From positions 41,858 to 105,857 of the forward strand of contig JAFQME010000008.1 in NCBI GenBank assembly GCA_017421025.1: a stretch of DNA of 64,000 nt, read 5' to 3'. The translations under genes were made by a program, and so were the position numbers. How positions within the stretch are numbered: position 1 is the stretch's first letter; the number at the start of each line of letters is the position of its first letter. Of the stretch, positions 1 to 64,000 are shown in pieces. The notes beneath the pieces were generated by a model that worked only from the letters and a program-made list of their open reading frames with translations, made no database searches and was not told the DNA's origin. The DNA is from Oscillospiraceae bacterium (GTDB lineage Bacteria > Bacillota > Clostridia > Oscillospirales > JAAYXM01).

Positions 1-282
1 CCAGTGATTCTTATTGGTGCTTTTTACCTCCACACCATAAAACCGATTCGCAACAATGTCAGGAAACGATGCCCCTGACACCAACTGGATGGTTCCTTCA
101 AAAGGGGTATGTATCGCACATCTTGCCAATGCATCGTAAACATCTTCTTCTAATTGTGTTCCGTTGCGGCCTTTGTAATATGCTTCTCGTCCCTTGGCTT
201 CCGCATTCAGCGTTGCATCGGTTTTTGCCATGAGTGCTTTGAACTCTTCTAATGGCGGTTTTTTGTTTTCAGATACGATCAC
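1..282 (-). CDS. Type II restriction endonuclease, PD-(D/E)XK family, 5' part (runs off the window)
   Basis: Not in the ORF track. Manual translation from GTG at 282 (after RBS GGAGGTG) gives MIVSENKKPPLEEFKALM...SFPDIVANRFYGVEVKSTNKNHW, containing a PD...EVK motif. It overlaps the MTase stop codon. Confidence 0.75.
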   Translation of the reverse strand, partial: MIVSENKKPPLEEFKALMAKTDATLNAEAKGREAYYKGRNGTQLEEDVYDALARCAIHTPFEGTIQLVSGASFPDIVANRFYGVEVKSTNKNHW

Positions 283-1723
283 CTGTATCACCTCCAAAAT
301 AAATCTCCCATAAAGTTTCAATACGTTTCGCAATGTGGAATCCTAGTAAGGGTGGGACGGCGTTCCCAATCAACTTATATGCTTCGGAAGCGGAAACTGA
401 GGTGTTTGATTGGCTGTTCCGAAAAACAAAATCATAACTGTCTGGAAATGTTTGGATCCGTGCACATTCTCTTATTGTTAATCTTCGTTCTCGTTTTCCG
501 CTTTTGAGTTCTTCTACATAATGACCACCATGTTCGATACTTAAACGGCGGAACTCAATGTTTCCATGGTGTTCCGAGCGGATGGTGGGACCGATGCTGT
601 CGAGCTTAATCTCGGTTTGTCCTTGGCAATGCTTTCCCATATATTTTGCTTTTGAATATTTCTGCTGTGAAACGTCAGCTGAGTTCTCTGGTTCATCTAG
701 ATCACAAAATGCTTGCCGAACTGTCACCGGTGGCAATAACATATTTCCGGGGTTATTGTAAGCGTGTGTAACAATCGGATAAGGATCATAATCTTCTGGA
801 ATCTGCGCCAAAGAGAGTGCTTTCAGTGCTTCCATGGTTAAAGCAGACTTCTTGAAACCAAAGAAAATCACACGTTCTCTCGATTGTGGTACACCATAAT
901 CGGCAGCATGCAGGACTCTTGCTGGGACGACAAGATAGCCATTCTCTGAAATTGTACTAAAATCATGTTCAATAATTGCCTTCACATCGCCGAGGTTTGC
1001 AAGACCTTTTACGTTCTCCGCAATAAACATTTTAGGTTGTGTGATGGCAATTACTTCACGCATCCACATGTATAATTGACCGCGGCTTTCGATACTGGGG
1101 GTGTCGGAGTCTGTAATTCTTTTTCCTGTATGACTCTTGTCTGAATCAAACCCTTGCCGTTTGCCGGCAATGGAAAAGTCCTGACAAGGGAAGCCGCCTG
1201 TAACAATGTCGATGTTTTGAGGGAATACAGAAATTCCATTTTCTTGATGTAGTTTTACCAAATCAACAATACTATCAAGATAATAGGTGGAAGCAGAAAT
1301 CCCTTTTTTGCCAAAATAATTCGTCCATGCAGCTTTGGCATCTTCTTTGATGTCGTTAGCAAAAACAGTATGGAATCTGTTTTTTGGAAGGCGAACCCAG
1401 TTTTCATCTATCTTCTGAACGTTCCAATGCTTGTTGATTGTTTTATTGACACATAACTTTAAAACTTCAAAATCACCTTCAAATCCCAAATCCATGCCAC
1501 CACAGCCGGAGAATAACGACAACACATTGATATTTGTTTTTCTTGTGTGGCTTTTGGTTTGTTTGCCTTGCCTTGCAGGTTTCGCTGTTGTTGAGGGGAT
1601 GAACCAAATACCGCTCTTTTTGACTGCACCATCTATACGCCCCTCGTTGCATAAAATTTGCACTCTGCGTGGGGTGATATTCCATTTTTTAGCTGCAGCT
1701 TGGACGGTAATCATCTCGTTCAT
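269..1723 (-). CDS. C5-cytosine DNA methyltransferase (M.BepI-like, probably CGCG) with an N-terminal excisionase-like HTH
   Basis: Motif I LFSGCGG, IV GGFPCQDFS, VI ENVKGL, VIII QSRERV, X IGNAVPP. The segment TIRSEHHGNIEFRRLS matches M.BepI as recalled. The first ~50 aa (AAKKWNITPRRVQILCNEGRIDGAVK-SGIWFIP) are HTH-like. Low GC. Confidence 0.92.
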   Translation of the reverse strand: MNEMITVQAAAKKWNITPRRVQILCNEGRIDGAVKKSGIWFIPSTTAKPARQGKQTKSHTRKTNINVLSLFSGCGGMDLGFEGDFEVLKLCVNKTINKHWNVQKIDENWVRLPKNRFHTVFANDIKEDAKAAWTNYFGKKGISASTYYLDSIVDLVKLHQENGISVFPQNIDIVTGGFPCQDFSIAGKRQGFDSDKSHTGKRITDSDTPSIESRGQLYMWMREVIAITQPKMFIAENVKGLANLGDVKAIIEHDFSTISENGYLVVPARVLHAADYGVPQSRERVIFFGFKKSALTMEALKALSLAQIPEDYDPYPIVTHAYNNPGNMLLPPVTVRQAFCDLDEPENSADVSQQKYSKAKYMGKHCQGQTEIKLDSIGPTIRSEHHGNIEFRRLSIEHGGHYVEELKSGKRERRLTIRECARIQTFPDSYDFVFRNSQSNTSVSASEAYKLIGNAVPPLLGFHIAKRIETLWEIYFGGDTGDRI

Positions 1724-1753
1724 AATCCTATCACCTCGCTTGTAATTATATCT

Positions 1754-1782
1754 ATTATATTCGTTTGTGCGAACTTTTACAA
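1754..1782 (-). promoter_or_regulatory. SigmaA promoter of the RM operon with a palindromic operator in the spacer
   Basis: Minus strand TTGTAA-17 nt-TATAAT. The spacer holds TTCG-N6-CGAA (1760-1773). Confidence 0.6.
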
Positions 1783-1887
1783 TGGGTTATCAAAAGAAAA
1801 TTCCCCTTTAGCCATTGCTTCGGCTCCAAAGGGGGGAACAGTTCATCGGACGACCATCAAGAGCCGCCATTTCGGATTCCTTTGAGT

Positions 1888-1924
1888 AAAAAAAACACCC
1901 ACCCGATAGGGTGAGTGTTTTTTT
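1888..1924 (-). terminator. Intrinsic terminator after tRNA-Ser
   Basis: AAAAAAAACACCCACCC-GATA-GGGTGAGTGTTTTTTT hairpin with A/T tails. Confidence 0.75.
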
Positions 1925-2013
1925 TGGCGGAGAGAAAGGGATTCGAACCCTTGGCTCCTTGCGGAGTCACTGGTTTTCAAGACCAGCTCCTTAAACCACT
2001 CGGACATCTCTCC
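1925..2013 (-). tRNA. tRNA-Ser(TGA)
   Basis: Reverse complement GGAGAGATGTCCGAGTGGTTTAAGGAGCTGGTC-TTGAAAA-CCAG...GGTTCGAATCC...CCGCCA, with long variable arm and encoded CCA. Confidence 0.97.
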
Positions 2014-2026
2014 GTAGACGTCACTA

Positions 2027-2077
2027 AATATACCAAAAGAATGGAGTCTTGTCAAGTTTGAAAATGCGTGGTATACT
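2027..2077. promoter_or_regulatory. Back-to-back sigmaA promoters (tRNA-Ser and ywlG-like gene) with overlapping -35 boxes
   Basis: Minus: TTGACA(2055-2050)-17-TATATT. Plus: TTGTCA(2049)-17-TATACT with extended TG. Confidence 0.65.
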
Positions 2078-2101
2078 AATTGCGGAAAGAAGGCGAACAA
2101 G

Positions 2102-2650
2102 ATGAGTACATTGCATGAGCAGGCAAAAACTGCTGTTTTGGAACTGATTGAAAAAGCAAATCTCAAAGCAGGGGATTTGATGGTAGTGGGATGTTCTTCC
2201 AGCGAGATTATCGGGAGTAAAATCGGCTCGAACTCCTCGCTTGAGACCGCCGAGGAGGTATTCGGTGCGATTTACGGAGAACTTTCTGCCCGTGGCATTT
2301 TCCTTGCCGCACAGTGCTGTGAGCACTTAAACCGTGCCCTCATTGTGGAGGAAGAGGTTGCAAGAAAATATGGCTGGGATCCGGTGAATGTGGTTCCGCA
2401 GCCCAAGGCAGGCGGCTCGTTTGCCACCACCGCATACAAGACCTTCGCAGCACCGGTTGCGGTGGAGCATATCCGTGCAAAAGCAGGGCTTGACATCGGC
2501 GGAACGCTGATCGGGATGCATCTGATGCCGGTTGCGGTGCCGGTGCGTCTTTCGGTGAAGAGGATCGGGGAAGCACCCATCATTTGTGCCCGTATCCGTC
2601 CGAAATTTATCGGCGGCGAGCGTGCGCATTACAACGACGAATTGAAATAG
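2102..2650 (+). CDS. TIGR01440/UPF0340 (YwlG-like) protein
   Basis: VGCSSSEI, AAQCCEHLNRAL, KAGGS, DIGGTLIGMHL and RPKFIGGERA motifs. Confidence 0.88.
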   Translation: MSTLHEQAKTAVLELIEKANLKAGDLMVVGCSSSEIIGSKIGSNSSLETAEEVFGAIYGELSARGIFLAAQCCEHLNRALIVEEEVARKYGWDPVNVVPQPKAGGSFATTAYKTFAAPVAVEHIRAKAGLDIGGTLIGMHLMPVAVPVRLSVKRIGEAPIICARIRPKFIGGERAHYNDELK

Positions 2651-2771
2651 ACTCTTCCGGCGGTCGTGTGCTGCCGGAATTCTTTTGCTTCTAATTTACA
2701 AAATGTTCACCACTTTTTTGGAAAACCGGGTAGAATAAACTTTGTAACTGTATGAAACTCGAGGTGATGGG

Positions 2772-3461
2772 ATGAAAACGAAAATTTTGATTGTTGAAGA
2801 CGATCGCAATATCTCGGAACTCATCCGTCTGTATTTGGAAAAGGAGAGTTTTGAGGTGGCGCAGGCCGAGGACGGACGTCAAGGCGTGGAGCTCTTTTCC
2901 TCCTTTGCGCCGGATTTGATTTTGCTCGATCTCATGCTCCCCGGGCTGGATGGCTGGGGCGTGTGCCGTGAGATTCGAAAAACCTCGTCCGTCCCGATTA
3001 TCATGGTCACCGCAAAGGATGAAACCTTTGACAAGGTGATGGGGCTTGAGATGGGTGCGGACGACTATATTGCAAAACCGTTTGATATGAAAGAAGTCAT
3101 CGCACGCATCCATGCGGTGCTGCGTCGCACCGCAAAAGACCAAGCGTCCGACGGCAAGATTCTGGAATACGACAAACTTGTCATTGATATGAATGCGTAT
3201 CAGGTAACGGTGGATGGAAAACGGGTGGAAATGCCGCCGAAAGAAATTGAACTCTTGCATTTCCTCGCCTCGCATCCCAACCGTGTCTTTACCCGAAATC
3301 AGTTGCTTGACGATGTGTGGGGCTTTGAATATTTTGGCGACTCCCGCACCGTGGATGTCCACATCAAGCGTTTGCGTGAGAAGGTGGACGGCGTGAGCGA
3401 CAAATGGCTGCTCAAGACCGTGTGGAGCGTGGGCTATAAATTTGAGGTTGTCGATCAATGA
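2772..3461 (+). CDS. OmpR/PhoB-family response regulator
   Basis: Receiver (VEDD, LDLMLP, KPF) plus winged helix (RTVDVHIKRLREK, TVWSVGY). Confidence 0.95.
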   Translation: MKTKILIVEDDRNISELIRLYLEKESFEVAQAEDGRQGVELFSSFAPDLILLDLMLPGLDGWGVCREIRKTSSVPIIMVTAKDETFDKVMGLEMGADDYIAKPFDMKEVIARIHAVLRRTAKDQASDGKILEYDKLVIDMNAYQVTVDGKRVEMPPKEIELLHFLASHPNRVFTRNQLLDDVWGFEYFGDSRTVDVHIKRLREKVDGVSDKWLLKTVWSVGYKFEVVDQ

Positions 3462-4909
3462 AAAGTTTGATGGGCAAACTCTTCGTGTTCACAGCGCTGA
3501 TGGTGATTTTGAGCATGGTGATTTTAGGCGGCGGAATTTTCCCCCAACTGCGAAACACCGTGCTTTTGGAAAAACAGCAGAACATGACACGGACCGCAAA
3601 GCAGGTGGGCGGTATGACCACCGAGCTTTTGGGAAATTACAACTATATTCAGGAACGCAATTACCGATTCATGCTGGAGAATCTGACCGAGGATGGGCGC
3701 AACCACATCCTGGTGTGTGACAGTGACGGGCAGGTCCTCATCAGCTCGGATGAGAGTTTTGGGGCGTATCTCGGCGCAGTCATCCCCTCCGAGGTGCAGA
3801 AAGAACTGTTGCAAACCGGCAGCTACAACGGGGTGGGCAACCTTGGCGGGCTGTACCGAGGCACGAATTATACCGCCGGTGAGGTTTATCGCAACCCGGA
3901 CGGCGAAGTGGCAGGGTTTGTCCTGGTCACCTCGTCGGTGGAGCACGTCACCCGAGTGGTGGGGGAGATCCAAAGTACCTTCTATTTTTGGATGATTCTG
4001 ATCGTGCTGTTTATCGCAATTCTGGCTTACTGCATTTCCCGCACGCTCACCCGACCCGTCAAGCGGATGGCGAGTGCAGCACGTGAATTTGCCCATGGGA
4101 AATACACCACCCGTGTCCCGGTCACAACGAGAGACGAAATCGGAGAACTCACGGTTGCATTTAACAACATGGCGGACTCGATTGAAAAATCCGAGGAGCT
4201 GCGTCGTGGATTTGTGGCAAATGTGTCGCATGAACTCCGCTCACCCATGACCAGTATCGCAGGATTTGTGGACGGGATTTTAGACGGTACCATCCCGCCC
4301 GAGCAGCAGGAAAAGTACCTCACCATCATCTCTTCCGAGGTGCGGCGCTTGTCCCGACTGGTGAGCAGGATGCTGGATATCACACGGATGCAGGCGTCTG
4401 ACCCCACCGAAAACGGGGTGCGCTTTGATCTGTGCGAGGTGGTGCGGCGTGCCGTACTGGCATTTGAAGCACGACTCGAGGAGAAAACTCTGGTGCTGGA
4501 TGTCAAACTCCCGGCGGAGGAACTGTTCTTATTCGGAAACGAGGACGCACTCTATCAGGTGGTGTATAACCTGGTGGACAATGCGGTGAAATTCTCGGAT
4601 GAAGAGCGGGTCATTACCATTTCGGTGGTGGCACGGGGCAGAGATGCGGAGTTTTCCATCTCCAACTTCGGCCCGACCATCCCGCCCGAAGAACTTCCCT
4701 TTGTCTTTGACCGATTCCATAAAACCGACCGTTCACGCAGTGAACAGACCGGGCTGGGACTCGGACTCTATATTGTAAAAACAACCGTCAATCAGCACAA
4801 AGGCGACATTGGCGTCATGAGTGAAAACGGGAAAACCACATTCTGGTTCCGTGTCCCGATGATGCGTGTGTCGAGAAACGAACAAGCAGGAGGAACAAAA
4901 CATGAGTGA
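3458..4909 (+). CDS. HAMP-domain sensor histidine kinase
   Basis: Two TMs, HAMP (DEIGEL), H-box SHELRSP, N-box NLVDNA, G-box GLGLGL; ATGA overlap with the regulator. Confidence 0.95.
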   Translation: MKSLMGKLFVFTALMVILSMVILGGGIFPQLRNTVLLEKQQNMTRTAKQVGGMTTELLGNYNYIQERNYRFMLENLTEDGRNHILVCDSDGQVLISSDESFGAYLGAVIPSEVQKELLQTGSYNGVGNLGGLYRGTNYTAGEVYRNPDGEVAGFVLVTSSVEHVTRVVGEIQSTFYFWMILIVLFIAILAYCISRTLTRPVKRMASAAREFAHGKYTTRVPVTTRDEIGELTVAFNNMADSIEKSEELRRGFVANVSHELRSPMTSIAGFVDGILDGTIPPEQQEKYLTIISSEVRRLSRLVSRMLDITRMQASDPTENGVRFDLCEVVRRAVLAFEARLEEKTLVLDVKLPAEELFLFGNEDALYQVVYNLVDNAVKFSDEERVITISVVARGRDAEFSISNFGPTIPPEELPFVFDRFHKTDRSRSEQTGLGLGLYIVKTTVNQHKGDIGVMSENGKTTFWFRVPMMRVSRNEQAGGTKHE

Positions 4910-6278
4910 TGAATTGAACCGTATTCCGGAGGAGGAAACCTCAATCGAGGAAACTCCAATTGAGGAAACCCCGGTGGAAGAAACCCCGGTGGAGGCAGAA
5001 CCCATTCCCGAGTTTGACATTGAGTCGCTCGATGAGGAAGCGGAGGCGGAAACTTCCACCCCACGCAGCGAATTTTCTCAGCAGGCGGAATTCTACCGCC
5101 GTGTGCAGATGTCCGAACAAAAAGGCAAAAAGAAACGCCGCAAGATCTTAGCAATCGTGTTCGGTGCGCTTGCCGCTTATCTGCTTTTGATCGCAATCGT
5201 GATCGGGGTAGTGGTCTATTTCATCTCGGGTGCACGCCCCCAACTTCAAGAACAGCCTGATGTGCGTGTGGAAGAGTACGTCGAGATTCAGAAAACCCCG
5301 TTTGTCAAAGACGAGGCAGCAAATCCGGACGGCACCATGAGCGTCAAGCAGATTGCGAAGAAAGTCCGCCCGTCGGTGGTCGGCGTTGTGGCAAACGCAA
5401 TCTCTTCCAGCCCGTTCTCTTCGTCCTCCGGGTCGGTGGGAAGCGGCATCATCCTGAGCGAGGATGGCTACATCATCACCAACAACCACGTGATTGAAAA
5501 CTCGGATTCGGTCTCGGTCATCTTGGATGACGGCACCGAATACGGCGCACGCATCATCGGTGTGGACGCACGTACCGACCTTGCTGTACTCAAAGTGGAG
5601 GCAAAAGATCTTCCTGCGGCAACTTTCGGGGATTCGGATGCACTGGAACAGGGCGACCTTGCGGTTGCAATCGGAAACCCGGCAGGACTCCAGCTTCAGA
5701 ACACCGTGACAAGCGGAATCATCTCCGCTATCAACCGTGACGTGATTGTGGAAAACCAGCCCATGACCTTAATCCAGACCGATGCGTCCATCAACCCGGG
5801 CAACTCGGGCGGACCGCTGGTCAACGCCTACGGTCAGGTAGTGGGCATCAATACCATCAAAATCGGCATCTCCTACTATGAGGGCCTTGGCTTTGCCATC
5901 CCGATGAACACGGTCAAGCCCATTGTGGACGAACTCATCTCCCGTGGCTATGTCAAAGGTCGTCCCACCATCGGCATCACCGGTGAGATTTTGGATGAGC
6001 GTACCGCATCGTACTTCGGCGTTCCGGCAGGCATGTATGTCGACTCGGTTGACCCACGCTCGGATGCGTATCAGAAAGGCATTATGCGTGGCGATATCAT
6101 CGTGAAGGTAGAGGGTCAGGAGGTCACATCCCTTGGCGATGTGCAAAAGGTCCGTGACGAACACGTGGCAGGCGACTCCATCACACTCACAGTCTACCGC
6201 AACGGCAATACCCGTGACATCAAAATCATTTTGATGGACGAGGCGGAACTCAATGCCATGAACGGCATGCAGAACTAA
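4902..6278 (+). CDS. htrA: HtrA/DegP-family membrane serine protease with PDZ domain
   Basis: TNNHV, DLAVLK and INPGNSGGPL triad, single TM, C-terminal PDZ; start moved to ATG 4902 after GGAGG. Confidence 0.93.
   Translation: MSDELNRIPEEETSIEETPIEETPVEETPVEAEPIPEFDIESLDEEAEAETSTPRSEFSQQAEFYRRVQMSEQKGKKKRRKILAIVFGALAAYLLLIAIVIGVVVYFISGARPQLQEQPDVRVEEYVEIQKTPFVKDEAANPDGTMSVKQIAKKVRPSVVGVVANAISSSPFSSSSGSVGSGIILSEDGYIITNNHVIENSDSVSVILDDGTEYGARIIGVDARTDLAVLKVEAKDLPAATFGDSDALEQGDLAVAIGNPAGLQLQNTVTSGIISAINRDVIVENQPMTLIQTDASINPGNSGGPLVNAYGQVVGINTIKIGISYYEGLGFAIPMNTVKPIVDELISRGYVKGRPTIGITGEILDERTASYFGVPAGMYVDSVDPRSDAYQKGIMRGDIIVKVEGQEVTSLGDVQKVRDEHVAGDSITLTVYRNGNTRDIKIILMDEAELNAMNGMQN
4932..4991 (+). 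repeat. 4 x 15-bp coding tandem repeat (EETSI/EETPI/EETPV/EETPV) in the HtrA N-terminus
   Basis: GAGGAAACCTCAATC GAGGAAACTCCAATT GAGGAAACCCCGGTG GAAGAAACCCCGGTG. Confidence 0.85.
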
Positions 6279-6281
6279 CGG

Positions 6282-6318
6282 AATTCACCCCAATTTTCGG
6301 ATTGGGGTGAATTTTTTT
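6282..6318 (+). terminator. Intrinsic terminator after htrA
   Basis: AATTCACCCCAAT...ATTGGGGTGAATT plus T run. Confidence 0.85.
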
Positions 6319-6469
6319 ATGAAAATCACTTTACAAGCGGGAGAAACCGTGGTATCATATCTTGAATGTAACACCCGTGTTGCGGGAAGATTCATTCTCC
6401 GCCCTCTGCTTCAAAACGAGGGGCGGGGTATTTTTATGTAGATGACGCAAAAAGAAAGGTGGGATTGTC

Positions 6470-7978
6470 ATGGTTGCAAAAATTTCAATGCTTGTGTTTT
6501 TTGTCGCAGTTACTGTTCTCATCGCAGTGGTTTGCAGAAAGCGTGACGCCGGCGTTTCCGAGTTTGTCCTTGGCGGCCGCAGTGTCGGGCCGTGGCTGAC
6601 CGCTTTTTCTTACGGCACCGCATATTTCTCCGCTGTGGTCTTTGTGGGCTATGCGGGTCAGTTCGGTTGGAATTTCGGCGTTTCCGCAACCTGGATCGGG
6701 CTGGGAAATGCCTTCATCGGCAGTTTGATGGCGTGGATGATTCTGGGGCGTCGTACCCGTGTCATGACCAAGCACCTGGAAAGTGCCACCATGCCGGATT
6801 TCTTCGCAAAGCGTTTTGACAGCCATGCTTTGCGCATTGTCACCTCGGTGATTATTTTTGTATTTTTGATTCCGTATTCTGCATCGGTCTATAAAGGACA
6901 GTCGGGGCTGTTTTCGCTTTCTTTCCATCTTGATTATACCTATTGCATCATCGGTGTGGCACTCCTCACCGGTCTGTATGTGGTGGTGGGCGGCTATATG
7001 GCAACCGCATTCAACGACCTGTTCCAGGGCATTATCATGCTGATTGGAATTGTGGCGGTCGTGGTTGCGGTCCTTTCCAAAAACGGCGGACTCACCGACT
7101 CCCTCAATGCACTCTCTCAAATCCCGTGCGAAACCGCACCGAATCTGCAAGGCGCATTCACCTCGTTCTTCGGTCCGAATATGGTCGAACTTGCGAGTGT
7201 TGTGGTGCTCACCAGCCTCGGTACTTGGGGACTTCCGCAGATGGTGCACAAGTTCTACACCATCAAGAGCGAGCGCTCCATCAAGGCGGGGACTGTGATT
7301 TCCACCGCATTTGCGCTCATCATCGCAGGCGGCAGCTATTTCCTCGGCGGCTTTGGCAGACTGTTTTACACCCCGAACGGAAACGTGGTATTTGATGAAA
7401 TCATTCCCACCATGTTGGCAGAGTCCTTGCCGGACCTGCTCATCGGTTTGGTTTTGATTCTGGTGCTCTCTGCATCCATGTCCACCCTCGCAAGCCTTGT
7501 CATGACCTCCAGCTCCACTTTCACGCTGGACTTCCTCAAGGGTGCACTGTTTCCGAATATGAACAGCAAAGCACAGGTGCTTGTCATCCGTGTTTTGTGT
7601 GCGTTCTTTGTATTGCTGTCGGTCGTCATTGCGCTCAACCCGTCCAACCTCATCACCTCGCTGATGTCCCTTTCCTGGGGCACTTTGGCAGGCTGCTTCC
7701 TCGGCCCGTTTATCTACGGTCTGTATTGGAAGCGCACCACCCGTGCAAGCGTTTGGGTGACCCTGATTACAGGGGTTGGGATCAACGTGGCAAATCTCTT
7801 TGGCGCATGGGTTTCTCCCACCGTTGCGGGGGCGGCATCCATGATTTTATCGCTTGTTTTGGTACCCGTGGTCTCTCTTGTCACCCCGAAACTCTCCGAG
7901 GGACACGTATCGAATTTGTTCTCCTGCTACACCGTCAAGGCAGAGGTGGAGCAGAAATATGCCATTGATGAAAAATAA
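6470..7978 (+). CDS. Sodium:solute symporter (SSS; PutP/PanF-like)
   Basis: FVLGGRSVGPW, TMPDFFAKRF, GTWGLPQ and LSASMSTL motifs; about 13 TMs. Confidence 0.9.
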   Translation: MVAKISMLVFFVAVTVLIAVVCRKRDAGVSEFVLGGRSVGPWLTAFSYGTAYFSAVVFVGYAGQFGWNFGVSATWIGLGNAFIGSLMAWMILGRRTRVMTKHLESATMPDFFAKRFDSHALRIVTSVIIFVFLIPYSASVYKGQSGLFSLSFHLDYTYCIIGVALLTGLYVVVGGYMATAFNDLFQGIIMLIGIVAVVVAVLSKNGGLTDSLNALSQIPCETAPNLQGAFTSFFGPNMVELASVVVLTSLGTWGLPQMVHKFYTIKSERSIKAGTVISTAFALIIAGGSYFLGGFGRLFYTPNGNVVFDEIIPTMLAESLPDLLIGLVLILVLSASMSTLASLVMTSSSTFTLDFLKGALFPNMNSKAQVLVIRVLCAFFVLLSVVIALNPSNLITSLMSLSWGTLAGCFLGPFIYGLYWKRTTRASVWVTLITGVGINVANLFGAWVSPTVAGAASMILSLVLVPVVSLVTPKLSEGHVSNLFSCYTVKAEVEQKYAIDEK

Positions 7979-8081
7979 TTTGTTTTGTTGCGAGTTTTTC
8001 TTTTGAAAAACTCGCTTCTTTATGGTATACTGAAGTTTAACAGGAAACACATTGTCATAAGTGAGAAAAGGAGCGTCTGTT

Positions 8082-8843
8082 ATGAAAAGAATCCTGGCGT
8101 TGTTGCTTTCGTTGCTGCTGGTGACCACCGCTGCTGCAAAAACCGTGGATATCACAGGAAATGAGAGCTTTCTGTTGTGGAATCGATGCAACAATAACGA
8201 GTGCGAGGAAAGCTTCCTTCTCTTTGGTTACAACAGCTGTACCGATTCCGTCGAGATGTATTCGGTGGTCAAAGCGTATGCGGAAAGCAAAGGCGTGACC
8301 ATGTATGCGGTGGACGGCTCACTGCTCGGCATCCGTGAAGCACTTGGCGGCGGCTCGTTGGAGCTGCCTGCAATTGTGGTGTATAACAAAAGCACCAGAG
8401 CCCTCGGCGGCGGGGACGGCATCAAGAGCCTGTCGGCGTTGAAGGCGATTGCCGACCCTATTTTGGATGCGAGAAATCCGAAGATTCAGCTTACCATCGG
8501 CTCGGATATCATGCTGTGTGACGGCAAAAAAATCAAGCTGGAAGTTCCGGCAACCATCATTAACGGTCGCACAATGGTGCCGCTCAGAGCGGTATTTGAT
8601 GCCCTCGGTGTTGCGGTCACCTGGAACGGTCAGAGCAAGCACATTACCGCAAAAAAAGGCGGGATTGAACTCGGACTCACGGTTGGAAACAACCTGATGA
8701 GCGTCAATTACGACTATGTGAAGTTGGATTCCCCGCCTGTGATTCTAAACGGCAAAACGATGGTCCCCGCCCGTGCGATTTCAGAGCCGTTCGGTGCAGA
8801 TGTAAGTTGGGACCCGACCACCCGCACCGTTACCATTCAGTAA
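8082..8843 (+). CDS. Secreted protein with a possible thioredoxin-like N-domain and a copper amine oxidase N-terminal-like surface domain
   Basis: Signal peptide; repeats IINGRTMVPLRAVFDALG and ILNGKTMVPARAISEPFGADVSWD; N-part LFGYNSCTDS...P.IVVY. Confidence 0.75.
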   Translation: MKRILALLLSLLLVTTAAAKTVDITGNESFLLWNRCNNNECEESFLLFGYNSCTDSVEMYSVVKAYAESKGVTMYAVDGSLLGIREALGGGSLELPAIVVYNKSTRALGGGDGIKSLSALKAIADPILDARNPKIQLTIGSDIMLCDGKKIKLEVPATIINGRTMVPLRAVFDALGVAVTWNGQSKHITAKKGGIELGLTVGNNLMSVNYDYVKLDSPPVILNGKTMVPARAISEPFGADVSWDPTTRTVTIQ

Positions 8844-8887
8844 ACAAACAATTCCATTGAAACTATAGAGAAAAAGGAGAAACCATC

Positions 8888-12112
<3,225 letters not shown>

Positions 12113-12113
12113 G

Positions 12114-12392
12114 AGGGTATCTTCACATAGGGAGAAATCGGTTTTGATACGCCCTTTTTCGAAAATACTGCATCAAAACGCACCGATATCCGTCAGGATT
12201 ATCGGTGCGTTTTTCTTTGTCTTTTGCGAAAAATGTCAGCCTCAAAACTGCTTCGCATCTTATGACGAGGATTTCGTGATTCGAAAGCAAGCAAAAACAC
12301 GAGGGAATCATTGGCGGTTTTTGAGGATTTTTGTGATGCTATGGACTTGAAATCCTGTCATAAGACGAATGCTCCCCATATGAAGACACCCT
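12114..12392. mobile_element. Structured intergenic repeat, MITE-like, copy 1 (full)
   Basis: Terminal IR AGGGTATCTTCACATAGGGAG / CTCCCCATATGAAGACACCCT; two long internal arms around TGCTTCGCA; homologous to 48191-48291 and 50720-51026. Confidence 0.7.
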
Positions 12393-12491
12393 TGGGTGTT
12401 TTTTCGGGGAAACACTTGACAGACGGAAATGTCCTGTGGTAAATTATAATTGCGTAGTGTTCGCTTAATTTTTACATAAGGAGAAATTACC

Positions 12492-13907
12492 ATGAGAAAA
12501 ACCAAACAGGCACTGCTGCTCAGTGCTCTGAGCCTGCTCGTGTGCATTTCCATGCTCATCGGCACCACCTTTGCATGGTTTACCGACTCTGTTTCCTCGG
12601 TCAACAACATCATCAAGTCGGGAAATCTCGACATCGAGGTGTCTTACAGCACAAACGGTGTGGACTTCCTTCCGCTTGGGGCTGACCCGATTCTCCCCAA
12701 GGATGCTCTTTGGGAGCCGGGCTATACCCGTGTTGTGGCGCTCAGTGTGAAAAACGTGGGCAGCCTTGCAGCAAAGCTCGACGTTGCAACCAAAATTGTT
12801 TCCGAAACAGAGGGCATCAACGTCTATGACGAATCCTTCAAGCTTTCGGAGTATCTGGATATTTACAGCGCAGATTCCCTTGCGGGTGTGGATTTCTCCG
12901 ACCGTGCAAGTGTCAAGGGCATGACCGCAGCGGAATTCGGCACAAGCCTTTACACCGACGCTTCCATTCTCCCGAATGAGGAGAAGGTCTTTGTTCTCGG
13001 TATTACCATGCCCGAAACCGTCGGAAACGAAGCAAACCACAAGACCGGCGCCGGCAATCAGCCGTCCGTCACCTTCGGTCTTACCGTGCTTGCAGCTCAG
13101 CTCATGCATGAGTATGACTCCTTCGGCAACGACTACGACAAGGACGCGACCTATCCGGAAGTTACCGTTCCTGTGGACGGAATTACACTTGATATGGCAG
13201 AACTTACCGTTGAAATGGGAAAAACTGCAACGCTTACCGCAACTGTTTCTCCCGAAAATGCTACCAATAAGAAAGTGACCTGGACTTCGTCCGATGAATC
13301 GGTCGCAACCGTTGATGAAAACGGCGTTGTTACCGCTGTCGCTCTCGGTACCGCGACGATTTCCGTAAAGGCGGGAGAATTCAGCGACTCCTGCACGGTG
13401 TCGGTTTTCAAGGAGTATGCAAGAAAGCTCAATGCAGGTCACAATAAAGACAGCTCTATATCTACAAGTACAGGTGCTGACTTTTTACCTGTTGCAGCTG
13501 TAAATCCGGGAATTTACGGTTACTCCGTATTTGATGGAGATACAAGAATTGCAAATTATGTTTATTTCCGCTATAACAAGGTTGCAAAAGAAACGATCGA
13601 CGAAAATTCTTACAAGATTTTGGTCGATTTAGAGGTGCTGGATGAGAATCGTAACGCTTTGGAATTGAAGTCCGGTTCACCGTATAACACCGGAAAAGAA
13701 TACCTTCACGTTTATTTGAATCTGATTGAAGTTCCGACCGGTTACTCCATCTCGACAGTTAAGGTAAATGGTTCTGCATTTACTTTAACCAACAATGCAA
13801 GCGGAAATCCGGCTGCAGGAGAATATTGGATTGGCTATGACCAAAAAGATATTTATCTCCAGTCTAAAACTGCAGGCCTGATTGAGATTACCGTCACCAA
13901 AAACTAA
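12492..13907 (+). CDS. SipW-class signal peptide (TasA/CalY-like) surface protein with a Big_2 domain
   Basis: LIGTTFAWFTDSVSSVNNIIKSGNLDI; Big_2 TATLTATVSPENATNKKVTWTSSDESVATVD; AT-rich C-terminal domain. Confidence 0.85.
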   Translation: MRKTKQALLLSALSLLVCISMLIGTTFAWFTDSVSSVNNIIKSGNLDIEVSYSTNGVDFLPLGADPILPKDALWEPGYTRVVALSVKNVGSLAAKLDVATKIVSETEGINVYDESFKLSEYLDIYSADSLAGVDFSDRASVKGMTAAEFGTSLYTDASILPNEEKVFVLGITMPETVGNEANHKTGAGNQPSVTFGLTVLAAQLMHEYDSFGNDYDKDATYPEVTVPVDGITLDMAELTVEMGKTATLTATVSPENATNKKVTWTSSDESVATVDENGVVTAVALGTATISVKAGEFSDSCTVSVFKEYARKLNAGHNKDSSISTSTGADFLPVAAVNPGIYGYSVFDGDTRIANYVYFRYNKVAKETIDENSYKILVDLEVLDENRNALELKSGSPYNTGKEYLHVYLNLIEVPTGYSISTVKVNGSAFTLTNNASGNPAAGEYWIGYDQKDIYLQSKTAGLIEITVTKN

Positions 13908-13918
13908 CCGAAGAAACG

Positions 13919-13949
13919 AAAAACGCTCCCAAACGGGAGCGTTTTTTTT
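13919..13949. terminator. Bidirectional terminator
   Basis: AAAAACGCTCCC-AAAC-GGGAGCGTTTTTTT between convergent genes. Confidence 0.85.
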
Positions 13950-15300
13950 ACTTTGTAATGCGTGTTTTGGAAAGGTCGGTTTTGTGGTAATAAATTGCGG
14001 CGAGGATGCTGCACAGCACCCAGCCCATGGGGTAGGCAAGTGCGATGGGTAAGGGCTCATTTACAATGAAATTTGCCATCACAAAGAGATACGCTTGACG
14101 GAACGCCACAAACGAGGTGAGCATAATGATCATGGGCGCTTTGGTATCCCCGGCACCTCGCAGTGCCCCGATATAGATTTGGTTGATGCAGCAAATCAGA
14201 TAAAACGGGGTGAGGCAGCGCAAAAACGTGGTGCCCATCTTCACAACACCCGGGGTGTTATTGAAAAACGCAATCGTGTGCGGCGCAAAGACCATGACCG
14301 GAATCATGAGCACGCCTGTGGTGAGCATGGCAAGGATGAGCGAGGTACGCACCCCACGCTTGGCACGTGCCACATCCCCGTAGCCCAAATTCTGCCCCAT
14401 AAACGTGGTGGAAGCGAGTGCGACCGATTGCATGGGCAGGATGATGAGTTGGTCGATTTTATGGTAGGCAGAGTACCCTGAGATGCAGTCGGTCCCGAAG
14501 AAGTTGATGTACCGATGCACAAAGACATTGGAAAACGAGGTGAGCGCCATTTGGAGTGCGGAGGGGAAGCCGATGCGCACGATCTTCCAAAGCAAGTCCC
14601 CGGCGATTCTGAGCTTTTTGAGGGAGAGTCGCACGCAGGAATCCGAACGGAAGAGGGTGAGCAGCACCAGGACCGCCGAGAGTCCTTGGGCGATGACGGT
14701 TGCATACGCAACCCCCTCCACGCCCATGCCGAATTTGAGGACAAAGAGCAAATCCAGCACGGTGTTGAGCAAAGCGCAAACCACCAGGTAATAAAACGGA
14801 CGGGTGGAGTCGCCCACCGCACGCAAAATCGCAGAGCCGATGTTGTAGATGACCAGCCCCAACAGTCCGGAAAAATAAATGGTGAGATACGACTTCGAGT
14901 AGGGGTAGACCTCGCTCGGCACCTGCATGAAGCGGAGTAAGAGCGGGATGAGCAGCACCCCGACAATGCTCAGGACCACGCCCAGAATCAGCGAGCAGGC
15001 GATTGTGGTATGCACGGTGCGGCTCACGTTTTTCTCGTCTTTCGCACCGAAGTATTGGGAAATGACCACACTCGCACCGGCGGAAAAGCCCATGAACAGA
15101 GAAATCATGGTGTTGACGATTTGGGTGACCGAGCCGACGCCGGAAAACGCTTCGTTGGAAACAAAATTTCCAAGCACCCAGGTGTCCACCATATTATACA
15201 GTTGTTGGAAAAGATTGCCGGCAAGAAGCGGCAGGGTAAAGGCGATGATATGGCGAAGGATGTTCCCTTGGGTCATATCCACGCTGGTTTTGGCTTTCAT
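13948..15300 (-). CDS. MATE-family efflux transporter
   Basis: DMTQG...PLLAGNLFQQLYNMVD, LRAVGDS and LRGAGDT motifs; about 12 TMs. Confidence 0.93.
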   Translation of the reverse strand: MKAKTSVDMTQGNILRHIIAFTLPLLAGNLFQQLYNMVDTWVLGNFVSNEAFSGVGSVTQIVNTMISLFMGFSAGASVVISQYFGAKDEKNVSRTVHTTIACSLILGVVLSIVGVLLIPLLLRFMQVPSEVYPYSKSYLTIYFSGLLGLVIYNIGSAILRAVGDSTRPFYYLVVCALLNTVLDLLFVLKFGMGVEGVAYATVIAQGLSAVLVLLTLFRSDSCVRLSLKKLRIAGDLLWKIVRIGFPSALQMALTSFSNVFVHRYINFFGTDCISGYSAYHKIDQLIILPMQSVALASTTFMGQNLGYGDVARAKRGVRTSLILAMLTTGVLMIPVMVFAPHTIAFFNNTPGVVKMGTTFLRCLTPFYLICCINQIYIGALRGAGDTKAPMIIMLTSFVAFRQAYLFVMANFIVNEPLPIALAYPMGWVLCSILAAIYYHKTDLSKTRITK

Positions 15301-15406
15301 CAAACCACCTCGGATTTATTGTAGCACTCGGGGCTACGGTTGACAAGACACTTGACAAAATTCGGAAAATCATATAAATTCAAAGGTAGAATAGGAGGAT
15401 GTTTTT

Positions 15407-16711
15407 ATGAAAAAATCAAATCCAATCGCATTGCTCCCCATTGGGGTGTTTCTGGTCATCTATTTGGGGTTGGGCCTGCTCTTTGAGTACGGCATGAAAA
15501 TCCATATGGGCTTTTACAATATCCCCATCGTGGTAGCGTTTTTGGTCGCTCTGCTGGTTGCATGTCTGCAAAACCGCAAGCTGAGCTTCGATGAAAAACT
15601 GCAACTGATGGGCCGTGGCGTGGGCGATAAGAACATCGTCACCATGATCCTCATTTTCATGGTAGCGGGCATTTTCGTTGGCGTTGTGGGCCGTTCCAGT
15701 GCAGACAGCGTGGCATACTTCTTGCTGTCCGTCATCCCTGCGCAGTATGCAGTGGCAGTGCTCTTTGTGGTTTCCTGCTTCGTGTCCCTTGCTATGGGTA
15801 CTTCGGTCGGCACCATCACACTCATCACCCCGATTGCGGTCTCGGTCTCCGCAGCAAGCGGATTCTCGCTTCCCTTGTGCATCGGCACGGTCATGGGCGG
15901 TGCCATGTTTGGCGACAACCTGTCCTTCATTTCGGATACCACCATTGCGGCGTGTAACGGTCAGGGCTGTCAGATGAAAGACAAATTCTCCGCCAACTTC
16001 AAGATTGCGCTTCCGGCCGCAATTGTGACGCTGATTGCGGTTTTGGTGCTGTCATTTCAGCAGAATGTCACCGGTGCGGTCATCGAGCCGTATAACTTAA
16101 TCCAGATCATCCCATACGTTCTGGTGTTGGTGGGCGGTGTGATTGGCATCAATGTCTTTGTGGTCCTGCTCATCGGGATCTTCTCGGGCGCAATTATCAT
16201 GCTTGCCACCGGCGCCACTGCGGCAACCGACCTGCTCTCCAATATGGGCTCGGGTGCGGCAGGCATGTTTGAAACCACCATGGTTGCGATTTTGGTCTCT
16301 GCCATTTGTGCCCTCATCCGTGAACACGGCGGCTTTGAAGCGCTGCTTTGCGGCATCAAGCGTGTCTTCCGCGGCAAACGAGGCGGACAGCTCGGTATGG
16401 GTCTCCTGGTGGGTGCGATGGATATTGCAACCGCAAACAACACGGTCGCCATCGTGATGGCAAACCCGATTGCAAAAGAAATGAGTGAGGAATACGGCAT
16501 TTCGCCCAAGAAAACCGCATCCATCCTCGACACCTTCTCCTGCGTGTTCCAAGGCATCATCCCATACGGTGCGCAGATGCTGGTTGCGATTACCGCAGCC
16601 ACCGAGTTGGGACACACCGTGGGCGCATTCCAAATCATTCCGTACCTCTTCTATCCGTTTGCACTGCTTCTGAGCTCTTTGATCTTTATCTTCTTTGTTC
16701 GGGAAAAGTAA
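15407..16711 (+). CDS. Na+/H+ antiporter NhaC-family transporter (possible amino-acid substrate)
   Basis: SLAMGTSVGT, GAMFGDNLSFISDTTI and IIPYGAQML motifs. Confidence 0.85.
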   Translation: MKKSNPIALLPIGVFLVIYLGLGLLFEYGMKIHMGFYNIPIVVAFLVALLVACLQNRKLSFDEKLQLMGRGVGDKNIVTMILIFMVAGIFVGVVGRSSADSVAYFLLSVIPAQYAVAVLFVVSCFVSLAMGTSVGTITLITPIAVSVSAASGFSLPLCIGTVMGGAMFGDNLSFISDTTIAACNGQGCQMKDKFSANFKIALPAAIVTLIAVLVLSFQQNVTGAVIEPYNLIQIIPYVLVLVGGVIGINVFVVLLIGIFSGAIIMLATGATAATDLLSNMGSGAAGMFETTMVAILVSAICALIREHGGFEALLCGIKRVFRGKRGGQLGMGLLVGAMDIATANNTVAIVMANPIAKEMSEEYGISPKKTASILDTFSCVFQGIIPYGAQMLVAITAATELGHTVGAFQIIPYLFYPFALLLSSLIFIFFVREK

Positions 16712-16712
16712 G

Positions 16713-17423
16713 ATGCTGTTTCGACGCAAGAAGTTTGAGGTCGGGCGCTTTCTCACACGTGCGAGAGGCTTTGACCCGCTTGAAGCGCAAGCGTATGAAG
16801 AACTTGTCTCGCATTACCTGGCGCACGGAACGCGTGTGACCCCAAAACCGTTTGGGCTGAAACTCATCGTGGTCTCGGATACCCACGGGGACCTGGGCTT
16901 CGGCAACAAGTTTGAGGAGTTCTTTTCCGGTGTGGCGGCATATGATTTGTGCCTGATTCTCGGGGACTTGTGCCCCTATGAATTGGAGCGGGTGTTAACA
17001 CTCGTGCCGAAAGAAAAACTTTTGGCGCTGCGTGGCAATCACGACCGCCCCGACCTGCTCGACCAATTCGGCATCCCAAACTTAAACGGCAAGACCGTGA
17101 CCCATCGTGGGGTCACCTTTGCCGGAATCGAGGGGAGTTTCCGCTACAAAAAAGGGGAGTGGCCCATGTACACCCACTATGAAAGCCTGCTTCTGGCAAG
17201 CGGAATGTCAAAGGGTGCGGATGTCCTTCTCACGCACGACCGAGCGTTTCTGTCTGCACAGTATGACCATGCCCACGCAGGGCTTGCCGGGATTACCTAC
17301 TATCTCTTTGAGCATGGGATACCGCTTCACATCCACGGTCATCTCCACAAGTCCTATCGCAAAGCGTATCCCAACGGTGCGGTGGAGCAAAGCGTCTACG
17401 GCTGTGAGTACATCGAAATCTAA
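16713..17423 (+). CDS. Calcineurin-like metallophosphoesterase
   Basis: DTH, GD, GNHD, TH and HGHLH metal motifs. Confidence 0.85.
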   Translation: MLFRRKKFEVGRFLTRARGFDPLEAQAYEELVSHYLAHGTRVTPKPFGLKLIVVSDTHGDLGFGNKFEEFFSGVAAYDLCLILGDLCPYELERVLTLVPKEKLLALRGNHDRPDLLDQFGIPNLNGKTVTHRGVTFAGIEGSFRYKKGEWPMYTHYESLLLASGMSKGADVLLTHDRAFLSAQYDHAHAGLAGITYYLFEHGIPLHIHGHLHKSYRKAYPNGAVEQSVYGCEYIEI

Positions 17424-17426
17424 CCA

Positions 17427-17464
17427 AAAGAGGTGTTTTCTTTTTGAAAATGCCTCTTTTTTTT
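17427..17464 (+). terminator. Intrinsic terminator
   Basis: AAAGAGGTGTTTTC...GAAAATGCCTCTTT plus T run. Confidence 0.7.
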
Positions 17465-17473
17465 GAAAAACAC

Positions 17474-17564
17474 TTGACTTTATCATGTTATTGCGTTAGT
17501 ATACTAAAGTAATAAAGTATCTAAGAAAGTGACGGTTGTCGAATTACGGAATCTATGATATAAT
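17474..17564 (+). promoter_or_regulatory. his operon promoters with candidate HisR (YerC/TrpR-like) operator half-sites
   Basis: TTGACT-17-TAGTAT and TTGTCG-17-TATAAT (extended TG); ACTTTA and repeated TAAAGT half-sites, e.g. GTTAGTATACTAAAGT. Confidence 0.55.
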
Positions 17565-17599
17565 ACAAGATAACCGTTTTTTATCGGAGGAACGAATTT

Positions 17600-18697
17600 A
17601 TGGATGTCTTGAAATACGAAGAAAAGGCGATTTTTTCGCTGCGTGCGCTGTATCAGACATACGGATATGCACAGTACAAAATGAGCAAATTTGAGGAATA
17701 TGACCTCTATGTCCGCAACAAGAATTTCCTGGTTTCGGACCATATCATCACCTTTACCGACACGGACGGCAAACTCATGGCGCTCAAGCCGGACGTGACG
17801 CTGTCCATCATCAAAAACAGCAAGGACATCACCGACTCGGTGCAGAAGGTGTATTACAACGAAAATGTCTACCGTGTTTCCAAAGGCACCCATTCGTTTA
17901 AGGAAATCATGCAGGTGGGATTGGAGTGTCTCGGTGCGGTGGATTCCTACTGCATTTTCGAGGTGTTAAAGCTTGCATGCGAGAGTCTTGCGCTCATCTC
18001 GAGCGACTTTGTGCTGGACCTCTCCAACTTGGACATCATCGCCGAGGTGATCGATTCTTTGGGCGTGTCCGATCAGGCGAGAAAGAATCTGCTTACCTGT
18101 GTCGGGGAGAAGAATCTCCACAGCATCTCCGCCATCTGTGCGGAGGAGGGGGTGGACGGCAGCCGTCTGCGCCGCCTGGTCTCTACCTACGGTGTCCCCG
18201 CAGAAGTTCTGCCCGTGCTGCACGAAATCGTCCCCGAAAGCCCTGCGGTTGCGCAGCTGGAAACTGTTTTGCAAGCCCTTGCGCACAGCGGTGCGGATGC
18301 AAATGTCCGCATTGACTTCTCGGTGGTCGGCGATATGAATTATTACAACGGCTTTGTCTTCAAAGGCTTTATCAGCGGTGTTGCATCCGGTGTCCTTTCC
18401 GGCGGTCAGTACGACAACCTGATGGACAAAATGGGGAGAAAGTCCCGTGCAATCGGATTTGCGGTGTATCTCGACCTGTTAGAGCAGCTCTGTGAAACCG
18501 ATCGGGAATACGATGTGGATGCGGTCATCCTCTATGACGATGGGGCGGACCTTGCTGCACTCTTTGATGCACACAAACTCCTCACCTCGAGCGGGATGCG
18601 TGTGACCGTGCAGAAATCCCTGCCCGAAAAACTCCGCTACAAACAACTTTTGAAATTACAGGAACGGGGGGTCGAGATCATTGAAAACCATGCTTAA
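17600..18697 (+). CDS. hisZ: ATP phosphoribosyltransferase regulatory subunit
   Basis: HisRS-like motifs ALKPDVT, YYNGFVF and SGGQYD; precedes short hisG. Confidence 0.9.
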   Translation: MDVLKYEEKAIFSLRALYQTYGYAQYKMSKFEEYDLYVRNKNFLVSDHIITFTDTDGKLMALKPDVTLSIIKNSKDITDSVQKVYYNENVYRVSKGTHSFKEIMQVGLECLGAVDSYCIFEVLKLACESLALISSDFVLDLSNLDIIAEVIDSLGVSDQARKNLLTCVGEKNLHSISAICAEEGVDGSRLRRLVSTYGVPAEVLPVLHEIVPESPAVAQLETVLQALAHSGADANVRIDFSVVGDMNYYNGFVFKGFISGVASGVLSGGQYDNLMDKMGRKSRAIGFAVYLDLLEQLCETDREYDVDAVILYDDGADLAALFDAHKLLTSSGMRVTVQKSLPEKLRYKQLLKLQERGVEIIENHA

Positions 18698-19319
18698 TGT
18701 TGCCTTGCCCAAAGGCAGACTGGGCGAAAAAGTCTATGCCATGTTTGAAAAAGCGGGTTTCCCATGCCCCTCGATCAAGGAAAACAACCGCAAGCTGATT
18801 TTTGAAAATCAGGAAGCGGGTGTGCGTTATTTCTGGGTCAAGCCCTCGGACGTCGCCATCTATGTCGAGCGTGGTGCGGCGGATCTCGGAGTGGCAGGCA
18901 AAGACATTCTGCTTGAGTACCAGCCCGATGTGTATGAACTCTTGGATTTGGACATCGGCAAATGCCGCATGGCGGTGGCTGCGCAAAAGAGCTTCCGTGA
19001 CAACCCGCAAAAGACCCTGCGTGTCGCCACCAAATTCACCAACATCGCAAAGAATTACTATGCGTCCATGGGACGTGACATTGATATGATCCACTTAAAC
19101 GGCTCAATCGAAATCGCTCCGATTCTCGGACTTTCCGACGTGATTGTGGACATCGTGGAAACCGGCACCACCTTAAAGGAGAATGACCTGGAGGTAATCG
19201 AGACCATTGTCCCCATCAGCGCACGTCTGATTGCCAACAAAGCCGGCTTCAAATTCAAGCAAGCCCCCATCGAAACCATCGTCGCAAGTTTGGCGGCGCA
19301 AACGGAGGAAGCGAAATGA
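18690..19319 (+). CDS. hisG: ATP phosphoribosyltransferase (short form)
   Basis: ALPKGRL and DIVETGTTLKENDL. Confidence 0.95.
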   Translation: MLNVALPKGRLGEKVYAMFEKAGFPCPSIKENNRKLIFENQEAGVRYFWVKPSDVAIYVERGAADLGVAGKDILLEYQPDVYELLDLDIGKCRMAVAAQKSFRDNPQKTLRVATKFTNIAKNYYASMGRDIDMIHLNGSIEIAPILGLSDVIVDIVETGTTLKENDLEVIETIVPISARLIANKAGFKFKQAPIETIVASLAAQTEEAK

Positions 19320-20596
19320 TTCGAATTCTCAAATACAGCGAGGTGGACCACTCGGAAATCTTCGCCCGTGTCACCCCGACCGTGAATGTGGAGGAAGTGG
19401 TCGCCGAGATCATCCAAACCGTGCGGGAAAACGGGGACCAAGCCCTGCTTTCTTACTGCGAGCGGTTTGACCATGCCAAGCTGGACTCCCTTGCGGTCAG
19501 CGAGGCGGAAATCCAAGAAGCACTCTCGCTCGTCGAGCCGAGATTCCTTGCGGTGTTGGAGCGTGCAGCAGCCAACATCCGCAAATTCCATGAAAAACAA
19601 GTCCGTTCGGGCTTCATCATCAACGACGAACCCGGGGTACTGATGGGTCAGAAAATCATCCCGGTGGACCGTGCCGGACTCTATGTCCCGGGCGGCACCG
19701 CAACCTATCCCTCCACCGTCTTGATGGATGCCATCCCCGCCAAAATTGCAGGCGTGCCCGAGGTGGTCATCGTCACCCCGCCGAATTCCGAGGGGAAGAT
19801 CAATCCGGTCATCCTCGCCGCAGCAAAAGTCGCCGGGGTGGATAAAATCTTCAAAGTCGGCGGTGCGCAAGCGATTGCCGCACTCGCTTACGGTACCGAA
19901 ACCATCCCCAAGGTGGACAAAATCGTGGGCCCGGGAAATGCCTTTGTCGCAGAAGCGAAAAAGCAGGTGTTCGGTCAGGTGTCCATTGACATGATTGCAG
20001 GCCCGAGTGAAATCCTCATTGTGGCAGACGAGAGCGCAACTCCGTCCCACGTTGCGGCGGATCTGCTCTCCCAAGCCGAGCACGATAAACTCGCCAGCGC
20101 AGTCCTTGTCACCGATTCCATGGCGCTTGCCGAGGCGGTGCAAGCCGAGCTTGAGCGTCAAATCCCGACCCTGCCGAGAAGTGAAATTGCCCGTGCGTCC
20201 ATTGACCAAAACGGCAAAATCATTGTGGCAGACTCGCTTTCCGCCGCAATTGAAATTTCAAACGAACTCGCACCCGAGCATCTGGAACTGTGTGTGGCAA
20301 ATCCGTTTGACTCGCTTGACGCCATCCGTCACGCAGGCTCGGTCTTTTTGGGGCACAACTGCCCCGAGGCGCTGGGGGACTACATGGCAGGCGCCAACCA
20401 CACCCTGCCCACCTCAGGTACCGCAAAGTTCTCCAGTCCGCTCTCGGTGGATGACTTTGTCAAGAAAACCCAGTATACGTACTTCACCGCAGATGCACTC
20501 GCCGCTTTGGCTGAGGATGTGGCGTACTTTGCGGAACAAGAAGGGCTTTCCGCCCATGCGAGAAGTGCCACCATCCGTTTGGGGGAAAAACAATGA
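19316..20596 (+). CDS. hisD: Histidinol dehydrogenase
   Basis: GLYVPGG, IDMIAGPSE, SQAEHD and APEHLEL. Confidence 0.96.
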   Translation: MIRILKYSEVDHSEIFARVTPTVNVEEVVAEIIQTVRENGDQALLSYCERFDHAKLDSLAVSEAEIQEALSLVEPRFLAVLERAAANIRKFHEKQVRSGFIINDEPGVLMGQKIIPVDRAGLYVPGGTATYPSTVLMDAIPAKIAGVPEVVIVTPPNSEGKINPVILAAAKVAGVDKIFKVGGAQAIAALAYGTETIPKVDKIVGPGNAFVAEAKKQVFGQVSIDMIAGPSEILIVADESATPSHVAADLLSQAEHDKLASAVLVTDSMALAEAVQAELERQIPTLPRSEIARASIDQNGKIIVADSLSAAIEISNELAPEHLELCVANPFDSLDAIRHAGSVFLGHNCPEALGDYMAGANHTLPTSGTAKFSSPLSVDDFVKKTQYTYFTADALAALAEDVAYFAEQEGLSAHARSATIRLGEKQ

Positions 20597-21657
20597 GCAG
20601 ATTTATGAGCGAGAAATTCGCATCGCTTACCCCGTATACCCCGGGGGAGCAGCCCAAAAATATGCAGTATGTCAAACTCAATACCAATGAAAGCCCCTTT
20701 CCGCCCTCGCAAACCGCACAAACACTTGCGTCTGCGGCGGCGAAGGAGTTGCAGTTGTATCCCGACCCCGAGTGCCGCACCCTCACACAGGCGGTGGCGG
20801 ACACGCTTGGGGTGGACTTCTCACAAGTCCTCCTCACCAACGGCTCGGACGAGATTCTAAACTTCGCTTTCATGGCGTATTGCGATGAGAACACCCCGGC
20901 GGTGTTCCCGAATATCACCTACGGTTTTTATTCGGTCTTTGCCGAACTCAATCGGGTCCCGTTTGTGGAGGTGCCGCTGAAACCTGATTTCACCGTGGAT
21001 GTGGACACCCTGTGCAAGACACACGGCACCGTGTTTCTCGCCAACCCCAACGCACCCACCGGCATCGAGCTTGCACAGAGCGAGATTTGCCGAATTCTGG
21101 AGAGTGACCCGAACCGAATCGTGGTGGTGGATGAAGCGTATGTGGATTTCGGGGCGCAAAGTGCGGTGGCACTGTTGGAGCGATACCCGAACCTGCTGGT
21201 CACACAGACCTTCTCCAAATCCCGTTCCATGGCAGGGGCAAGACTCGGCTTCGGCGTGGGGAGTGCAGACCTCATCTGCGACCTCAACACCATCAAATAT
21301 TCCACCAACCCGTATAACATCAACCGCATGACCATGGCGGCGGGCTTGGGGACACTGCAGGATGCGGAGTACACCGCACAAAATTGCCGCACGGTAATGG
21401 AAACCCGTGCAGAAACCATGGCGCAGCTTGCCGCTCTCGGCTTTGAAATGACCGAGTCGAAAGCGAACTTCATCTTCGCCCGTCATCCCAAACTCGACGG
21501 GGAGCGCACCTATCTTGCGCTCAAAGAAAAGGGGATTTTGGTCCGCCATTTCACCAAACCCGAAATTTCAGCATATAACCGAATCACGGTCGGGACACGG
21601 GAGCAAATGGACCTTTTGCTCGCCGCTCTCGCTCAGATTTTGGAGGAAACAGTATGA
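20593..21657 (+). CDS. hisC: Histidinol-phosphate aminotransferase
   Basis: KLNTNESP, NPNAPTG, DEAYVDF and TFSKSRSMAGARLG. Confidence 0.95.
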   Translation: MSRFMSEKFASLTPYTPGEQPKNMQYVKLNTNESPFPPSQTAQTLASAAAKELQLYPDPECRTLTQAVADTLGVDFSQVLLTNGSDEILNFAFMAYCDENTPAVFPNITYGFYSVFAELNRVPFVEVPLKPDFTVDVDTLCKTHGTVFLANPNAPTGIELAQSEICRILESDPNRIVVVDEAYVDFGAQSAVALLERYPNLLVTQTFSKSRSMAGARLGFGVGSADLICDLNTIKYSTNPYNINRMTMAAGLGTLQDAEYTAQNCRTVMETRAETMAQLAALGFEMTESKANFIFARHPKLDGERTYLALKEKGILVRHFTKPEISAYNRITVGTREQMDLLLAALAQILEETV

Positions 21658-22241
21658 GAACAGCTAATTTTACCCGCCGAACAGCGGAAACCGATATCGC
21701 CCTCGCCCTTGCGCTCGATGGGAGCGGAAAAAGCGAGATCAACACAGGGTGCGGATTTTTGGACCATATGCTCACCCTGTTTGCCAAGCACGGCCGTTTT
21801 GATTTGATCGTCACCTGCAACGGGGACACCCAGGTGGATGACCACCACACGGTGGAGGACATCGGCATTGTGCTGGGAAAAGCATTCTGCGAAGCACTCG
21901 GCGACAAGCGCGGCATCAACCGCTACGGCAGCCAGATCCTGCCCATGGACGAAGCCCTCATCCTCTCTGCGGTGGACCTCTCGGGGCGTGACTGGTTGGG
22001 CTATGACCTGTGTGTCCCGACCGAGAAAGTCGGCACATTTGACACCGAACTGGTAGAGGAATTCTTCCTCGGCTTTGTCCGTGAAGCGAAGTGCAACCTG
22101 CACATCAAGCAGCTTGCCGGCACCAACTCCCACCACATCATTGAGGGGACTTTTAAGTCGGTCGCACGCAGTCTCCGTGCCGCATGTGCATTCGACCCGA
22201 GCGCAGCAGGGGAAATCCCGTCCACCAAAGGGGTGCTTTGA
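21654..22241 (+). CDS. hisB: Imidazoleglycerol-phosphate dehydratase
   Basis: FLDHML, DDHHTVED, NSHHIIE and PSTKG. Confidence 0.96.
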   Translation: MRTANFTRRTAETDIALALALDGSGKSEINTGCGFLDHMLTLFAKHGRFDLIVTCNGDTQVDDHHTVEDIGIVLGKAFCEALGDKRGINRYGSQILPMDEALILSAVDLSGRDWLGYDLCVPTEKVGTFDTELVEEFFLGFVREAKCNLHIKQLAGTNSHHIIEGTFKSVARSLRAACAFDPSAAGEIPSTKGVL

Positions 22242-22242
22242 T

Positions 22243-22857
22243 ATGATCGCAATCATTGATTACGGGGTGGGGAATCTGTTTTCCCTGAAAAGCTCCTTTG
22301 CCGCCATCGGGCAGGAGGTTGTGGTCACCTCGGATGCAGATGTCATCCGTGCTGCCGACCGCATCGTACTTCCCGGTGTGGGCGCATTCGGCGATGCTGC
22401 GAAAAAACTGCGTGAGAGCGGCATGGCAGAGCTTGTCATTGAGCAGGCGGAAGCGGGAAAACCCATCCTGGGCATCTGTCTCGGGATGCAGCTGCTGTTT
22501 GAGACCGGCTATGAATACGGGACCCACAAAGGCTTGGGCCTGATTCCGGGCGAAATCCGTGCCATCGCAGAAGTGATTCCGGAGCATCTCAAAATCCCGC
22601 ACATCGGCTGGAATGCCCTCCGCTTTACCAAAGAAAGCGAGCTTTTCCGCTATCTCAAGGACGGGGACCATGTCTACTTCGTCCATTCCTACTATGCGAC
22701 AAACTGCTCGGATTACGTCATCGCAGACGCCGAGTACGGTGCATTTCTCACCGCCGCCGTGCAGAACAAACATGTCTACGGCTGTCAATTCCACCCGGAA
22801 AAGAGCGGGGATGTGGGACTCTCCATTCTGCGTGCATTTTGTGAGGTGGAAGTATGA
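22243..22857 (+). CDS. hisH: Imidazole glycerol phosphate synthase glutaminase subunit
   Basis: IDYGVGNL, PGVGAF, GICLGMQ and QFHPEKS; start at ATG 22243. Confidence 0.96.
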   Translation: MIAIIDYGVGNLFSLKSSFAAIGQEVVVTSDADVIRAADRIVLPGVGAFGDAAKKLRESGMAELVIEQAEAGKPILGICLGMQLLFETGYEYGTHKGLGLIPGEIRAIAEVIPEHLKIPHIGWNALRFTKESELFRYLKDGDHVYFVHSYYATNCSDYVIADAEYGAFLTAAVQNKHVYGCQFHPEKSGDVGLSILRAFCEVEV

Positions 22858-23567
22858 TTATTTTCCCGGCAATTGATTTGTATGAAGGCAAAGCGGTCCG
22901 CCTCTTAAAAGGGGACTATGCCAAGATGACCGTGTATAGCGACACCCCTGCCGACGTGGCACGGGAGTTCCAGGCGGCAGGCGCAACCCATATCCACCTG
23001 GTGGATCTGGAAGGCGCAAAAGACGGCACCACCCCGAATCTGGACACGGTGCGCTCCATCGTGGAGAGTACCGACCTGTTTTCCGAAATCGGCGGCGGCA
23101 TCCGCAGCATGGAAACCATAGAAGCATATCTCGCAGTCGGGGTAAATCGTGTCATCCTCGGCACCGCTGCGGTGACAAACCCCGAGTTTTTGGCAGAAGC
23201 GGTCGCCCGTTTTGGCGAGAAAATTGCGGTCGGGGTGGACATCAAAGGGGACAAGGTCGCCATCAAAGGCTGGACCGAAACGTCTGATCTGACCTGCTTT
23301 GAATTCTGCGAAAATATGCAGAAACTCGGGGTCAAAACCCTGATTTGCACCGATATCTCCAAAGACGGTGCCATGCAAGGCACCAACCACGCACTCTACC
23401 GTGAACTTTCCGAGCGGTTTTCCGTGCAGATCGTGGCATCGGGCGGCGTGTCCTCACTTGAGGACGTGGAGCGCCTTGCCGCACGTGGTCTGTATGGCGC
23501 CATCATCGGCAAAGCCTATTACACCGGGGCAATCTCGCTCTCTGATGCAATTGAGGTGGCAAAATGA
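22854..23567 (+). CDS. hisA: ProFAR isomerase
   Basis: FPAIDL, HLVDLEGA, GGGIR and TDISKDG. Confidence 0.96.
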   Translation: MIIFPAIDLYEGKAVRLLKGDYAKMTVYSDTPADVAREFQAAGATHIHLVDLEGAKDGTTPNLDTVRSIVESTDLFSEIGGGIRSMETIEAYLAVGVNRVILGTAAVTNPEFLAEAVARFGEKIAVGVDIKGDKVAIKGWTETSDLTCFEFCENMQKLGVKTLICTDISKDGAMQGTNHALYRELSERFSVQIVASGGVSSLEDVERLAARGLYGAIIGKAYYTGAISLSDAIEVAK

Positions 23568-24322
23568 TTACAAAACGCATCATCCCGTGCCTGGATGTAA
23601 AAAACGGGCGTGTGGTTAAGGGTGTCAACTTCGAGGGGCTGAGCGACGTTTCCTCCCCGGTTGCACTCGCAAAGTATTACAGCGACTGCGGCGCAGACGA
23701 ACTGGTCTTTTACGACATCACCGCCTCTGCCGAGGGTCGTGCCCTTTTTACCGACATTCTCTGCGAAGTGGCAAAGACCATCTTCATTCCGCTCACAGTG
23801 GGCGGCGGCATCAACACGGTGGAGGATTTCAGCCGTGTGCTTGCCTGCGGTGCGGACAAAGTCAGCGTGAATTCGGGCGCCATCAAAAACCCCGACCTGA
23901 TTGCACAGGCGGCAAACCGCTTCGGGGACCAGTGCGTGGTCATCTCGGCGGATGTCAAGCGTGTAGACGGTCAGTTCCGTGTCTTTGCCAAAGGCGGACG
24001 GGAGGACACCGGCATGGAAGCCATTTCCTGGATTCGTCGCTGTGTGGAAAACGGTGCAGGCGAAGTGGTGCTCAACTCGATTGATACCGACGGGGTCAAA
24101 GGCGGCTTTGACCTGGAAATGCTGGACGCAGTTTGCAATGCGGTATCCGTCCCGGTCATCGCATCGGGCGGCGCCGGGAAGATTGAGGACTTTGTCACGC
24201 TGTTTCAAACCCTGCCCAAAGTAGACGCAGGGCTTGCCGCTTCCATCTTCCATTTCCGTGAAGTTGCGATCCCCGAACTCAAAGAAACACTTGCGGCGCA
24301 CGGCATCCCCATGCGCAGATAG
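23564..24322 (+). CDS. hisF: Imidazole glycerol phosphate synthase cyclase subunit
   Basis: KRIIPCLDV, GADELVFYDI and LAASIFH. Confidence 0.96.
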   Translation: MITKRIIPCLDVKNGRVVKGVNFEGLSDVSSPVALAKYYSDCGADELVFYDITASAEGRALFTDILCEVAKTIFIPLTVGGGINTVEDFSRVLACGADKVSVNSGAIKNPDLIAQAANRFGDQCVVISADVKRVDGQFRVFAKGGREDTGMEAISWIRRCVENGAGEVVLNSIDTDGVKGGFDLEMLDAVCNAVSVPVIASGGAGKIEDFVTLFQTLPKVDAGLAASIFHFREVAIPELKETLAAHGIPMRR

Positions 24323-24331
24323 GAGAAAATT

Positions 24332-24982
24332 ATGCTGAATATTTCCGAACTCAAATTTGACGAAAAAGGCCTCATCCCCGCCATCGTGGTGGATGCGGTC
24401 TCCAAAAAAGTTTTGACCCTGGCGTATATGAACGAAGAAAGCCTCCGCCGCTCCATGGAAACCGGGAAAACCTGTTTCTGGAGCAGATCCCGCCAGGAAT
24501 TCTGGGTCAAAGGGGAAACGAGCGGCAACTACCAGCACATCGTTTCCATCACCGCAGATTGCGACAACGATGCGCTCGTCGTCGTGGTGGAAAAAGACGG
24601 ACCCGCCTGCCATACCGGAAGTGACTCCTGCTTCTTCCATCCGGTTTACCAAAGCGAGGACCGTCACGAATTCTCGCTTGAGAGCTTAATGACCATGCTG
24701 GAAGGCCGCAAAACCGAGAAAAAAGAAGGTTCCTATACCACCTACCTCTTTGAAAAAGGCATTGATAAAATCCTCAAAAAAGTGGGTGAGGAGTGCACCG
24801 AAGTCATCATCGCAGGCAAAGCGGATGACAAGGCGGAAACCATCTATGAAATTGCGGACCTGGCGTACCATGTCATGGTGCTCATGCTTCAGATGGGCAT
24901 CTCGCTTGAGGAGATTCACAAAGAACTTGCTTCCCGCCATGTGATCGATCACAAGGTCAAGCAGGAAAAAATGACCAAATAA
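24332..24982 (+). CDS. hisIE: Bifunctional PR-AMP cyclohydrolase / PR-ATP pyrophosphatase
   Basis: SRSRQ, KGETSG, DCDND, ACHTG, KKVGEE and EIADL. Confidence 0.95.
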
Positions 24983-24983
24983 A

Positions 24984-26288
24984 ATGGAGACGAAACGAAC
25001 GGTCGGGCTGTGGCAAGGCCTTGCCATTGTGGTAGGCATGATTATCGGCTCGGGCATCTTCTTAAAACCCGGCATCGTGCTGAGCGATGCGGGCAGTCCG
25101 CTCTATGCACTCGGCGCATGGGTGTTGGGCGGGATCGTCACCCTTGCAAGTGCGCTCTCGGTTGCCGAGATTGCGGCAAACCTGCCCAGAGCAGGCGGGC
25201 TGTATACCTATCTCGAAGAACTCTACGGCGAGAAGTGCGGCTTTTTGCTGGGCTGGGTGCAGTCGGTCATTTCCTATCCCGCATCGGTTGCGGCGCAGGC
25301 GATTGCGTTCTCGGTCTACGCCTCGTGGTTTCTCCCGATGGGCAAAGCGGAACAAACCCTGCTCGCCATCGGTGTGCTGGCACTGCTGCTGGTTCTCAAT
25401 ATCCTCTCCACCCGAATGGGCGGCATCATCCAAGTCCTCGCCACGGTGGGAAAACTCATTCCAATCGCCGTGATTTTGGCGCTGGGCTTTACCCGTGCGT
25501 CCATGCCGGGTGCGGCAGGACTCCAAACCGGGCTTTTGGGAAGCGCCGGCACCGCTGTTTTGGGCACCCTCTGGGCGTATGACGGCTGGATCGGGGTGAC
25601 CAATATGGCAGGGGAGATGCAAAACCCCAAGAAAAACCTGCCCCGAGTCATCTGCATCGGGATTCTGTTCGTGATTGCGGTCTATGCCGCATTCAACCTG
25701 GTGATTTTCCGCCTGCTTCCGCAGGAGGTAATTGCCGCCTCGCAAACCCCGGGTGCGGATGCCGCAGTCGCTCTGCTCGGGCCAAACGGCGCCGCATTCC
25801 TGACCGCCGGGATCATGGTCTCGGTCTTTGGTGCGCTCAACGGTTATCTCATGACCGCTGCACGTGTGCCGCAAGCCATGGCAAGCCAAGGGAAACTCCC
25901 GTTTTCCAAACTCCTTGCCTCGCTCCATCCCAAATTCGAAACTCCCACCGCCGCACTCGTGATGCAAGCGCTCCTTGCGGTGGTGTATCTCCTGACCGGC
26001 ACCTTCAACACACTGACCGACCTGCTGGTCTTTGTGCTTTGGATCTTTTTCACCCTGGGTGTCCTGGGTGTGTTCCGTCTGCGGAAACGAGGACTCTCCT
26101 CCAAAGACAGCTACCGTGTGCCGCTCTATCCTGTGGTACCGCTCATCGGTGCGGCAGGCGGCATCTTCATCCTGGTCAGCACCGTGCTGGAAAGCCCGCT
26201 CCGTTCTCTGATCGGCATCGGGCTGACCCTGGTCGGACTCCCCGTGTATGCATTCCTTGAGCGCAGAAAGCGAGGCAGTCATGATTGA
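24984..26288 (+). CDS. APC/LAT-family amino acid permease
   Basis: GMIIGSGIF, AGGLY, LWAYDGW and GEMQNP; 12 TMs; directly after hisIE. Confidence 0.9.
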   Translation: METKRTVGLWQGLAIVVGMIIGSGIFLKPGIVLSDAGSPLYALGAWVLGGIVTLASALSVAEIAANLPRAGGLYTYLEELYGEKCGFLLGWVQSVISYPASVAAQAIAFSVYASWFLPMGKAEQTLLAIGVLALLLVLNILSTRMGGIIQVLATVGKLIPIAVILALGFTRASMPGAAGLQTGLLGSAGTAVLGTLWAYDGWIGVTNMAGEMQNPKKNLPRVICIGILFVIAVYAAFNLVIFRLLPQEVIAASQTPGADAAVALLGPNGAAFLTAGIMVSVFGALNGYLMTAARVPQAMASQGKLPFSKLLASLHPKFETPTAALVMQALLAVVYLLTGTFNTLTDLLVFVLWIFFTLGVLGVFRLRKRGLSSKDSYRVPLYPVVPLIGAAGGIFILVSTVLESPLRSLIGIGLTLVGLPVYAFLERRKRGSHD

Positions 26289-27216
26289 TTTTGCGTCGGT
26301 ATTTTCCAGCGTGCTGCTGTTTGTTGCACTGCTGATTCCCGGCTGGGTGCTGGGGCGCAACGCCCGCATCAGTGATGAAGCCATCCGTGGCATCACCGCC
26401 ATCGTCTCGGATGTGGCGATGCCGTTTCTGGTCTTTGTCAAGCTGGCGCAGACCGACTTTTTCGCCATCTCGGTCACTGACATTGTGTGCGGGCTCTTGT
26501 TTCCGACCATCCTGCTCCTCGGGCAGTATGCGCTCTCCGGAGTCTTTTATCCGAAAGACGATGTGTCGGGGAGAGGTGCCTCCACCTTCACCAACTGCGG
26601 ATTCCTCAGCCTCCCGCTGGCCGCAGTCCTGTTTCCCGATGCCCCTGCAGTGGTGGGCATCACCTCACTGTTTAATCTGGTACACACCTTCCTCATCCTC
26701 ACCCTCGGGGTCGCCCTGTTTTCCGGTGACCGCCGCCATGTGAGTGTTCGGGGAATTCTCTTAAAACCCGTCACCTTTGCCATCGTGCTCGGCTTTGCCT
26801 GCTCGTTTTTGCAGGTGCGGGACTTCTTTCCCCAAGCGGTGGAGTATGCCGACCTGCTCGCATCCCTGTGCACGCCGCTCTCCATGCTCGTCTTGGGGGT
26901 GGAACTCTCCAAGTTCCCGCTTTCCAAAGTATTTTCTCCCCGCATTATCGCAAAACCCGTGCTGTTCAAGCTCATTTTGGCGCCGTTTTTTGCAATCCTG
27001 CTCTGCTTCGTTGCAAAGACCGTGCTTCCCATCTCCGAGGAGCTCTCGGTTGCGATGTTCCTGTCGGCAGGTGCCTCTGCCGCTTCCATGACCGTCGCCT
27101 TCGCCCGCACATATGACCGTGACGCCGAGCGCTCCGCCATCCTTGCGCTGTCGTCCACCGTGCTGTGTGTACTCACTCTGCCGCTCATGAGCGTGATATT
27201 TACGCTTTTCCATTGA
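26281..27216 (+). CDS. AEC-family transporter
   Basis: About 10 TMs; FTNCGFLSLPL and TPLSMLVLG. Confidence 0.8.
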   Translation: MIDFASVFSSVLLFVALLIPGWVLGRNARISDEAIRGITAIVSDVAMPFLVFVKLAQTDFFAISVTDIVCGLLFPTILLLGQYALSGVFYPKDDVSGRGASTFTNCGFLSLPLAAVLFPDAPAVVGITSLFNLVHTFLILTLGVALFSGDRRHVSVRGILLKPVTFAIVLGFACSFLQVRDFFPQAVEYADLLASLCTPLSMLVLGVELSKFPLSKVFSPRIIAKPVLFKLILAPFFAILLCFVAKTVLPISEELSVAMFLSAGASAASMTVAFARTYDRDAERSAILALSSTVLCVLTLPLMSVIFTLFH

Positions 27217-27269
27217 CGCAGAAGAAAAATAGCGGTACAATGAAGAAAAAACTTGTAGGAGGGTTTTTT

Positions 27270-28034
27270 ATGAATCGTTTGGAAGGTAAAGTCGCCATTA
27301 TCACAGGCGGAAACTCGGGTGTCGGTGCTGCCACCGCTCTGAAGTTTGCCGCTGAGGGCGCAAAAGTCGTCATCACCGCTCGCCGTGAAGCCCCGCTTTT
27401 GGAGGTTGCGGAACAAATCCGTGCCGCAGGTGGGGAAGTGCTTCCCATCCCGAGTGACATCTCCAAAGCCGAGGACGCAAAGCGTGTGGTGGAAACCGTT
27501 CTTTCGACCTACGGCAAAATCGATGTCCTCATCAACAACGCAGGCGTGCTGGACGAAGGCCTCAAAGCCATCGACAGCTTCACCGATGAGGATATGGACC
27601 GAGTCATCGACATCAACACCAAAGGCACCATGACCATGATGCGTTACGTCACCGCCGAGATGGCAAAAACCGGCTACGGCTCCATCGTCAACGTGGCGTC
27701 GGTAGCAGGTGTGATGGGTTGCGGCGGTGCTGCTTATGTTGCATCCAAGGCGGCTGTCATCGGCCTCACCCGCCATACCGCACTCCGCTTTGCAGGCACC
27801 AACGTGCGCTGTAATGCAATCTGCCCGGGCACCATCGTCACCCCGATGGTCGCAGGCATGAACCCCCAGAATATGGACATGAACATCTTCGGGCAAATGA
27901 TGAAGCACAACGACCTCAAGGTCCAGCCCTGTATGCCTGAGGACGTCGCCAATATGCTGGTATTCTTCGCCTCCGATGAGTCCCGTGCCATCACCGGTCA
28001 GTCCATCGTGACCGACTTCGGCTCCACTCTCTAA
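27270..28034 (+). CDS. Short-chain dehydrogenase/reductase
   Basis: TGGNSGVG, NNAG, YVASK and NAICPG. Confidence 0.93.
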   Translation: MNRLEGKVAIITGGNSGVGAATALKFAAEGAKVVITARREAPLLEVAEQIRAAGGEVLPIPSDISKAEDAKRVVETVLSTYGKIDVLINNAGVLDEGLKAIDSFTDEDMDRVIDINTKGTMTMMRYVTAEMAKTGYGSIVNVASVAGVMGCGGAAYVASKAAVIGLTRHTALRFAGTNVRCNAICPGTIVTPMVAGMNPQNMDMNIFGQMMKHNDLKVQPCMPEDVANMLVFFASDESRAITGQSIVTDFGSTL

Positions 28035-28040
28035 GCACCC

Positions 28041-28069
28041 AAAGACCGCATTTTGCGGTCTTTTCTTTT
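28041..28069 (+). terminator. Intrinsic terminator
   Basis: AAAGACCGCA-TTT-TGCGGTCTTT plus T run. Confidence 0.8.
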
Positions 28070-28188
28070 CCTTACCACACCAAACCTTTGTTCGTATTAT
28101 ACCATACCACCCCGCAGTTCCGCAAGTGTCTGAAAAAAACAGCAAAAACCTTGAAAACATAAGGCTTTTTCAGGACACAAGGTGAACG

Positions 28189-28334
28189 TTCTTTCCTCCA
28201 TACCTACTTCTACATCAACATCAAATCTCTTCAACATCACATCAAATCTCTTCTCATCAACATCAACATCTCTTCTCTTCAACATCTCATCTCATCCCCC
28301 CTATAATCCCCCCTTCTCTTCTCTTTTCTTTTTT
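28189..28334. repeat. 146-nt G-free low-complexity tract (CATCAA / CTCTT units)
   Basis: No G on the + strand from 28189 to 28334; ACATCAAATCTCTTC occurs twice; ends CCCCCCTATAATCCCCCC-TTCTCTTCTCTTTT. Confidence 0.85.
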
Positions 28335-28371
28335 GGTAAGATGTGTTATAATGGAGATGAGGTGAAACACG

Positions 28372-29016
28372 TTGGAATATGTGATGATGATTTTGACCGG
28401 CTTGGTCTCGTTTCTTTCTCCCTGTATGCTCCCCATCCTGCCTGCATATGTTTCGTATTTCTCGGGCGATGGGGCCGGTAAGTCCAAAACCTTTCTCAAA
28501 GTCATGTGTTTTGTGCTGGGGTTTACCGTAGTATTCTCTCTCCTGGGTTTGTTTGCCGGGAGTGTTGGCGCTCTGCTCAACCGATTCCATACCATGATCG
28601 ATTTGGTCTCCGGGCTTGTCGTCATCCTGTTGGGTCTGGAATTCCTGGGGGTCATCAAACTCCCGTTTCTGAGGGATTTCCACCCCTCACACCATGCGAA
28701 AGGGCATCTCTCCGCCGTGGTGTTCGGCGTGGTGTTTGCAGTGAGTCACGCACCCTGTATGAGCGCATTTTTGGGTACCGCCTTGGTCACCGCCTCCACC
28801 TTCGCATCGGTGGGGAAAGGGGTCTTGCTTTTGCTGTGCTATTCGCTCGGGCTTGCCATTCCGTTTCTGCTTTCCGCACTCGTGATTGACCGCCTCACAG
28901 GGACCTTTGATTTTGTAACAAGACACTTCCTGTCCATTTCTCGCATCTGCGGCGGGTTGCTCATCCTCTTCGGAATCCTGATGTCGTCCGGGCTGCTGCA
29001 CCACCTCACCCATTGA
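28372..29016 (+). CDS. ccdA: CcdA/DsbD-type disulfide reductant transporter
   Basis: SFLSPCMLPILP and APCM Cys pair; 6 TMs; TTG start. Confidence 0.85.
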   Translation: MEYVMMILTGLVSFLSPCMLPILPAYVSYFSGDGAGKSKTFLKVMCFVLGFTVVFSLLGLFAGSVGALLNRFHTMIDLVSGLVVILLGLEFLGVIKLPFLRDFHPSHHAKGHLSAVVFGVVFAVSHAPCMSAFLGTALVTASTFASVGKGVLLLLCYSLGLAIPFLLSALVIDRLTGTFDFVTRHFLSISRICGGLLILFGILMSSGLLHHLTH

Positions 29017-29024
29017 TCGAACAC

Positions 29025-29064
29025 AAAAGGGTCACACTTCTTGTCGAAGTGTGACCCTTTTTTT
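29025..29064. terminator. Bidirectional terminator
   Basis: AAAAGGGTCACACTTC...GAAGTGTGACCCTTTT between convergent genes. Confidence 0.88.
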
Positions 29065-29072
29065 GATTTCAT

Positions 29073-29570
29073 TTATGCCCACGGATCATCCGCAACCGGA
29101 AGACGGATATCGGATAAGCATTGGATTTCGTTTAAGAACCACTCGCCGGTAGACGGCTTTTTGCGGAGTTTGATGGAGCGGGGACTGTCTGCACCGCCGC
29201 TTTGCACCCAAAGCGTTGCCCAATTCTCGTGATCAAAGGAATAGGGATTCTCATACACCGTTATGGAATAAGGAACGCTCGGGGTGTATCCGTTTTCCGG
29301 GGTGGCGCCTGCAAAAAAGGAATACACCTTGTAGCCTTTTCCTGACAGCCGCTCGGTTAAAAACTGTTTTTCAAACACACTCACTGACTCGGGGCCCTTG
29401 AGGAAATCCAGCATCGCAAAACTCTCGTCCTTGTGTTGCTCAAAACCGCAAAGCGCCAAAAGCGCCAGTGCTGCGGTCTGAAACGGGGTAGAGAGGGATG
29501 CCTCGGGCAGTGCCTTTAACGCATCCACCGAGTGCGGAAGAGAAGAAAACGAAAAGGAAACTCCGTTCAT
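29073..29570 (-). CDS. Conserved hypothetical protein (DUF6935-like), last gene of the SPFH/TPM operon
   Basis: SFFAGATPENGYTP, SGGADSPR and GEWFL; RBS GGAGG. Confidence 0.65.
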   Translation of the reverse strand: MNGVSFSFSSLPHSVDALKALPEASLSTPFQTAALALLALCGFEQHKDESFAMLDFLKGPESVSVFEKQFLTERLSGKGYKVYSFFAGATPENGYTPSVPYSITVYENPYSFDHENWATLWVQSGGADSPRSIKLRKKPSTGEWFLNEIQCLSDIRLPVADDPWA

Positions 29571-29585
29571 GCTGTGTCCTCCTTG

Positions 29586-31745
29586 CTAGTTGATGAAGCG
29601 ATAGAGGAAGGTCACCACCTGTCCTCTTGTGCAAGTAGCATCGGGGGAGAAGGTGGTGGCACTCGTTCCCGAGGTAATGCCTTGCTCCACCGCCCAAAGC
29701 ACTGCGTCAGCGTAATACGCACCTGCGTCTACATCGGTAAACGGGTTGTTGACTTCCACTTTCGGCTGTCCTGCGGTACGCCATAAGAAGGTCACTACCT
29801 GTCCTCTTGTGCAAGCCAGATTCGGGGAGAACATGGTCGCACTCGTACCGCCCGTGATCTTACTGCCGTATGCCCAAAGGACCGGCTTGCAGTAGTACAT
29901 ACTCTGCGCCACATCGACAAACGGATTGGTGATCGCAGCAGGCTCGGGAGAACCCACCATGCGCCACAAGAAGGTTACCACCTGCCCACGGTTGCAGTTT
30001 TGATTCGGGGAGAAGGTGGTGGCACTCGTTCCCGAGGTGATGCCTTGCTCCACCGCCCAAAGCACGGGACGGTAGTAGTACGCACTTGCGTCCACATCGG
30101 TAAAGGCAACCGTTTGCTCGGGCTGTGTGGGCGTCTCCGGCACTTGCTCGGGCTGTGTGGGCGTTTCCGGCACTTGCTCGGGCTCGGTTTTTGCTTCCTC
30201 GGTTTTTTCAAAGGTGTAGCCAACAAAGAGACTCTCCTCATCCCCTGAAATGACGGAGGTGTTTTGGTTGATTGCGCCCGATACAAGCAGGTCGCCCGAG
30301 GAATCGGTGTCAAACCAATACCCATCAATGGGCTTTACCCGAATCGCAACGTAGTAATATTCGCCTGCTTGGAAGGTGTCGGTCGGTGCCATTTTCCGAG
30401 CATCGCCCACCCCTTCATACCAGGTGATGCCGTTTTTGGTGGAGTTTGGGTCGGGCGTGTCGATGTAATACAAGCCGTCCTCACGCTGATTTTCTGCGGT
30501 AAAGGACGGGGTTTCGCCCACAACCGGTTCTTTGATTTTGTATGAAACAACGCCTTTGATTCGCTCTTTTTCGGCGCCCAGGTTACCGTAATCCATGCGT
30601 GCGGAAAGGTTTCCCATGCCGTCATCGGATACCTGTCCCACAACGACACCGTTGAAGGTGACCACAACGTCGAAGGCTCCGGTACTTTTGCGGGCAAATT
30701 CATAGCCCTCTTTCGGCTTTAAGACCACTTCGAACATGTACTGCTTGTTCGAAGCAAAAACACCGGTGAAACGGTTGTTGTAGTCGTTGTTTTCATACCA
30801 CGAAGCCTGGATTCCCTCCACGCCCTCGCTGTACTTGAGGTATTGCTCCCGTGCGATGGACTGTCTGCCGATTTTCGGCGGAATCACGTCCGAGATGGAG
30901 ATTCTGGTGATTTTCTTTCCCACCGTCACGGCAGGGAAGGTGTAAGACACAACCACTCTCGCCCATCTCTGGTACTCAAAGTCCTTGCTGAGTTTGGCTT
31001 CCATACCGTTTAATGTGCCTTCCATCCGGTAGTCAGTGGCGGTGGAAGCAAAGGCATATCCGTCTTTCGCATCCAACCGAACGATTACGGTATAGACATG
31101 CCCCTCTTGGAAAGTCGCATTCATCGGCAAAAACTTCTTGTCGGTTTCGTCGTACCACTCAGCCAGACCGTTCACCGTGTACGGCTCATCGTCACCGACC
31201 ACTGCGCTGGAGTCCCATGTCTGCCCGGCAATCGGCGGTACAAGGTTGTAGACTGCCACCGTGTCAATGGGCGTTTGTGTGGAAGATTCCTGGTATTTGG
31301 GGAAGAAATAATTCTTTCGCACGGCAATCACGGTACGACCGCCCTTTACTGCGTCCTGCGGAGGAGCGATTGCCTCAACCGGGCTGCCGTTTAAGAACAC
31401 GTCCGCAAGCACGGTGGTCCGGTCAGAGGCGTACTTGAAGATGTTCTCGTCGATGGTTTTCAGCGCAATTCCCAGCACATATTCATGCCCTTCCTGAAAC
31501 ATATCGGAAGACTTGAGTTCTCTCTCTTGTGTCAGGTCGAACCAAACGATACCGCCCGGGACGTCGAGGGAATCGGAGTTGATCCGATAGCCATCACCGA
31601 CTGTGGCGGCAAACGAGGGATGTTCCCCCACTTTCGGGGCAGTAATCGTAATCTCCACTCGATCGAGTTCCACCGCAAATGCGATGGTGGGAAGAAGCCC
31701 CACCACAAGGGTGAGGCATAAAAGAATACTAAGTAGCTTTTTCAT
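29586..31745 (-). CDS. S-layer homology (3 x SLH) surface protein with four tandem Ig-like repeats
   Basis: Signal peptide; four ~125-aa repeats (P..G...W...F..G..Y...GY.F); PETPTQPEQ linker; FTDV..AYY..V.WA...IT.G...FSP...TRGQ. Confidence 0.88.
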   Translation of the reverse strand: MKKLLSILLCLTLVVGLLPTIAFAVELDRVEITITAPKVGEHPSFAATVGDGYRINSDSLDVPGGIVWFDLTQERELKSSDMFQEGHEYVLGIALKTIDENIFKYASDRTTVLADVFLNGSPVEAIAPPQDAVKGGRTVIAVRKNYFFPKYQESSTQTPIDTVAVYNLVPPIAGQTWDSSAVVGDDEPYTVNGLAEWYDETDKKFLPMNATFQEGHVYTVIVRLDAKDGYAFASTATDYRMEGTLNGMEAKLSKDFEYQRWARVVVSYTFPAVTVGKKITRISISDVIPPKIGRQSIAREQYLKYSEGVEGIQASWYENNDYNNRFTGVFASNKQYMFEVVLKPKEGYEFARKSTGAFDVVVTFNGVVVGQVSDDGMGNLSARMDYGNLGAEKERIKGVVSYKIKEPVVGETPSFTAENQREDGLYYIDTPDPNSTKNGITWYEGVGDARKMAPTDTFQAGEYYYVAIRVKPIDGYWFDTDSSGDLLVSGAINQNTSVISGDEESLFVGYTFEKTEEAKTEPEQVPETPTQPEQVPETPTQPEQTVAFTDVDASAYYYRPVLWAVEQGITSGTSATTFSPNQNCNRGQVVTFLWRMVGSPEPAAITNPFVDVAQSMYYCKPVLWAYGSKITGGTSATMFSPNLACTRGQVVTFLWRTAGQPKVEVNNPFTDVDAGAYYADAVLWAVEQGITSGTSATTFSPDATCTRGQVVTFLYRFIN
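30116..30184 (-). repeat. 30-bp coding tandem repeat (about 2.3 copies; EQVPETPTQP linker)
   Basis: GCTCGGGCTGTGTGGGCGTYTCCGGCACTT repeated on the + strand. Confidence 0.85.
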
Positions 31746-31757
31746 CAGATCCACTCC

Positions 31758-33089
31758 TTATTTTGCGTCGCTTTCGTCAAATACGTCGCCGCATTCCGGG
31801 CAGAATTTCGGGGGATTGTGCGGGTCTTCCGGGGTCCAGCCGCACTTGTCGCACTGATAGAGCGGTGCGCCTGCGGGCTTGGGTTTGCCACAGTTCTGGC
31901 AGAACTTGCCCTGGTTTACATTGCCGCACTCACAAGTCCAGCCTGCCGCCGCTGTCGGCTGCGGTTTTCCGCAGTTCTGGCAGAACTTGCCGGTGTTCTG
32001 TGTTCCACATTCGCAGGTCCAGCCGCCTTGTGCCGGAGCAGCACCGCCAACCGGCTGGCTCACCATGGTGTCCTGCGTGGTGTCGGCACCCTGCATAAAG
32101 CCTGACATACCACCCATCATATTACCTGCCATGCCCATGCCCATGAATCCTGCCATAGCACCGTTAGGATTAGCGGCAGCAGTTCCCATAGCCTGAGCGG
32201 TTGCACCCGCCATATGACCACGAAGCATATTTGCATCACGACCCATCGCAGTGGAGCGCTGGTACTCGGTGATTCTTGCTTCGTCCTCTTCGGTTGCGTT
32301 GACTGCAGATACGCCGAATTCCACGATTTCAACACCGCGGCGATCCCGCCATTTGGAGGAGAGGAGTGTGTTGAGTTCATCTGCAAGCTGCATGGTGTAA
32401 GCCGGGATCGCTGCATAGTAGATGTTATTTTGAGAAATCTTGAACATCGCAGGCTGAAGTGCGGTGAGAAGTTCGCTTTTTAACTGCCCGTCAATCTCGT
32501 CACGGGTGAACGCATATTCCACGTTTGCACACACGTTGGTGTAAAAGAGCATCGGGTTGGTGATGCGGTAGGAATACTCGCCGTGGCAGCGAATTTTGAT
32601 ATCGAGCGGGAAGCCGATTGCAGTATCCATGATACGGAAGGGGATGGGGGAGGGAGTGCCGTACTTGTTGCCCATGATTTCCTTGGTGTTGAAGAAATAC
32701 ACTCTCTGATCCTTTGCCGGCTCGCCGCCAAAGGTGAAACGCTTGCCGATTTCAGAAAAGCTCTTCTTGATGTTCTCGCCGAGGTTTCCGTAGAACAAAC
32801 TCGGCTCGGTGCCTGTGTCATATACAAATTCGCCCGGGTCTGCGCAGATGTCAACCACCTTGCCGGATTCCACAATCATCATGCACTGACCTTCGTTGAC
32901 ATTGATGATCGAGCCGTTGGAAATGATGTTGTCGGTTCCTTTCTTGTTGGAGGAACGCCCGCCGGTCCGCTTTTCGCCCTTTTGGACAAGGACGTCTGCA
33001 TCTAAGCTGTCGCAATAGAAATAATCTCTCCAAGAATCCGCCAAAACGCCACCCATTGCGCCAATGCCTGCTTTTAAGAGTCCCATCAT
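31758..33089 (-). CDS. SPFH/band-7 protein with C-terminal zinc ribbons (YdjI-like)
   Basis: IISNGSIINVNEGQ, GNKYGTPSP, AMAGFMGMGM, and three WxC.CG...KFC..CG ribbons. Confidence 0.88.
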   Translation of the reverse strand: MMGLLKAGIGAMGGVLADSWRDYFYCDSLDADVLVQKGEKRTGGRSSNKKGTDNIISNGSIINVNEGQCMMIVESGKVVDICADPGEFVYDTGTEPSLFYGNLGENIKKSFSEIGKRFTFGGEPAKDQRVYFFNTKEIMGNKYGTPSPIPFRIMDTAIGFPLDIKIRCHGEYSYRITNPMLFYTNVCANVEYAFTRDEIDGQLKSELLTALQPAMFKISQNNIYYAAIPAYTMQLADELNTLLSSKWRDRRGVEIVEFGVSAVNATEEDEARITEYQRSTAMGRDANMLRGHMAGATAQAMGTAAANPNGAMAGFMGMGMAGNMMGGMSGFMQGADTTQDTMVSQPVGGAAPAQGGWTCECGTQNTGKFCQNCGKPQPTAAAGWTCECGNVNQGKFCQNCGKPKPAGAPLYQCDKCGWTPEDPHNPPKFCPECGDVFDESDAK

Positions 33090-33638
33090 TTATTCTCCTT
33101 CCATGACTGTGTAATCTGTAATGTCCCAAACCTCAGGATTTGGAACAAGCTTTCCGTCTCCGCCGACTTGCGGAGAGAATTTATGTCCGCTTAAGTTCTG
33201 CTCTGTGCTGATTTCAATATTCGGATGTAAATCCGACAAGTTACATTTTACCGTAAAAGCCTCACCGTTGTAAACCGTGTGGGTTTCATTTGTGTCTAAA
33301 TTTGTGATGACAACATCTTCTTTGTAACGGGGAATGATGAGATACCATTCATCCCCCTCGTAGTCAATGTGCCCCACCTGCTCAATGGCGTGATCTCCAA
33401 GGGCTTCAAACATCCCTGCGACAGATGCATGTCTGGCATCCATTCTGTCGCCATATCCCAAAAACGCCACAGCAAACATCGGTTGAGTATCAAGGGAGTC
33501 AAAGTCCAATACATTGGCATATTCGGTGCGGTAGTCGGAATCCACATATACCATGCCCGGACCGTCAAGAACCGTCGGCTTGCAGCCGAAGAGCGCAAGC
33601 AGTGCGGTCAAAATCGCCATCAGTTTGAGTCCTTTCAT
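33090..33638 (-). CDS. Hypothetical lipoprotein
   Basis: Lipobox LFGC; GDEWYLIIPRY and CNLSDLHPN. Confidence 0.7.
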   Translation of the reverse strand: MKGLKLMAILTALLALFGCKPTVLDGPGMVYVDSDYRTEYANVLDFDSLDTQPMFAVAFLGYGDRMDARHASVAGMFEALGDHAIEQVGHIDYEGDEWYLIIPRYKEDVVITNLDTNETHTVYNGEAFTVKCNLSDLHPNIEISTEQNLSGHKFSPQVGGDGKLVPNPEVWDITDYTVMEGE

Positions 33639-33642
33639 GTTA

Positions 33643-35166
33643 TCACCCCGCATACAGTAAATTCTCAAAGCATTCTTCTTCCGGAATTCCGCCCACTTTG
33701 ACCGGGTAGCCCGAAGTGTCCACGGTCAGCCGTACCTCTTTGCCGTCCGGAAGCCGTGCTTCCACATAGGACTTCCCATCGGTACGGAGCGGGGAAAATT
33801 CTGTGCCGGACGGGATTTCGGTTTCTTCCTCCTCGGGGAGCAGCAACACCTTGAGCGGGAGCTTGGAGGTCACAGAATTGCCGCCCTCAAGGCTGAGTGC
33901 ACGGTCGGTCATCTCAGGAACTCCGCCTCCACCCACCTTGTAGTTTGCAACGCCTTGCCGTGTGCCCAAAAGCTGCAGTGTGGTGGACAGGGAAATCGCA
34001 TTCGGGTCATTGAGGAATGGGCGATAAACCACAAAATCCTCCGCAGAATCGCCAACCGCCTCGGAATCGGGCTGGGTGTGTCTGAGACGGGCAATCTCGG
34101 AGATCGTATCGCCCAACTTCAGTGCCACAAATTCATTGTAATCTCCGTCCGAATAGGAGGTCACATAGAGATAGAGGTCATTTCCCATGCATACCAGATA
34201 CTTGTCAAAGGAGTACGCATAATTGATCTCGTCCACATAGTGCGCCCCATTTACATCCACACTGAGCATCTCATACGACCCGTACGGGTCGGGCATCGTG
34301 CCGGAATGGACGGTGGTCTTGCCGTCAAAGAAAAATTCCATCTCATGGTCGGTTAAAATCTCAAGCGCATATGCACTTGGTGCCTGGGTCAACTCCTGCG
34401 GGAACAACTCAGGGGAGTCGGCGAAGAACACCTTTGCCGAAAGAAGCCCTGCCGCATATGCCGCAATCTCATACGGGGAAAACCAAAAAGTGATGCCCTG
34501 GTAATCAATCGTCCAGGAATAATCCTCGGGCGCATACTCCGAGAATGTACCCGAAAGATCGGAGAAAACAACGTCCTGATATTTCTCGTGGAGGATTCCC
34601 GCCAAAAGTTCGGGAAGCACAGCGGGGTCGGTTACCACTTGCTCAAGCTTCATCTCCTCGCCGGTGTTCGGGTCAAAGGTGTGTCCGGTGTAGGTGTAAT
34701 TCGGGTGCGCGCCGCCCTCGTAAACATACACCGCTTCCAGATAACTCACCGCACGGTTGTCCGCACGCTGGGGGATGATGTCTGCCTCGCCGTCCAGCGA
34801 CAACTCATCATGCCACTGTAAAAGCTCTTCCCTTGCGGAATTCAAATCAAACAGCAGCGCCTTTCCGTCCTTTGCCGCCTCGGTGTTGAGGGTTTGGAAG
34901 GTGCTTGCGAGTTTGGGGTATTTGTCCGCATCCCGGTCGGAAAGCTTCAGATTGTCCCAAACCACACGGCAATAGCCTTGCTCCCCGTGCGATTCTTCCA
35001 AAACCGAATCCCCCACCGAGAGGTGCAAGAACTCCAACGCATCGGGGTTGGCAGGCTCCTCCTGCGGTGCTTCAACCGTGGGTGTCTCGCTTGGCGGCAG
35101 GGAGACAAAGGAACAGCCGGAGAGCAGCAAACACCCTGTTAAGAGCAAACAAAAGAACCGTTTCAT
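33643..35166 (-). CDS. Lipoprotein with DUF3298/RsiV-like domain
   Basis: Lipobox LSGC; YEGGAHPNY..GHTFD..TGE and FSPYEIAAYAAG; start at ATG 35166. Confidence 0.78.
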   Translation of the reverse strand: MKRFFCLLLTGCLLLSGCSFVSLPPSETPTVEAPQEEPANPDALEFLHLSVGDSVLEESHGEQGYCRVVWDNLKLSDRDADKYPKLASTFQTLNTEAAKDGKALLFDLNSAREELLQWHDELSLDGEADIIPQRADNRAVSYLEAVYVYEGGAHPNYTYTGHTFDPNTGEEMKLEQVVTDPAVLPELLAGILHEKYQDVVFSDLSGTFSEYAPEDYSWTIDYQGITFWFSPYEIAAYAAGLLSAKVFFADSPELFPQELTQAPSAYALEILTDHEMEFFFDGKTTVHSGTMPDPYGSYEMLSVDVNGAHYVDEINYAYSFDKYLVCMGNDLYLYVTSYSDGDYNEFVALKLGDTISEIARLRHTQPDSEAVGDSAEDFVVYRPFLNDPNAISLSTTLQLLGTRQGVANYKVGGGGVPEMTDRALSLEGGNSVTSKLPLKVLLLPEEEETEIPSGTEFSPLRTDGKSYVEARLPDGKEVRLTVDTSGYPVKVGGIPEEECFENLLYAG

Positions 35167-35272
35167 ATGGATACCCCTTTCAAATTTGATTTGGAATTTC
35201 TTCTTCTCCAAACCCTCCGAACTTCGGAAGGCTTGGAGAAGAAGGGAGCAGTTTGCTCCCTTCCAAAGTTTT

Positions 35273-36226
35273 TTAGAAACCGCTGACCTTGAAGAGAACG
35301 ATTTCGTCGCCGGTAACACCGGTGCGGTACAGCTGTGCCAGTACCAGGAATCCGCCGTCAACCGGGGTCATTTCGTAAATCCACATGCTGTCGTCGGTGA
35401 TGCCGCAAAGTTCCTTTGCATCCGCTTCGCCGATGATGGAGCCGTCAGCATTCACAAAGGTCATCTGATTGACCGAGGAGGAAACATAGCCGTTTGCGGT
35501 CTTTGCGCAAGCGTTCGGCAAAGAGCCTGCCAAGGAACCGGTGGAGAGCATCAGGCGGTTACCCGAAAGGTCAAATGCACCCAGGATGTTGTTTTCTGCA
35601 TCCGCACCTGCGAGCAGGACGGTATCGCCGTTGATTTCGATGTTGGAGATGGATTCAAATGCGCCAATGCCTGCAGCACCTTCCAGCATCCAATCGGAAG
35701 CTGCGCCATCCTTGATTGCGGTGATGGTTTCGCGGCCGGTGAAGTAGGTGAGAGCGAAGTTTGCGGTCTTGGAAGCGGAGAGGTAGCCGCTTGCAACCGC
35801 TTCGCCGGTAGCACCGGTTGCCGGATCCACAACGGTTGCTTCAAACACGCCGCCGTCTACATAGAGTTTGCCGCTGTTGTCCACGCTGATTTCGTCGCCG
35901 GTGTCCTCAACAGAAATTGTCTTGTCAAAGGTGAGGGCATTTCCGCTCAAAGTGAAAACCTTGACTTCGGTGTCGCCGTTGGAGATGTAAACCTTGTCAC
36001 CCAAAACGTCCATATCCGGGTCGCCGGAAACGTCGAGGATGATCGGAGCATCAAACGGCAGGTATTCTGCGGTCAGGGTGTAGTTGCCGACCAAAACCGG
36101 AGCGGGAGTCGGAGCGATGGCTTCTCTCGGAACATCTTCCACAACCGGTTCTTCCACTTCTTTTTCACATGCTACAAGGGAAAATGCCATTACAAGTGCC
36201 AAAATGAGTGCCAAATACTTTTTCAT
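35273..36226 (-). CDS. Hypothetical beta-rich lipoprotein
   Basis: Lipobox LVAC; acidic and beta-strand rich (possible propeller). Confidence 0.75.
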   Translation of the reverse strand: MKKYLALILALVMAFSLVACEKEVEEPVVEDVPREAIAPTPAPVLVGNYTLTAEYLPFDAPIILDVSGDPDMDVLGDKVYISNGDTEVKVFTLSGNALTFDKTISVEDTGDEISVDNSGKLYVDGGVFEATVVDPATGATGEAVASGYLSASKTANFALTYFTGRETITAIKDGAASDWMLEGAAGIGAFESISNIEINGDTVLLAGADAENNILGAFDLSGNRLMLSTGSLAGSLPNACAKTANGYVSSSVNQMTFVNADGSIIGEADAKELCGITDDSMWIYEMTPVDGGFLVLAQLYRTGVTGDEIVLFKVSGF

Positions 36227-36253
36227 GATAAATCCTCCTAAATAGTTTGTTGA

Positions 36254-37012
36254 TTATTTCACGGATGCAAGAGCAGCGTCCGCCTTTGCGATCCATTCGG
36301 TTCTGTCGCCGTATTTTGCAGTATCCAGGATATCCATGGTTTCTTCTGCTTTGGTTTCATCCATGGTTCCGTCTTTGGCTGCTTTGAATGCGCCTGCAAT
36401 TGCTTTGGCAGCATCCATCTGATGTTTGAAGGTGTTCTTGATGTTTCCGAGTGTTTTCTGAATGCCGAACTGGGTGTCGAAATACTTCGCCATACTGTCA
36501 AAGTCTTTCGAACCTCTGATTTCCAAACGCACCTGATACATACCGGGTGTGTTCTGGAACATCAGAACACAGTAATGCTTGGTCTCTTCCTTGCCCTCGG
36601 AATTTTTAACCGTTTCGTAATCGTAATCGTAGCCGTACAAGTCAGCAAGACGATAGACACAGGCGAGGGTGGTTTTGCCGAAGATGAAAATTTTGTAGCG
36701 GTTTTCCGTAACTGCCACAAGTCCCGTGGAAGGAGAAACATACAGTTCACCGTTTCTTCCGAACCGTTTCAGCTTTTCCTCCTTCACCTTTGTTTTGGTC
36801 AGCGGTACGAAAATCTGATTCCACACTTTTGTACCGAACTCCACCTGCTCGATGTGAGAGGTGACCGAACTCAGTGTTGCCTCCACTTGGTTGAAGATTT
36901 TCAGACATTTCTTCGAGCAGACTTTACGGCAGATATAATTGCCGTCCGCCAGTTTTTGTTCGGAGATCAGACCTACTTCTGCTCCACAGATTGCACAGTT
37001 GTGCTTTGCCAT
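36254..37012 (-). CDS. Zinc-ribbon protein (DUF4428-like)
   Basis: N-terminal CAICG...KLADGNYICRKVC; RBS GGAGG. Confidence 0.7.
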   Translation of the reverse strand: MAKHNCAICGAEVGLISEQKLADGNYICRKVCSKKCLKIFNQVEATLSSVTSHIEQVEFGTKVWNQIFVPLTKTKVKEEKLKRFGRNGELYVSPSTGLVAVTENRYKIFIFGKTTLACVYRLADLYGYDYDYETVKNSEGKEETKHYCVLMFQNTPGMYQVRLEIRGSKDFDSMAKYFDTQFGIQKTLGNIKNTFKHQMDAAKAIAGAFKAAKDGTMDETKAEETMDILDTAKYGDRTEWIAKADAALASVK

Positions 37013-37032
37013 AATAAATTCCTCCTTAAGCG

Positions 37033-38385
37033 TTAGTTTACGATATCACTCGTGTCGATCACGTGATGGTCACGGTATCGAATCACGGTATCGCCGGATT
37101 GAGGACGGACCCCGTCCGTCATTGCAAAGACGATGCCCACATTGTCGCCTTTTTTTGCTTCCTCCAAAGCCTTTTCGAACATCTCAATGGATTCCACAGT
37201 CCCGAATGCAATGATCTTGCCGTTTCGTTCCACCGAAACCTTCTCGCCGACCTTCAGCCATCCGTCGGAGAGTCTGCCGGTGAGGGTCTGCTGGCCGTTA
37301 TCCCAAAGCGACTGTGCCACCGTCATGGAAAACGGTCCGAATACGCTTGCAGTGTCGGATGTGACGGTATTGCCTGCCGCATCGGTCACTGTGCAGGAAA
37401 TCGGCTGTCCCACAAGCACTCCGTCGGGAGTAAGCGAGATTGTGAGCGTGTCGGTGGTTGCACCGCTTACCGCATCGCTGTTTTCAATCACCACCGTGTC
37501 ACGGCGGCTGCGGTAACTCCATCGATAGGTGTACGGCTTGATTCCGCCTTCCACCAGAATCTTCAGAGAAACGTCGGAATACTCAGACGCTTCCAGACTC
37601 TCGGGCTGAGCCTGAATCACAAGCGGGGTGGTGGTGATTCCCGGCAGGGTGGGGGAACCCTGTACGACGGGCGTCTCAACGGTAGACGGCGGAACCACGA
37701 TGGAGGGATGACCGTTGATCTCAACATTGGGAAGATTGGGATCGATTTGCTCATGAATCATGGTGAACTTCACACGTTTTTCCTTGTTCATCATGCGAAT
37801 CAGAATGGTTGCCACTTCCGAGCGCTTGATGTTGGTGTTCGGCTTGCAGGTGTGGTTTTCGTCCACACCGGTCACAATGCCTGCACGGTAAAGCTTGTAT
37901 GCAACATCCCAAAACTCGCTGTCCTCCGGTACATCCGGAATGGTGCCATCCTCAATCCCGTTGATGACTTCGTATTCGCTCTCGGGCAGTGCGCTTGCAA
38001 ATACGGTCATAAACCAGGCACGGGTGGCGTAGTCGTTCATCACTTCCGGCTCAGCGCTCCCAATGTTGTTGGAAGCACAGTAGTCCACATACGGCTGATA
38101 CCAGGGAGTACCGTTTTTCAAGGTAATCTCGCCGGTCGTGTGCCGCTGATTCATGCAAGCCGCAAGCTTTAACACCTCGGCATGGGTGATGAAGTCGTTG
38201 GGGGCGTAGGTGGTTGTGGTCTTGCCGTTGATGAGCCCCATCTCCACTGCAGCAAGCACATCCTCGTAATACCACGCACCCTCGCTGACATCGGTAAACG
38301 GATTTTCAATCGGGTTTGCCGATGCGGTGCATACAAGGGAGCACAGCATCATCACGGCAAGGGTCAATGCGAAAAGTCGTTTCAT
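37033..38385 (-). CDS. SLH surface protein with an Ig domain and a C-terminal EF-Tu domain II-like barrel
   Basis: Signal peptide; SLH (FTDVSEGAWYY, KRSEVA); Ig (GGIKPYTYRW...CTVTDAAG); C-terminal TGRLSDGWLKVGEKV...SIEMFEKALEEAKKGDNVG. Confidence 0.8.
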   Translation of the reverse strand: MKRLFALTLAVMMLCSLVCTASANPIENPFTDVSEGAWYYEDVLAAVEMGLINGKTTTTYAPNDFITHAEVLKLAACMNQRHTTGEITLKNGTPWYQPYVDYCASNNIGSAEPEVMNDYATRAWFMTVFASALPESEYEVINGIEDGTIPDVPEDSEFWDVAYKLYRAGIVTGVDENHTCKPNTNIKRSEVATILIRMMNKEKRVKFTMIHEQIDPNLPNVEINGHPSIVVPPSTVETPVVQGSPTLPGITTTPLVIQAQPESLEASEYSDVSLKILVEGGIKPYTYRWSYRSRRDTVVIENSDAVSGATTDTLTISLTPDGVLVGQPISCTVTDAAGNTVTSDTASVFGPFSMTVAQSLWDNGQQTLTGRLSDGWLKVGEKVSVERNGKIIAFGTVESIEMFEKALEEAKKGDNVGIVFAMTDGVRPQSGDTVIRYRDHHVIDTSDIVN

Positions 38386-38405
38386 GGTGTTTTCTCCTCT
38401 CATCG

Positions 38406-39164
38406 TTAGAAACTGCCGCCTCTCCCGCCGTGGCTGCGGCCGGAAGAAGAGGTGTGTGACCCGGACTCGGATTTGGGTCGCTCGGTTTTCGTGACATGAG
38501 AATACAGGAACAAATCACGGGATGCGGTCATCTTCATATCGGTGACATAGTTTGCTGCCTCATCGTTTGCGTTTGCGGTCTTCATCTGCTTGAGTTTCTT
38601 GTGCATCTTGAGGAATGCAATGAGAAGCGGAAGAATCAGACAAAGCGCCAGGATGATCAACACGGTTTTCAGCGGCTTTTTGTTATACGGCGATCCCTGT
38701 GCCGCCATCTCCAAAAGCTCGTCTGCGGTTTCGATGTATGCCAAACACGCACCATAGTAGTCATCCTCGGAGAGATAGGGGAGTACCTTGCTCTCCAGGT
38801 AAACCAAACCGTTTGCGTTGAAGGCAACCTCGCCTTCTCCGTGTGTCGTGAAGTGATACTCACGGGTTTGTGAGCAAATGTAGAATAAAATTCCGTCGCT
38901 TTTTTCACCGCTGCCGTATCCCTGATAGTCGTAAATGTCATCCGCTGCAGCCTCAACCGAGTCCGCAGAATAGGAGTCCTCGGTGTAGATGACCACGTCA
39001 ACCCCGTATTTGCTGCGTACAGCTTCCAACTTCTCGGAAAGCTCTGTCAGTTCCGACTGCATGAGATACCCTGCATCGTCGGTGATCGGGGCGTTTGCAA
39101 ATGCGGAAGCCTGCAAGAACAGGAACACCAAAAGGAGAATGCTGCAAAGAATTCGTTTTTTCAT
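38406..39164 (-). CDS. TPM-domain membrane protein (YdjH-like)
   Basis: ITDDAGYL, DGILF, TM, and the typical tail DLFLYSHVTK...HTSSSGRSHGGRGGSF. Confidence 0.88.
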   Translation of the reverse strand: MKKRILCSILLLVFLFLQASAFANAPITDDAGYLMQSELTELSEKLEAVRSKYGVDVVIYTEDSYSADSVEAAADDIYDYQGYGSGEKSDGILFYICSQTREYHFTTHGEGEVAFNANGLVYLESKVLPYLSEDDYYGACLAYIETADELLEMAAQGSPYNKKPLKTVLIILALCLILPLLIAFLKMHKKLKQMKTANANDEAANYVTDMKMTASRDLFLYSHVTKTERPKSESGSHTSSSGRSHGGRGGSF

Positions 39165-39177
39165 GACCGTTCCTCCT

Positions 39178-40263
39178 TTAGTGCAGCAGCAGGAACGCAA
39201 TCACAGCCGCCACTGCATATCCGATTCCCGCAATTTTTGCGAAATACTTCCACTTTTTCTTGTTGTCCACCGGGAACTCGCCAACCACTTTTCCGGTCTG
39301 CCCGTTGATGGCAAATTTGTAAATCGTGTTGGCGTACTTGATGTTGAGCATCCAAACCGGGAGCAGGGAGTAGCGGATTTTGCCGCCGGAGAAACTCACA
39401 CGCTCGCTCTCCGGAATTACCACGTTGTAGCAGCCGGTGGTGTCGGAAAACGCTGCAATGGTGGAGTTTTTCACACGCTCGTTTGCACGCTCAATGCTCT
39501 CTTCTGCGGAAACGTCGTATTTGTCCGCCAAATACCCGGACAGGAACGCCGGGGAGAATTCCACCGCCGCCGAGTAGTCAAACGGCTCCACCGCCTCCAT
39601 GTACGCATCGTCCGCCTTTTTTGAGCCGTCCACCGGGATGTTTGCAAACCCGACACTGCCCGCACGGAACAAACGGAAGTAGTCGGTCTTGGTGTAGTTG
39701 TAATTGGCATCACTCCATGCGGTCACACGCTGTGCGTTGTAGGAAACCGCCGCATCACAGTTGCAGTCAAACATCCAGAAGGGGACATACACCCCCGACA
39801 TTTCCTCAATCTTCTTTTTGACCTTGAATTCATCGGGCAAAAACGGAGCGTTTTTGAACTCCGCTTCAAAGGCTGCCACTGCGGCTTTCTTATCCACCTG
39901 AAACGGGATGATGTAGTCAGGGCGCAAACCGCCTTCGAATTGCCCTTTCACAACGGTTGCCTGCCCGCAATAGGGACAGACCGTGCTGCCCAAGGTCTCG
40001 TCACCGGAAATCTCGGCGCCGCAGGACGGACAGGAGTAGCCGGCGAGGTTGAGTTCTCCCTCCGCCTCAAAACTGCGAGGGGTGTAGCTTTCCCAATCGT
40101 ATTTGGAAATGCCGCCTGCCGCCTCGTTTCCTTCCGCAAACTGCTGAACGGTTTCCAGCGGGAACGAATTCCCGCAAGACTCACAGACCAGCGTCTGGGT
40201 TTCCGCACCGAATACAAGCGGAGCGGTACAACAAGGACATCTGTAATTCTGGATGGTATCCAA
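39178..40263 (-). CDS. Zinc-ribbon membrane protein (YdjG-like)
   Basis: CPCC, CESCG, CPSCG and CPYCG; PDYIIPF, YVPFW, LPVW, INGQTGK; C-terminal TM; TTG start after AGGAGG. Confidence 0.85.
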   Translation of the reverse strand: MDTIQNYRCPCCTAPLVFGAETQTLVCESCGNSFPLETVQQFAEGNEAAGGISKYDWESYTPRSFEAEGELNLAGYSCPSCGAEISGDETLGSTVCPYCGQATVVKGQFEGGLRPDYIIPFQVDKKAAVAAFEAEFKNAPFLPDEFKVKKKIEEMSGVYVPFWMFDCNCDAAVSYNAQRVTAWSDANYNYTKTDYFRLFRAGSVGFANIPVDGSKKADDAYMEAVEPFDYSAAVEFSPAFLSGYLADKYDVSAEESIERANERVKNSTIAAFSDTTGCYNVVIPESERVSFSGGKIRYSLLPVWMLNIKYANTIYKFAINGQTGKVVGEFPVDNKKKWKYFAKIAGIGYAVAAVIAFLLLH

Positions 40264-40380
40264 AAGAATCCCTCCTCCTTTCGGGGTTGACCAAAAAATT
40301 CTCGCATGGTATAATTCTTATATATTATATTGTAGTGAATACTTAGGGAGAAGTCCCCACCCCCTCACTCTTTTTTTTGA

Positions 40381-40416
40381 AAAACGGGTGGGAAAACGGG
40401 TGGGAAAACGGGTGGG
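40381..40416 (+). repeat. Perfect 3 x 12-bp tandem repeat (AAAACGGGTGGG) in the divergent promoter region
   Basis: Exact copies at 40381, 40393 and 40405. Confidence 0.9.
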
Positions 40417-40442
40417 ACTGCTTCGGATAAAGGAGAGTTCGC

Positions 40443-41498
40443 ATGAAACGACGAGTCATACAGGGCATCCTTGCCGTGCTGTTGCTCGGCATGCTCTGCG
40501 GCTGTACCCAAATCGGGCAAAAAACAGCGAGTCTGTCCGTGATTTACATTGCGGCGGCAGTGCTTTCTCTGCTCTTGATGGTGGGCTACTGCGTGCTTGT
40601 AAAAAAGAAAGAAATCTGGATGCTGCTGCTGTTCGGTGCGGTGGTTGTGGTCAATCTCGGGTATGTGACCCTTGCGGTGTCCGAGACCTTGGAGCAGGCG
40701 CTGTGGGCAAACCGAATCGCCTATCTCGGCTCGGTGTTTCTGCCGCTGTCCATGCTGATGAGCATCCTCAATGTTACCCGTCTGAAATACCCCAAATGGT
40801 TGCCCGGTGTTTTGTTCTTCATCGCATTGGGCGTGTTCTGTCTTGCGGCAAGTCCGGGGTATCTCGATCTCTATTACAAATCCGTCACCCTCGAGAAGGT
40901 CGGCGGGGTCTCGGTGCTGTGTAAGGAATACGGCGCATGGCATCCGGTTTATCTCTTCTATCTGCTTGGGTATTTTGTCACTATGGTTGCGGCGATTCTC
41001 CATGCCATTGTCAAAAAGAAGCTTGAGTCTGTGGCGCACGCAGTTTTTTTGGCAGGTGCGGTGTTTGTCAATCTCGGTGTTTGGCTTTTGGGTCAGTTGG
41101 TGAAAATCGATTTCGAATTCCTTTCCGTTTCCTATCTCATCAGCGAGATGTTCCTCATCGGGTTGTATCTTATGCTGGAGTATCAGGAAAAACTCTTAGA
41201 GCGTGTCCGGTCCGACCAAAAGCCTGCGGTGCGGCACGTCGTTGCGCATGAAGATTCCCCGGAATATCAGGAGCGTTGCAACTATCTGCGGGACCATCTG
41301 CACACCCTCACTCCCTCGGAGCGTACGGTTTTTGAACTCTACTGCGCAGGCAAAACCAGCAAAGAAATCATGCAGGAACTCCATATTGCGGAAAATACCT
41401 TGAAGTATCACAATCGCAACCTGTATGGCAAACTCGGGGTTTCCTCCCGAAAGCAGCTTCTCGAATACGCCAAAGCCGTCGAGAAAACAAGAACATAG
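40443..41498 (+). CDS. Membrane-embedded (7TM) LuxR-family one-component regulator
   Basis: N-terminal lipobox-like LCGC; about 7 TMs; C-terminal LTPSERTVF...GKTSKEI..ELHIAENTLKYHNRNLYGKLGVSSR. Confidence 0.85.
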   Translation: MKRRVIQGILAVLLLGMLCGCTQIGQKTASLSVIYIAAAVLSLLLMVGYCVLVKKKEIWMLLLFGAVVVVNLGYVTLAVSETLEQALWANRIAYLGSVFLPLSMLMSILNVTRLKYPKWLPGVLFFIALGVFCLAASPGYLDLYYKSVTLEKVGGVSVLCKEYGAWHPVYLFYLLGYFVTMVAAILHAIVKKKLESVAHAVFLAGAVFVNLGVWLLGQLVKIDFEFLSVSYLISEMFLIGLYLMLEYQEKLLERVRSDQKPAVRHVVAHEDSPEYQERCNYLRDHLHTLTPSERTVFELYCAGKTSKEIMQELHIAENTLKYHNRNLYGKLGVSSRKQLLEYAKAVEKTRT

Positions 41499-41539
41499 AA
41501 AAAGCCCCTTTCAACGGATGGTTGAAAGGGGCTTTTTTT
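41499..41539. terminator. Bidirectional terminator
   Basis: AAAAAGCCCCTTTCAAC-GGATG-GTTGAAAGGGGCTTTTT. Confidence 0.9.
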
Positions 41540-41541
41540 GG

Positions 41542-42810
41542 TTAGAACAGAATCCGCAGCACGAATTGATCGTCTTGTGTTTTGAATTCATAAAATGCAT
41601 CGTACTTCTCACAAAACGCAACAATCGAGCGTGTGCCGAAACCGTGACCTGCCGCTTCGGTCACAGGCACACCGTCAGCGTCAAATTTCACCGCAGCACC
41701 AATGGTGTTTTTCACTTCCAGCATAAACTGCGGGGATGCAATCGACTTGATTTCAATGTGTCGGAGACCTTCCTCCACCGAGTCCTGTGCATGAATGGCG
41801 TTTTCGATTGCGTTTGCCAGAGCGGTCGCAAGCTCCACCTCATTCACCGGCAATGGGTCGGGGAAGTACAGTGCGGTGGTAACCGAAATCCCGGCAAGCT
41901 CCGCCTTGTGTAAGTAGGAGGAAAAGACCGCATCCAGGACCGCATTTTCACAGTACTTTTTCATTTTGGTCTCATCCAGCATCTCATTGTATTTGGAAAC
42001 CGTGGTGAGAAGCTCGTCGTATTTCTTCATCTCCACCAAGCGGCAAATGGTTTGGAGTTTGTGACGAAAATCGTGCCGCTCTTTGGAAAAGAGTGCGTTG
42101 GAGTCCGAGTATTCCTGAATTCGGCTTTGCACGGTGGCAACCTGCACCTTGAGCAGATTTTCCTGCTCCTTGCTCTCAAATGCGCTTTGCTGATGGCGCA
42201 GGGTGTTGAAAATATTGAGGTAGGAAATCGGCATCAAGACGAGCAGAATCAGGAAAACCGACATATGTTCCGGGTGTGCGGAACTTCCCGAATGGAAGTT
42301 GAGTGCGAGGGTGATCGCAATGTAAAACAACACCCCGGTCAGCGCAAAAATCCACCAACCCTTTTGTACCTCGTTTTGGACTTTGCGGTATATGGTCTTA
42401 AACCGGGCATACACCAACCACTCAATCAGCGGATAGGCAACCAGCCGGGACAGAAACAAAAACCAGTCCCCGGGGATGTAGCGGTCAATGATATTGGTGA
42501 TGTAAATCAACTCTAACACCAAGGTATCCACCATGCAAAACGTGAATACAAACCGTCCGCCTCGGTACTTTGCCAAAAACCAAAAGAACACAAAACTCGG
42601 CAGGCTCAGGGTAATCAGCATCAGTTTCATGTACCGATCAGCGCCAATCAAGAGAAACAAGACAAAATTCAACGCAATGAGCGGGAGAATGAACGATGCG
42701 GTGAGACGGAGCAGCTTGCGCTTGGGAAAGCGAGATTCAAAGAGCAGCAAAAACAGCACCAACGTGTGGACGAGGGACCAGATAATGGAAAAATCTTTCA
42801 GAAAGGTCAT
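41542..42810 (-). CDS. AgrC/VirS-like GHKL sensor kinase
   Basis: 6 TMs; RHDFRH, ANAIENAIHA and GHGFGTRSI. Confidence 0.88.
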   Translation of the reverse strand: MTFLKDFSIIWSLVHTLVLFLLLFESRFPKRKLLRLTASFILPLIALNFVLFLLIGADRYMKLMLITLSLPSFVFFWFLAKYRGGRFVFTFCMVDTLVLELIYITNIIDRYIPGDWFLFLSRLVAYPLIEWLVYARFKTIYRKVQNEVQKGWWIFALTGVLFYIAITLALNFHSGSSAHPEHMSVFLILLVLMPISYLNIFNTLRHQQSAFESKEQENLLKVQVATVQSRIQEYSDSNALFSKERHDFRHKLQTICRLVEMKKYDELLTTVSKYNEMLDETKMKKYCENAVLDAVFSSYLHKAELAGISVTTALYFPDPLPVNEVELATALANAIENAIHAQDSVEEGLRHIEIKSIASPQFMLEVKNTIGAAVKFDADGVPVTEAAGHGFGTRSIVAFCEKYDAFYEFKTQDDQFVLRILF

Positions 42811-43544
42811 CTGATTTTCACCTCATCCAAACAAAATTCGCACCACTTCGAGCGCACTTCACGGAGATTCTTTTTGCTCAGCGACAGGGTAGTGCCGCCT
42901 TTGAAGGTAATCAACTCGGAATCAATCTCAGAAATGTTTGCGAGGTTGAGCACCAAACTCGCCCCGAAACGGAAAAACCGAGGATCCTCACGCAACGCAT
43001 CGGTCGCCTCCGCAAAGGAGGAGCGCACCTGCGTGCTTTCCAGTTTCTTTCCGTTTGACAAATAAAATTCAATGATGCGGCGGTTGAGCGAAGCGTAGAG
43101 GATGCTGTCTAAGCCCACCTTCACCGTGCTGGCTTTGGTTTTTACCAAAATACTCTTGGAACGCTTTTCCAAAATCTCGCAGACCGCAGCGTCCACACAT
43201 TCGAAAAACCGCTTGTTGTCAATGGGTTTGAGGAGATAGTCAAACGCCTTTACCTGATAGGAGTGCAGGGCGAATTCATCACTGGAGGTCAGATAAATAA
43301 TCTTCCCGTCGCACCCAATCTCACGGAGTTGTTTTCCAAGTGCGATCCCGTCAACCTCGGGCATGACCACGTCTAAAATATAAAGATCAAATCCGCCGTG
43401 CTTGCTCACTGCCTCCAAAAGATCCTCGGCATGAGAAAACACCTCGGTGCTGATTGCATTACCGGAACGGGCAATGTATTCCTCCGTGGCAGACAGTGCT
43501 TCCGCCCTGAAAAAATCATCGTCATCGCAAATTGCAATCCTCAT
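42807..43544 (-). CDS. LytTR-family response regulator
   Basis: MRIAICDDD, LDVVMP, YLLKP and a C-terminal LytTR domain; start at ATG 43544. Confidence 0.9.
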   Translation of the reverse strand: MRIAICDDDDFFRAEALSATEEYIARSGNAISTEVFSHAEDLLEAVSKHGGFDLYILDVVMPEVDGIALGKQLREIGCDGKIIYLTSSDEFALHSYQVKAFDYLLKPIDNKRFFECVDAAVCEILEKRSKSILVKTKASTVKVGLDSILYASLNRRIIEFYLSNGKKLESTQVRSSFAEATDALREDPRFFRFGASLVLNLANISEIDSELITFKGGTTLSLSKKNLREVRSKWCEFCLDEVKIR

Positions 43545-43701
43545 GGTTTTCACCTCTTTCTGTGTTTCATTAAACCATGTTTTCGGGAAATTTTCAAGGC
43601 GAAGAATCAAAATATACTCAAAAATGGTCGAATTTGTCGCAAGACGGTTTTGCGGCATTTTTTATGTTATACTCAAATCATCAAACGAAAGGAAGTGCCA
43701 A

Positions 43702-44967
43702 ATGAAAGCGGTAATGAGGTTTGGAGCGGTGTTTGCCGCCACACTCACCCTGTTGTGGCTGCTGCTGTTTTTGACAGCCAAACTCCCCAATGAAGCACTC
43801 CGCCAAAACTACGAAAAAAGCGTTTGGCACTATGCAGACCAAGCGGTATATGAATCCCAAAACGGCGGCAAACTGAATGCGATCAAAGACAATTACGCCG
43901 ATGCAATCTGGTTGAATGTTGCGTGGCACATGGGGCAGGGCGGCTCGCTCGTCACCCATTACTACAACGGCGAAACCCTCGGCGAAAACGCAGGGCTTTA
44001 CCGCTCGGTTTTTGAAAATGCCGCACCCAATACCGATTACACACGCTATTGGCACGGTACCGCTCTCTTCATCCGCCTGCTGCATTTGTTCACCGATGTG
44101 CAGGGCATCAAAACGATCGGGTTTTTGACATTCCTCCTGCTTGCGGGTTTCACCCTCGTCCTGCTTGGAAGACGTCATTTGGATTTGGCGGTGCTTCTGA
44201 CGCTCTCGCTCTGTGCGGTGCAGATTTGGAACATCCGCCTCAGCATGGAATACCAACCCGCATTCCTGGTTGCCTTCCTGCTGCTCCCCGCAGCCTTGCT
44301 CCTGGAGCGGCGAGGGGACATCTGGCTGGAGCTGTTAAGCGTGATCGGCGGTGTTTCGGTCGCATTCTTCGATTTCCTCACTACCGAAACCGTCACGCTC
44401 TTACTCCCGCTTGCCGTGGTGATAGCGGTCCGTGGCAAAGAAGAACGGCTCGGCACTCGGAAAGAAACGCTTTTCTTACTTGTCAGGTGCGGCATCCTTT
44501 GGCTCGTATCCTATGGCGGGACGTTTCTGGTCAAGTGGGCTGCGGTCAGCCTGCTCGCCCGTGAAAACGCAATCGCCTCCGCAGTTGATTTCGCAAGTGT
44601 CCGGATGCTGGGCGGCACCGCAGACGACCCCTACAACAGCCCGGCACACTTCTTCTCCTGTATTTTGGCAAACCTCACCGTTCTGTTCGGCGGCACCGCC
44701 CGTGTCCAGGTCGGACGTGTGGTGCTGGGGCTTTCGCTCACAACAGTGGTACTGCTCTCGGTTTGGTATCTGTTTAGAAAGAAAGAACCGTCTCCCGCTT
44801 TGGTCCCGTTGTTGGGGCTCGGAAGTTTGGTGTTTTTACGATTCCTTGTGTTAAACAATCACTCATACGTCCATGAGTTTTTCGTCTACCGTGCCTTGGT
44901 CAGTACCATCTTTTCGGTGCTTGGCGCAGTGTGGCTGAGTCTCAAACGGAACAGGAGGCGATTGTGA
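43702..44967 (+). CDS. Polytopic membrane protein, putative GT-C-fold glycosyltransferase
   Basis: N-terminal TM, large loop with YTRYWHG, FFDFLT, NHSYVH..F.YR; coupled to a GT2 gene. Confidence 0.6.
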   Translation: MKAVMRFGAVFAATLTLLWLLLFLTAKLPNEALRQNYEKSVWHYADQAVYESQNGGKLNAIKDNYADAIWLNVAWHMGQGGSLVTHYYNGETLGENAGLYRSVFENAAPNTDYTRYWHGTALFIRLLHLFTDVQGIKTIGFLTFLLLAGFTLVLLGRRHLDLAVLLTLSLCAVQIWNIRLSMEYQPAFLVAFLLLPAALLLERRGDIWLELLSVIGGVSVAFFDFLTTETVTLLLPLAVVIAVRGKEERLGTRKETLFLLVRCGILWLVSYGGTFLVKWAAVSLLARENAIASAVDFASVRMLGGTADDPYNSPAHFFSCILANLTVLFGGTARVQVGRVVLGLSLTTVVLLSVWYLFRKKEPSPALVPLLGLGSLVFLRFLVLNNHSYVHEFFVYRALVSTIFSVLGAVWLSLKRNRRRL

Positions 44968-45677
44968 TGGAAGTGACCTTCTTATTGCCTTGTTTAGATG
45001 AAGCGGAGAGCATCGGCTTCTGCATCGACGAAATCAAGGCCGCCATTGACCGCCTGGGTCTTTCCGCTGAAATCTTGGTTGCGGACAACGGCTCTGCCGA
45101 CCGCTCACGGGAAATCGCCCTTCAAAACGGCGCCCGAGTGGTGGAACTCTCCGATCGTGGCTACGGCAACGCTCTCAAAGGCGGCATCCAAGCCGCAAAA
45201 GGGAAGTACGTCATCATGGGCGACTGTGACGGCAGTTACGACTTCTCCCACCCCGAGCGATTCTTACAAGCCCTGCGCAGCGGTGCCGCCCTGGTTGTGG
45301 GCGACCGATTCGCAGGCGGGATCGCACCCGGCGCAATGCCGCTTTCTCACCGCATCGGAGTCCCGCTCCTTTCCGCATTGGCACGCTGGCGGTTTCATAC
45401 CACCGTCCGTGATTTCCATTGTGGCTTGCGTGGGTTTGAACGGGAAGCCGCACTCAACCTCGCCCTGCAATCTCCCGGCATGGAGTTTGCAACCGAACTC
45501 ATTGCCAAATTCGCCCAAAGCGGAGCATCCATCGCACAAGTCCCCACTCCGCTTCGGTGTGACAAGCGTCTTGGCAAGTCCCATCTTCGCACATTCCGAG
45601 ACGGTTTCAGACATCTCGGCTATATCATGAAAAACGGAGGATCAAAACATGAAACAAAGAATCAAAGGTCTGGTTAG
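44967..45677 (+). CDS. GT2 polyprenol-phosphate glycosyltransferase (DPM1-like)
   Basis: PCLDEA, ADNGSAD, RGYGNAL, MGDCDGSY, DFHCGLR and SHLRTFRDG. Confidence 0.88.
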   Translation: MEVTFLLPCLDEAESIGFCIDEIKAAIDRLGLSAEILVADNGSADRSREIALQNGARVVELSDRGYGNALKGGIQAAKGKYVIMGDCDGSYDFSHPERFLQALRSGAALVVGDRFAGGIAPGAMPLSHRIGVPLLSALARWRFHTTVRDFHCGLRGFEREAALNLALQSPGMEFATELIAKFAQSGASIAQVPTPLRCDKRLGKSHLRTFRDGFRHLGYIMKNGGSKHETKNQRSG

Positions 45678-47814
45678 CTTATGGCTTGCAGTGCTCCTGC
45701 TGGTCGGAAACGTTGCGTCAGCCGCATCGGGTGTGCTCGCAGAATACGTCCGTTACTACGACGGCGAGGAAACACTCGAGGTCGGGACCTACCTCTATGA
45801 AGGCTACACCGAACTCAGCGATGTGGAATACGGCGACGATGCCGCAACTCTTGCGGAGCAGTTGGGATCCCATCTGGAAATCCCGGACGGAATGGAACAC
45901 ACAGGCTGGAATTTCTGGCTGATGAACGATTGCGGCGCAATCATTTCCGGTCCGGAAGAAAAGGCAACGGACGCAACCCTTGCCGAAAGCGATGCGTCGG
46001 CACTTTCTTATTCGGTCCGCCTGCTGATTACTCCGCTCTTTGCGGCAAAAACCTACACCGTCACCTGGAACAACCATGACGGAAACGAACTGGAAGTGGA
46101 CCACGACGTGGCATACGGCGCAACTCCGGAATACAACGGCGCAACCCCGGAAAAGGCGGCGGATGACGATTATACCTACACGTTCGACAACTGGTCGCCG
46201 AGCATTACCCCGGTCACAGGGGATGCCACCTACACCGCAGTTTTCACCTCCACCCCAATCGTGCGCCACACGGTAACCTTTGAAACCAACGGCGGAAGTG
46301 CAATCTCGGATGTGCAGGTAAAAGACGGGGAAGTCCTGTCTGTCCCGACCGCCCCGACCAAGTCCGGACACACCTTCAAAGGCTGGTACAAAGATGCCGG
46401 GTTGAGCGCAGAATACGACTTCAGCCTTCCGGTCAACGAGAATTTCACCCTCTATGCAAAGTGGGAGTTGGCGCAGAGCCAGTACACCGTCACCTGGAAT
46501 AACCATGACGGAAACGAACTGGAAGTGGACCACGACGTGGCATACGGCGCAACTCCGGAATACAACGGCGCAACCCCGGAAAAGGCGGCGGATGACGATT
46601 ATACCTACACGTTCGACGGCTGGTCGCCGAGCGTTACCCCGGTCACAGGGGATGTCACCTACACCGCAGTTTTCACCTCCACCCCAATCGTGCGCCACAC
46701 GATAACCTTTGAAACCAACGGCGGAAGCGCAATCTCGGATGCGCAGGTGAAAGACGGGGAAGTCCTGTCTGTCCCGACCGCCCCGACCAAGTCCGGCTAT
46801 ACTTTCAAAGGCTGGTACAAAGATGTCGGGTTGAGCGCAGAGTACGACTTCAGCCTTCCGGTCAACGAGAATTTCACCCTCTATGCAAAGTGGGAAAAGA
46901 AAACAAACTCCGGCGGTGGCGGCGGGGGAGGGATCACCCTTTACGTCGTGCGCTTTGAAACCAACGGCGGAAGCAAAGTCCCCAATGCGGCGGTGGTCCG
47001 TAAGGCAAAACTGACCCGCCCGGCCAATCCGACCAAAGACGGATTCACCTTCGGCGGCTGGTATGCCGACACAGCACTGGAAACCCCGTATGATTTCAAT
47101 ACTGCGGTCACATCCAACTTCACCCTGTATGCGAAATGGAACTCCGACAGCACCGTGTCGGATCTCCTGAACACTGCAGAACATTCCGCTTATGTGTTCG
47201 GCTATCAGGATCGGACCGTGCGTCCGGAAGACAATATCACCCGTGCAGAGACCGCAGAAATCTTCTTCCGTCTCTTGAACGCTGAGACCCGTGCAAAGTA
47301 TCTGAGCGAAGAAAACGGCTTTGCCGATGTTCCTGCATCCGCATGGTACCACCGCTCGGTCTCCACCATGGAAAAACTCGGAATCCTCAAAGGCAGAACC
47401 GACACCGAATTTGTCCCGAATGCATGGATCACCCGTGCGGAATTTGCGGCAATCTGTGCAAGATTTGACGCTTCGAAGTTTGAAGAGACCCAAACCTTTA
47501 CCGATATCGAGGGGCATTGGGCAGAAGAAGAAATCCTCGAAGCGGCGGCACACGGCTGGATCTGCGGCTACGAAGACGGCTCGTTCCGTCCGGAAGCCCC
47601 CATCACCCGTGCCGAAGCAATCACCCTCATCAACAGAATGTTGGAACGTACCCCGAAATCCAAAGAATCCCTGCATGTTGATATGGTGACCTGGTTGGAT
47701 AACAGCGATGAGGATGCGTGGTATTACCTCGCGATCCAGGAAGCAACCAACGACCACGAATATACCAAAAACGTGGACGGAAGCGAAACATGGAGTAGAG
47801 TCAATCAGAAATGA
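45649..47814 (+). CDS. SLH surface protein with Listeria-Bacteroides (InlB B-type) repeats
   Basis: Signal peptide; FETNGGS...PTK.G.TF.GWY...FTLYAKW repeats; poly-Gly linker; SLH ITRAE motifs. Confidence 0.9.
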   Translation: MKQRIKGLVSLWLAVLLLVGNVASAASGVLAEYVRYYDGEETLEVGTYLYEGYTELSDVEYGDDAATLAEQLGSHLEIPDGMEHTGWNFWLMNDCGAIISGPEEKATDATLAESDASALSYSVRLLITPLFAAKTYTVTWNNHDGNELEVDHDVAYGATPEYNGATPEKAADDDYTYTFDNWSPSITPVTGDATYTAVFTSTPIVRHTVTFETNGGSAISDVQVKDGEVLSVPTAPTKSGHTFKGWYKDAGLSAEYDFSLPVNENFTLYAKWELAQSQYTVTWNNHDGNELEVDHDVAYGATPEYNGATPEKAADDDYTYTFDGWSPSVTPVTGDVTYTAVFTSTPIVRHTITFETNGGSAISDAQVKDGEVLSVPTAPTKSGYTFKGWYKDVGLSAEYDFSLPVNENFTLYAKWEKKTNSGGGGGGGITLYVVRFETNGGSKVPNAAVVRKAKLTRPANPTKDGFTFGGWYADTALETPYDFNTAVTSNFTLYAKWNSDSTVSDLLNTAEHSAYVFGYQDRTVRPEDNITRAETAEIFFRLLNAETRAKYLSEENGFADVPASAWYHRSVSTMEKLGILKGRTDTEFVPNAWITRAEFAAICARFDASKFEETQTFTDIEGHWAEEEILEAAAHGWICGYEDGSFRPEAPITRAEAITLINRMLERTPKSKESLHVDMVTWLDNSDEDAWYYLAIQEATNDHEYTKNVDGSETWSRVNQK
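46054..46895 (+). repeat. Near-identical 413-bp intragenic direct duplication (period 429 bp)
   Basis: 46054-46466 vs 46483-46895, differing at scattered positions. Confidence 0.92.
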
Positions 47815-47827
47815 GGGGTGCGAAGTG

Positions 47828-48172
47828 TTGAGAAAAAAAGAACTCTTAAACCTTCACAAGAATATCCGTGTTGCAATTTGCGGTGATCTCCCCACAGCCC
47901 GCAGGACCCTGCGTGAAATCGGGGTTTCCAAAATCGACCAGTATGACGATGCAATCAACGCTTGCTTCAAACTGCGAAGCGGTGAGACATATCACCTGAT
48001 TCTGGTCTATGCCCCGCAGGGCGAGGGCCTGGTGGCTGAAATGCCCTACAAAATCGAATGCGAAGGGGAGTGGAAATCCGTTCCCATCAAACTCCTAAAC
48101 GAGCCACCGTGTGAGAGTGCCCTGCTTGAGTTGGAACTCGCAGTCCAAGAAATTGCAAGCAAGCAAAACTAA
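47828..48172 (+). CDS. Small hypothetical protein, degenerate receiver-like fold
   Basis: IRVAICGD...YHLILVY...VPIKLL pattern lacking canonical Asp residues; RBS GAGGGG. Confidence 0.5.
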   Translation: MRKKELLNLHKNIRVAICGDLPTARRTLREIGVSKIDQYDDAINACFKLRSGETYHLILVYAPQGEGLVAEMPYKIECEGEWKSVPIKLLNEPPCESALLELELAVQEIASKQN

Positions 48173-48190
48173 TCCAAAAAGAGCCGCCGA

Positions 48191-48291
48191 AAGGCGTCAT
48201 CCCTTAGGGAGAAATCGGCTTTGAACCGCCCTTTTCCGCAAATACTGCATCAAAAAGCACCGATATCCGTCAGGATGATCGGTGCTTTTTT
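48191..48291. mobile_element. Structured intergenic repeat, copy 2 (left half only)
   Basis: TAGGGAGAAATCGGCTTTGA...ACTGCATCAAAAAGCACCGATATCCGTCAGGATGATCGGTGCTTTTT, highly similar to 12128-12215. Confidence 0.7.
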
Positions 48292-48721
48292 ATCCCAATT
48301 TTACGTAAGACGCCCGCTCTAAATAATCAACAAAATACGGCATTTTGTCGTAGATATCAATCCCGGTCATCACGACAGCAGTCGTCTTTCGGCGGGAAAT
48401 GCAGTTGACCAACAAACAAATCTCGGCCAAAGTCGAGGTCTTCCCGGCAAGAAAATCCACATCCTCAATCGCAAGCACCTTGCATCTGCACAGCAGGGAA
48501 GCAAAATCCTCGGTCAGATGCTTTGCGGAACGATGTTTCTTTAAGTACCCGGAAATCTCCCGTGCAAGCGTCTCATAAGATAAAACCAGAATCTCATCGG
48601 GGCGTTCCCGCTTCTGCTTTTGAAGCGAAAGCGTTTTCCCAAATCCGCTTGGGGCGTCTAAAATCAAGACATCTCCGGGAGTCAGCCTGTCGAGCAATTC
48701 CTGTATGTTCCTTTGTTCCAT
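48290..48721 (-). CDS. Stand-alone DnaA/Hda-like AAA+ core (143 aa)
   Basis: Walker A APSGFGKT; Walker B region LAIEDVDFLAGKTSTLAE resembles DnaA LLIDDIQFLAGK; RBS GGAGG. Confidence 0.65.
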   Translation of the reverse strand: MEQRNIQELLDRLTPGDVLILDAPSGFGKTLSLQKQKRERPDEILVLSYETLAREISGYLKKHRSAKHLTEDFASLLCRCKVLAIEDVDFLAGKTSTLAEICLLVNCISRRKTTAVVMTGIDIYDKMPYFVDYLERASYVKLG

Positions 48722-48758
48722 AACGCCTCCTTGTGTCTGTGAAAAATGAAAAAGAAAC

Positions 48759-48792
48759 AAAAAGAGAGAGACCAAACGATCTCTCTCTTTTT
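48759..48792 (-). terminator. Terminator after tRNA-Leu
   Basis: AAAAAGAGAGAGA...TCTCTCTCTTTTT. Confidence 0.75.
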
Positions 48793-48877
48793 TGGTGCGA
48801 GTGACGAGACTTGAACTCGTACGCCATAAGACACACGCCCCTCAAACGTGCCTGTCTGCCGATTCCAGCACACTCGC
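48793..48877 (-). tRNA. tRNA-Leu(GAG)
   Basis: Reverse complement GCGAGTGTGCTGGAATCGGCAGACAGGCACGT-TTGAGGG-GCGTG...GTTCAAGTC...GCACCA. Confidence 0.96.
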
Positions 48878-48904
48878 AAATCTGTTTTCTAAACAGCATC
48901 ATTT

Positions 48905-48933
48905 ATTATAGTCGAAACCGATTCGTTTGTCAA
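48905..48933 (-). promoter_or_regulatory. Consensus sigmaA promoter of tRNA-Leu
   Basis: TTGACA-17-TATAAT on the minus strand. Confidence 0.8.
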
Positions 48934-48999
48934 GCAAAATTTTCAGAAAAAAAGGTTGCATTTTTTTTCTTCCTAGCGTACAATAAAAATACAATAGAA

Positions 49000-49113
49000 G
49001 TCTTCGGGGCGGGGTGCAATTCCCCACCGGCGGTGAAAGCCCGCGAGCCGCATTTTCTGCGGTTGAATTGGTGAAATTCCAATGCCGACGGTATAGTCCG
49101 GATGAAAGAAGAC
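49000..49113 (+). ncRNA. FMN riboswitch (RFN element)
   Basis: TCTTCGGGGCGGGGTGCAATTCCCCACCGGCGGT...AGCCCGCGAG...GGTGAAATTCC...GCCGACGGTATAGTCCGGATGAAAGAAGA. Confidence 0.96.
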
Positions 49114-49132
49114 GGCAACGTTCCGTTTGTCC

Positions 49133-49167
49133 AACGCCCTTGACGCAGTCTGTCGGGGGCGTTTTTT
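49133..49167 (+). terminator. Riboswitch-controlled terminator
   Basis: AACGCCCTTGAC...GTCGGGGGCGTT plus T run. Confidence 0.8.
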
Positions 49168-49194
49168 CGTTCCCAATCGAAAGGAGAACACACA

Positions 49195-49719
49195 ATGAAA
49201 CTCAAAAAACTCACCGGTGCCGCAATCCTGAGCGGCCTCTCCATCGCACTGATGTACCTGCTTCGGATTCCCATGCCGGGTGCACCGTTTCTGGAATACG
49301 ATATGGCAGACATCCCGATTTTAATCGGCACCTTTGCCTACGGTCCGCTTGCGGGGTTTGCCATGACCCTGGTGGTCAGCGTCATCCAGGGCGTGACGGT
49401 AAGTGCTGCGAGCAGTTGGTATGGGATCGTGATGCACGTTCTCGCAACCGGAAGCTTCGTTTTGACTGCGGGCAACCTTTATCAAGGGAATCACACCAAA
49501 AAGGGTGCAGGCATCGCACTCGCATTCGGCTCGTTGGTGCAGGTAATTGTCATGTTCTTTGCAAACCTGCTCATCACCCCGTTTTATATGGGGATGGAGG
49601 TGCGGGCGGTCCTCTCGTTTATGCCGATCATCATGCTCTTTAACGTGCTGCGTGTCATCATCAACTCGGCGGTCACATTCGTGACCTACAAAGGTGTCCG
49701 TCACGTTTTGCCAAAATAA
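49195..49719 (+). CDS. ribU: Riboflavin ECF transporter S component
   Basis: FLEYDMADIPILIGTFAYGP; lies behind the FMN riboswitch. Confidence 0.85.
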   Translation: MKLKKLTGAAILSGLSIALMYLLRIPMPGAPFLEYDMADIPILIGTFAYGPLAGFAMTLVVSVIQGVTVSAASSWYGIVMHVLATGSFVLTAGNLYQGNHTKKGAGIALAFGSLVQVIVMFFANLLITPFYMGMEVRAVLSFMPIIMLFNVLRVIINSAVTFVTYKGVRHVLPK

Positions 49720-49727
49720 ATTCGTTC

Positions 49728-49753
49728 TCATAAAGCCTCTTTCTGCATATATT
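49728..49753 (+). promoter_or_regulatory. Candidate sigmaE (sporulation) promoter
   Basis: TCATAA...CATATATT resembles the sigmaE -35 ATA / -10 CATAcaaT. Confidence 0.45.
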
Positions 49754-49779
49754 CTCAATAAGGGAATTCCGGAAGGAGG

Positions 49780-50787
49780 ATGTATATGGACCGATATTTG
49801 CCCGAAGGGGCATTGTTACATACCGAAGCAAACCAAACCCTTTCGCAAACGACGGCAGGACTTCGCACCGCAATGGAGAAACGCATCATCCTGGAGGGGA
49901 CTGCGGTTATGTGCGATACCGCCCACAACCTCACCGTGCAGGTGGGAGAGTTTACCGGGATCATTCCGCGTGAGGAAGCCGCACTCGGGATCGAGAGCGG
50001 GAAAACACGGGATATTGCAATTCTCTCACGGGTGGGAAAGCCGGTTTGCTTTGTGGTTTGCGGCATGGATTCCTTGGAAGGGAGACCGCTTCTGCACCTG
50101 TCACGCAAGGCAGCGCAAGAGCGGGCACTGGCGCATTTGATGCGTACACTCACACCGGGCGACATCATCCCGGCTCGGGTGACACACTTAGAGCCGTTTG
50201 GTGCGTTTGTAGACATCGGGTGCGGTAACATCGCACTTGCGGGAATCGAAAACCTTTCGGTTTCTCGCATCTCTCACCCCAAAGACCGCATGGCGGTAGG
50301 ACAGGAGATTTTCGCTGTTGTCCGTGCAATCGACCGAGCCGCCGCACGGGTCACACTGACCCATCGGGAGCTTTTGGGGACATGGCAGGAAAATGCCGCT
50401 CGTTTTGAAGCGGGGCAGACCGTCCGAGGCGTCGTGCGAGGGGTGGAGGAATACGGCATCTTTGTGGAACTTGCCCCCAACCTCTCGGGCCTTGCCGAGA
50501 AGAAAGAGGGCGTCGGAGAGGGGGATGCGGTTTCGGTCTTTATCAAAAGCATTGTCCCGGAGCGGATGAAGATCAAGCTTGTGGTGATTGACGTGTTTGG
50601 GCAGGGAGGACTTTCTCCCGTGACCCGTTCCGATTATTTCCTCACCGAGGGACACTTGGATGTATGGGAATACTCGCCCTCAGTTTGCGAACACAAACGA
50701 ATTTTTACCGATTTCAAACAAATCCCCGACCTTGAGGCGGTTGGTCTAAGGGATCAATCGCTTGAAAGGGGCATTTTTCGTCCATAA
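49780..50787 (+). CDS. S1 RNA-binding protein with three S1 domains (ribosomal protein S1 paralog)
   Basis: PFGAFVDIG, SRISHP and EEYGIFVELAPNLSGL. Confidence 0.85.
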   Translation: MYMDRYLPEGALLHTEANQTLSQTTAGLRTAMEKRIILEGTAVMCDTAHNLTVQVGEFTGIIPREEAALGIESGKTRDIAILSRVGKPVCFVVCGMDSLEGRPLLHLSRKAAQERALAHLMRTLTPGDIIPARVTHLEPFGAFVDIGCGNIALAGIENLSVSRISHPKDRMAVGQEIFAVVRAIDRAAARVTLTHRELLGTWQENAARFEAGQTVRGVVRGVEEYGIFVELAPNLSGLAEKKEGVGEGDAVSVFIKSIVPERMKIKLVVIDVFGQGGLSPVTRSDYFLTEGHLDVWEYSPSVCEHKRIFTDFKQIPDLEAVGLRDQSLERGIFRP

Positions 50788-51026
50788 CTGCACAAAAAAT
50801 CTCGATATCCGCCAGGATTATCTGCGATTTTCTTGTTTGTTCTGAAATAAAAATGCACTCTTTCAAGTGCTTCGCAGTTTTGAAATAGAGATGTTTCGTT
50901 AAAAGAAAGAACAAAAATCAGGTAATACGCCAGTATTACCTGATTTTTTGATGCACTTTTAGCGGAAAAGATCATTTCAAAACCAACTTCTCCCTAAGGC
51001 CAACCGCCTTGGTTAGGTCGGGGATT
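50720..51026. mobile_element. Structured intergenic repeat, MITE-like, copy 3 (full, arms inverted)
   Basis: Outer IR AAATCCCCGACCT..AGGCGGTTGGTC-TA / TA-AGGCCAACCGCCT..AGGTCGGGATTT; central TGCTTCGCA; two long arms. Confidence 0.7.
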
Positions 51027-51034
51027 TCTGCTGG

Positions 51035-52615
51035 TTAAGGAGTCTTTTTTCTTCGGAATCCGAGGAACATGATCACAGCGGCAAACGCCCAGAAATATGC
51101 GGTCATGTACGGAACTTCGAAGATGTTTTCGAAATAGCAGTGCGCCAAAACACCGATCATGCCGCACAACATTCCGATCCCTCGTATGGTGAGTGCGTCT
51201 TTGTGACGCTTAAAGAGGGTACGTGCCGAGCTAAGTAAGGTGAAGAAGAGCAGAATGATGTAGGAGGAAAGTCCTGCATATCCCATCTCAACCAAGGTCT
51301 TGAGATAGTAGTTATCCATATAGAAATAATCCAAACCCTCAATGACTTGGTTTTGCATCGCAATCGCACCGCCAAATCGTCCCAAACCGAAGCCTAAGAA
51401 GGCATTGGAGTGGTTGTGGAGCAAATCCAAACCGGTCGCCCAACGGATTGCACGGCCGCCTGCATTGGTTGCTGCCTGAAATTCCGGGGTGAAGAGATAG
51501 AGAATGCGGTTTGCCACTTCCGGAACAAAGAGCAGCACAGCAGCGACGCCAATGAGCAAAAAGAGTACCAATTTCCGGTCACACAGCAGGACAAACAGGG
51601 TTGCCGCAATCGCAAGCCCGAACCATGCCCCACGGGAGAACGTGACCAGGGTGGCAACACAGAGAATCATGACCCCTGCCCATGCGCAAAGCTTGAGCCA
51701 GAGCGGTTTTTCCTTATCATATGCAAGCGATGCCAACGTCGGCGCCGCCATGACAAGCAGACAACCCATGATGTTGGGGCTGCCGATGATGGAGAATGCA
51801 CGGGTGCGTACCCCGGCTTCGGTCTTGCTGACCCAATGTGCCGGAATCTCTGCGCCCACGATGTACTGGAAAATCCCGTGCAGAGCAATCACCAAGCACA
51901 TTCCGCAGAATGTGTAGTAAAAGACGTTCAAATCGTGCTCATCTTCAATCAGGCGAACAATCACGAAAAACCACAGCATATGCTGGCATACCGCACGCCA
52001 GCCCGAGACTGCAATTCCCATGTTCGGAGAAACCACTGACATGAGGAAGACCGCCACCGCAAGGAAGAAGAAGAGCGGTGCGTCGAGCGGGGTTGCACGG
52101 GGACGGATGCGTTCCCGCTTTGTGATGAGCATACGCCAGAAAAGATATGCCACACATCCGAGGAGGAACAGCTCGTCCCACACAGAAGCGATGGAGGCGA
52201 GATTTAATACATCACGCAGCAGCCAGTCAATGGGGAGATACAGGGTAAAGCAAACGATGAGAATCCCACGGGACCCCAGCTTTTCCAAGGCTTTCTTCGT
52301 CACGCTTTCGGAAACCACACGACTGTTTTTGAAGGTGTGCCACAGCCGGAAGAAGAAGGAGTTGTCCACCGCAGGGCGGAGTGCCTCGGAAAGTTTTGCG
52401 CCAAGGGTGTTGCACTTGTCCAAAAACCGATAGTAATTGGAATAGACCAAAGTGGAGGGACGCAATAAGTACCGGCGAAGAATCCGCCTTGTGTTTGAAT
52501 GGGAGTAAATCTCCTTCCACCAATCCACAAACCGCTTAGCACAGCTGAACTGATATGCGGTGGCAAATGCAGCAATCAGCTTTGCAACAAAGTTGTTTCT
52601 TAATACTCTATCCAT
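51035..52615 (-). CDS. O-antigen ligase/polymerase (Wzy_C/WaaL)-family membrane protein
   Basis: RAFSIIGSPN, TFSRGAW, GFGLGRFG and DNYYLKTLVEMG. Confidence 0.85.
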   Translation of the reverse strand: MDRVLRNNFVAKLIAAFATAYQFSCAKRFVDWWKEIYSHSNTRRILRRYLLRPSTLVYSNYYRFLDKCNTLGAKLSEALRPAVDNSFFFRLWHTFKNSRVVSESVTKKALEKLGSRGILIVCFTLYLPIDWLLRDVLNLASIASVWDELFLLGCVAYLFWRMLITKRERIRPRATPLDAPLFFFLAVAVFLMSVVSPNMGIAVSGWRAVCQHMLWFFVIVRLIEDEHDLNVFYYTFCGMCLVIALHGIFQYIVGAEIPAHWVSKTEAGVRTRAFSIIGSPNIMGCLLVMAAPTLASLAYDKEKPLWLKLCAWAGVMILCVATLVTFSRGAWFGLAIAATLFVLLCDRKLVLFLLIGVAAVLLFVPEVANRILYLFTPEFQAATNAGGRAIRWATGLDLLHNHSNAFLGFGLGRFGGAIAMQNQVIEGLDYFYMDNYYLKTLVEMGYAGLSSYIILLFFTLLSSARTLFKRHKDALTIRGIGMLCGMIGVLAHCYFENIFEVPYMTAYFWAFAAVIMFLGFRRKKTP

Positions 52616-53111
52616 CGAACTTCACCGACTGTACAATTGAACCGATCTCGAAACGGTTGGTCTTAAAGGTGAAGCCGCTGCCGGTGCGGACCTCCTGGGA
52701 TCCGATTTTGAAGATTGCAGCGTTGGGATCGCCCACGCTTTTGATGGTAATGATCACATCTTTTTTCGACGGGTCGGTAATATCAATGGGCATTCCTGCC
52801 GGGGTGGTGCTGCTGTATACATACGGAACCGCTTCCAGACTCACCACTTCCGCATTGTCAAAACTGTTGCCGGAAACCAGACGGTCGCCCGCTTTGATGT
52901 TCTCGGTCATTTCGGAAACCAGATAAGGCATTGCCCCCCGTACTCGCACGGTCACGGTGACCGGAACGTTGGCGTTCACAATCTGCTGGATGGGCTTGCT
53001 GAGCATCTTGTAACCCACCGCAAGACCGCCGAGAATAATCACAAGTAACAAAACAAGATCAACCAAATTGATGATCCCGAACAGTTTTCCACGTTCGTTT
53101 ACCAGTTTCAT
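52608..53111 (-). CDS. DUF4330-family protein
   Basis: GKLFGIINLVDL, single TM, IGSQEVRTG. Confidence 0.75.
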   Translation of the reverse strand: MKLVNERGKLFGIINLVDLVLLLVIILGGLAVGYKMLSKPIQQIVNANVPVTVTVRVRGAMPYLVSEMTENIKAGDRLVSGNSFDNAEVVSLEAVPYVYSSTTPAGMPIDITDPSKKDVIITIKSVGDPNAAIFKIGSQEVRTGSGFTFKTNRFEIGSIVQSVKFDG

Positions 53112-53234
53112 GATAAAAACCTCCAAAATTTGCTTCATTTTACAGTCGGTGCTTGACCGACTCTTTGGGATATTATATAATAAAGTACAAGATTATACAA
53201 TAGTTTTTCATTTTTTTCCGAATGGAGCGAGTTT

Positions 53235-55454
53235 ATGAAGGTATTACATCTCATCGGCGGCGGTGACGTTGGCGGTGCAAAGACGCACGTGCTGTCGCTT
53301 GTGGCACAACTCCACAAACGCCTCAGCGATGTGGTCTTGGTTGCCCTGCGTGACGGAGAGTTCGCCGAAGATGCAGCAAAAATGGGGATTCCGGTCGAGG
53401 TGGTACGCACAGGGAATTTCTTCCGTGATCTCTCCCGTGTGGCGGAGATCGCAAAAAGCCACGGCTCGGACCTCATCCATGTCCATGGCGCAAAGGCAAA
53501 CCTGTTTGGCGCTGTCCTGCGAAAAAGAATCAAGATCCCTGTGGTCACAACCGTGCACAGCGACTACCGCCTGGACTATTTGGGCAACCGAATCAAGCAG
53601 TATACCAACGGTCTGCTCAATACGCTCTCGCTTCGGTTTTTAGACTCTTATATCGGGGTCACGGATAACTTTGCGGATATGCTGATCTCCCGTGGGTTTG
53701 ATCCGTATCATATCCACGTGATTTACAACGGCCTGGATTTTGATCAAATCCCCAAGCCGAGCATGACCCGGGACGAGTATCTCACTTCGCTCGGCATCCC
53801 GCACGATGAAAACACCGTGATCTGTTCGCTTGCGGCACGCTTCCACCCGGTTAAGGATATCGGAACCGTCATCCGTGCGGTTGCCAAAATCAAAGACACT
53901 TGTCCGGAGCTCAAACTCATTTTGGGCGGTGACGGGGAAGAGGGCGAATACCTCCGCCAGCTTGCGGTCGAGTTGGGGGTTTCGGACCGAGTCTTTTTTG
54001 CGGGCTGGGTCAAGGAAATGGATAATTTGCTGGAGGCGACCGATATCGGGCTCCTCTCCTCACTCAGTGAGAGTTTCCCGTACAGTGTGTTGGAAGCGGT
54101 GCGCTCCAAGTGTACCATGGTGACCAGTGCGGTGGGCGGTATGCCCGTCCTCATTGACCACGGCGCAAACGGAATGCTCTTTACCCCGCAGGATGTGGAT
54201 GCGCTTGCCTCCCATCTCGAGTACCTTTGCAAACACCCGGACGTCCGTCGTGATATGGCGGAAAAACTCTACGAGAAAGCGAGCACCCGTTACAGCATCT
54301 CTCATATGGTTTCCTGTCAGTGCGAGATTTATGAACGTGTGCTGGAAACCTATCAGGCAGACCAAGGAAAACCCCGTCAGATCACCATTTGCGGCTCCTA
54401 CGGTCAGGGAAATGCGGGCGATGACGCAATTTTAAAAGCGCTGATCGGGGAGTTTGCCGAAATTGCACCGGATGCCCGAATCACGGTCATGTCACGAAAT
54501 CCCAAAAAGACCCGGGTGAGTTACCGTGTCCGTGCGATTTATACCTTTAACCCATTCCGTATGGCGGCATCGTTTTTGCGCTCGCAGCTTTATATCAACG
54601 GCGGCGGCAGTCTGATTCAGGACGTCACCTCCTCCCGTTCCTTGTATTTTTATCTCTTCACCATCATCGCAGCGAAAATTCTGCACTGTCCGGTCATGAT
54701 GTATGGCTGCGGCATCGGTCCGGTTTCCAAACCGTTCAACCGCCGCTTTGCCGCCTATGTGATCGACCGTGTGGCGGATACCATCACCCTGCGTGATCCG
54801 GGAAGCCTCAGCGAGCTTCAGAAAATGAACGTTTCCAAGCCCAAGATGATCCTTGCGGCGGACCCGACCTTCAGCTTGCCAAGTGCGGATGAGACCGTGG
54901 TCAAAAGTGCGCTCTTCTCGGAAGGGATCAACGATGACATCCCGAGAATTGCGTTTGCAATCCGTAAGTGGAAAGGGGAGGACAAACTCGACCTCTTCGC
55001 CCGTGCAGCGGATTTGGTCTATGAGAAATTCGGGCTGACCGCAACTTTGATCCCCATGGAATATGAGCGGGATCTTCCGGTTGCCCGTGAAATCCAAAGC
55101 CGGATGAAAACCCCCTCCACCGTCATTGGGGAAAAACACAGCGTCTTTGCGGTGATCGGCATCCTCTCCCGGATGAAACTCATCGTGGGAATGCGTCTGC
55201 ATGCGTTGGTATTCGGCGCAGGGCAGGGGGTCCCCATCATCGGGATATCTTACGACGATAAGGTCACCCGTTTTATGGAATACATCGGCGAGGAATTCTG
55301 CCTGCCGTATGAAACCGTCACCGCTGAAGGCATTCTCTCCTGTGTGGAGAAAGTGCTTGCAGCACCCACCCAGATGGAAGAAGCCATGAAGAATATCCGC
55401 ATTGCGGAGAAAGAGAATCGCCGTGCGGCAAAGGAGATATTAGATCGTGAATAA
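53235..55454 (+). CDS. csaB: GT4 glycosyltransferase fused to polysaccharide pyruvyltransferase CsaB
   Basis: N-terminal GT4 (GGAKTH, ESFPYSVLEA); C-terminal GSYGQGNAGDDAIL, GGGSLIQDVTS and GMRLHAL. Confidence 0.9.
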   Translation: MKVLHLIGGGDVGGAKTHVLSLVAQLHKRLSDVVLVALRDGEFAEDAAKMGIPVEVVRTGNFFRDLSRVAEIAKSHGSDLIHVHGAKANLFGAVLRKRIKIPVVTTVHSDYRLDYLGNRIKQYTNGLLNTLSLRFLDSYIGVTDNFADMLISRGFDPYHIHVIYNGLDFDQIPKPSMTRDEYLTSLGIPHDENTVICSLAARFHPVKDIGTVIRAVAKIKDTCPELKLILGGDGEEGEYLRQLAVELGVSDRVFFAGWVKEMDNLLEATDIGLLSSLSESFPYSVLEAVRSKCTMVTSAVGGMPVLIDHGANGMLFTPQDVDALASHLEYLCKHPDVRRDMAEKLYEKASTRYSISHMVSCQCEIYERVLETYQADQGKPRQITICGSYGQGNAGDDAILKALIGEFAEIAPDARITVMSRNPKKTRVSYRVRAIYTFNPFRMAASFLRSQLYINGGGSLIQDVTSSRSLYFYLFTIIAAKILHCPVMMYGCGIGPVSKPFNRRFAAYVIDRVADTITLRDPGSLSELQKMNVSKPKMILAADPTFSLPSADETVVKSALFSEGINDDIPRIAFAIRKWKGEDKLDLFARAADLVYEKFGLTATLIPMEYERDLPVAREIQSRMKTPSTVIGEKHSVFAVIGILSRMKLIVGMRLHALVFGAGQGVPIIGISYDDKVTRFMEYIGEEFCLPYETVTAEGILSCVEKVLAAPTQMEEAMKNIRIAEKENRRAAKEILDRE

Positions 55455-56604
55455 GATTGTTTGTCTTTCTACCAGTACATGGTATCCGTTCCCCACTCGC
55501 AAACAGCATGTGATGCAGCGCCTTTCCAATGCAGAAATCCTGTATTTTGATCCGCCCATCACATATCTTGCGCCAATCAAAGACCGCAAGACCTGGAAGC
55601 GTCTGTTTGCATGGATGAAGAAGCCCGCAGAGCCGAAAGAGAATATCAAAGTCTTTTCCTGCCCGCCCGTGCTTCCGTTCTATAATAAATTCCGTTTCTT
55701 AAATAAATGGAATCAGAAGAAGATTGCACGCTTCGTGCGTCGGAGAATGAAACGGTACGGGTTTGAATCCCCGGTGCTCTGGTGCTATTCTCCCATGAGC
55801 GCAGATGCGGTGGATCATATCCCGCACTCTGCACTGGTTTACGACTGTGTGGACCGTCACTCGGCATACAAAGGCCTCATTGATGTGGACACCGTAAACG
55901 GCATGGAAAAAACCCTTGCCGAGAAAGCCAATCAGGTGATTGCAACCGCCATCGGTTTGTATGACACTTTGGAAACCTATAACCCCAATACCGTCATGCT
56001 CCCCAACGGCGTCAACTTCGATCATTTCCACCGTGCGGTGCTTGAGGACACCCCGGTCCCCGAGGATTTGAAAAACCTGCCCCGTCCCATCATCGGCTTC
56101 TCCGGAATGTTGCAGGAGTGTATCGACTATGAAGCCATCGAGGCGGTCGCAAAGTCCCATCCCGAATGGTCGGTGGTTTTGGTGGGCGGCCCCATGCCCG
56201 GTGTCAACCTGGACTATCTGAAGGAATATCCCAATATTTATTTCCTCGGAATGAAGAAGTATGACGAAATGCCCGCATACCTGCGTGGATTTGATGTCTG
56301 TATGAATGCATTCCGTGCAGGACGCCTCTCGAAAGACGTCAGCCCGCTCAAGTTCTTTGAGTACATGGCAAGCGGACGCCCCATCGTCAGTACCCCGCAG
56401 CCCGAGCAGGTGCTGGGCTATACCGATGCGGTGTATATTTCCCACAGTGCGCAGGACTTTGTGGATAAGTGTGAACTTGCACTCCATGAAGTCGGCCCGG
56501 CAAAGGAAGAACTCCGAATCGCATATGCCCGTGCATGTTCTTGGGATGCCCGTGTCCGTGAAATGGAAGATCTGCTGAAAAAACGCGGTGTCTTCACTGA
56601 ATAA
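55447..56604 (+). CDS. GT-B glycosyltransferase (TuaH-like)
   Basis: TRKQH, YDCVDRH, PNGVNF and SPLKFFEYMASG. Confidence 0.85.
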   Translation: MNKIVCLSTSTWYPFPTRKQHVMQRLSNAEILYFDPPITYLAPIKDRKTWKRLFAWMKKPAEPKENIKVFSCPPVLPFYNKFRFLNKWNQKKIARFVRRRMKRYGFESPVLWCYSPMSADAVDHIPHSALVYDCVDRHSAYKGLIDVDTVNGMEKTLAEKANQVIATAIGLYDTLETYNPNTVMLPNGVNFDHFHRAVLEDTPVPEDLKNLPRPIIGFSGMLQECIDYEAIEAVAKSHPEWSVVLVGGPMPGVNLDYLKEYPNIYFLGMKKYDEMPAYLRGFDVCMNAFRAGRLSKDVSPLKFFEYMASGRPIVSTPQPEQVLGYTDAVYISHSAQDFVDKCELALHEVGPAKEELRIAYARACSWDARVREMEDLLKKRGVFTE

Positions 56605-56686
56605 TATTCACTCATAATTGAATATTATGAATAATTATTTAAAAAATAAAAAAGTTCTTGCATAATTAAACACAACGTGTTATACT
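56598..56686 (+). promoter_or_regulatory. arg operon promoter with ArgR boxes
   Basis: ARG-box-like TGAATAATTATTTA (56628) and TGCATAATTAAACA (56659), the second overlapping TTGCAT-17-TATACT. Confidence 0.75.
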
Positions 56687-56717
56687 TGACGAAAATGAAG
56701 ATCAGGAGGAAACTCAG

Positions 56718-57926
56718 ATGAAACAAATTAAGAAAGCAGTTTTGGCATATTCGGGCGGTTTGGATACCTCCATTATTATTCCGTGGCTGAAGGAAAACTA
56801 CGGTTGCGAAGTCATCGCAGTCGCAGCAGACGTGGGTCAGGGCAAGGAACTGGACGGACTGATTGACAAGGCAATCAAGACCGGCGCAAGCAAGTGCTAT
56901 ATCGAAGACCTGCGTGAGGAATTTGTCAATGAATACGTCATCCCGACCGTCAAGGCGGGTGCGGTTTACGAGAGAAGCTATCTGCTCGGTACTTCCTTTG
57001 CACGTCCCATCATCGCAAAGAGAATCGTTGAAATCGCAAAGGCAGAAGGTGCAGACGCAATCTGCCACGGCTGTACCGGTAAGGGCAACGACCAGGTCCG
57101 TTTCGAACTTGCCATCAAGGCATTTGCTCCGAACATGACCATCATCGCTCCGTGGAGAGAGTGGGACCTCAAGAGCCGTGACGACGAAATCGACTACGCA
57201 GAAGCACGTGGTATTCCGCTTGCCATCAGCCGTGAGACCAACTATTCCAAAGACAAAAACCTGTGGCACCTCTCCCACGAGGGCTTGGATCTCGAAGATC
57301 CGGGCAACGAGCCGCAGTACGATAAGATCCTGGAGCTTGGCGTCACCCCGGAAAAAGCTCCGGATGTGGCTACTTATGTTGACATCGCATTCGAAAAAGG
57401 TGTTCCGACCGCAATTGACGGTGTTGCAATGAGCGCAATGGACATCATCTATAAGCTCAACGAGCTGGGCGGCGCAAACGGCATCGGTATCACCGATCTG
57501 GTGGAAAACCGTTTGGTCGGCATGAAGAGCCGTGGCGTGTATGAGACCCCGGGCGGAGCAATCCTCTATAAGGCACACGAAGTCCTCGAAACCCTGTGCC
57601 TCGACCGTGACACCCAGCACATGAAGGAGCAGCTTGCAGTCCGTTTTGCAGAGCTGGTCTACTTTGGCCAGTGGTACACCCCGCTGCGTGAAGCACTCTC
57701 CGCATTTGTCGACAGCACCCAGGAGCGTGTCACCGGTCATGTCCGCCTCAAACTCTATAAGGGCAACATGATCAACGCAGGCGTTTGGAGTCCGTACTCC
57801 CTCTATTCGGAAGAAATCGCAACCTTCGCAGAAGACGAAGTTTACGATCAGAAGGATTCCGCCGGCTTCATCAACCTGTTCGGTCTGCCGATTCAGGTTC
57901 GTGCAATGCTCGACGAGCAGAAGTAA
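56718..57926 (+). CDS. argG: Argininosuccinate synthase
   Basis: [23 protein letters not shown] and [10 protein letters not shown]. Confidence 0.97.
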
Positions 57927-57999
57927 AAAAACAGTCTATTCGCGGGCAGAGTACCCCTCTGCCCGCAGTCGTATTATTTGTGTAAAGGACGGATTCAAG

Positions 58000-59391
58000 A
58001 TGAAATTATGGTCGGGACGCTTTTCCAAGGAGCTTGACAGTCTGGTCAATGACTTCAACTCTTCTATTCAGTTTGACGGACGGATGTATGAAGAAGACAT
58101 CACCGGCAGTATCGCTCATGCGACCATGCTGGGGAAAACCGGAATCATTGCCCAGTCTGAAGCGGACAAAATCGTTTGTGCACTCAAAGAAATCTGTGAC
58201 GATATCGCCTCGGGAAAACTCGAACTCACTCCCGATAACGAGGATATCCACATGAACGTCGAAACTGCGCTCACCGCACGTCTCGGCGATACCGGAAAGC
58301 GACTGCACACCGCACGCAGCAGAAACGACCAGGTAGCGTTGGATTTCAAACTCTATCTCAAAAAAGAGATTTTGGAAATCAAGTCCCGTTTGATTCATCT
58401 GGAAAAAGTCCTTGCAGAGCAGGCAAAGAAATACACCCGTGCCGTGCTCCCGGGTTATACCCACCTCCAGCGTGCCCAGCCCTCCACCGCCGCACATCAC
58501 TTCATGGCATACGGCGAGATGTTCAAGCGTGACATCACCCGCCTGGAGGACTGCTTCGAGCGCATGAACTATTCCCCGTTGGGAAGCGGTGCGCTCGCAG
58601 GCACCACATACCCGATTGACCGTGAGATGGTTGCATCCCTGCTCGGCTTTGCAGGCGTGACCAACAACTCGCTCGACGGCGTGTCCGACCGTGACTACGC
58701 AATCGAACTCCTCTCCGCAATCTCCATCATCATGATGCATCTGTCCCGTTTCTCTGAGGAAATGATCCTGTGGTGCTCGTGGGAATTCTCTTACATGGAG
58801 CTCGATGACGCATACTCCACCGGCTCCTCCATCATGCCGCAGAAAAAGAATCCGGACATCGCAGAACTCGTCCGTGGCAAAACCGGCCGTGTCTACGGTT
58901 CACTCATGGCATTGCTCACCGTGATGAAAGGTCTGCCCCTTGCATACAACAAGGATATGCAGGAGGATAAAGAATCGGTATTCGATGCGGTGGATACCGT
59001 CAAAATGTGCCTGGATGTCTTTGCACCCATGCTGGAAACCATGCGCTTAAAGCCGCAGAATCTGCGCAATGCCGCTTCCCGCGGCTTCATCAATGCAACC
59101 GACTGTGCAGACTATCTGGTCAAAAAAGGTCTGCCGTTCCGTGATGCATATACCGTGGTGGGACAGCTTGTTGCCGCTTGCATCGAAAAGGGCATCGGGC
59201 TGGAGGAACTGCCGCTTTCCGATTACAAGGCAAAATGCGATGTGTTTGACGAAGATGTCTACACCGCTCTCAATTTAGAAAACTGCGTCAACGGAAGAAC
59301 TTCTCTCGGCGGACCCGCAGAGAGTGAAGTCCTCCGTCAGATCGCACTTTTGGAAACATTCATCAAAGACCATGAGGAGGAAAGCAAATGA
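58000..59391 (+). CDS. argH: Argininosuccinate lyase
   Basis: KLWSGRF, RSRNDQV and GSSIMPQKKNPD; start at ATG 58000. Confidence 0.97.
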   Translation: MKLWSGRFSKELDSLVNDFNSSIQFDGRMYEEDITGSIAHATMLGKTGIIAQSEADKIVCALKEICDDIASGKLELTPDNEDIHMNVETALTARLGDTGKRLHTARSRNDQVALDFKLYLKKEILEIKSRLIHLEKVLAEQAKKYTRAVLPGYTHLQRAQPSTAAHHFMAYGEMFKRDITRLEDCFERMNYSPLGSGALAGTTYPIDREMVASLLGFAGVTNNSLDGVSDRDYAIELLSAISIIMMHLSRFSEEMILWCSWEFSYMELDDAYSTGSSIMPQKKNPDIAELVRGKTGRVYGSLMALLTVMKGLPLAYNKDMQEDKESVFDAVDTVKMCLDVFAPMLETMRLKPQNLRNAASRGFINATDCADYLVKKGLPFRDAYTVVGQLVAACIEKGIGLEELPLSDYKAKCDVFDEDVYTALNLENCVNGRTSLGGPAESEVLRQIALLETFIKDHEEESK

Positions 59392-60416
59392 TCAAAGTCG
59401 GCATTGTGGGCGCCACCGGTTACGGCGGTGTGGAACTCATCCGTCTGATTTTAGGACATCCGAAAGCAGAACTTTCCAAAATCAGTTCGGTCTCTTTTGA
59501 AGGAAAGAAAATCTCCGAGGTTTATCCCTCGCTCATCGATACTTGCGACGATGTGCTGGTGAGTCAGGACGAAGTGATTGCAGCCTCCGACGTGGTCTTT
59601 GCAGCACTTCCGCACGGCCTTTCCCAGCCCCTCGCAAAAGCCTGCATGGACGCAGGAAAAGTCTTTATCGACTTCGGTGCGGACTTCCGTTTGGAAAACG
59701 AAGACGCATATGAAACCTGGTACGGGGCACGGTTTGAACACCCCGAACTCCATCAAATTGCGGTCTACGGTTTGTGTGAACTCTGGCGTGACCAAATCAA
59801 AGGCGCTCGCCTGATTGCAAACCCGGGCTGCTACCCGACCTCCATCCAACTCGGTCTCGCACCTGCGCTGAAAAACGCACTCTGCGATCCCGCAGGCATC
59901 GTGATTGATTCCAAATCCGGTGCAACCGGTGCGGGTCGAGGCCTTTCCCAAACCACCCATTTCTGCGACCTGGACGAAGGCTTTGCGCCGTACAAAGTAG
60001 CGGCACATCGCCATACCCCTGAAATCGAGCAGGGTCTTTCTAAACTCGCAGGGGAAGAGGTCACCGTCACCTTCGTGCCGCATCTCTTGCCCTTAAAGCG
60101 CGGCATTATCTCCACCATCTACACAAGCAGCACAGCGGACCTCCAAACCGTCCATGCCGCTTACACCAAATTCTATGAAAACGAACCGTTTGTCACCGTG
60201 CTCCCCTTGGGTCAGGCGGCAAACCTCAAAAACGTTGCGATGACCAACCGTTGCCACATCTCACTCCACCGTGATGAACACGCAGGACGCCTCATCATCG
60301 TGTCTGCGATCGACAATATGGTAAAAGGTGCGGCAGGGCAGGCAGTTCAGAACATGAACATCGTGTTCGGGCTCCCCGAAACCACAGGTTTGGACTTGGT
60401 CGCTCCCGCTTTTTAG
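59388..60416 (+). CDS. argC: N-acetyl-gamma-glutamyl-phosphate reductase
   Basis: GATGYGG, ANPGCYPT and DNMVKGAAGQA. Confidence 0.97.
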   Translation: MIKVGIVGATGYGGVELIRLILGHPKAELSKISSVSFEGKKISEVYPSLIDTCDDVLVSQDEVIAASDVVFAALPHGLSQPLAKACMDAGKVFIDFGADFRLENEDAYETWYGARFEHPELHQIAVYGLCELWRDQIKGARLIANPGCYPTSIQLGLAPALKNALCDPAGIVIDSKSGATGAGRGLSQTTHFCDLDEGFAPYKVAAHRHTPEIEQGLSKLAGEEVTVTFVPHLLPLKRGIISTIYTSSTADLQTVHAAYTKFYENEPFVTVLPLGQAANLKNVAMTNRCHISLHRDEHAGRLIIVSAIDNMVKGAAGQAVQNMNIVFGLPETTGLDLVAPAF

Positions 60417-60428
60417 GAGGATATCACC

Positions 60429-61643
60429 ATGAAAGAAATTCAAGGCGGCGTTTGTGCCGCAAAAGGCTTCCGTGCTGCGGGCATCCATTGCGGAATCCGC
60501 AAAAACCGTGAAAAAGCAGACCTTGCACTCATCGTGAGTGACCGTGACTGCTCGGCGGCAGCCTGCTATACCAGAAACCGTGTCAAGGCAGCCCCGGTCT
60601 ATGTCTCCCGTGAGCATCTCAAAGACGGGCGTGCCCGTGCCATCATCTGCAATTCGGGCAACGCCAATGCGTGTGCGCCCAACGGCAAAGAAAATGCAAT
60701 CCGGATGTGCAAAGCAACCGCATCCGCTCTGAAGATCGACCCGATGGACGTGGTCTGCACCTCCACCGGCGTGATCGGGGAAGAACTCCCGGTCCATGTC
60801 ATTGAAACCGCAATGCCCGCACTCGTCGGGGATTTGTCTTACGACGGCGGCGACCGTGCGGCAAACGCAATCCTCACCACCGACACGGTGAAGAAAGAGT
60901 GTTCTTTCTCTGCCACCATCGGCGGAAAAGAAGTCAAAATCGGCGGTATCGCAAAGGGCAGCGGCATGATCCATCCGAATATGGGCACCATGCTCGCATT
61001 CATCACCACCGATGCCAATATCACCGCAGCAGCGCTTCAGGCAGCGCTCTCCTCGGCGGTCACAAAGAGCTTCAACCGTGTGAGCGTGGACGGAGACACC
61101 TCCACCAACGACATGGCGGTCGTGCTGGCAAACGGCATGGCAGAAAATCCGGAAATCGTATTCGGCGGCGAAGGCTACGAAGTCTTTGCGGAAATGCTGT
61201 TTGCAGTGTGCTGCTTCCTCGCTCGCTCAATCGCACGTGACGGCGAAGGTGCCACCCGCATGGTCACCTGCCGTGTCTCGGGTGCAAAAAACGAAGAAGA
61301 TGCAGTGGTCTTGGCGAAATCCGTCATTTGCTCCTCGCTTGTGAAAGCCGCCATGTTCGGTGCAGACGCAAACTGGGGCAGAGTGCTGTGTGCCATGGGC
61401 TATTCGGGCGTGGAATTTGACCCCGAAGAAGTCACCGTTTCCTTTGTTTCCAAAGCCGGAAAGATCACCGTTTGTGAAAACGGTGCAGGCCTTGTCTTTG
61501 ATGAGGACCTTGCCAAGAAAATCCTCTCGGAGGACGAGGTCGAAATCCGTGCCTACCTACGTGCAGGCGATGGCGAGGCAACCGCTTGGGGCTGTGACCT
61601 CACTTATGACTATGTAAAAATCAACGGGGATTACCGTACGTAA
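60429..61643 (+). CDS. argJ: Ornithine acetyltransferase
   Basis: NSGNANA, KGSGMIHPNMGTML, DGDTSTND and WGCDL. Confidence 0.97.
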   Translation: MKEIQGGVCAAKGFRAAGIHCGIRKNREKADLALIVSDRDCSAAACYTRNRVKAAPVYVSREHLKDGRARAIICNSGNANACAPNGKENAIRMCKATASALKIDPMDVVCTSTGVIGEELPVHVIETAMPALVGDLSYDGGDRAANAILTTDTVKKECSFSATIGGKEVKIGGIAKGSGMIHPNMGTMLAFITTDANITAAALQAALSSAVTKSFNRVSVDGDTSTNDMAVVLANGMAENPEIVFGGEGYEVFAEMLFAVCCFLARSIARDGEGATRMVTCRVSGAKNEEDAVVLAKSVICSSLVKAAMFGADANWGRVLCAMGYSGVEFDPEEVTVSFVSKAGKITVCENGAGLVFDEDLAKKILSEDEVEIRAYLRAGDGEATAWGCDLTYDYVKINGDYRT

Positions 61644-61656
61644 TCGGGAGGCTGTT

Positions 61657-62532
61657 ATGAATTACAATCATGCGGATCGGGCGCAAATCTTAGTCGAAGC
61701 CCTGCCGTACATCAAAAAATACAACGGCGAAACCGTCGTCATCAAATACGGCGGCAACGCCATGATTAACGAAGACTTAAAGAAAGCAGTCATTGACGAT
61801 ATCGTCCTGCTCTCGCTTGTTGGCATCCATGTGGTCGTGGTCCATGGCGGCGGCCCGGAAATCAGCGATATGCTCAAGCGTGTGGGCAAAGAAGGCAAAT
61901 TTGTCAACGGCCTGCGCTACACCGATGAGGAGACCATGGAAATCGTGCAGATGGTGCTGTGCGGAAAAGTCAATAAAGAACTGGTCTCCATCTTAAACCG
62001 TGCGGGCGGCTCTGCCATCGGTCTGTGCGGTATTGACGGCGGTCTGTTCCGTGCCAAAGAACTCGACGGCGGCACCTACGGACTGGTGGGTGAGATTGAA
62101 GAAGTCTCCACCAAGCCGGTCATCGATGCGCTCAAAAACGGTTATATCCCGGTGGTTTCCACCGTGGCACAAGGCTTAAACGACACCCAAAGCTATAACA
62201 TCAACGCAGATACTGCGGCGGCAAAGCTCGCAAGTGCCCTCGGTGCCAAGAAACTCATCCTGCTCACCGATGTGTGCGGTATTCTGCAAGATCCGAAAGA
62301 CGAATCCACCCTCATCCCGGATGTCAATGTCAGCGATGTTCCCAAACTCATCCGTGACGGCATCATCTCGGGCGGCATGATCCCCAAACTCGCTTGCTGT
62401 GTGGAAGCGGTGCGTATGGGCGTGTCGCAGGCAAATATTCTGGACGGCCGTGTCCCGCATTCCATCCTGATGGAAATGCTCTCCGATAAGGGTATCGGCA
62501 CCGTGGTCCATGGAGAGGGGATGTTTCTGTGA
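61657..62532 (+). CDS. argB: Acetylglutamate kinase
   Basis: KYGGNAM, HGGGPEI, NINAD and GGMIPK. Confidence 0.97.
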   Translation: MNYNHADRAQILVEALPYIKKYNGETVVIKYGGNAMINEDLKKAVIDDIVLLSLVGIHVVVVHGGGPEISDMLKRVGKEGKFVNGLRYTDEETMEIVQMVLCGKVNKELVSILNRAGGSAIGLCGIDGGLFRAKELDGGTYGLVGEIEEVSTKPVIDALKNGYIPVVSTVAQGLNDTQSYNINADTAAAKLASALGAKKLILLTDVCGILQDPKDESTLIPDVNVSDVPKLIRDGIISGGMIPKLACCVEAVRMGVSQANILDGRVPHSILMEMLSDKGIGTVVHGEGMFL

Positions 62533-63701
62533 CTTCCAATGAAATGATTTCTCTTCATGACGCTCATGTCATGAAAACCTACGGTCGCTATCCGGTCGCC
62601 ATCCAAAGCGGCAAAGGTGCGACCCTTGTCTCCCCGGAAGGGAAGGAATATATCGACTTCGCCTCCGGCATCGGCGTGCTCAGTATCGGTACCGCCCATC
62701 CCAAATTCGTGGAAGCGGTATCCAACCAGGCGGCAACGCTTGCGCACACCTCCAACCTCTTCTATACCGAGCCGTCCACCCGTCTTGCACAGCGTCTGTG
62801 CGCCTTGAGCGGGATGGACAAAGTCTTCTTTTCCAACTCGGGTGCAGAGAGCAACGAAGGCGCAATCAAACTCGCCAGAAAATACAGTACAGACCGTTAC
62901 GGTACCGAGCGTACCAAAATCGTGACCCTGCAAAACTCCTTCCATGGCCGCACCGTAACCACCCTTGCGGCAACCGGTCAGGATGTGTTCCACCAGTATT
63001 TCTACCCGTTCACCGAGGGCTTTGTTCACGCAATCGCCAATGACTTCGACTCGGTCAAAAATGCGGTAGACGAAAACACCTGTGCCATCATGATGGAGCT
63101 TGTCCAGGGCGAGGGCGGTGTGTTGCCGCTCGATGTTTCGTTTGTCAAGCAGGTGGAAGCACTCTGCCGTGAAAAGGATCTGCTTCTGGTCATCGACGAG
63201 GTGCAGACCGGCATCGGTCGTTGCGGCACCTTCTTCGCATTTCAGCACTATGGCATCTCGCCCGATGTGGTATCCACCGCAAAAGGCATCGGCGGCGGGC
63301 TTCCGCTCGGTGCAGTGCTTGCGGCAAAGACTTGCTCGGAAGTGCTCAGCCCCGGCACCCATGCCACCACCTTCGGTGCAAACCCGATCTGTACCGCTGC
63401 AGCCAATGCAGTTCTCGATGTGCTTGAGGACGGCGTACTCTCTAAAGTCAACGAAAAGGGCGCATACCTGCGCTCCAAAATCGAGGAAATGGGCTTTTCC
63501 ACCCGTGGTCTGGGGCTCATGATTGGCATCGCAGTGGAAGAAGGAACCCACAAAGCCAAAGTCGCAAGCCTCATCGAGGCAGGGCTTTTGTGCATCACGG
63601 CAGGGAAAGACGCTGTCCGTCTCCTCCCGCCGCTCAATATCACCTATGAAGAAATGGATCGTGGACTTGCGATCTTAAAAAGCGTTTTATGCGGAGGTTG
63701 A
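62529..63701 (+). CDS. argD: Acetylornithine aminotransferase
   Basis: [20 protein letters not shown] and AKGIGGG. Confidence 0.95.
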
Positions 63702-63703
63702 AT

Positions 63704-64000
63704 ATGAAAAAAGATTTGCTGAAACTGATGGACCTGTCCAAGGCAGAGCTCCTTCATATCCTGGATGTTGCGGATCAGCTCAAATACGATCAGAAGCACG
63801 GAATTGCGCACCCCATCCTCAAGGGCAAAACCCTTGGTATGATTTTTGAAAAATCTTCCACCCGTACCCGTGTCTCTTTTGAAGTGGGCATCGCCCAGCT
63901 CGGCGGTCACGGTCTCTTCCTCTCGGGTAATGACCTCCAAATGGGTCGTGGTGAGCCGATTGAAGACACCGCACGTGTCCTCTCCCGTTATCTTGACGGT
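63704..64000 (+). CDS. argF: Ornithine carbamoyltransferase, 5' part (runs off the window)
   Basis: Manual translation [12 protein letters not shown]...[13 protein letters not shown]...[16 protein letters not shown]. Confidence 0.93.

What the first reader, a model, noticed from the sequence alone, without database searches (positions are those of the whole stretch)
37033..38385. S-layer-anchored protein ending in an EF-Tu domain II-like barrel
Seen: a secreted SLH + Pro/Thr linker + Ig protein whose last ~90 aa (about 37075-37341) read PFSMTV...TLTGRLSDGWLKVGEKVSV...GTVESIEMFEKALEEAKKGDNVGIVF...SGDTV. Known: EF-Tu domain II reads PFLMPVEDVF..GTVATGRVERG.LKVGDEVEI...VTGIEMFRK.LDEA.AGDN.G.LL...RGQV, and the aminoacyl-end pocket residues (E. 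coli E259, M260, F261, N273) are retained here. Inference: a translation-factor domain without the GTPase has been recruited for surface display, as an adhesin, an extracellular RNA/aminoacyl binder, or a decoy for EF-Tu-binding toxins. The E. coli G257 position is Ser, the GE2270A-resistance substitution, which argues against a thiopeptide sponge.
Basis: partly seen in the sequence, partly recalled or inferred. Interest (0 to 1): 0.78.

Follow-up and report, generated by a model that had tools for sequence, protein, structure and literature searches.

The report
Cell-wall-anchored protein tipped with EF-Tu barrel
An uncultured gut bacterium anchors to its cell wall a secreted protein whose outer tip is a copy of one domain of the protein-synthesis factor EF-Tu, and relatives display two such domains, so a piece of the translation machinery has been taken over for a job outside the cell that is still unknown.

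Summary
The CDS 37033-38385 (-) encodes a 450-aa protein: signal peptide, SLH wall anchor, disordered linker, Ig-like domain, then a C-terminal barrel. The barrel passes Pfam's cut-off for EF-Tu domain 2 (35.9 vs 30.3 bits). Its model superposes on EF-Tu domain II at 2.0-2.7 A over 87-91 columns.

It is not a tuf chimera. It shares no DNA with the rest of the genome and only 39% protein identity with the genome's own EF-Tu. Contigs from other samples bridge the junction.

It belongs to a family seen only in uncultured gut Clostridia: 269 relatives in a scan of 185,579 species genomes. Paralogues in related genomes carry EF-Tu domains 2 and 3 together, at about 40% identity to real EF-Tu. The recruited unit was therefore probably D2-D3, and the window's subfamily lost D3 and gained an invariant 14-residue tail.

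In this subfamily the aminoacyl/thiopeptide pocket is degenerate: E259 survives in 6 of 121 sequences. Barrel and tail are nevertheless as conserved as the anchor.

Best reading: a conserved distal binding head with an unknown ligand. I found no paper on this architecture. Interest 0.6.

The parts
37033..38385 (-). CDS (450 aa plus stop) of the SLH-anchored protein with an EF-Tu domain II head
   Evidence: ORF list; translation; Pfam
38394..38400 (-). Ribosome-binding site AGAGGAG, 8 nt before ATG 38385. The upstream TPM gene's stop TAA lies at 38406-38408, so the gene is probably co-transcribed with it.
   Evidence: Sequence read; no terminator-like site on the minus strand between the genes
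38317..38385 (-). Signal peptide, residues 1-23 (MKRLFALTLAVMMLCSLVCTASA, Ala-Ser-Ala before the predicted cut)
   Evidence: Read from the sequence; helix 2-21 in the model; cleavage site inferred, no predictor run
37756..38301 (-). SLH wall-anchor region, residues 29-210 (three SLH-like repeats; Pfam sees two)
   Evidence: Pfam SLH 69.3 bits; Foldseek to the B. anthracis Sap SLH domain 3pyw, TMt 0.76 over 182 columns
37639..37755 (-). Pro/Thr/Val-rich flexible linker, residues 211-249
   Evidence: pLDDT below 50 for residues 213-247; mean pairwise identity 0.27 in the family
37351..37638 (-). Ig-like domain, residues 250-345 (motif GGIKPYTYRW)
   Evidence: Pfam Ig_3 E 0.0066, below cut-off; all-beta model with pLDDT above 90; Foldseek hits to Ig domains of phage N4 capsid, Dscam and titin
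37078..37350 (-). EF-Tu domain II-type beta barrel, residues 346-436
   Evidence: Pfam PF03144 above cut-off; PDB phmmer; NCBIfam best match EF-Tu positions 202-280; Foldseek rmsd 2.0-2.7 A over 87-91 columns with 24-31% identity to EF-Tu; VIA-align Z 14.1 to EF-Tu
37036..37077 (-). Family-specific C-terminal tail, residues 437-450 (YRDHHVIDTSDIVN). D444, S446, D447 and N450 are invariant; Y437, H441 and T445 are at least 90% conserved.
   Evidence: Alignment A1; mean pairwise identity 0.72, the highest of any region; pLDDT 86 in the full-length model

Best explanation
The gene encodes a Sec-secreted surface protein. It is held on the cell wall by an N-terminal SLH module that binds pyruvylated wall polysaccharide. 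A flexible linker and an Ig-like spacer hold a domesticated EF-Tu domain II barrel at the outer tip.

The barrel descends from bacterial EF-Tu. A D2-D3 fragment without the GTPase was probably fused to an SLH/Ig scaffold in an ancestor of these gut Clostridia and then multiplied into paralogues. The window's subfamily lost D3 and acquired an invariant C-terminal tail.

How it works is inferred, not shown. The barrel plus tail is a conserved binding head for one conserved extracellular partner: a glycan or protein of the gut environment, or a component of the cell's own envelope. It uses a family-specific surface, not EF-Tu's aminoacyl-tRNA pocket.
For: SHOWN.

- Domain identity: Pfam, PDB sequence search, NCBIfam and two structure searches all agree. 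All top-50 VIA-align rows are domain II of translational GTPases or small stand-alone barrels of the same fold.
- Real gene: no DNA match elsewhere in the genome beyond 21 nt. Identity to the genome's own EF-Tu is 39% over 71 aa. Contigs of 3 runs cross the Ig/barrel junction without a difference, one of them from a sample not flagged as the source.
- Family: 552 proteins at E<=1e-3 among 8000 scored. Of the best 120, 109 carry SLH plus EF-Tu D2 in precomputed Pfam. A scan of 185,579 species genomes found 269 relatives; the 77 loci kept are all Clostridia MAGs.
- D2-D3 paralogues: PF03143 follows PF03144 in 6 of 97 paralogue C-termini. There are 21 SLH-type clusters with a D2-D3 module that matches NCBIfam EF-Tu over positions 202-392 of 394 at 124-128 bits, against 55 bits for EF-1alpha and 43 for SelB.
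- Tree: real EF-Tu forms one clade (100/100). D2-D3 forms sit next to it. The tail subfamily lies beyond a 100/99 branch.
- Anchoring context: about 30 SLH-bearing frames in the genome, and a glycosyltransferase-pyruvyl transferase fusion in the same window.
- Constraint: mean pairwise identity is 0.66 for the barrel and 0.72 for the tail, against 0.68 for SLH, 0.58 for Ig and 0.27 for the linker. Several positions are invariant in the family but differ from EF-Tu: R233 to D, E243 to S, A270 to K.

INFERRED. The binding role rests on the distal position of the barrel, the strength of constraint, the repeated reuse of the module in paralogues, and the reported adhesive moonlighting of whole EF-Tu. 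For that last point, fibronectin-binding regions are reported at the start of domain II and across most of domain III (PMC5593925, passages read).
Against: No ligand is known and no experiment exists on any member.

Strong conservation of the tip is unlike many adhesins, whose tips diversify. It would equally fit a structural or self-assembly role.

The barrel is acidic, like EF-Tu's own D2 (net charge -3), which gives no hint of a nucleic-acid or heparin-type site.

I had no model coordinates, so I could not tell whether the family-invariant residues form a surface patch or lie in the core. The tail may simply cap the face that D3 covers in EF-Tu: in VIA-align the model's residue 110 maps to EF-Tu residue 366 in D3, which is only a hint.

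The gene neighbourhood (Zn-ribbon membrane protein, TPM protein, DUF4428, SPFH) suggests envelope upkeep rather than host adhesion.
Confidence: 0.5

Rival explanations
1. Structural or self-assembly role. The barrel and tail bind no external ligand. They act as a stable cap, or as the contact through which copies of the protein pack into an S-layer-like coat, with the tail replacing the face that D3 covers in EF-Tu.
For: The tip is as conserved as the anchor, which is typical of lattice contacts. The invariant tail is modelled with confidence against the barrel (pLDDT 86). Its end maps onto a D3 residue of EF-Tu in one structural alignment (5i4q_C, model 11..110 on chain 209..366). The genome has many SLH proteins (about 30 frames).
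Against: One of about 30 SLH proteins in the genome is not obviously the lattice former. The same module occurs inside long multi-Ig proteins and together with D3, which fits a portable functional module better than a lattice contact. Self-association was not tested.
Confidence: 0.27
2. Retained EF-Tu chemistry outside the cell. The barrel binds an aminoacyl-adenosine-like ligand (aminoacyl-tRNA ends, RNA fragments), or acts as a sponge for antibiotics or toxins that target EF-Tu domain II.
For: This protein keeps E259, M260, F261, N273, T228 and G275. The D2-D3 paralogues keep nearly the whole pocket: E215 0.96, D216 0.87, F218 0.87, T228 0.87, E259 1.00, F261 1.00, N273 0.96, R288 0.96, G257 0.78, G275 1.00 of 23 sequences. 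They retain 23 of 39 EF-Tu-invariant D2 positions. A stand-alone domain II-like barrel, Pbp11, is reported to bind tRNA (PMC9540759, passages read).
Against: In the window's subfamily (121 sequences) E259 is kept in 6, F218 in 2%, T228 in 31%, E215 in 25% and R288 in none. For the GE2270A site, this protein keeps 5 of 12 contact residues; R223 is N and G257 is S (D in 93% of the subfamily). His66 of domain I, which I recall as closing the pocket, is absent by construction. Pbp11's tRNA binding depends on its own N-terminal tail, not on the barrel.
Confidence: 0.08
3. Artefact: an assembly chimera that joins an SLH gene to a tuf fragment, or a decaying pseudogene.
For: The genome is a 77%-complete metagenome bin, and its own tuf gene is cut at a contig end.
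Against: There is no DNA similarity to tuf or to anything else in the genome, and only 39% protein identity to the genome's own EF-Tu. The same architecture occurs in hundreds of proteins from many samples. Contigs X1, X2 and X3 bridge the junction with zero differences. The frame is intact, with a ribosome-binding site.
Confidence: 0.01

Closest known systems
Domain II of bacterial elongation factor Tu (Pfam GTP_EFTU_D2, PF03144)
   Same: Same six-stranded barrel: rmsd 2.0-2.7 A over 87-91 columns, 24-31% identity, Z 14.1. The signature stretch is shared: IEMFxKxLxEAxxGDNVG. Among GTPase families, EF-Tu is the best match.
   Different: There is no GTPase domain and no domain III. The protein is secreted and wall-anchored. 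Most aminoacyl-pocket residues are not conserved in the subfamily. It has a family-specific invariant tail and family-specific invariant residues.
Surface 'moonlighting' EF-Tu of Mycoplasma, Staphylococcus, lactobacilli and others
   Same: EF-Tu sequence is exposed on a bacterial surface. Reported binding regions include the start of domain II and most of domain III (PMC5593925).
   Different: Moonlighting EF-Tu is the whole cytosolic protein, has no signal sequence, and its export route is debated (PMC6822514). Here a separate gene encodes only D2 (D2-D3 in paralogues) behind a Sec signal and an SLH anchor. No binding has been shown for it.
Stand-alone domain II-like barrels: Pyrococcus abyssi Pbp11 (7ANU) and P. 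furiosus PF0907 (4PGO/1XE1)
   Same: A domain II-type barrel exists without a GTPase. VIA-align gives Z 12.8 to 4pgo_A and Z 11.7 to 7anu_B; Foldseek TMt is 0.79 and 0.72-0.74.
   Different: These are archaeal, cytosolic proteins of about 90 aa. Pbp11 binds tRNA through an N-terminal tail and binds the PAN proteasome. Sequence identity is only 22-24%. The window's barrel is more EF-Tu-like in sequence and is extracellular.
SLH-anchored surface proteins of Bacillota (for example B. anthracis Sap, SLH domain 3PYW)
   Same: An N-terminal signal peptide plus SLH module (TMt 0.76 to 3pyw), with a pyruvyl transferase gene in the genome.
   Different: The displayed head is a translation-factor barrel. 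I found no description of such a head in four literature searches.

Membership tests
Pfam GTP_EFTU_D2 (PF03144), translation-factor domain II barrel | Profile score at or above the curated gathering cut-off | tested here: met
   35.9 bits against 30.3 for the whole protein, and 40.4 bits for the last 105 aa. In relatives' C-termini, 45 of 97 match at E<=1e-4, several just under the cut-off.
Pfam GTP_EFTU_D2 (PF03144), translation-factor domain II barrel | Six-stranded barrel fold that superposes on domain II of solved factors | tested here: met
   Domain model pLDDT 88.6. Foldseek: 223 PDB chains at E<=1e-3, with EF-Tu at the top. VIA-align: 51 chains at Z>=8, all top rows domain II.
Elongation factor Tu proper (NCBIfam TIGR00485) | GTP-binding domain I (PF00009) | tested here: not met
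   No PF00009 match at E<=10. TIGR00485 scores 33.1 bits against a cut-off of 522.4, and only profile positions 202-280 are matched.
Elongation factor Tu proper (NCBIfam TIGR00485) | Domain III (PF03143) | tested here: not met
   No PF03143 match at E<=10 in this protein. In the window's own genome only the real EF-Tu has it. It is present in 6 of 97 paralogue C-termini elsewhere.
EF-Tu aminoacyl-tRNA acceptor-end site | Conservation of E215, D216, F218, T228, E259, F261, N273 and R288. The list is partly recalled; E259 and R288 are as cited in PMC9540759. | tested here: not met
   This protein keeps 4 of 8 (T228, E259, F261, N273). In the subfamily of 121 sequences: E259 0.05, F218 0.02, T228 0.31, E215 0.25, R288 0.
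GE2270A-type thiopeptide binding site of EF-Tu domain II | The twelve contact residues listed in PMC8183687: D216, G222, R223, T256, G257, E259, F261, R262, N273, V274, G275, L277 | tested here: not met
   5 of 12 are kept here (E259, F261, N273, V274, G275). R223 is N and G257 is S. In the subfamily G257 is D in 112 of 121.
SLH-anchored cell-surface proteins | SLH repeats above the Pfam cut-off, with the SLH fold | tested here: met
   69.3 bits against 20.8; 3pyw TMt 0.76.
SLH-anchored cell-surface proteins | N-terminal secretion signal | tested here: inconclusive
   A hydrophobic helix at residues 2-21 and Ala-Ser-Ala at 21-23 are seen in the sequence and the model. No signal-peptide predictor was available.
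SLH-anchored cell-surface proteins | The genome encodes a polysaccharide pyruvyl transferase (CsaB-type) to make the SLH ligand | tested here: met
   PF04230 scores 160 bits at window 53235-55454, fused to a glycosyltransferase and next to a Wzy_C gene. Its activity on wall polymer is inferred.
True S-layer (lattice-forming) proteins | Self-assembly into a two-dimensional array | not testable with these tools
   A two-copy complex prediction could not be run. Microscopy or in vitro assembly is needed.

The most novel reading that the evidence does not exclude
EF-Tu's long-disputed 'moonlighting' on bacterial surfaces has here been made a full-time, genetically hard-wired job. In a lineage of uncultured gut Clostridia a tuf-derived D2-D3 fragment acquired a Sec signal and an SLH anchor and spread into a paralogue family. 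The D2-D3 members still keep the aminoacyl/thiopeptide pocket and several tRNA-contact residues. They may therefore bind, outside the cell, a ligand that EF-Tu binds inside it, such as an EF-Tu-directed antibiotic or toxin or an RNA end. The window's D2-only branch has re-tooled the barrel for a new partner.
Probability: 0.25. Interest if true: 0.8.

Novelty: new variant of a known kind. Interest (0 to 1): 0.6.

Why it matters
Whether EF-Tu on bacterial surfaces does anything, or is only debris from lysed cells, has been argued for two decades. The review read says that EF-Tu lacks a signal sequence and that extracellular cytosolic proteins are often put down to lysis.

A natural family in which EF-Tu domains are exported by the Sec route, fixed to the wall and kept under strong purifying selection shows that these domains can hold a selectable extracellular function. 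It also supplies clean, GTPase-free constructs with which to look for the ligand.

The find is a clear case of a core translation domain recruited into a surface-protein toolkit. It marks an abundant, unstudied surface-protein family in herbivore-gut Clostridia.

Tried and rejected
- tuf chimera: rejected.
- Tail as a remnant of domain III. MAFFT placed the tail YRDHHVIDTSDIVN on EF-Tu's YRPQFYFRTTDVTG. hhalign of the 28-aa tail profile against EF-Tu D3 gave E 0.27 and probability 0.2%; against SLH-type D3 it gave E 0.044 with a different register. Not significant, so not claimed.
- Donor lineage of the EF-Tu fragment. The real EF-Tu sequences that best match the D2-D3 module come from several phyla at equal scores of 88-92 bits, and the trees are unrooted with 96 columns. 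No donor can be named.
- Net charge of the barrel does not separate the groups.
- RNA evidence: no RNA holder was listed among the 4 runs of one study. This says nothing about expression.
- Phage link: the viral structure library gave only giant-virus translation GTPases (13 hits at E<=1e-3).
- ESM Atlas: feature hits were all below 0.9, so leads only. They point to small stand-alone D2 proteins in Actinomycetota and Chloroflexota, which I did not follow.
- Self-association: a two-copy complex prediction of the barrel plus tail could not be run, so the question stays open.
- Earlier notes of this scan: three look-ups found nothing that bears on this gene.
- Literature on G257S: two searches found no open paper that names the mutation. 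That G257S confers GE2270A resistance is recalled, with Zuurmond et al. 2000 seen only as a reference in PMC8183687.
- Supplementary files of the papers were not seen. Those of PMC5593925 may map binding fragments more exactly.
Full report
WHAT IS THERE

The minus-strand ORF 37033..38403 most likely starts at ATG 38385. This start lies 8 nt after AGAGGAG and directly follows the stop of the upstream TPM-domain gene.

Pfam finds SLH at 69.3 bits (cut-off 20.8). It finds GTP_EFTU_D2 at 35.9 bits (cut-off 30.3) on residues 367-434, and 40.4 bits, E 4.1e-10, for the last 105 aa alone. Ig_3 is weak at 17.4 bits. There is no GTPase domain and no domain III, even at E<=10.

phmmer of the last 105 aa against all PDB sequences returned 89 sequences at E<=1. 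The 60 shown are all EF-Tu, EF-Tu fusions or EF-1alpha. The best has E 6.6e-8 and is aligned to EF-Tu residues 208-291. Among NCBIfam's translational GTPase models the best is EF-Tu, positions 202-280.

STRUCTURE

An AlphaFold2 model built on 69 of the 120 listed homologues has mean pLDDT 89.2. It shows a helical SLH region, a disordered linker (residues 213-247), an all-beta Ig-like domain and a C-terminal barrel with pLDDT 94-97. Foldseek with this model hits the B. anthracis Sap SLH domain (3pyw, TMt 0.76), many Ig domains and EF-Tu.

A separate model of residues 340-450 has pLDDT 88.6 and pTM 0.79. Foldseek gave 223 PDB chains at E<=1e-3. They are headed by EF-Tu domain II: 1d2e_A at rmsd 2.3 A over 87 columns and 30% identity, and 7vmc_A at 2.0 A over 90 columns. 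An exhaustive VIA-align run over 48,161 chains gave 51 chains at Z>=8. These include eRF3 14.6, EF-Tu 14.1, SelB 13.3 and the stand-alone barrels PF0907 12.8 and Pbp11 11.7. Every one of the 50 rows shown is a domain II or a small barrel of the same fold.

NOT AN ARTEFACT

- The 368 bases that encode the barrel match nothing else in the genome beyond 21 nt.
- The genome's own EF-Tu, which is cut at a contig end, is 39% identical over 71 aa.
- Contigs from three runs of one gut-metagenome study cover the Ig/barrel junction with no differences: X1 36956-38600, X2 36956-38054, X3 37136-37608. X3 is not flagged as a possible source of the assembly.
- Base composition shows no break.

THE FAMILY

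A search of 5.8 billion proteins gave 552 hits at E<=1e-3 among 8000 candidates scored. Of the best 120, 109 carry both SLH and EF-Tu D2 in precomputed Pfam. The few that are named are called 'S-layer homology domain-containing protein' or 'hypothetical protein', from Clostridia, Ruminococcaceae or Oscillospiraceae MAGs.

A scan of one genome for each of 185,579 species found 302 pattern matches, of which 269 encode a relative. The best 80 were kept as 77 loci. All 77 are Clostridia MAGs: Oscillospiraceae 15, Feifaniaceae 4, Acutalibacteraceae 3, and the rest unnamed at family rank. Many come from goat, sheep, buffalo or deer gut by their record titles.

At 50% clustering the barrel plus tail has only 18 representatives at E<=1e-10 among 1.84 billion proteins. 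The family is deep in copies but narrow in range.

THE WIDER PICTURE: D2-D3 PARALOGUES

I called the SLH-type ORFs in the 77 loci: 124 hits, of which 97 were complete and longer than 250 aa. I scanned their last 330 aa with Pfam.
- 36 end in the same barrel and tail as the window's protein.
- 45 of 97 match PF03144 at E<=1e-4.
- 6 of 97 carry PF03143 (EF-Tu domain III) directly after D2, five of them above its cut-off.
- In at least five long proteins the barrel is internal and followed by more Ig repeats.

A search with the D2-D3 part of one such protein (L077) found 21 SLH-type clusters. The other 99 of the 120 listed are genuine EF-Tu at 37-44% identity. NCBIfam matches that module to EF-Tu over positions 202-392 of 394 at 124-128 bits, against 55 for EF-1alpha and 43 for SelB.

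Mean barrel identities are 0.44 between D2-D3 forms and EF-Tu, 0.29 between the tail subfamily and EF-Tu, and 0.29 between the tail subfamily and D2-D3 forms.

I built trees of 71 thinned barrel sequences (quick search) and of 66 after dropping five very long rows (careful search). In these trees real EF-Tu is one clade (100/100). The D2-D3 forms lie next to it. The tail subfamily, together with other internal barrels, lies beyond a 100/99 branch. The trees are unrooted and use only 96 columns.

The simplest reading is one capture of a D2-D3 fragment of bacterial EF-Tu onto an SLH/Ig scaffold, followed by duplication, loss of D3 and divergence in the window's branch. No donor lineage can be named. 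The window's own genome holds only the D2-tail form.

WHAT THE RESIDUES SAY

I aligned 260 unique segments: 87 EF-Tu, 23 D2-D3 and 150 D2-only, of which 121 have the tail. Three mis-assembled EF-Tu entries, duplicates and pieces under 80 aa were left out.

Across the 121 subfamily members, however, E259 is kept in 6 (Q in 110), G257 is D in 112, F218 is kept in 2%, T228 in 31%, E215 in 25%, and R288 has no counterpart. M260, F261 and K263 are invariant and N273 is at 87%.

A review lists twelve GE2270A contact residues (PMC8183687, passage read). This protein keeps five of them and lacks R223, the partner of the R223-E259 salt bridge that locks the drug. The subfamily therefore does not preserve EF-Tu's acceptor-end or thiopeptide pocket.

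The D2-D3 paralogues do preserve it: E215 0.96, D216 0.87, F218 0.87, T228 0.87, E259 1.00, F261 1.00, N273 0.96, R288 0.96, G275 1.00, G257 0.78. Overall they keep 23 of 39 EF-Tu-invariant D2 positions and 17 of 50 D3 positions. Whether that reflects a retained ligand or only the needs of the fold cannot be settled without coordinates.

CONSTRAINT AND THE TAIL

Within the 69-sequence alignment, mean pairwise identity is 0.68 for SLH, 0.27 for the linker, 0.58 for Ig, 0.66 for the barrel and 0.72 for the last 14 residues.

Family-invariant positions include some that differ from EF-Tu: R233 to D374, E243 to S384 and A270 to K412. In the tail, D444, S446, D447 and the C-terminal N450 are invariant.

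The tail resembles a stretch of domain III by eye, but the profile comparison is not significant. In one structural alignment to EF-Tu domains 2-3 the model's residue 110 maps to residue 366 in D3. This hints that the tail lies where D3 would pack.

CONTEXT

The gene sits in a minus-strand run with no terminator-like site between its members:
- Zn-ribbon membrane protein;
- TPM-domain protein;
- this gene;
- DUF4428 protein;
- two lipoproteins, one with DUF3298;
- a 192-aa protein with no family match;
- an SPFH/Band_7_1 protein;
- another SLH protein;
- DUF6935.

A 7TM-LuxR regulator is encoded divergently.

The neighbourhood recurs. Of 25 complete tail-type genes with at least 3 kb upstream, 16 have the regulator, 13 the TPM gene and 13 the Zn-ribbon gene. 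Of 21 with at least 3 kb downstream, 10 have the 192-aa gene, 8 DUF6935, 8 DUF3298 and 5 SPFH.

The genome has 60 SLH repeat matches in about 30 frames. The window also holds a glycosyltransferase-pyruvyl transferase fusion next to a Wzy-type gene, which fits SLH anchoring to pyruvylated wall polymer.

MECHANISM

Shown: a Sec-type leader, an SLH anchor, a flexible stalk, and a distal EF-Tu-derived barrel under strong purifying selection.

Inferred, at about 0.5: the barrel and tail form a binding head for one conserved extracellular partner, through a family-specific surface. The main rival, at about 0.27, is a structural or self-assembly role. Retained EF-Tu chemistry (RNA end, aminoacyl ligand, antibiotic or toxin decoy) is unlikely for this subfamily, at about 0.08, but stays open for the D2-D3 paralogues.

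COMPARISON WITH WHAT IS KNOWN

- The barrel is a member of Pfam GTP_EFTU_D2. The protein is not an EF-Tu: it lacks domains I and III.
- Surface 'moonlighting' EF-Tu is the whole cytosolic protein without a signal sequence (PMC6822514, passages). Its reported fibronectin-binding regions lie at the start of domain II and across most of domain III (PMC5593925, passages).
- Pbp11 of Pyrococcus abyssi is a cytosolic stand-alone domain II-like barrel that binds tRNA through its own N-terminal tail (PMC9540759, abstract and passages).
- Four full-text searches for SLH or S-layer together with EF-Tu domain terms found no description of this architecture: searches gave zero papers, and one search gave six unrelated ones. 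Public databases do show the two Pfam domains side by side, so the architecture is visible but undescribed.

VERDICT

The finding is real and correctly read at domain level. It is a new variant of a known kind: an SLH surface protein with an unprecedented head. The added finding is that EF-Tu D2-D3 modules are a recurrent surface module in this lineage. The function is unknown, and experiments are needed.

Noticed in passing
L060:972-1961 and L060:2771-3760; L068:167-1156 and L068:7093-8082; L077:1070-2059; L084:2143-3132; proteins P0121-P0141: SLH-anchored paralogues in related Clostridia MAGs carry EF-Tu domains 2 and 3 together, at about 40% identity to real EF-Tu. They keep almost the whole aminoacyl/thiopeptide pocket. 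In some (P0134, P0141) the module is internal and followed by more Ig repeats.
   Followed up: partly
window 29073-41498: A conserved envelope gene neighbourhood recurs around family members in many MAGs: 7TM-LuxR regulator (divergent), Zn-ribbon membrane protein, TPM-domain protein, the SLH gene(s), DUF4428, DUF3298 lipoprotein, a 192-aa unknown protein, SPFH/Band_7_1 and DUF6935. Its function is unknown.
   Followed up: partly
alignment A1, relatives such as L045:839-1828: Most family members have an extra segment of about 45 residues, rich in Cys and His, between the signal peptide and the SLH region (consensus HxHxL...HYxECxxC...CTVCGH). It looks like a small zinc-binding module. It is absent from the window's protein.
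   Followed up: no
L023:1869-2858, L025:6788-7777, L030:6756-7745, L064:2693-3682 and similar: Large SLH/Ig paralogues of about 800 aa sit just upstream of the D2-tail gene in many loci. They end in a different conserved C-terminal motif (…S.D.MIVIMP/IVILG). By BLAST and the tree they also contain an internal, very divergent D2-like barrel.
   Followed up: no
window 51035-56604: A wall-polysaccharide cluster: a Wzy_C polymerase/ligase-like gene, a 739-aa fusion of two glycosyltransferase domains with a polysaccharide pyruvyl transferase (53235-55454), and a further glycosyltransferase. It probably makes the pyruvylated polymer that SLH domains bind.
   Followed up: partly
window 45649-47814 (+) and 29586-31754 (-): Two further SLH proteins with the anchor at the C-terminus. 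One carries three Listeria-Bacteroides (Flg_new) repeats. The genome as a whole has about 30 SLH-bearing frames in 1.5 Mb.
   Followed up: no
P0142, P0143, P0144: Public EF-Tu entries of 458-522 aa with internal duplicated blocks. They look like assembly artefacts in the protein collection and were left out of the alignments.
   Followed up: no
(ESM Atlas), clusters of 89-104 aa: Small stand-alone proteins annotated with EF-Tu domain 2 form clusters of 81-260 members in Actinomycetota, Chloroflexota and Bacillota. They may be further GTPase-free uses of the barrel, or fragments.
   Followed up: no
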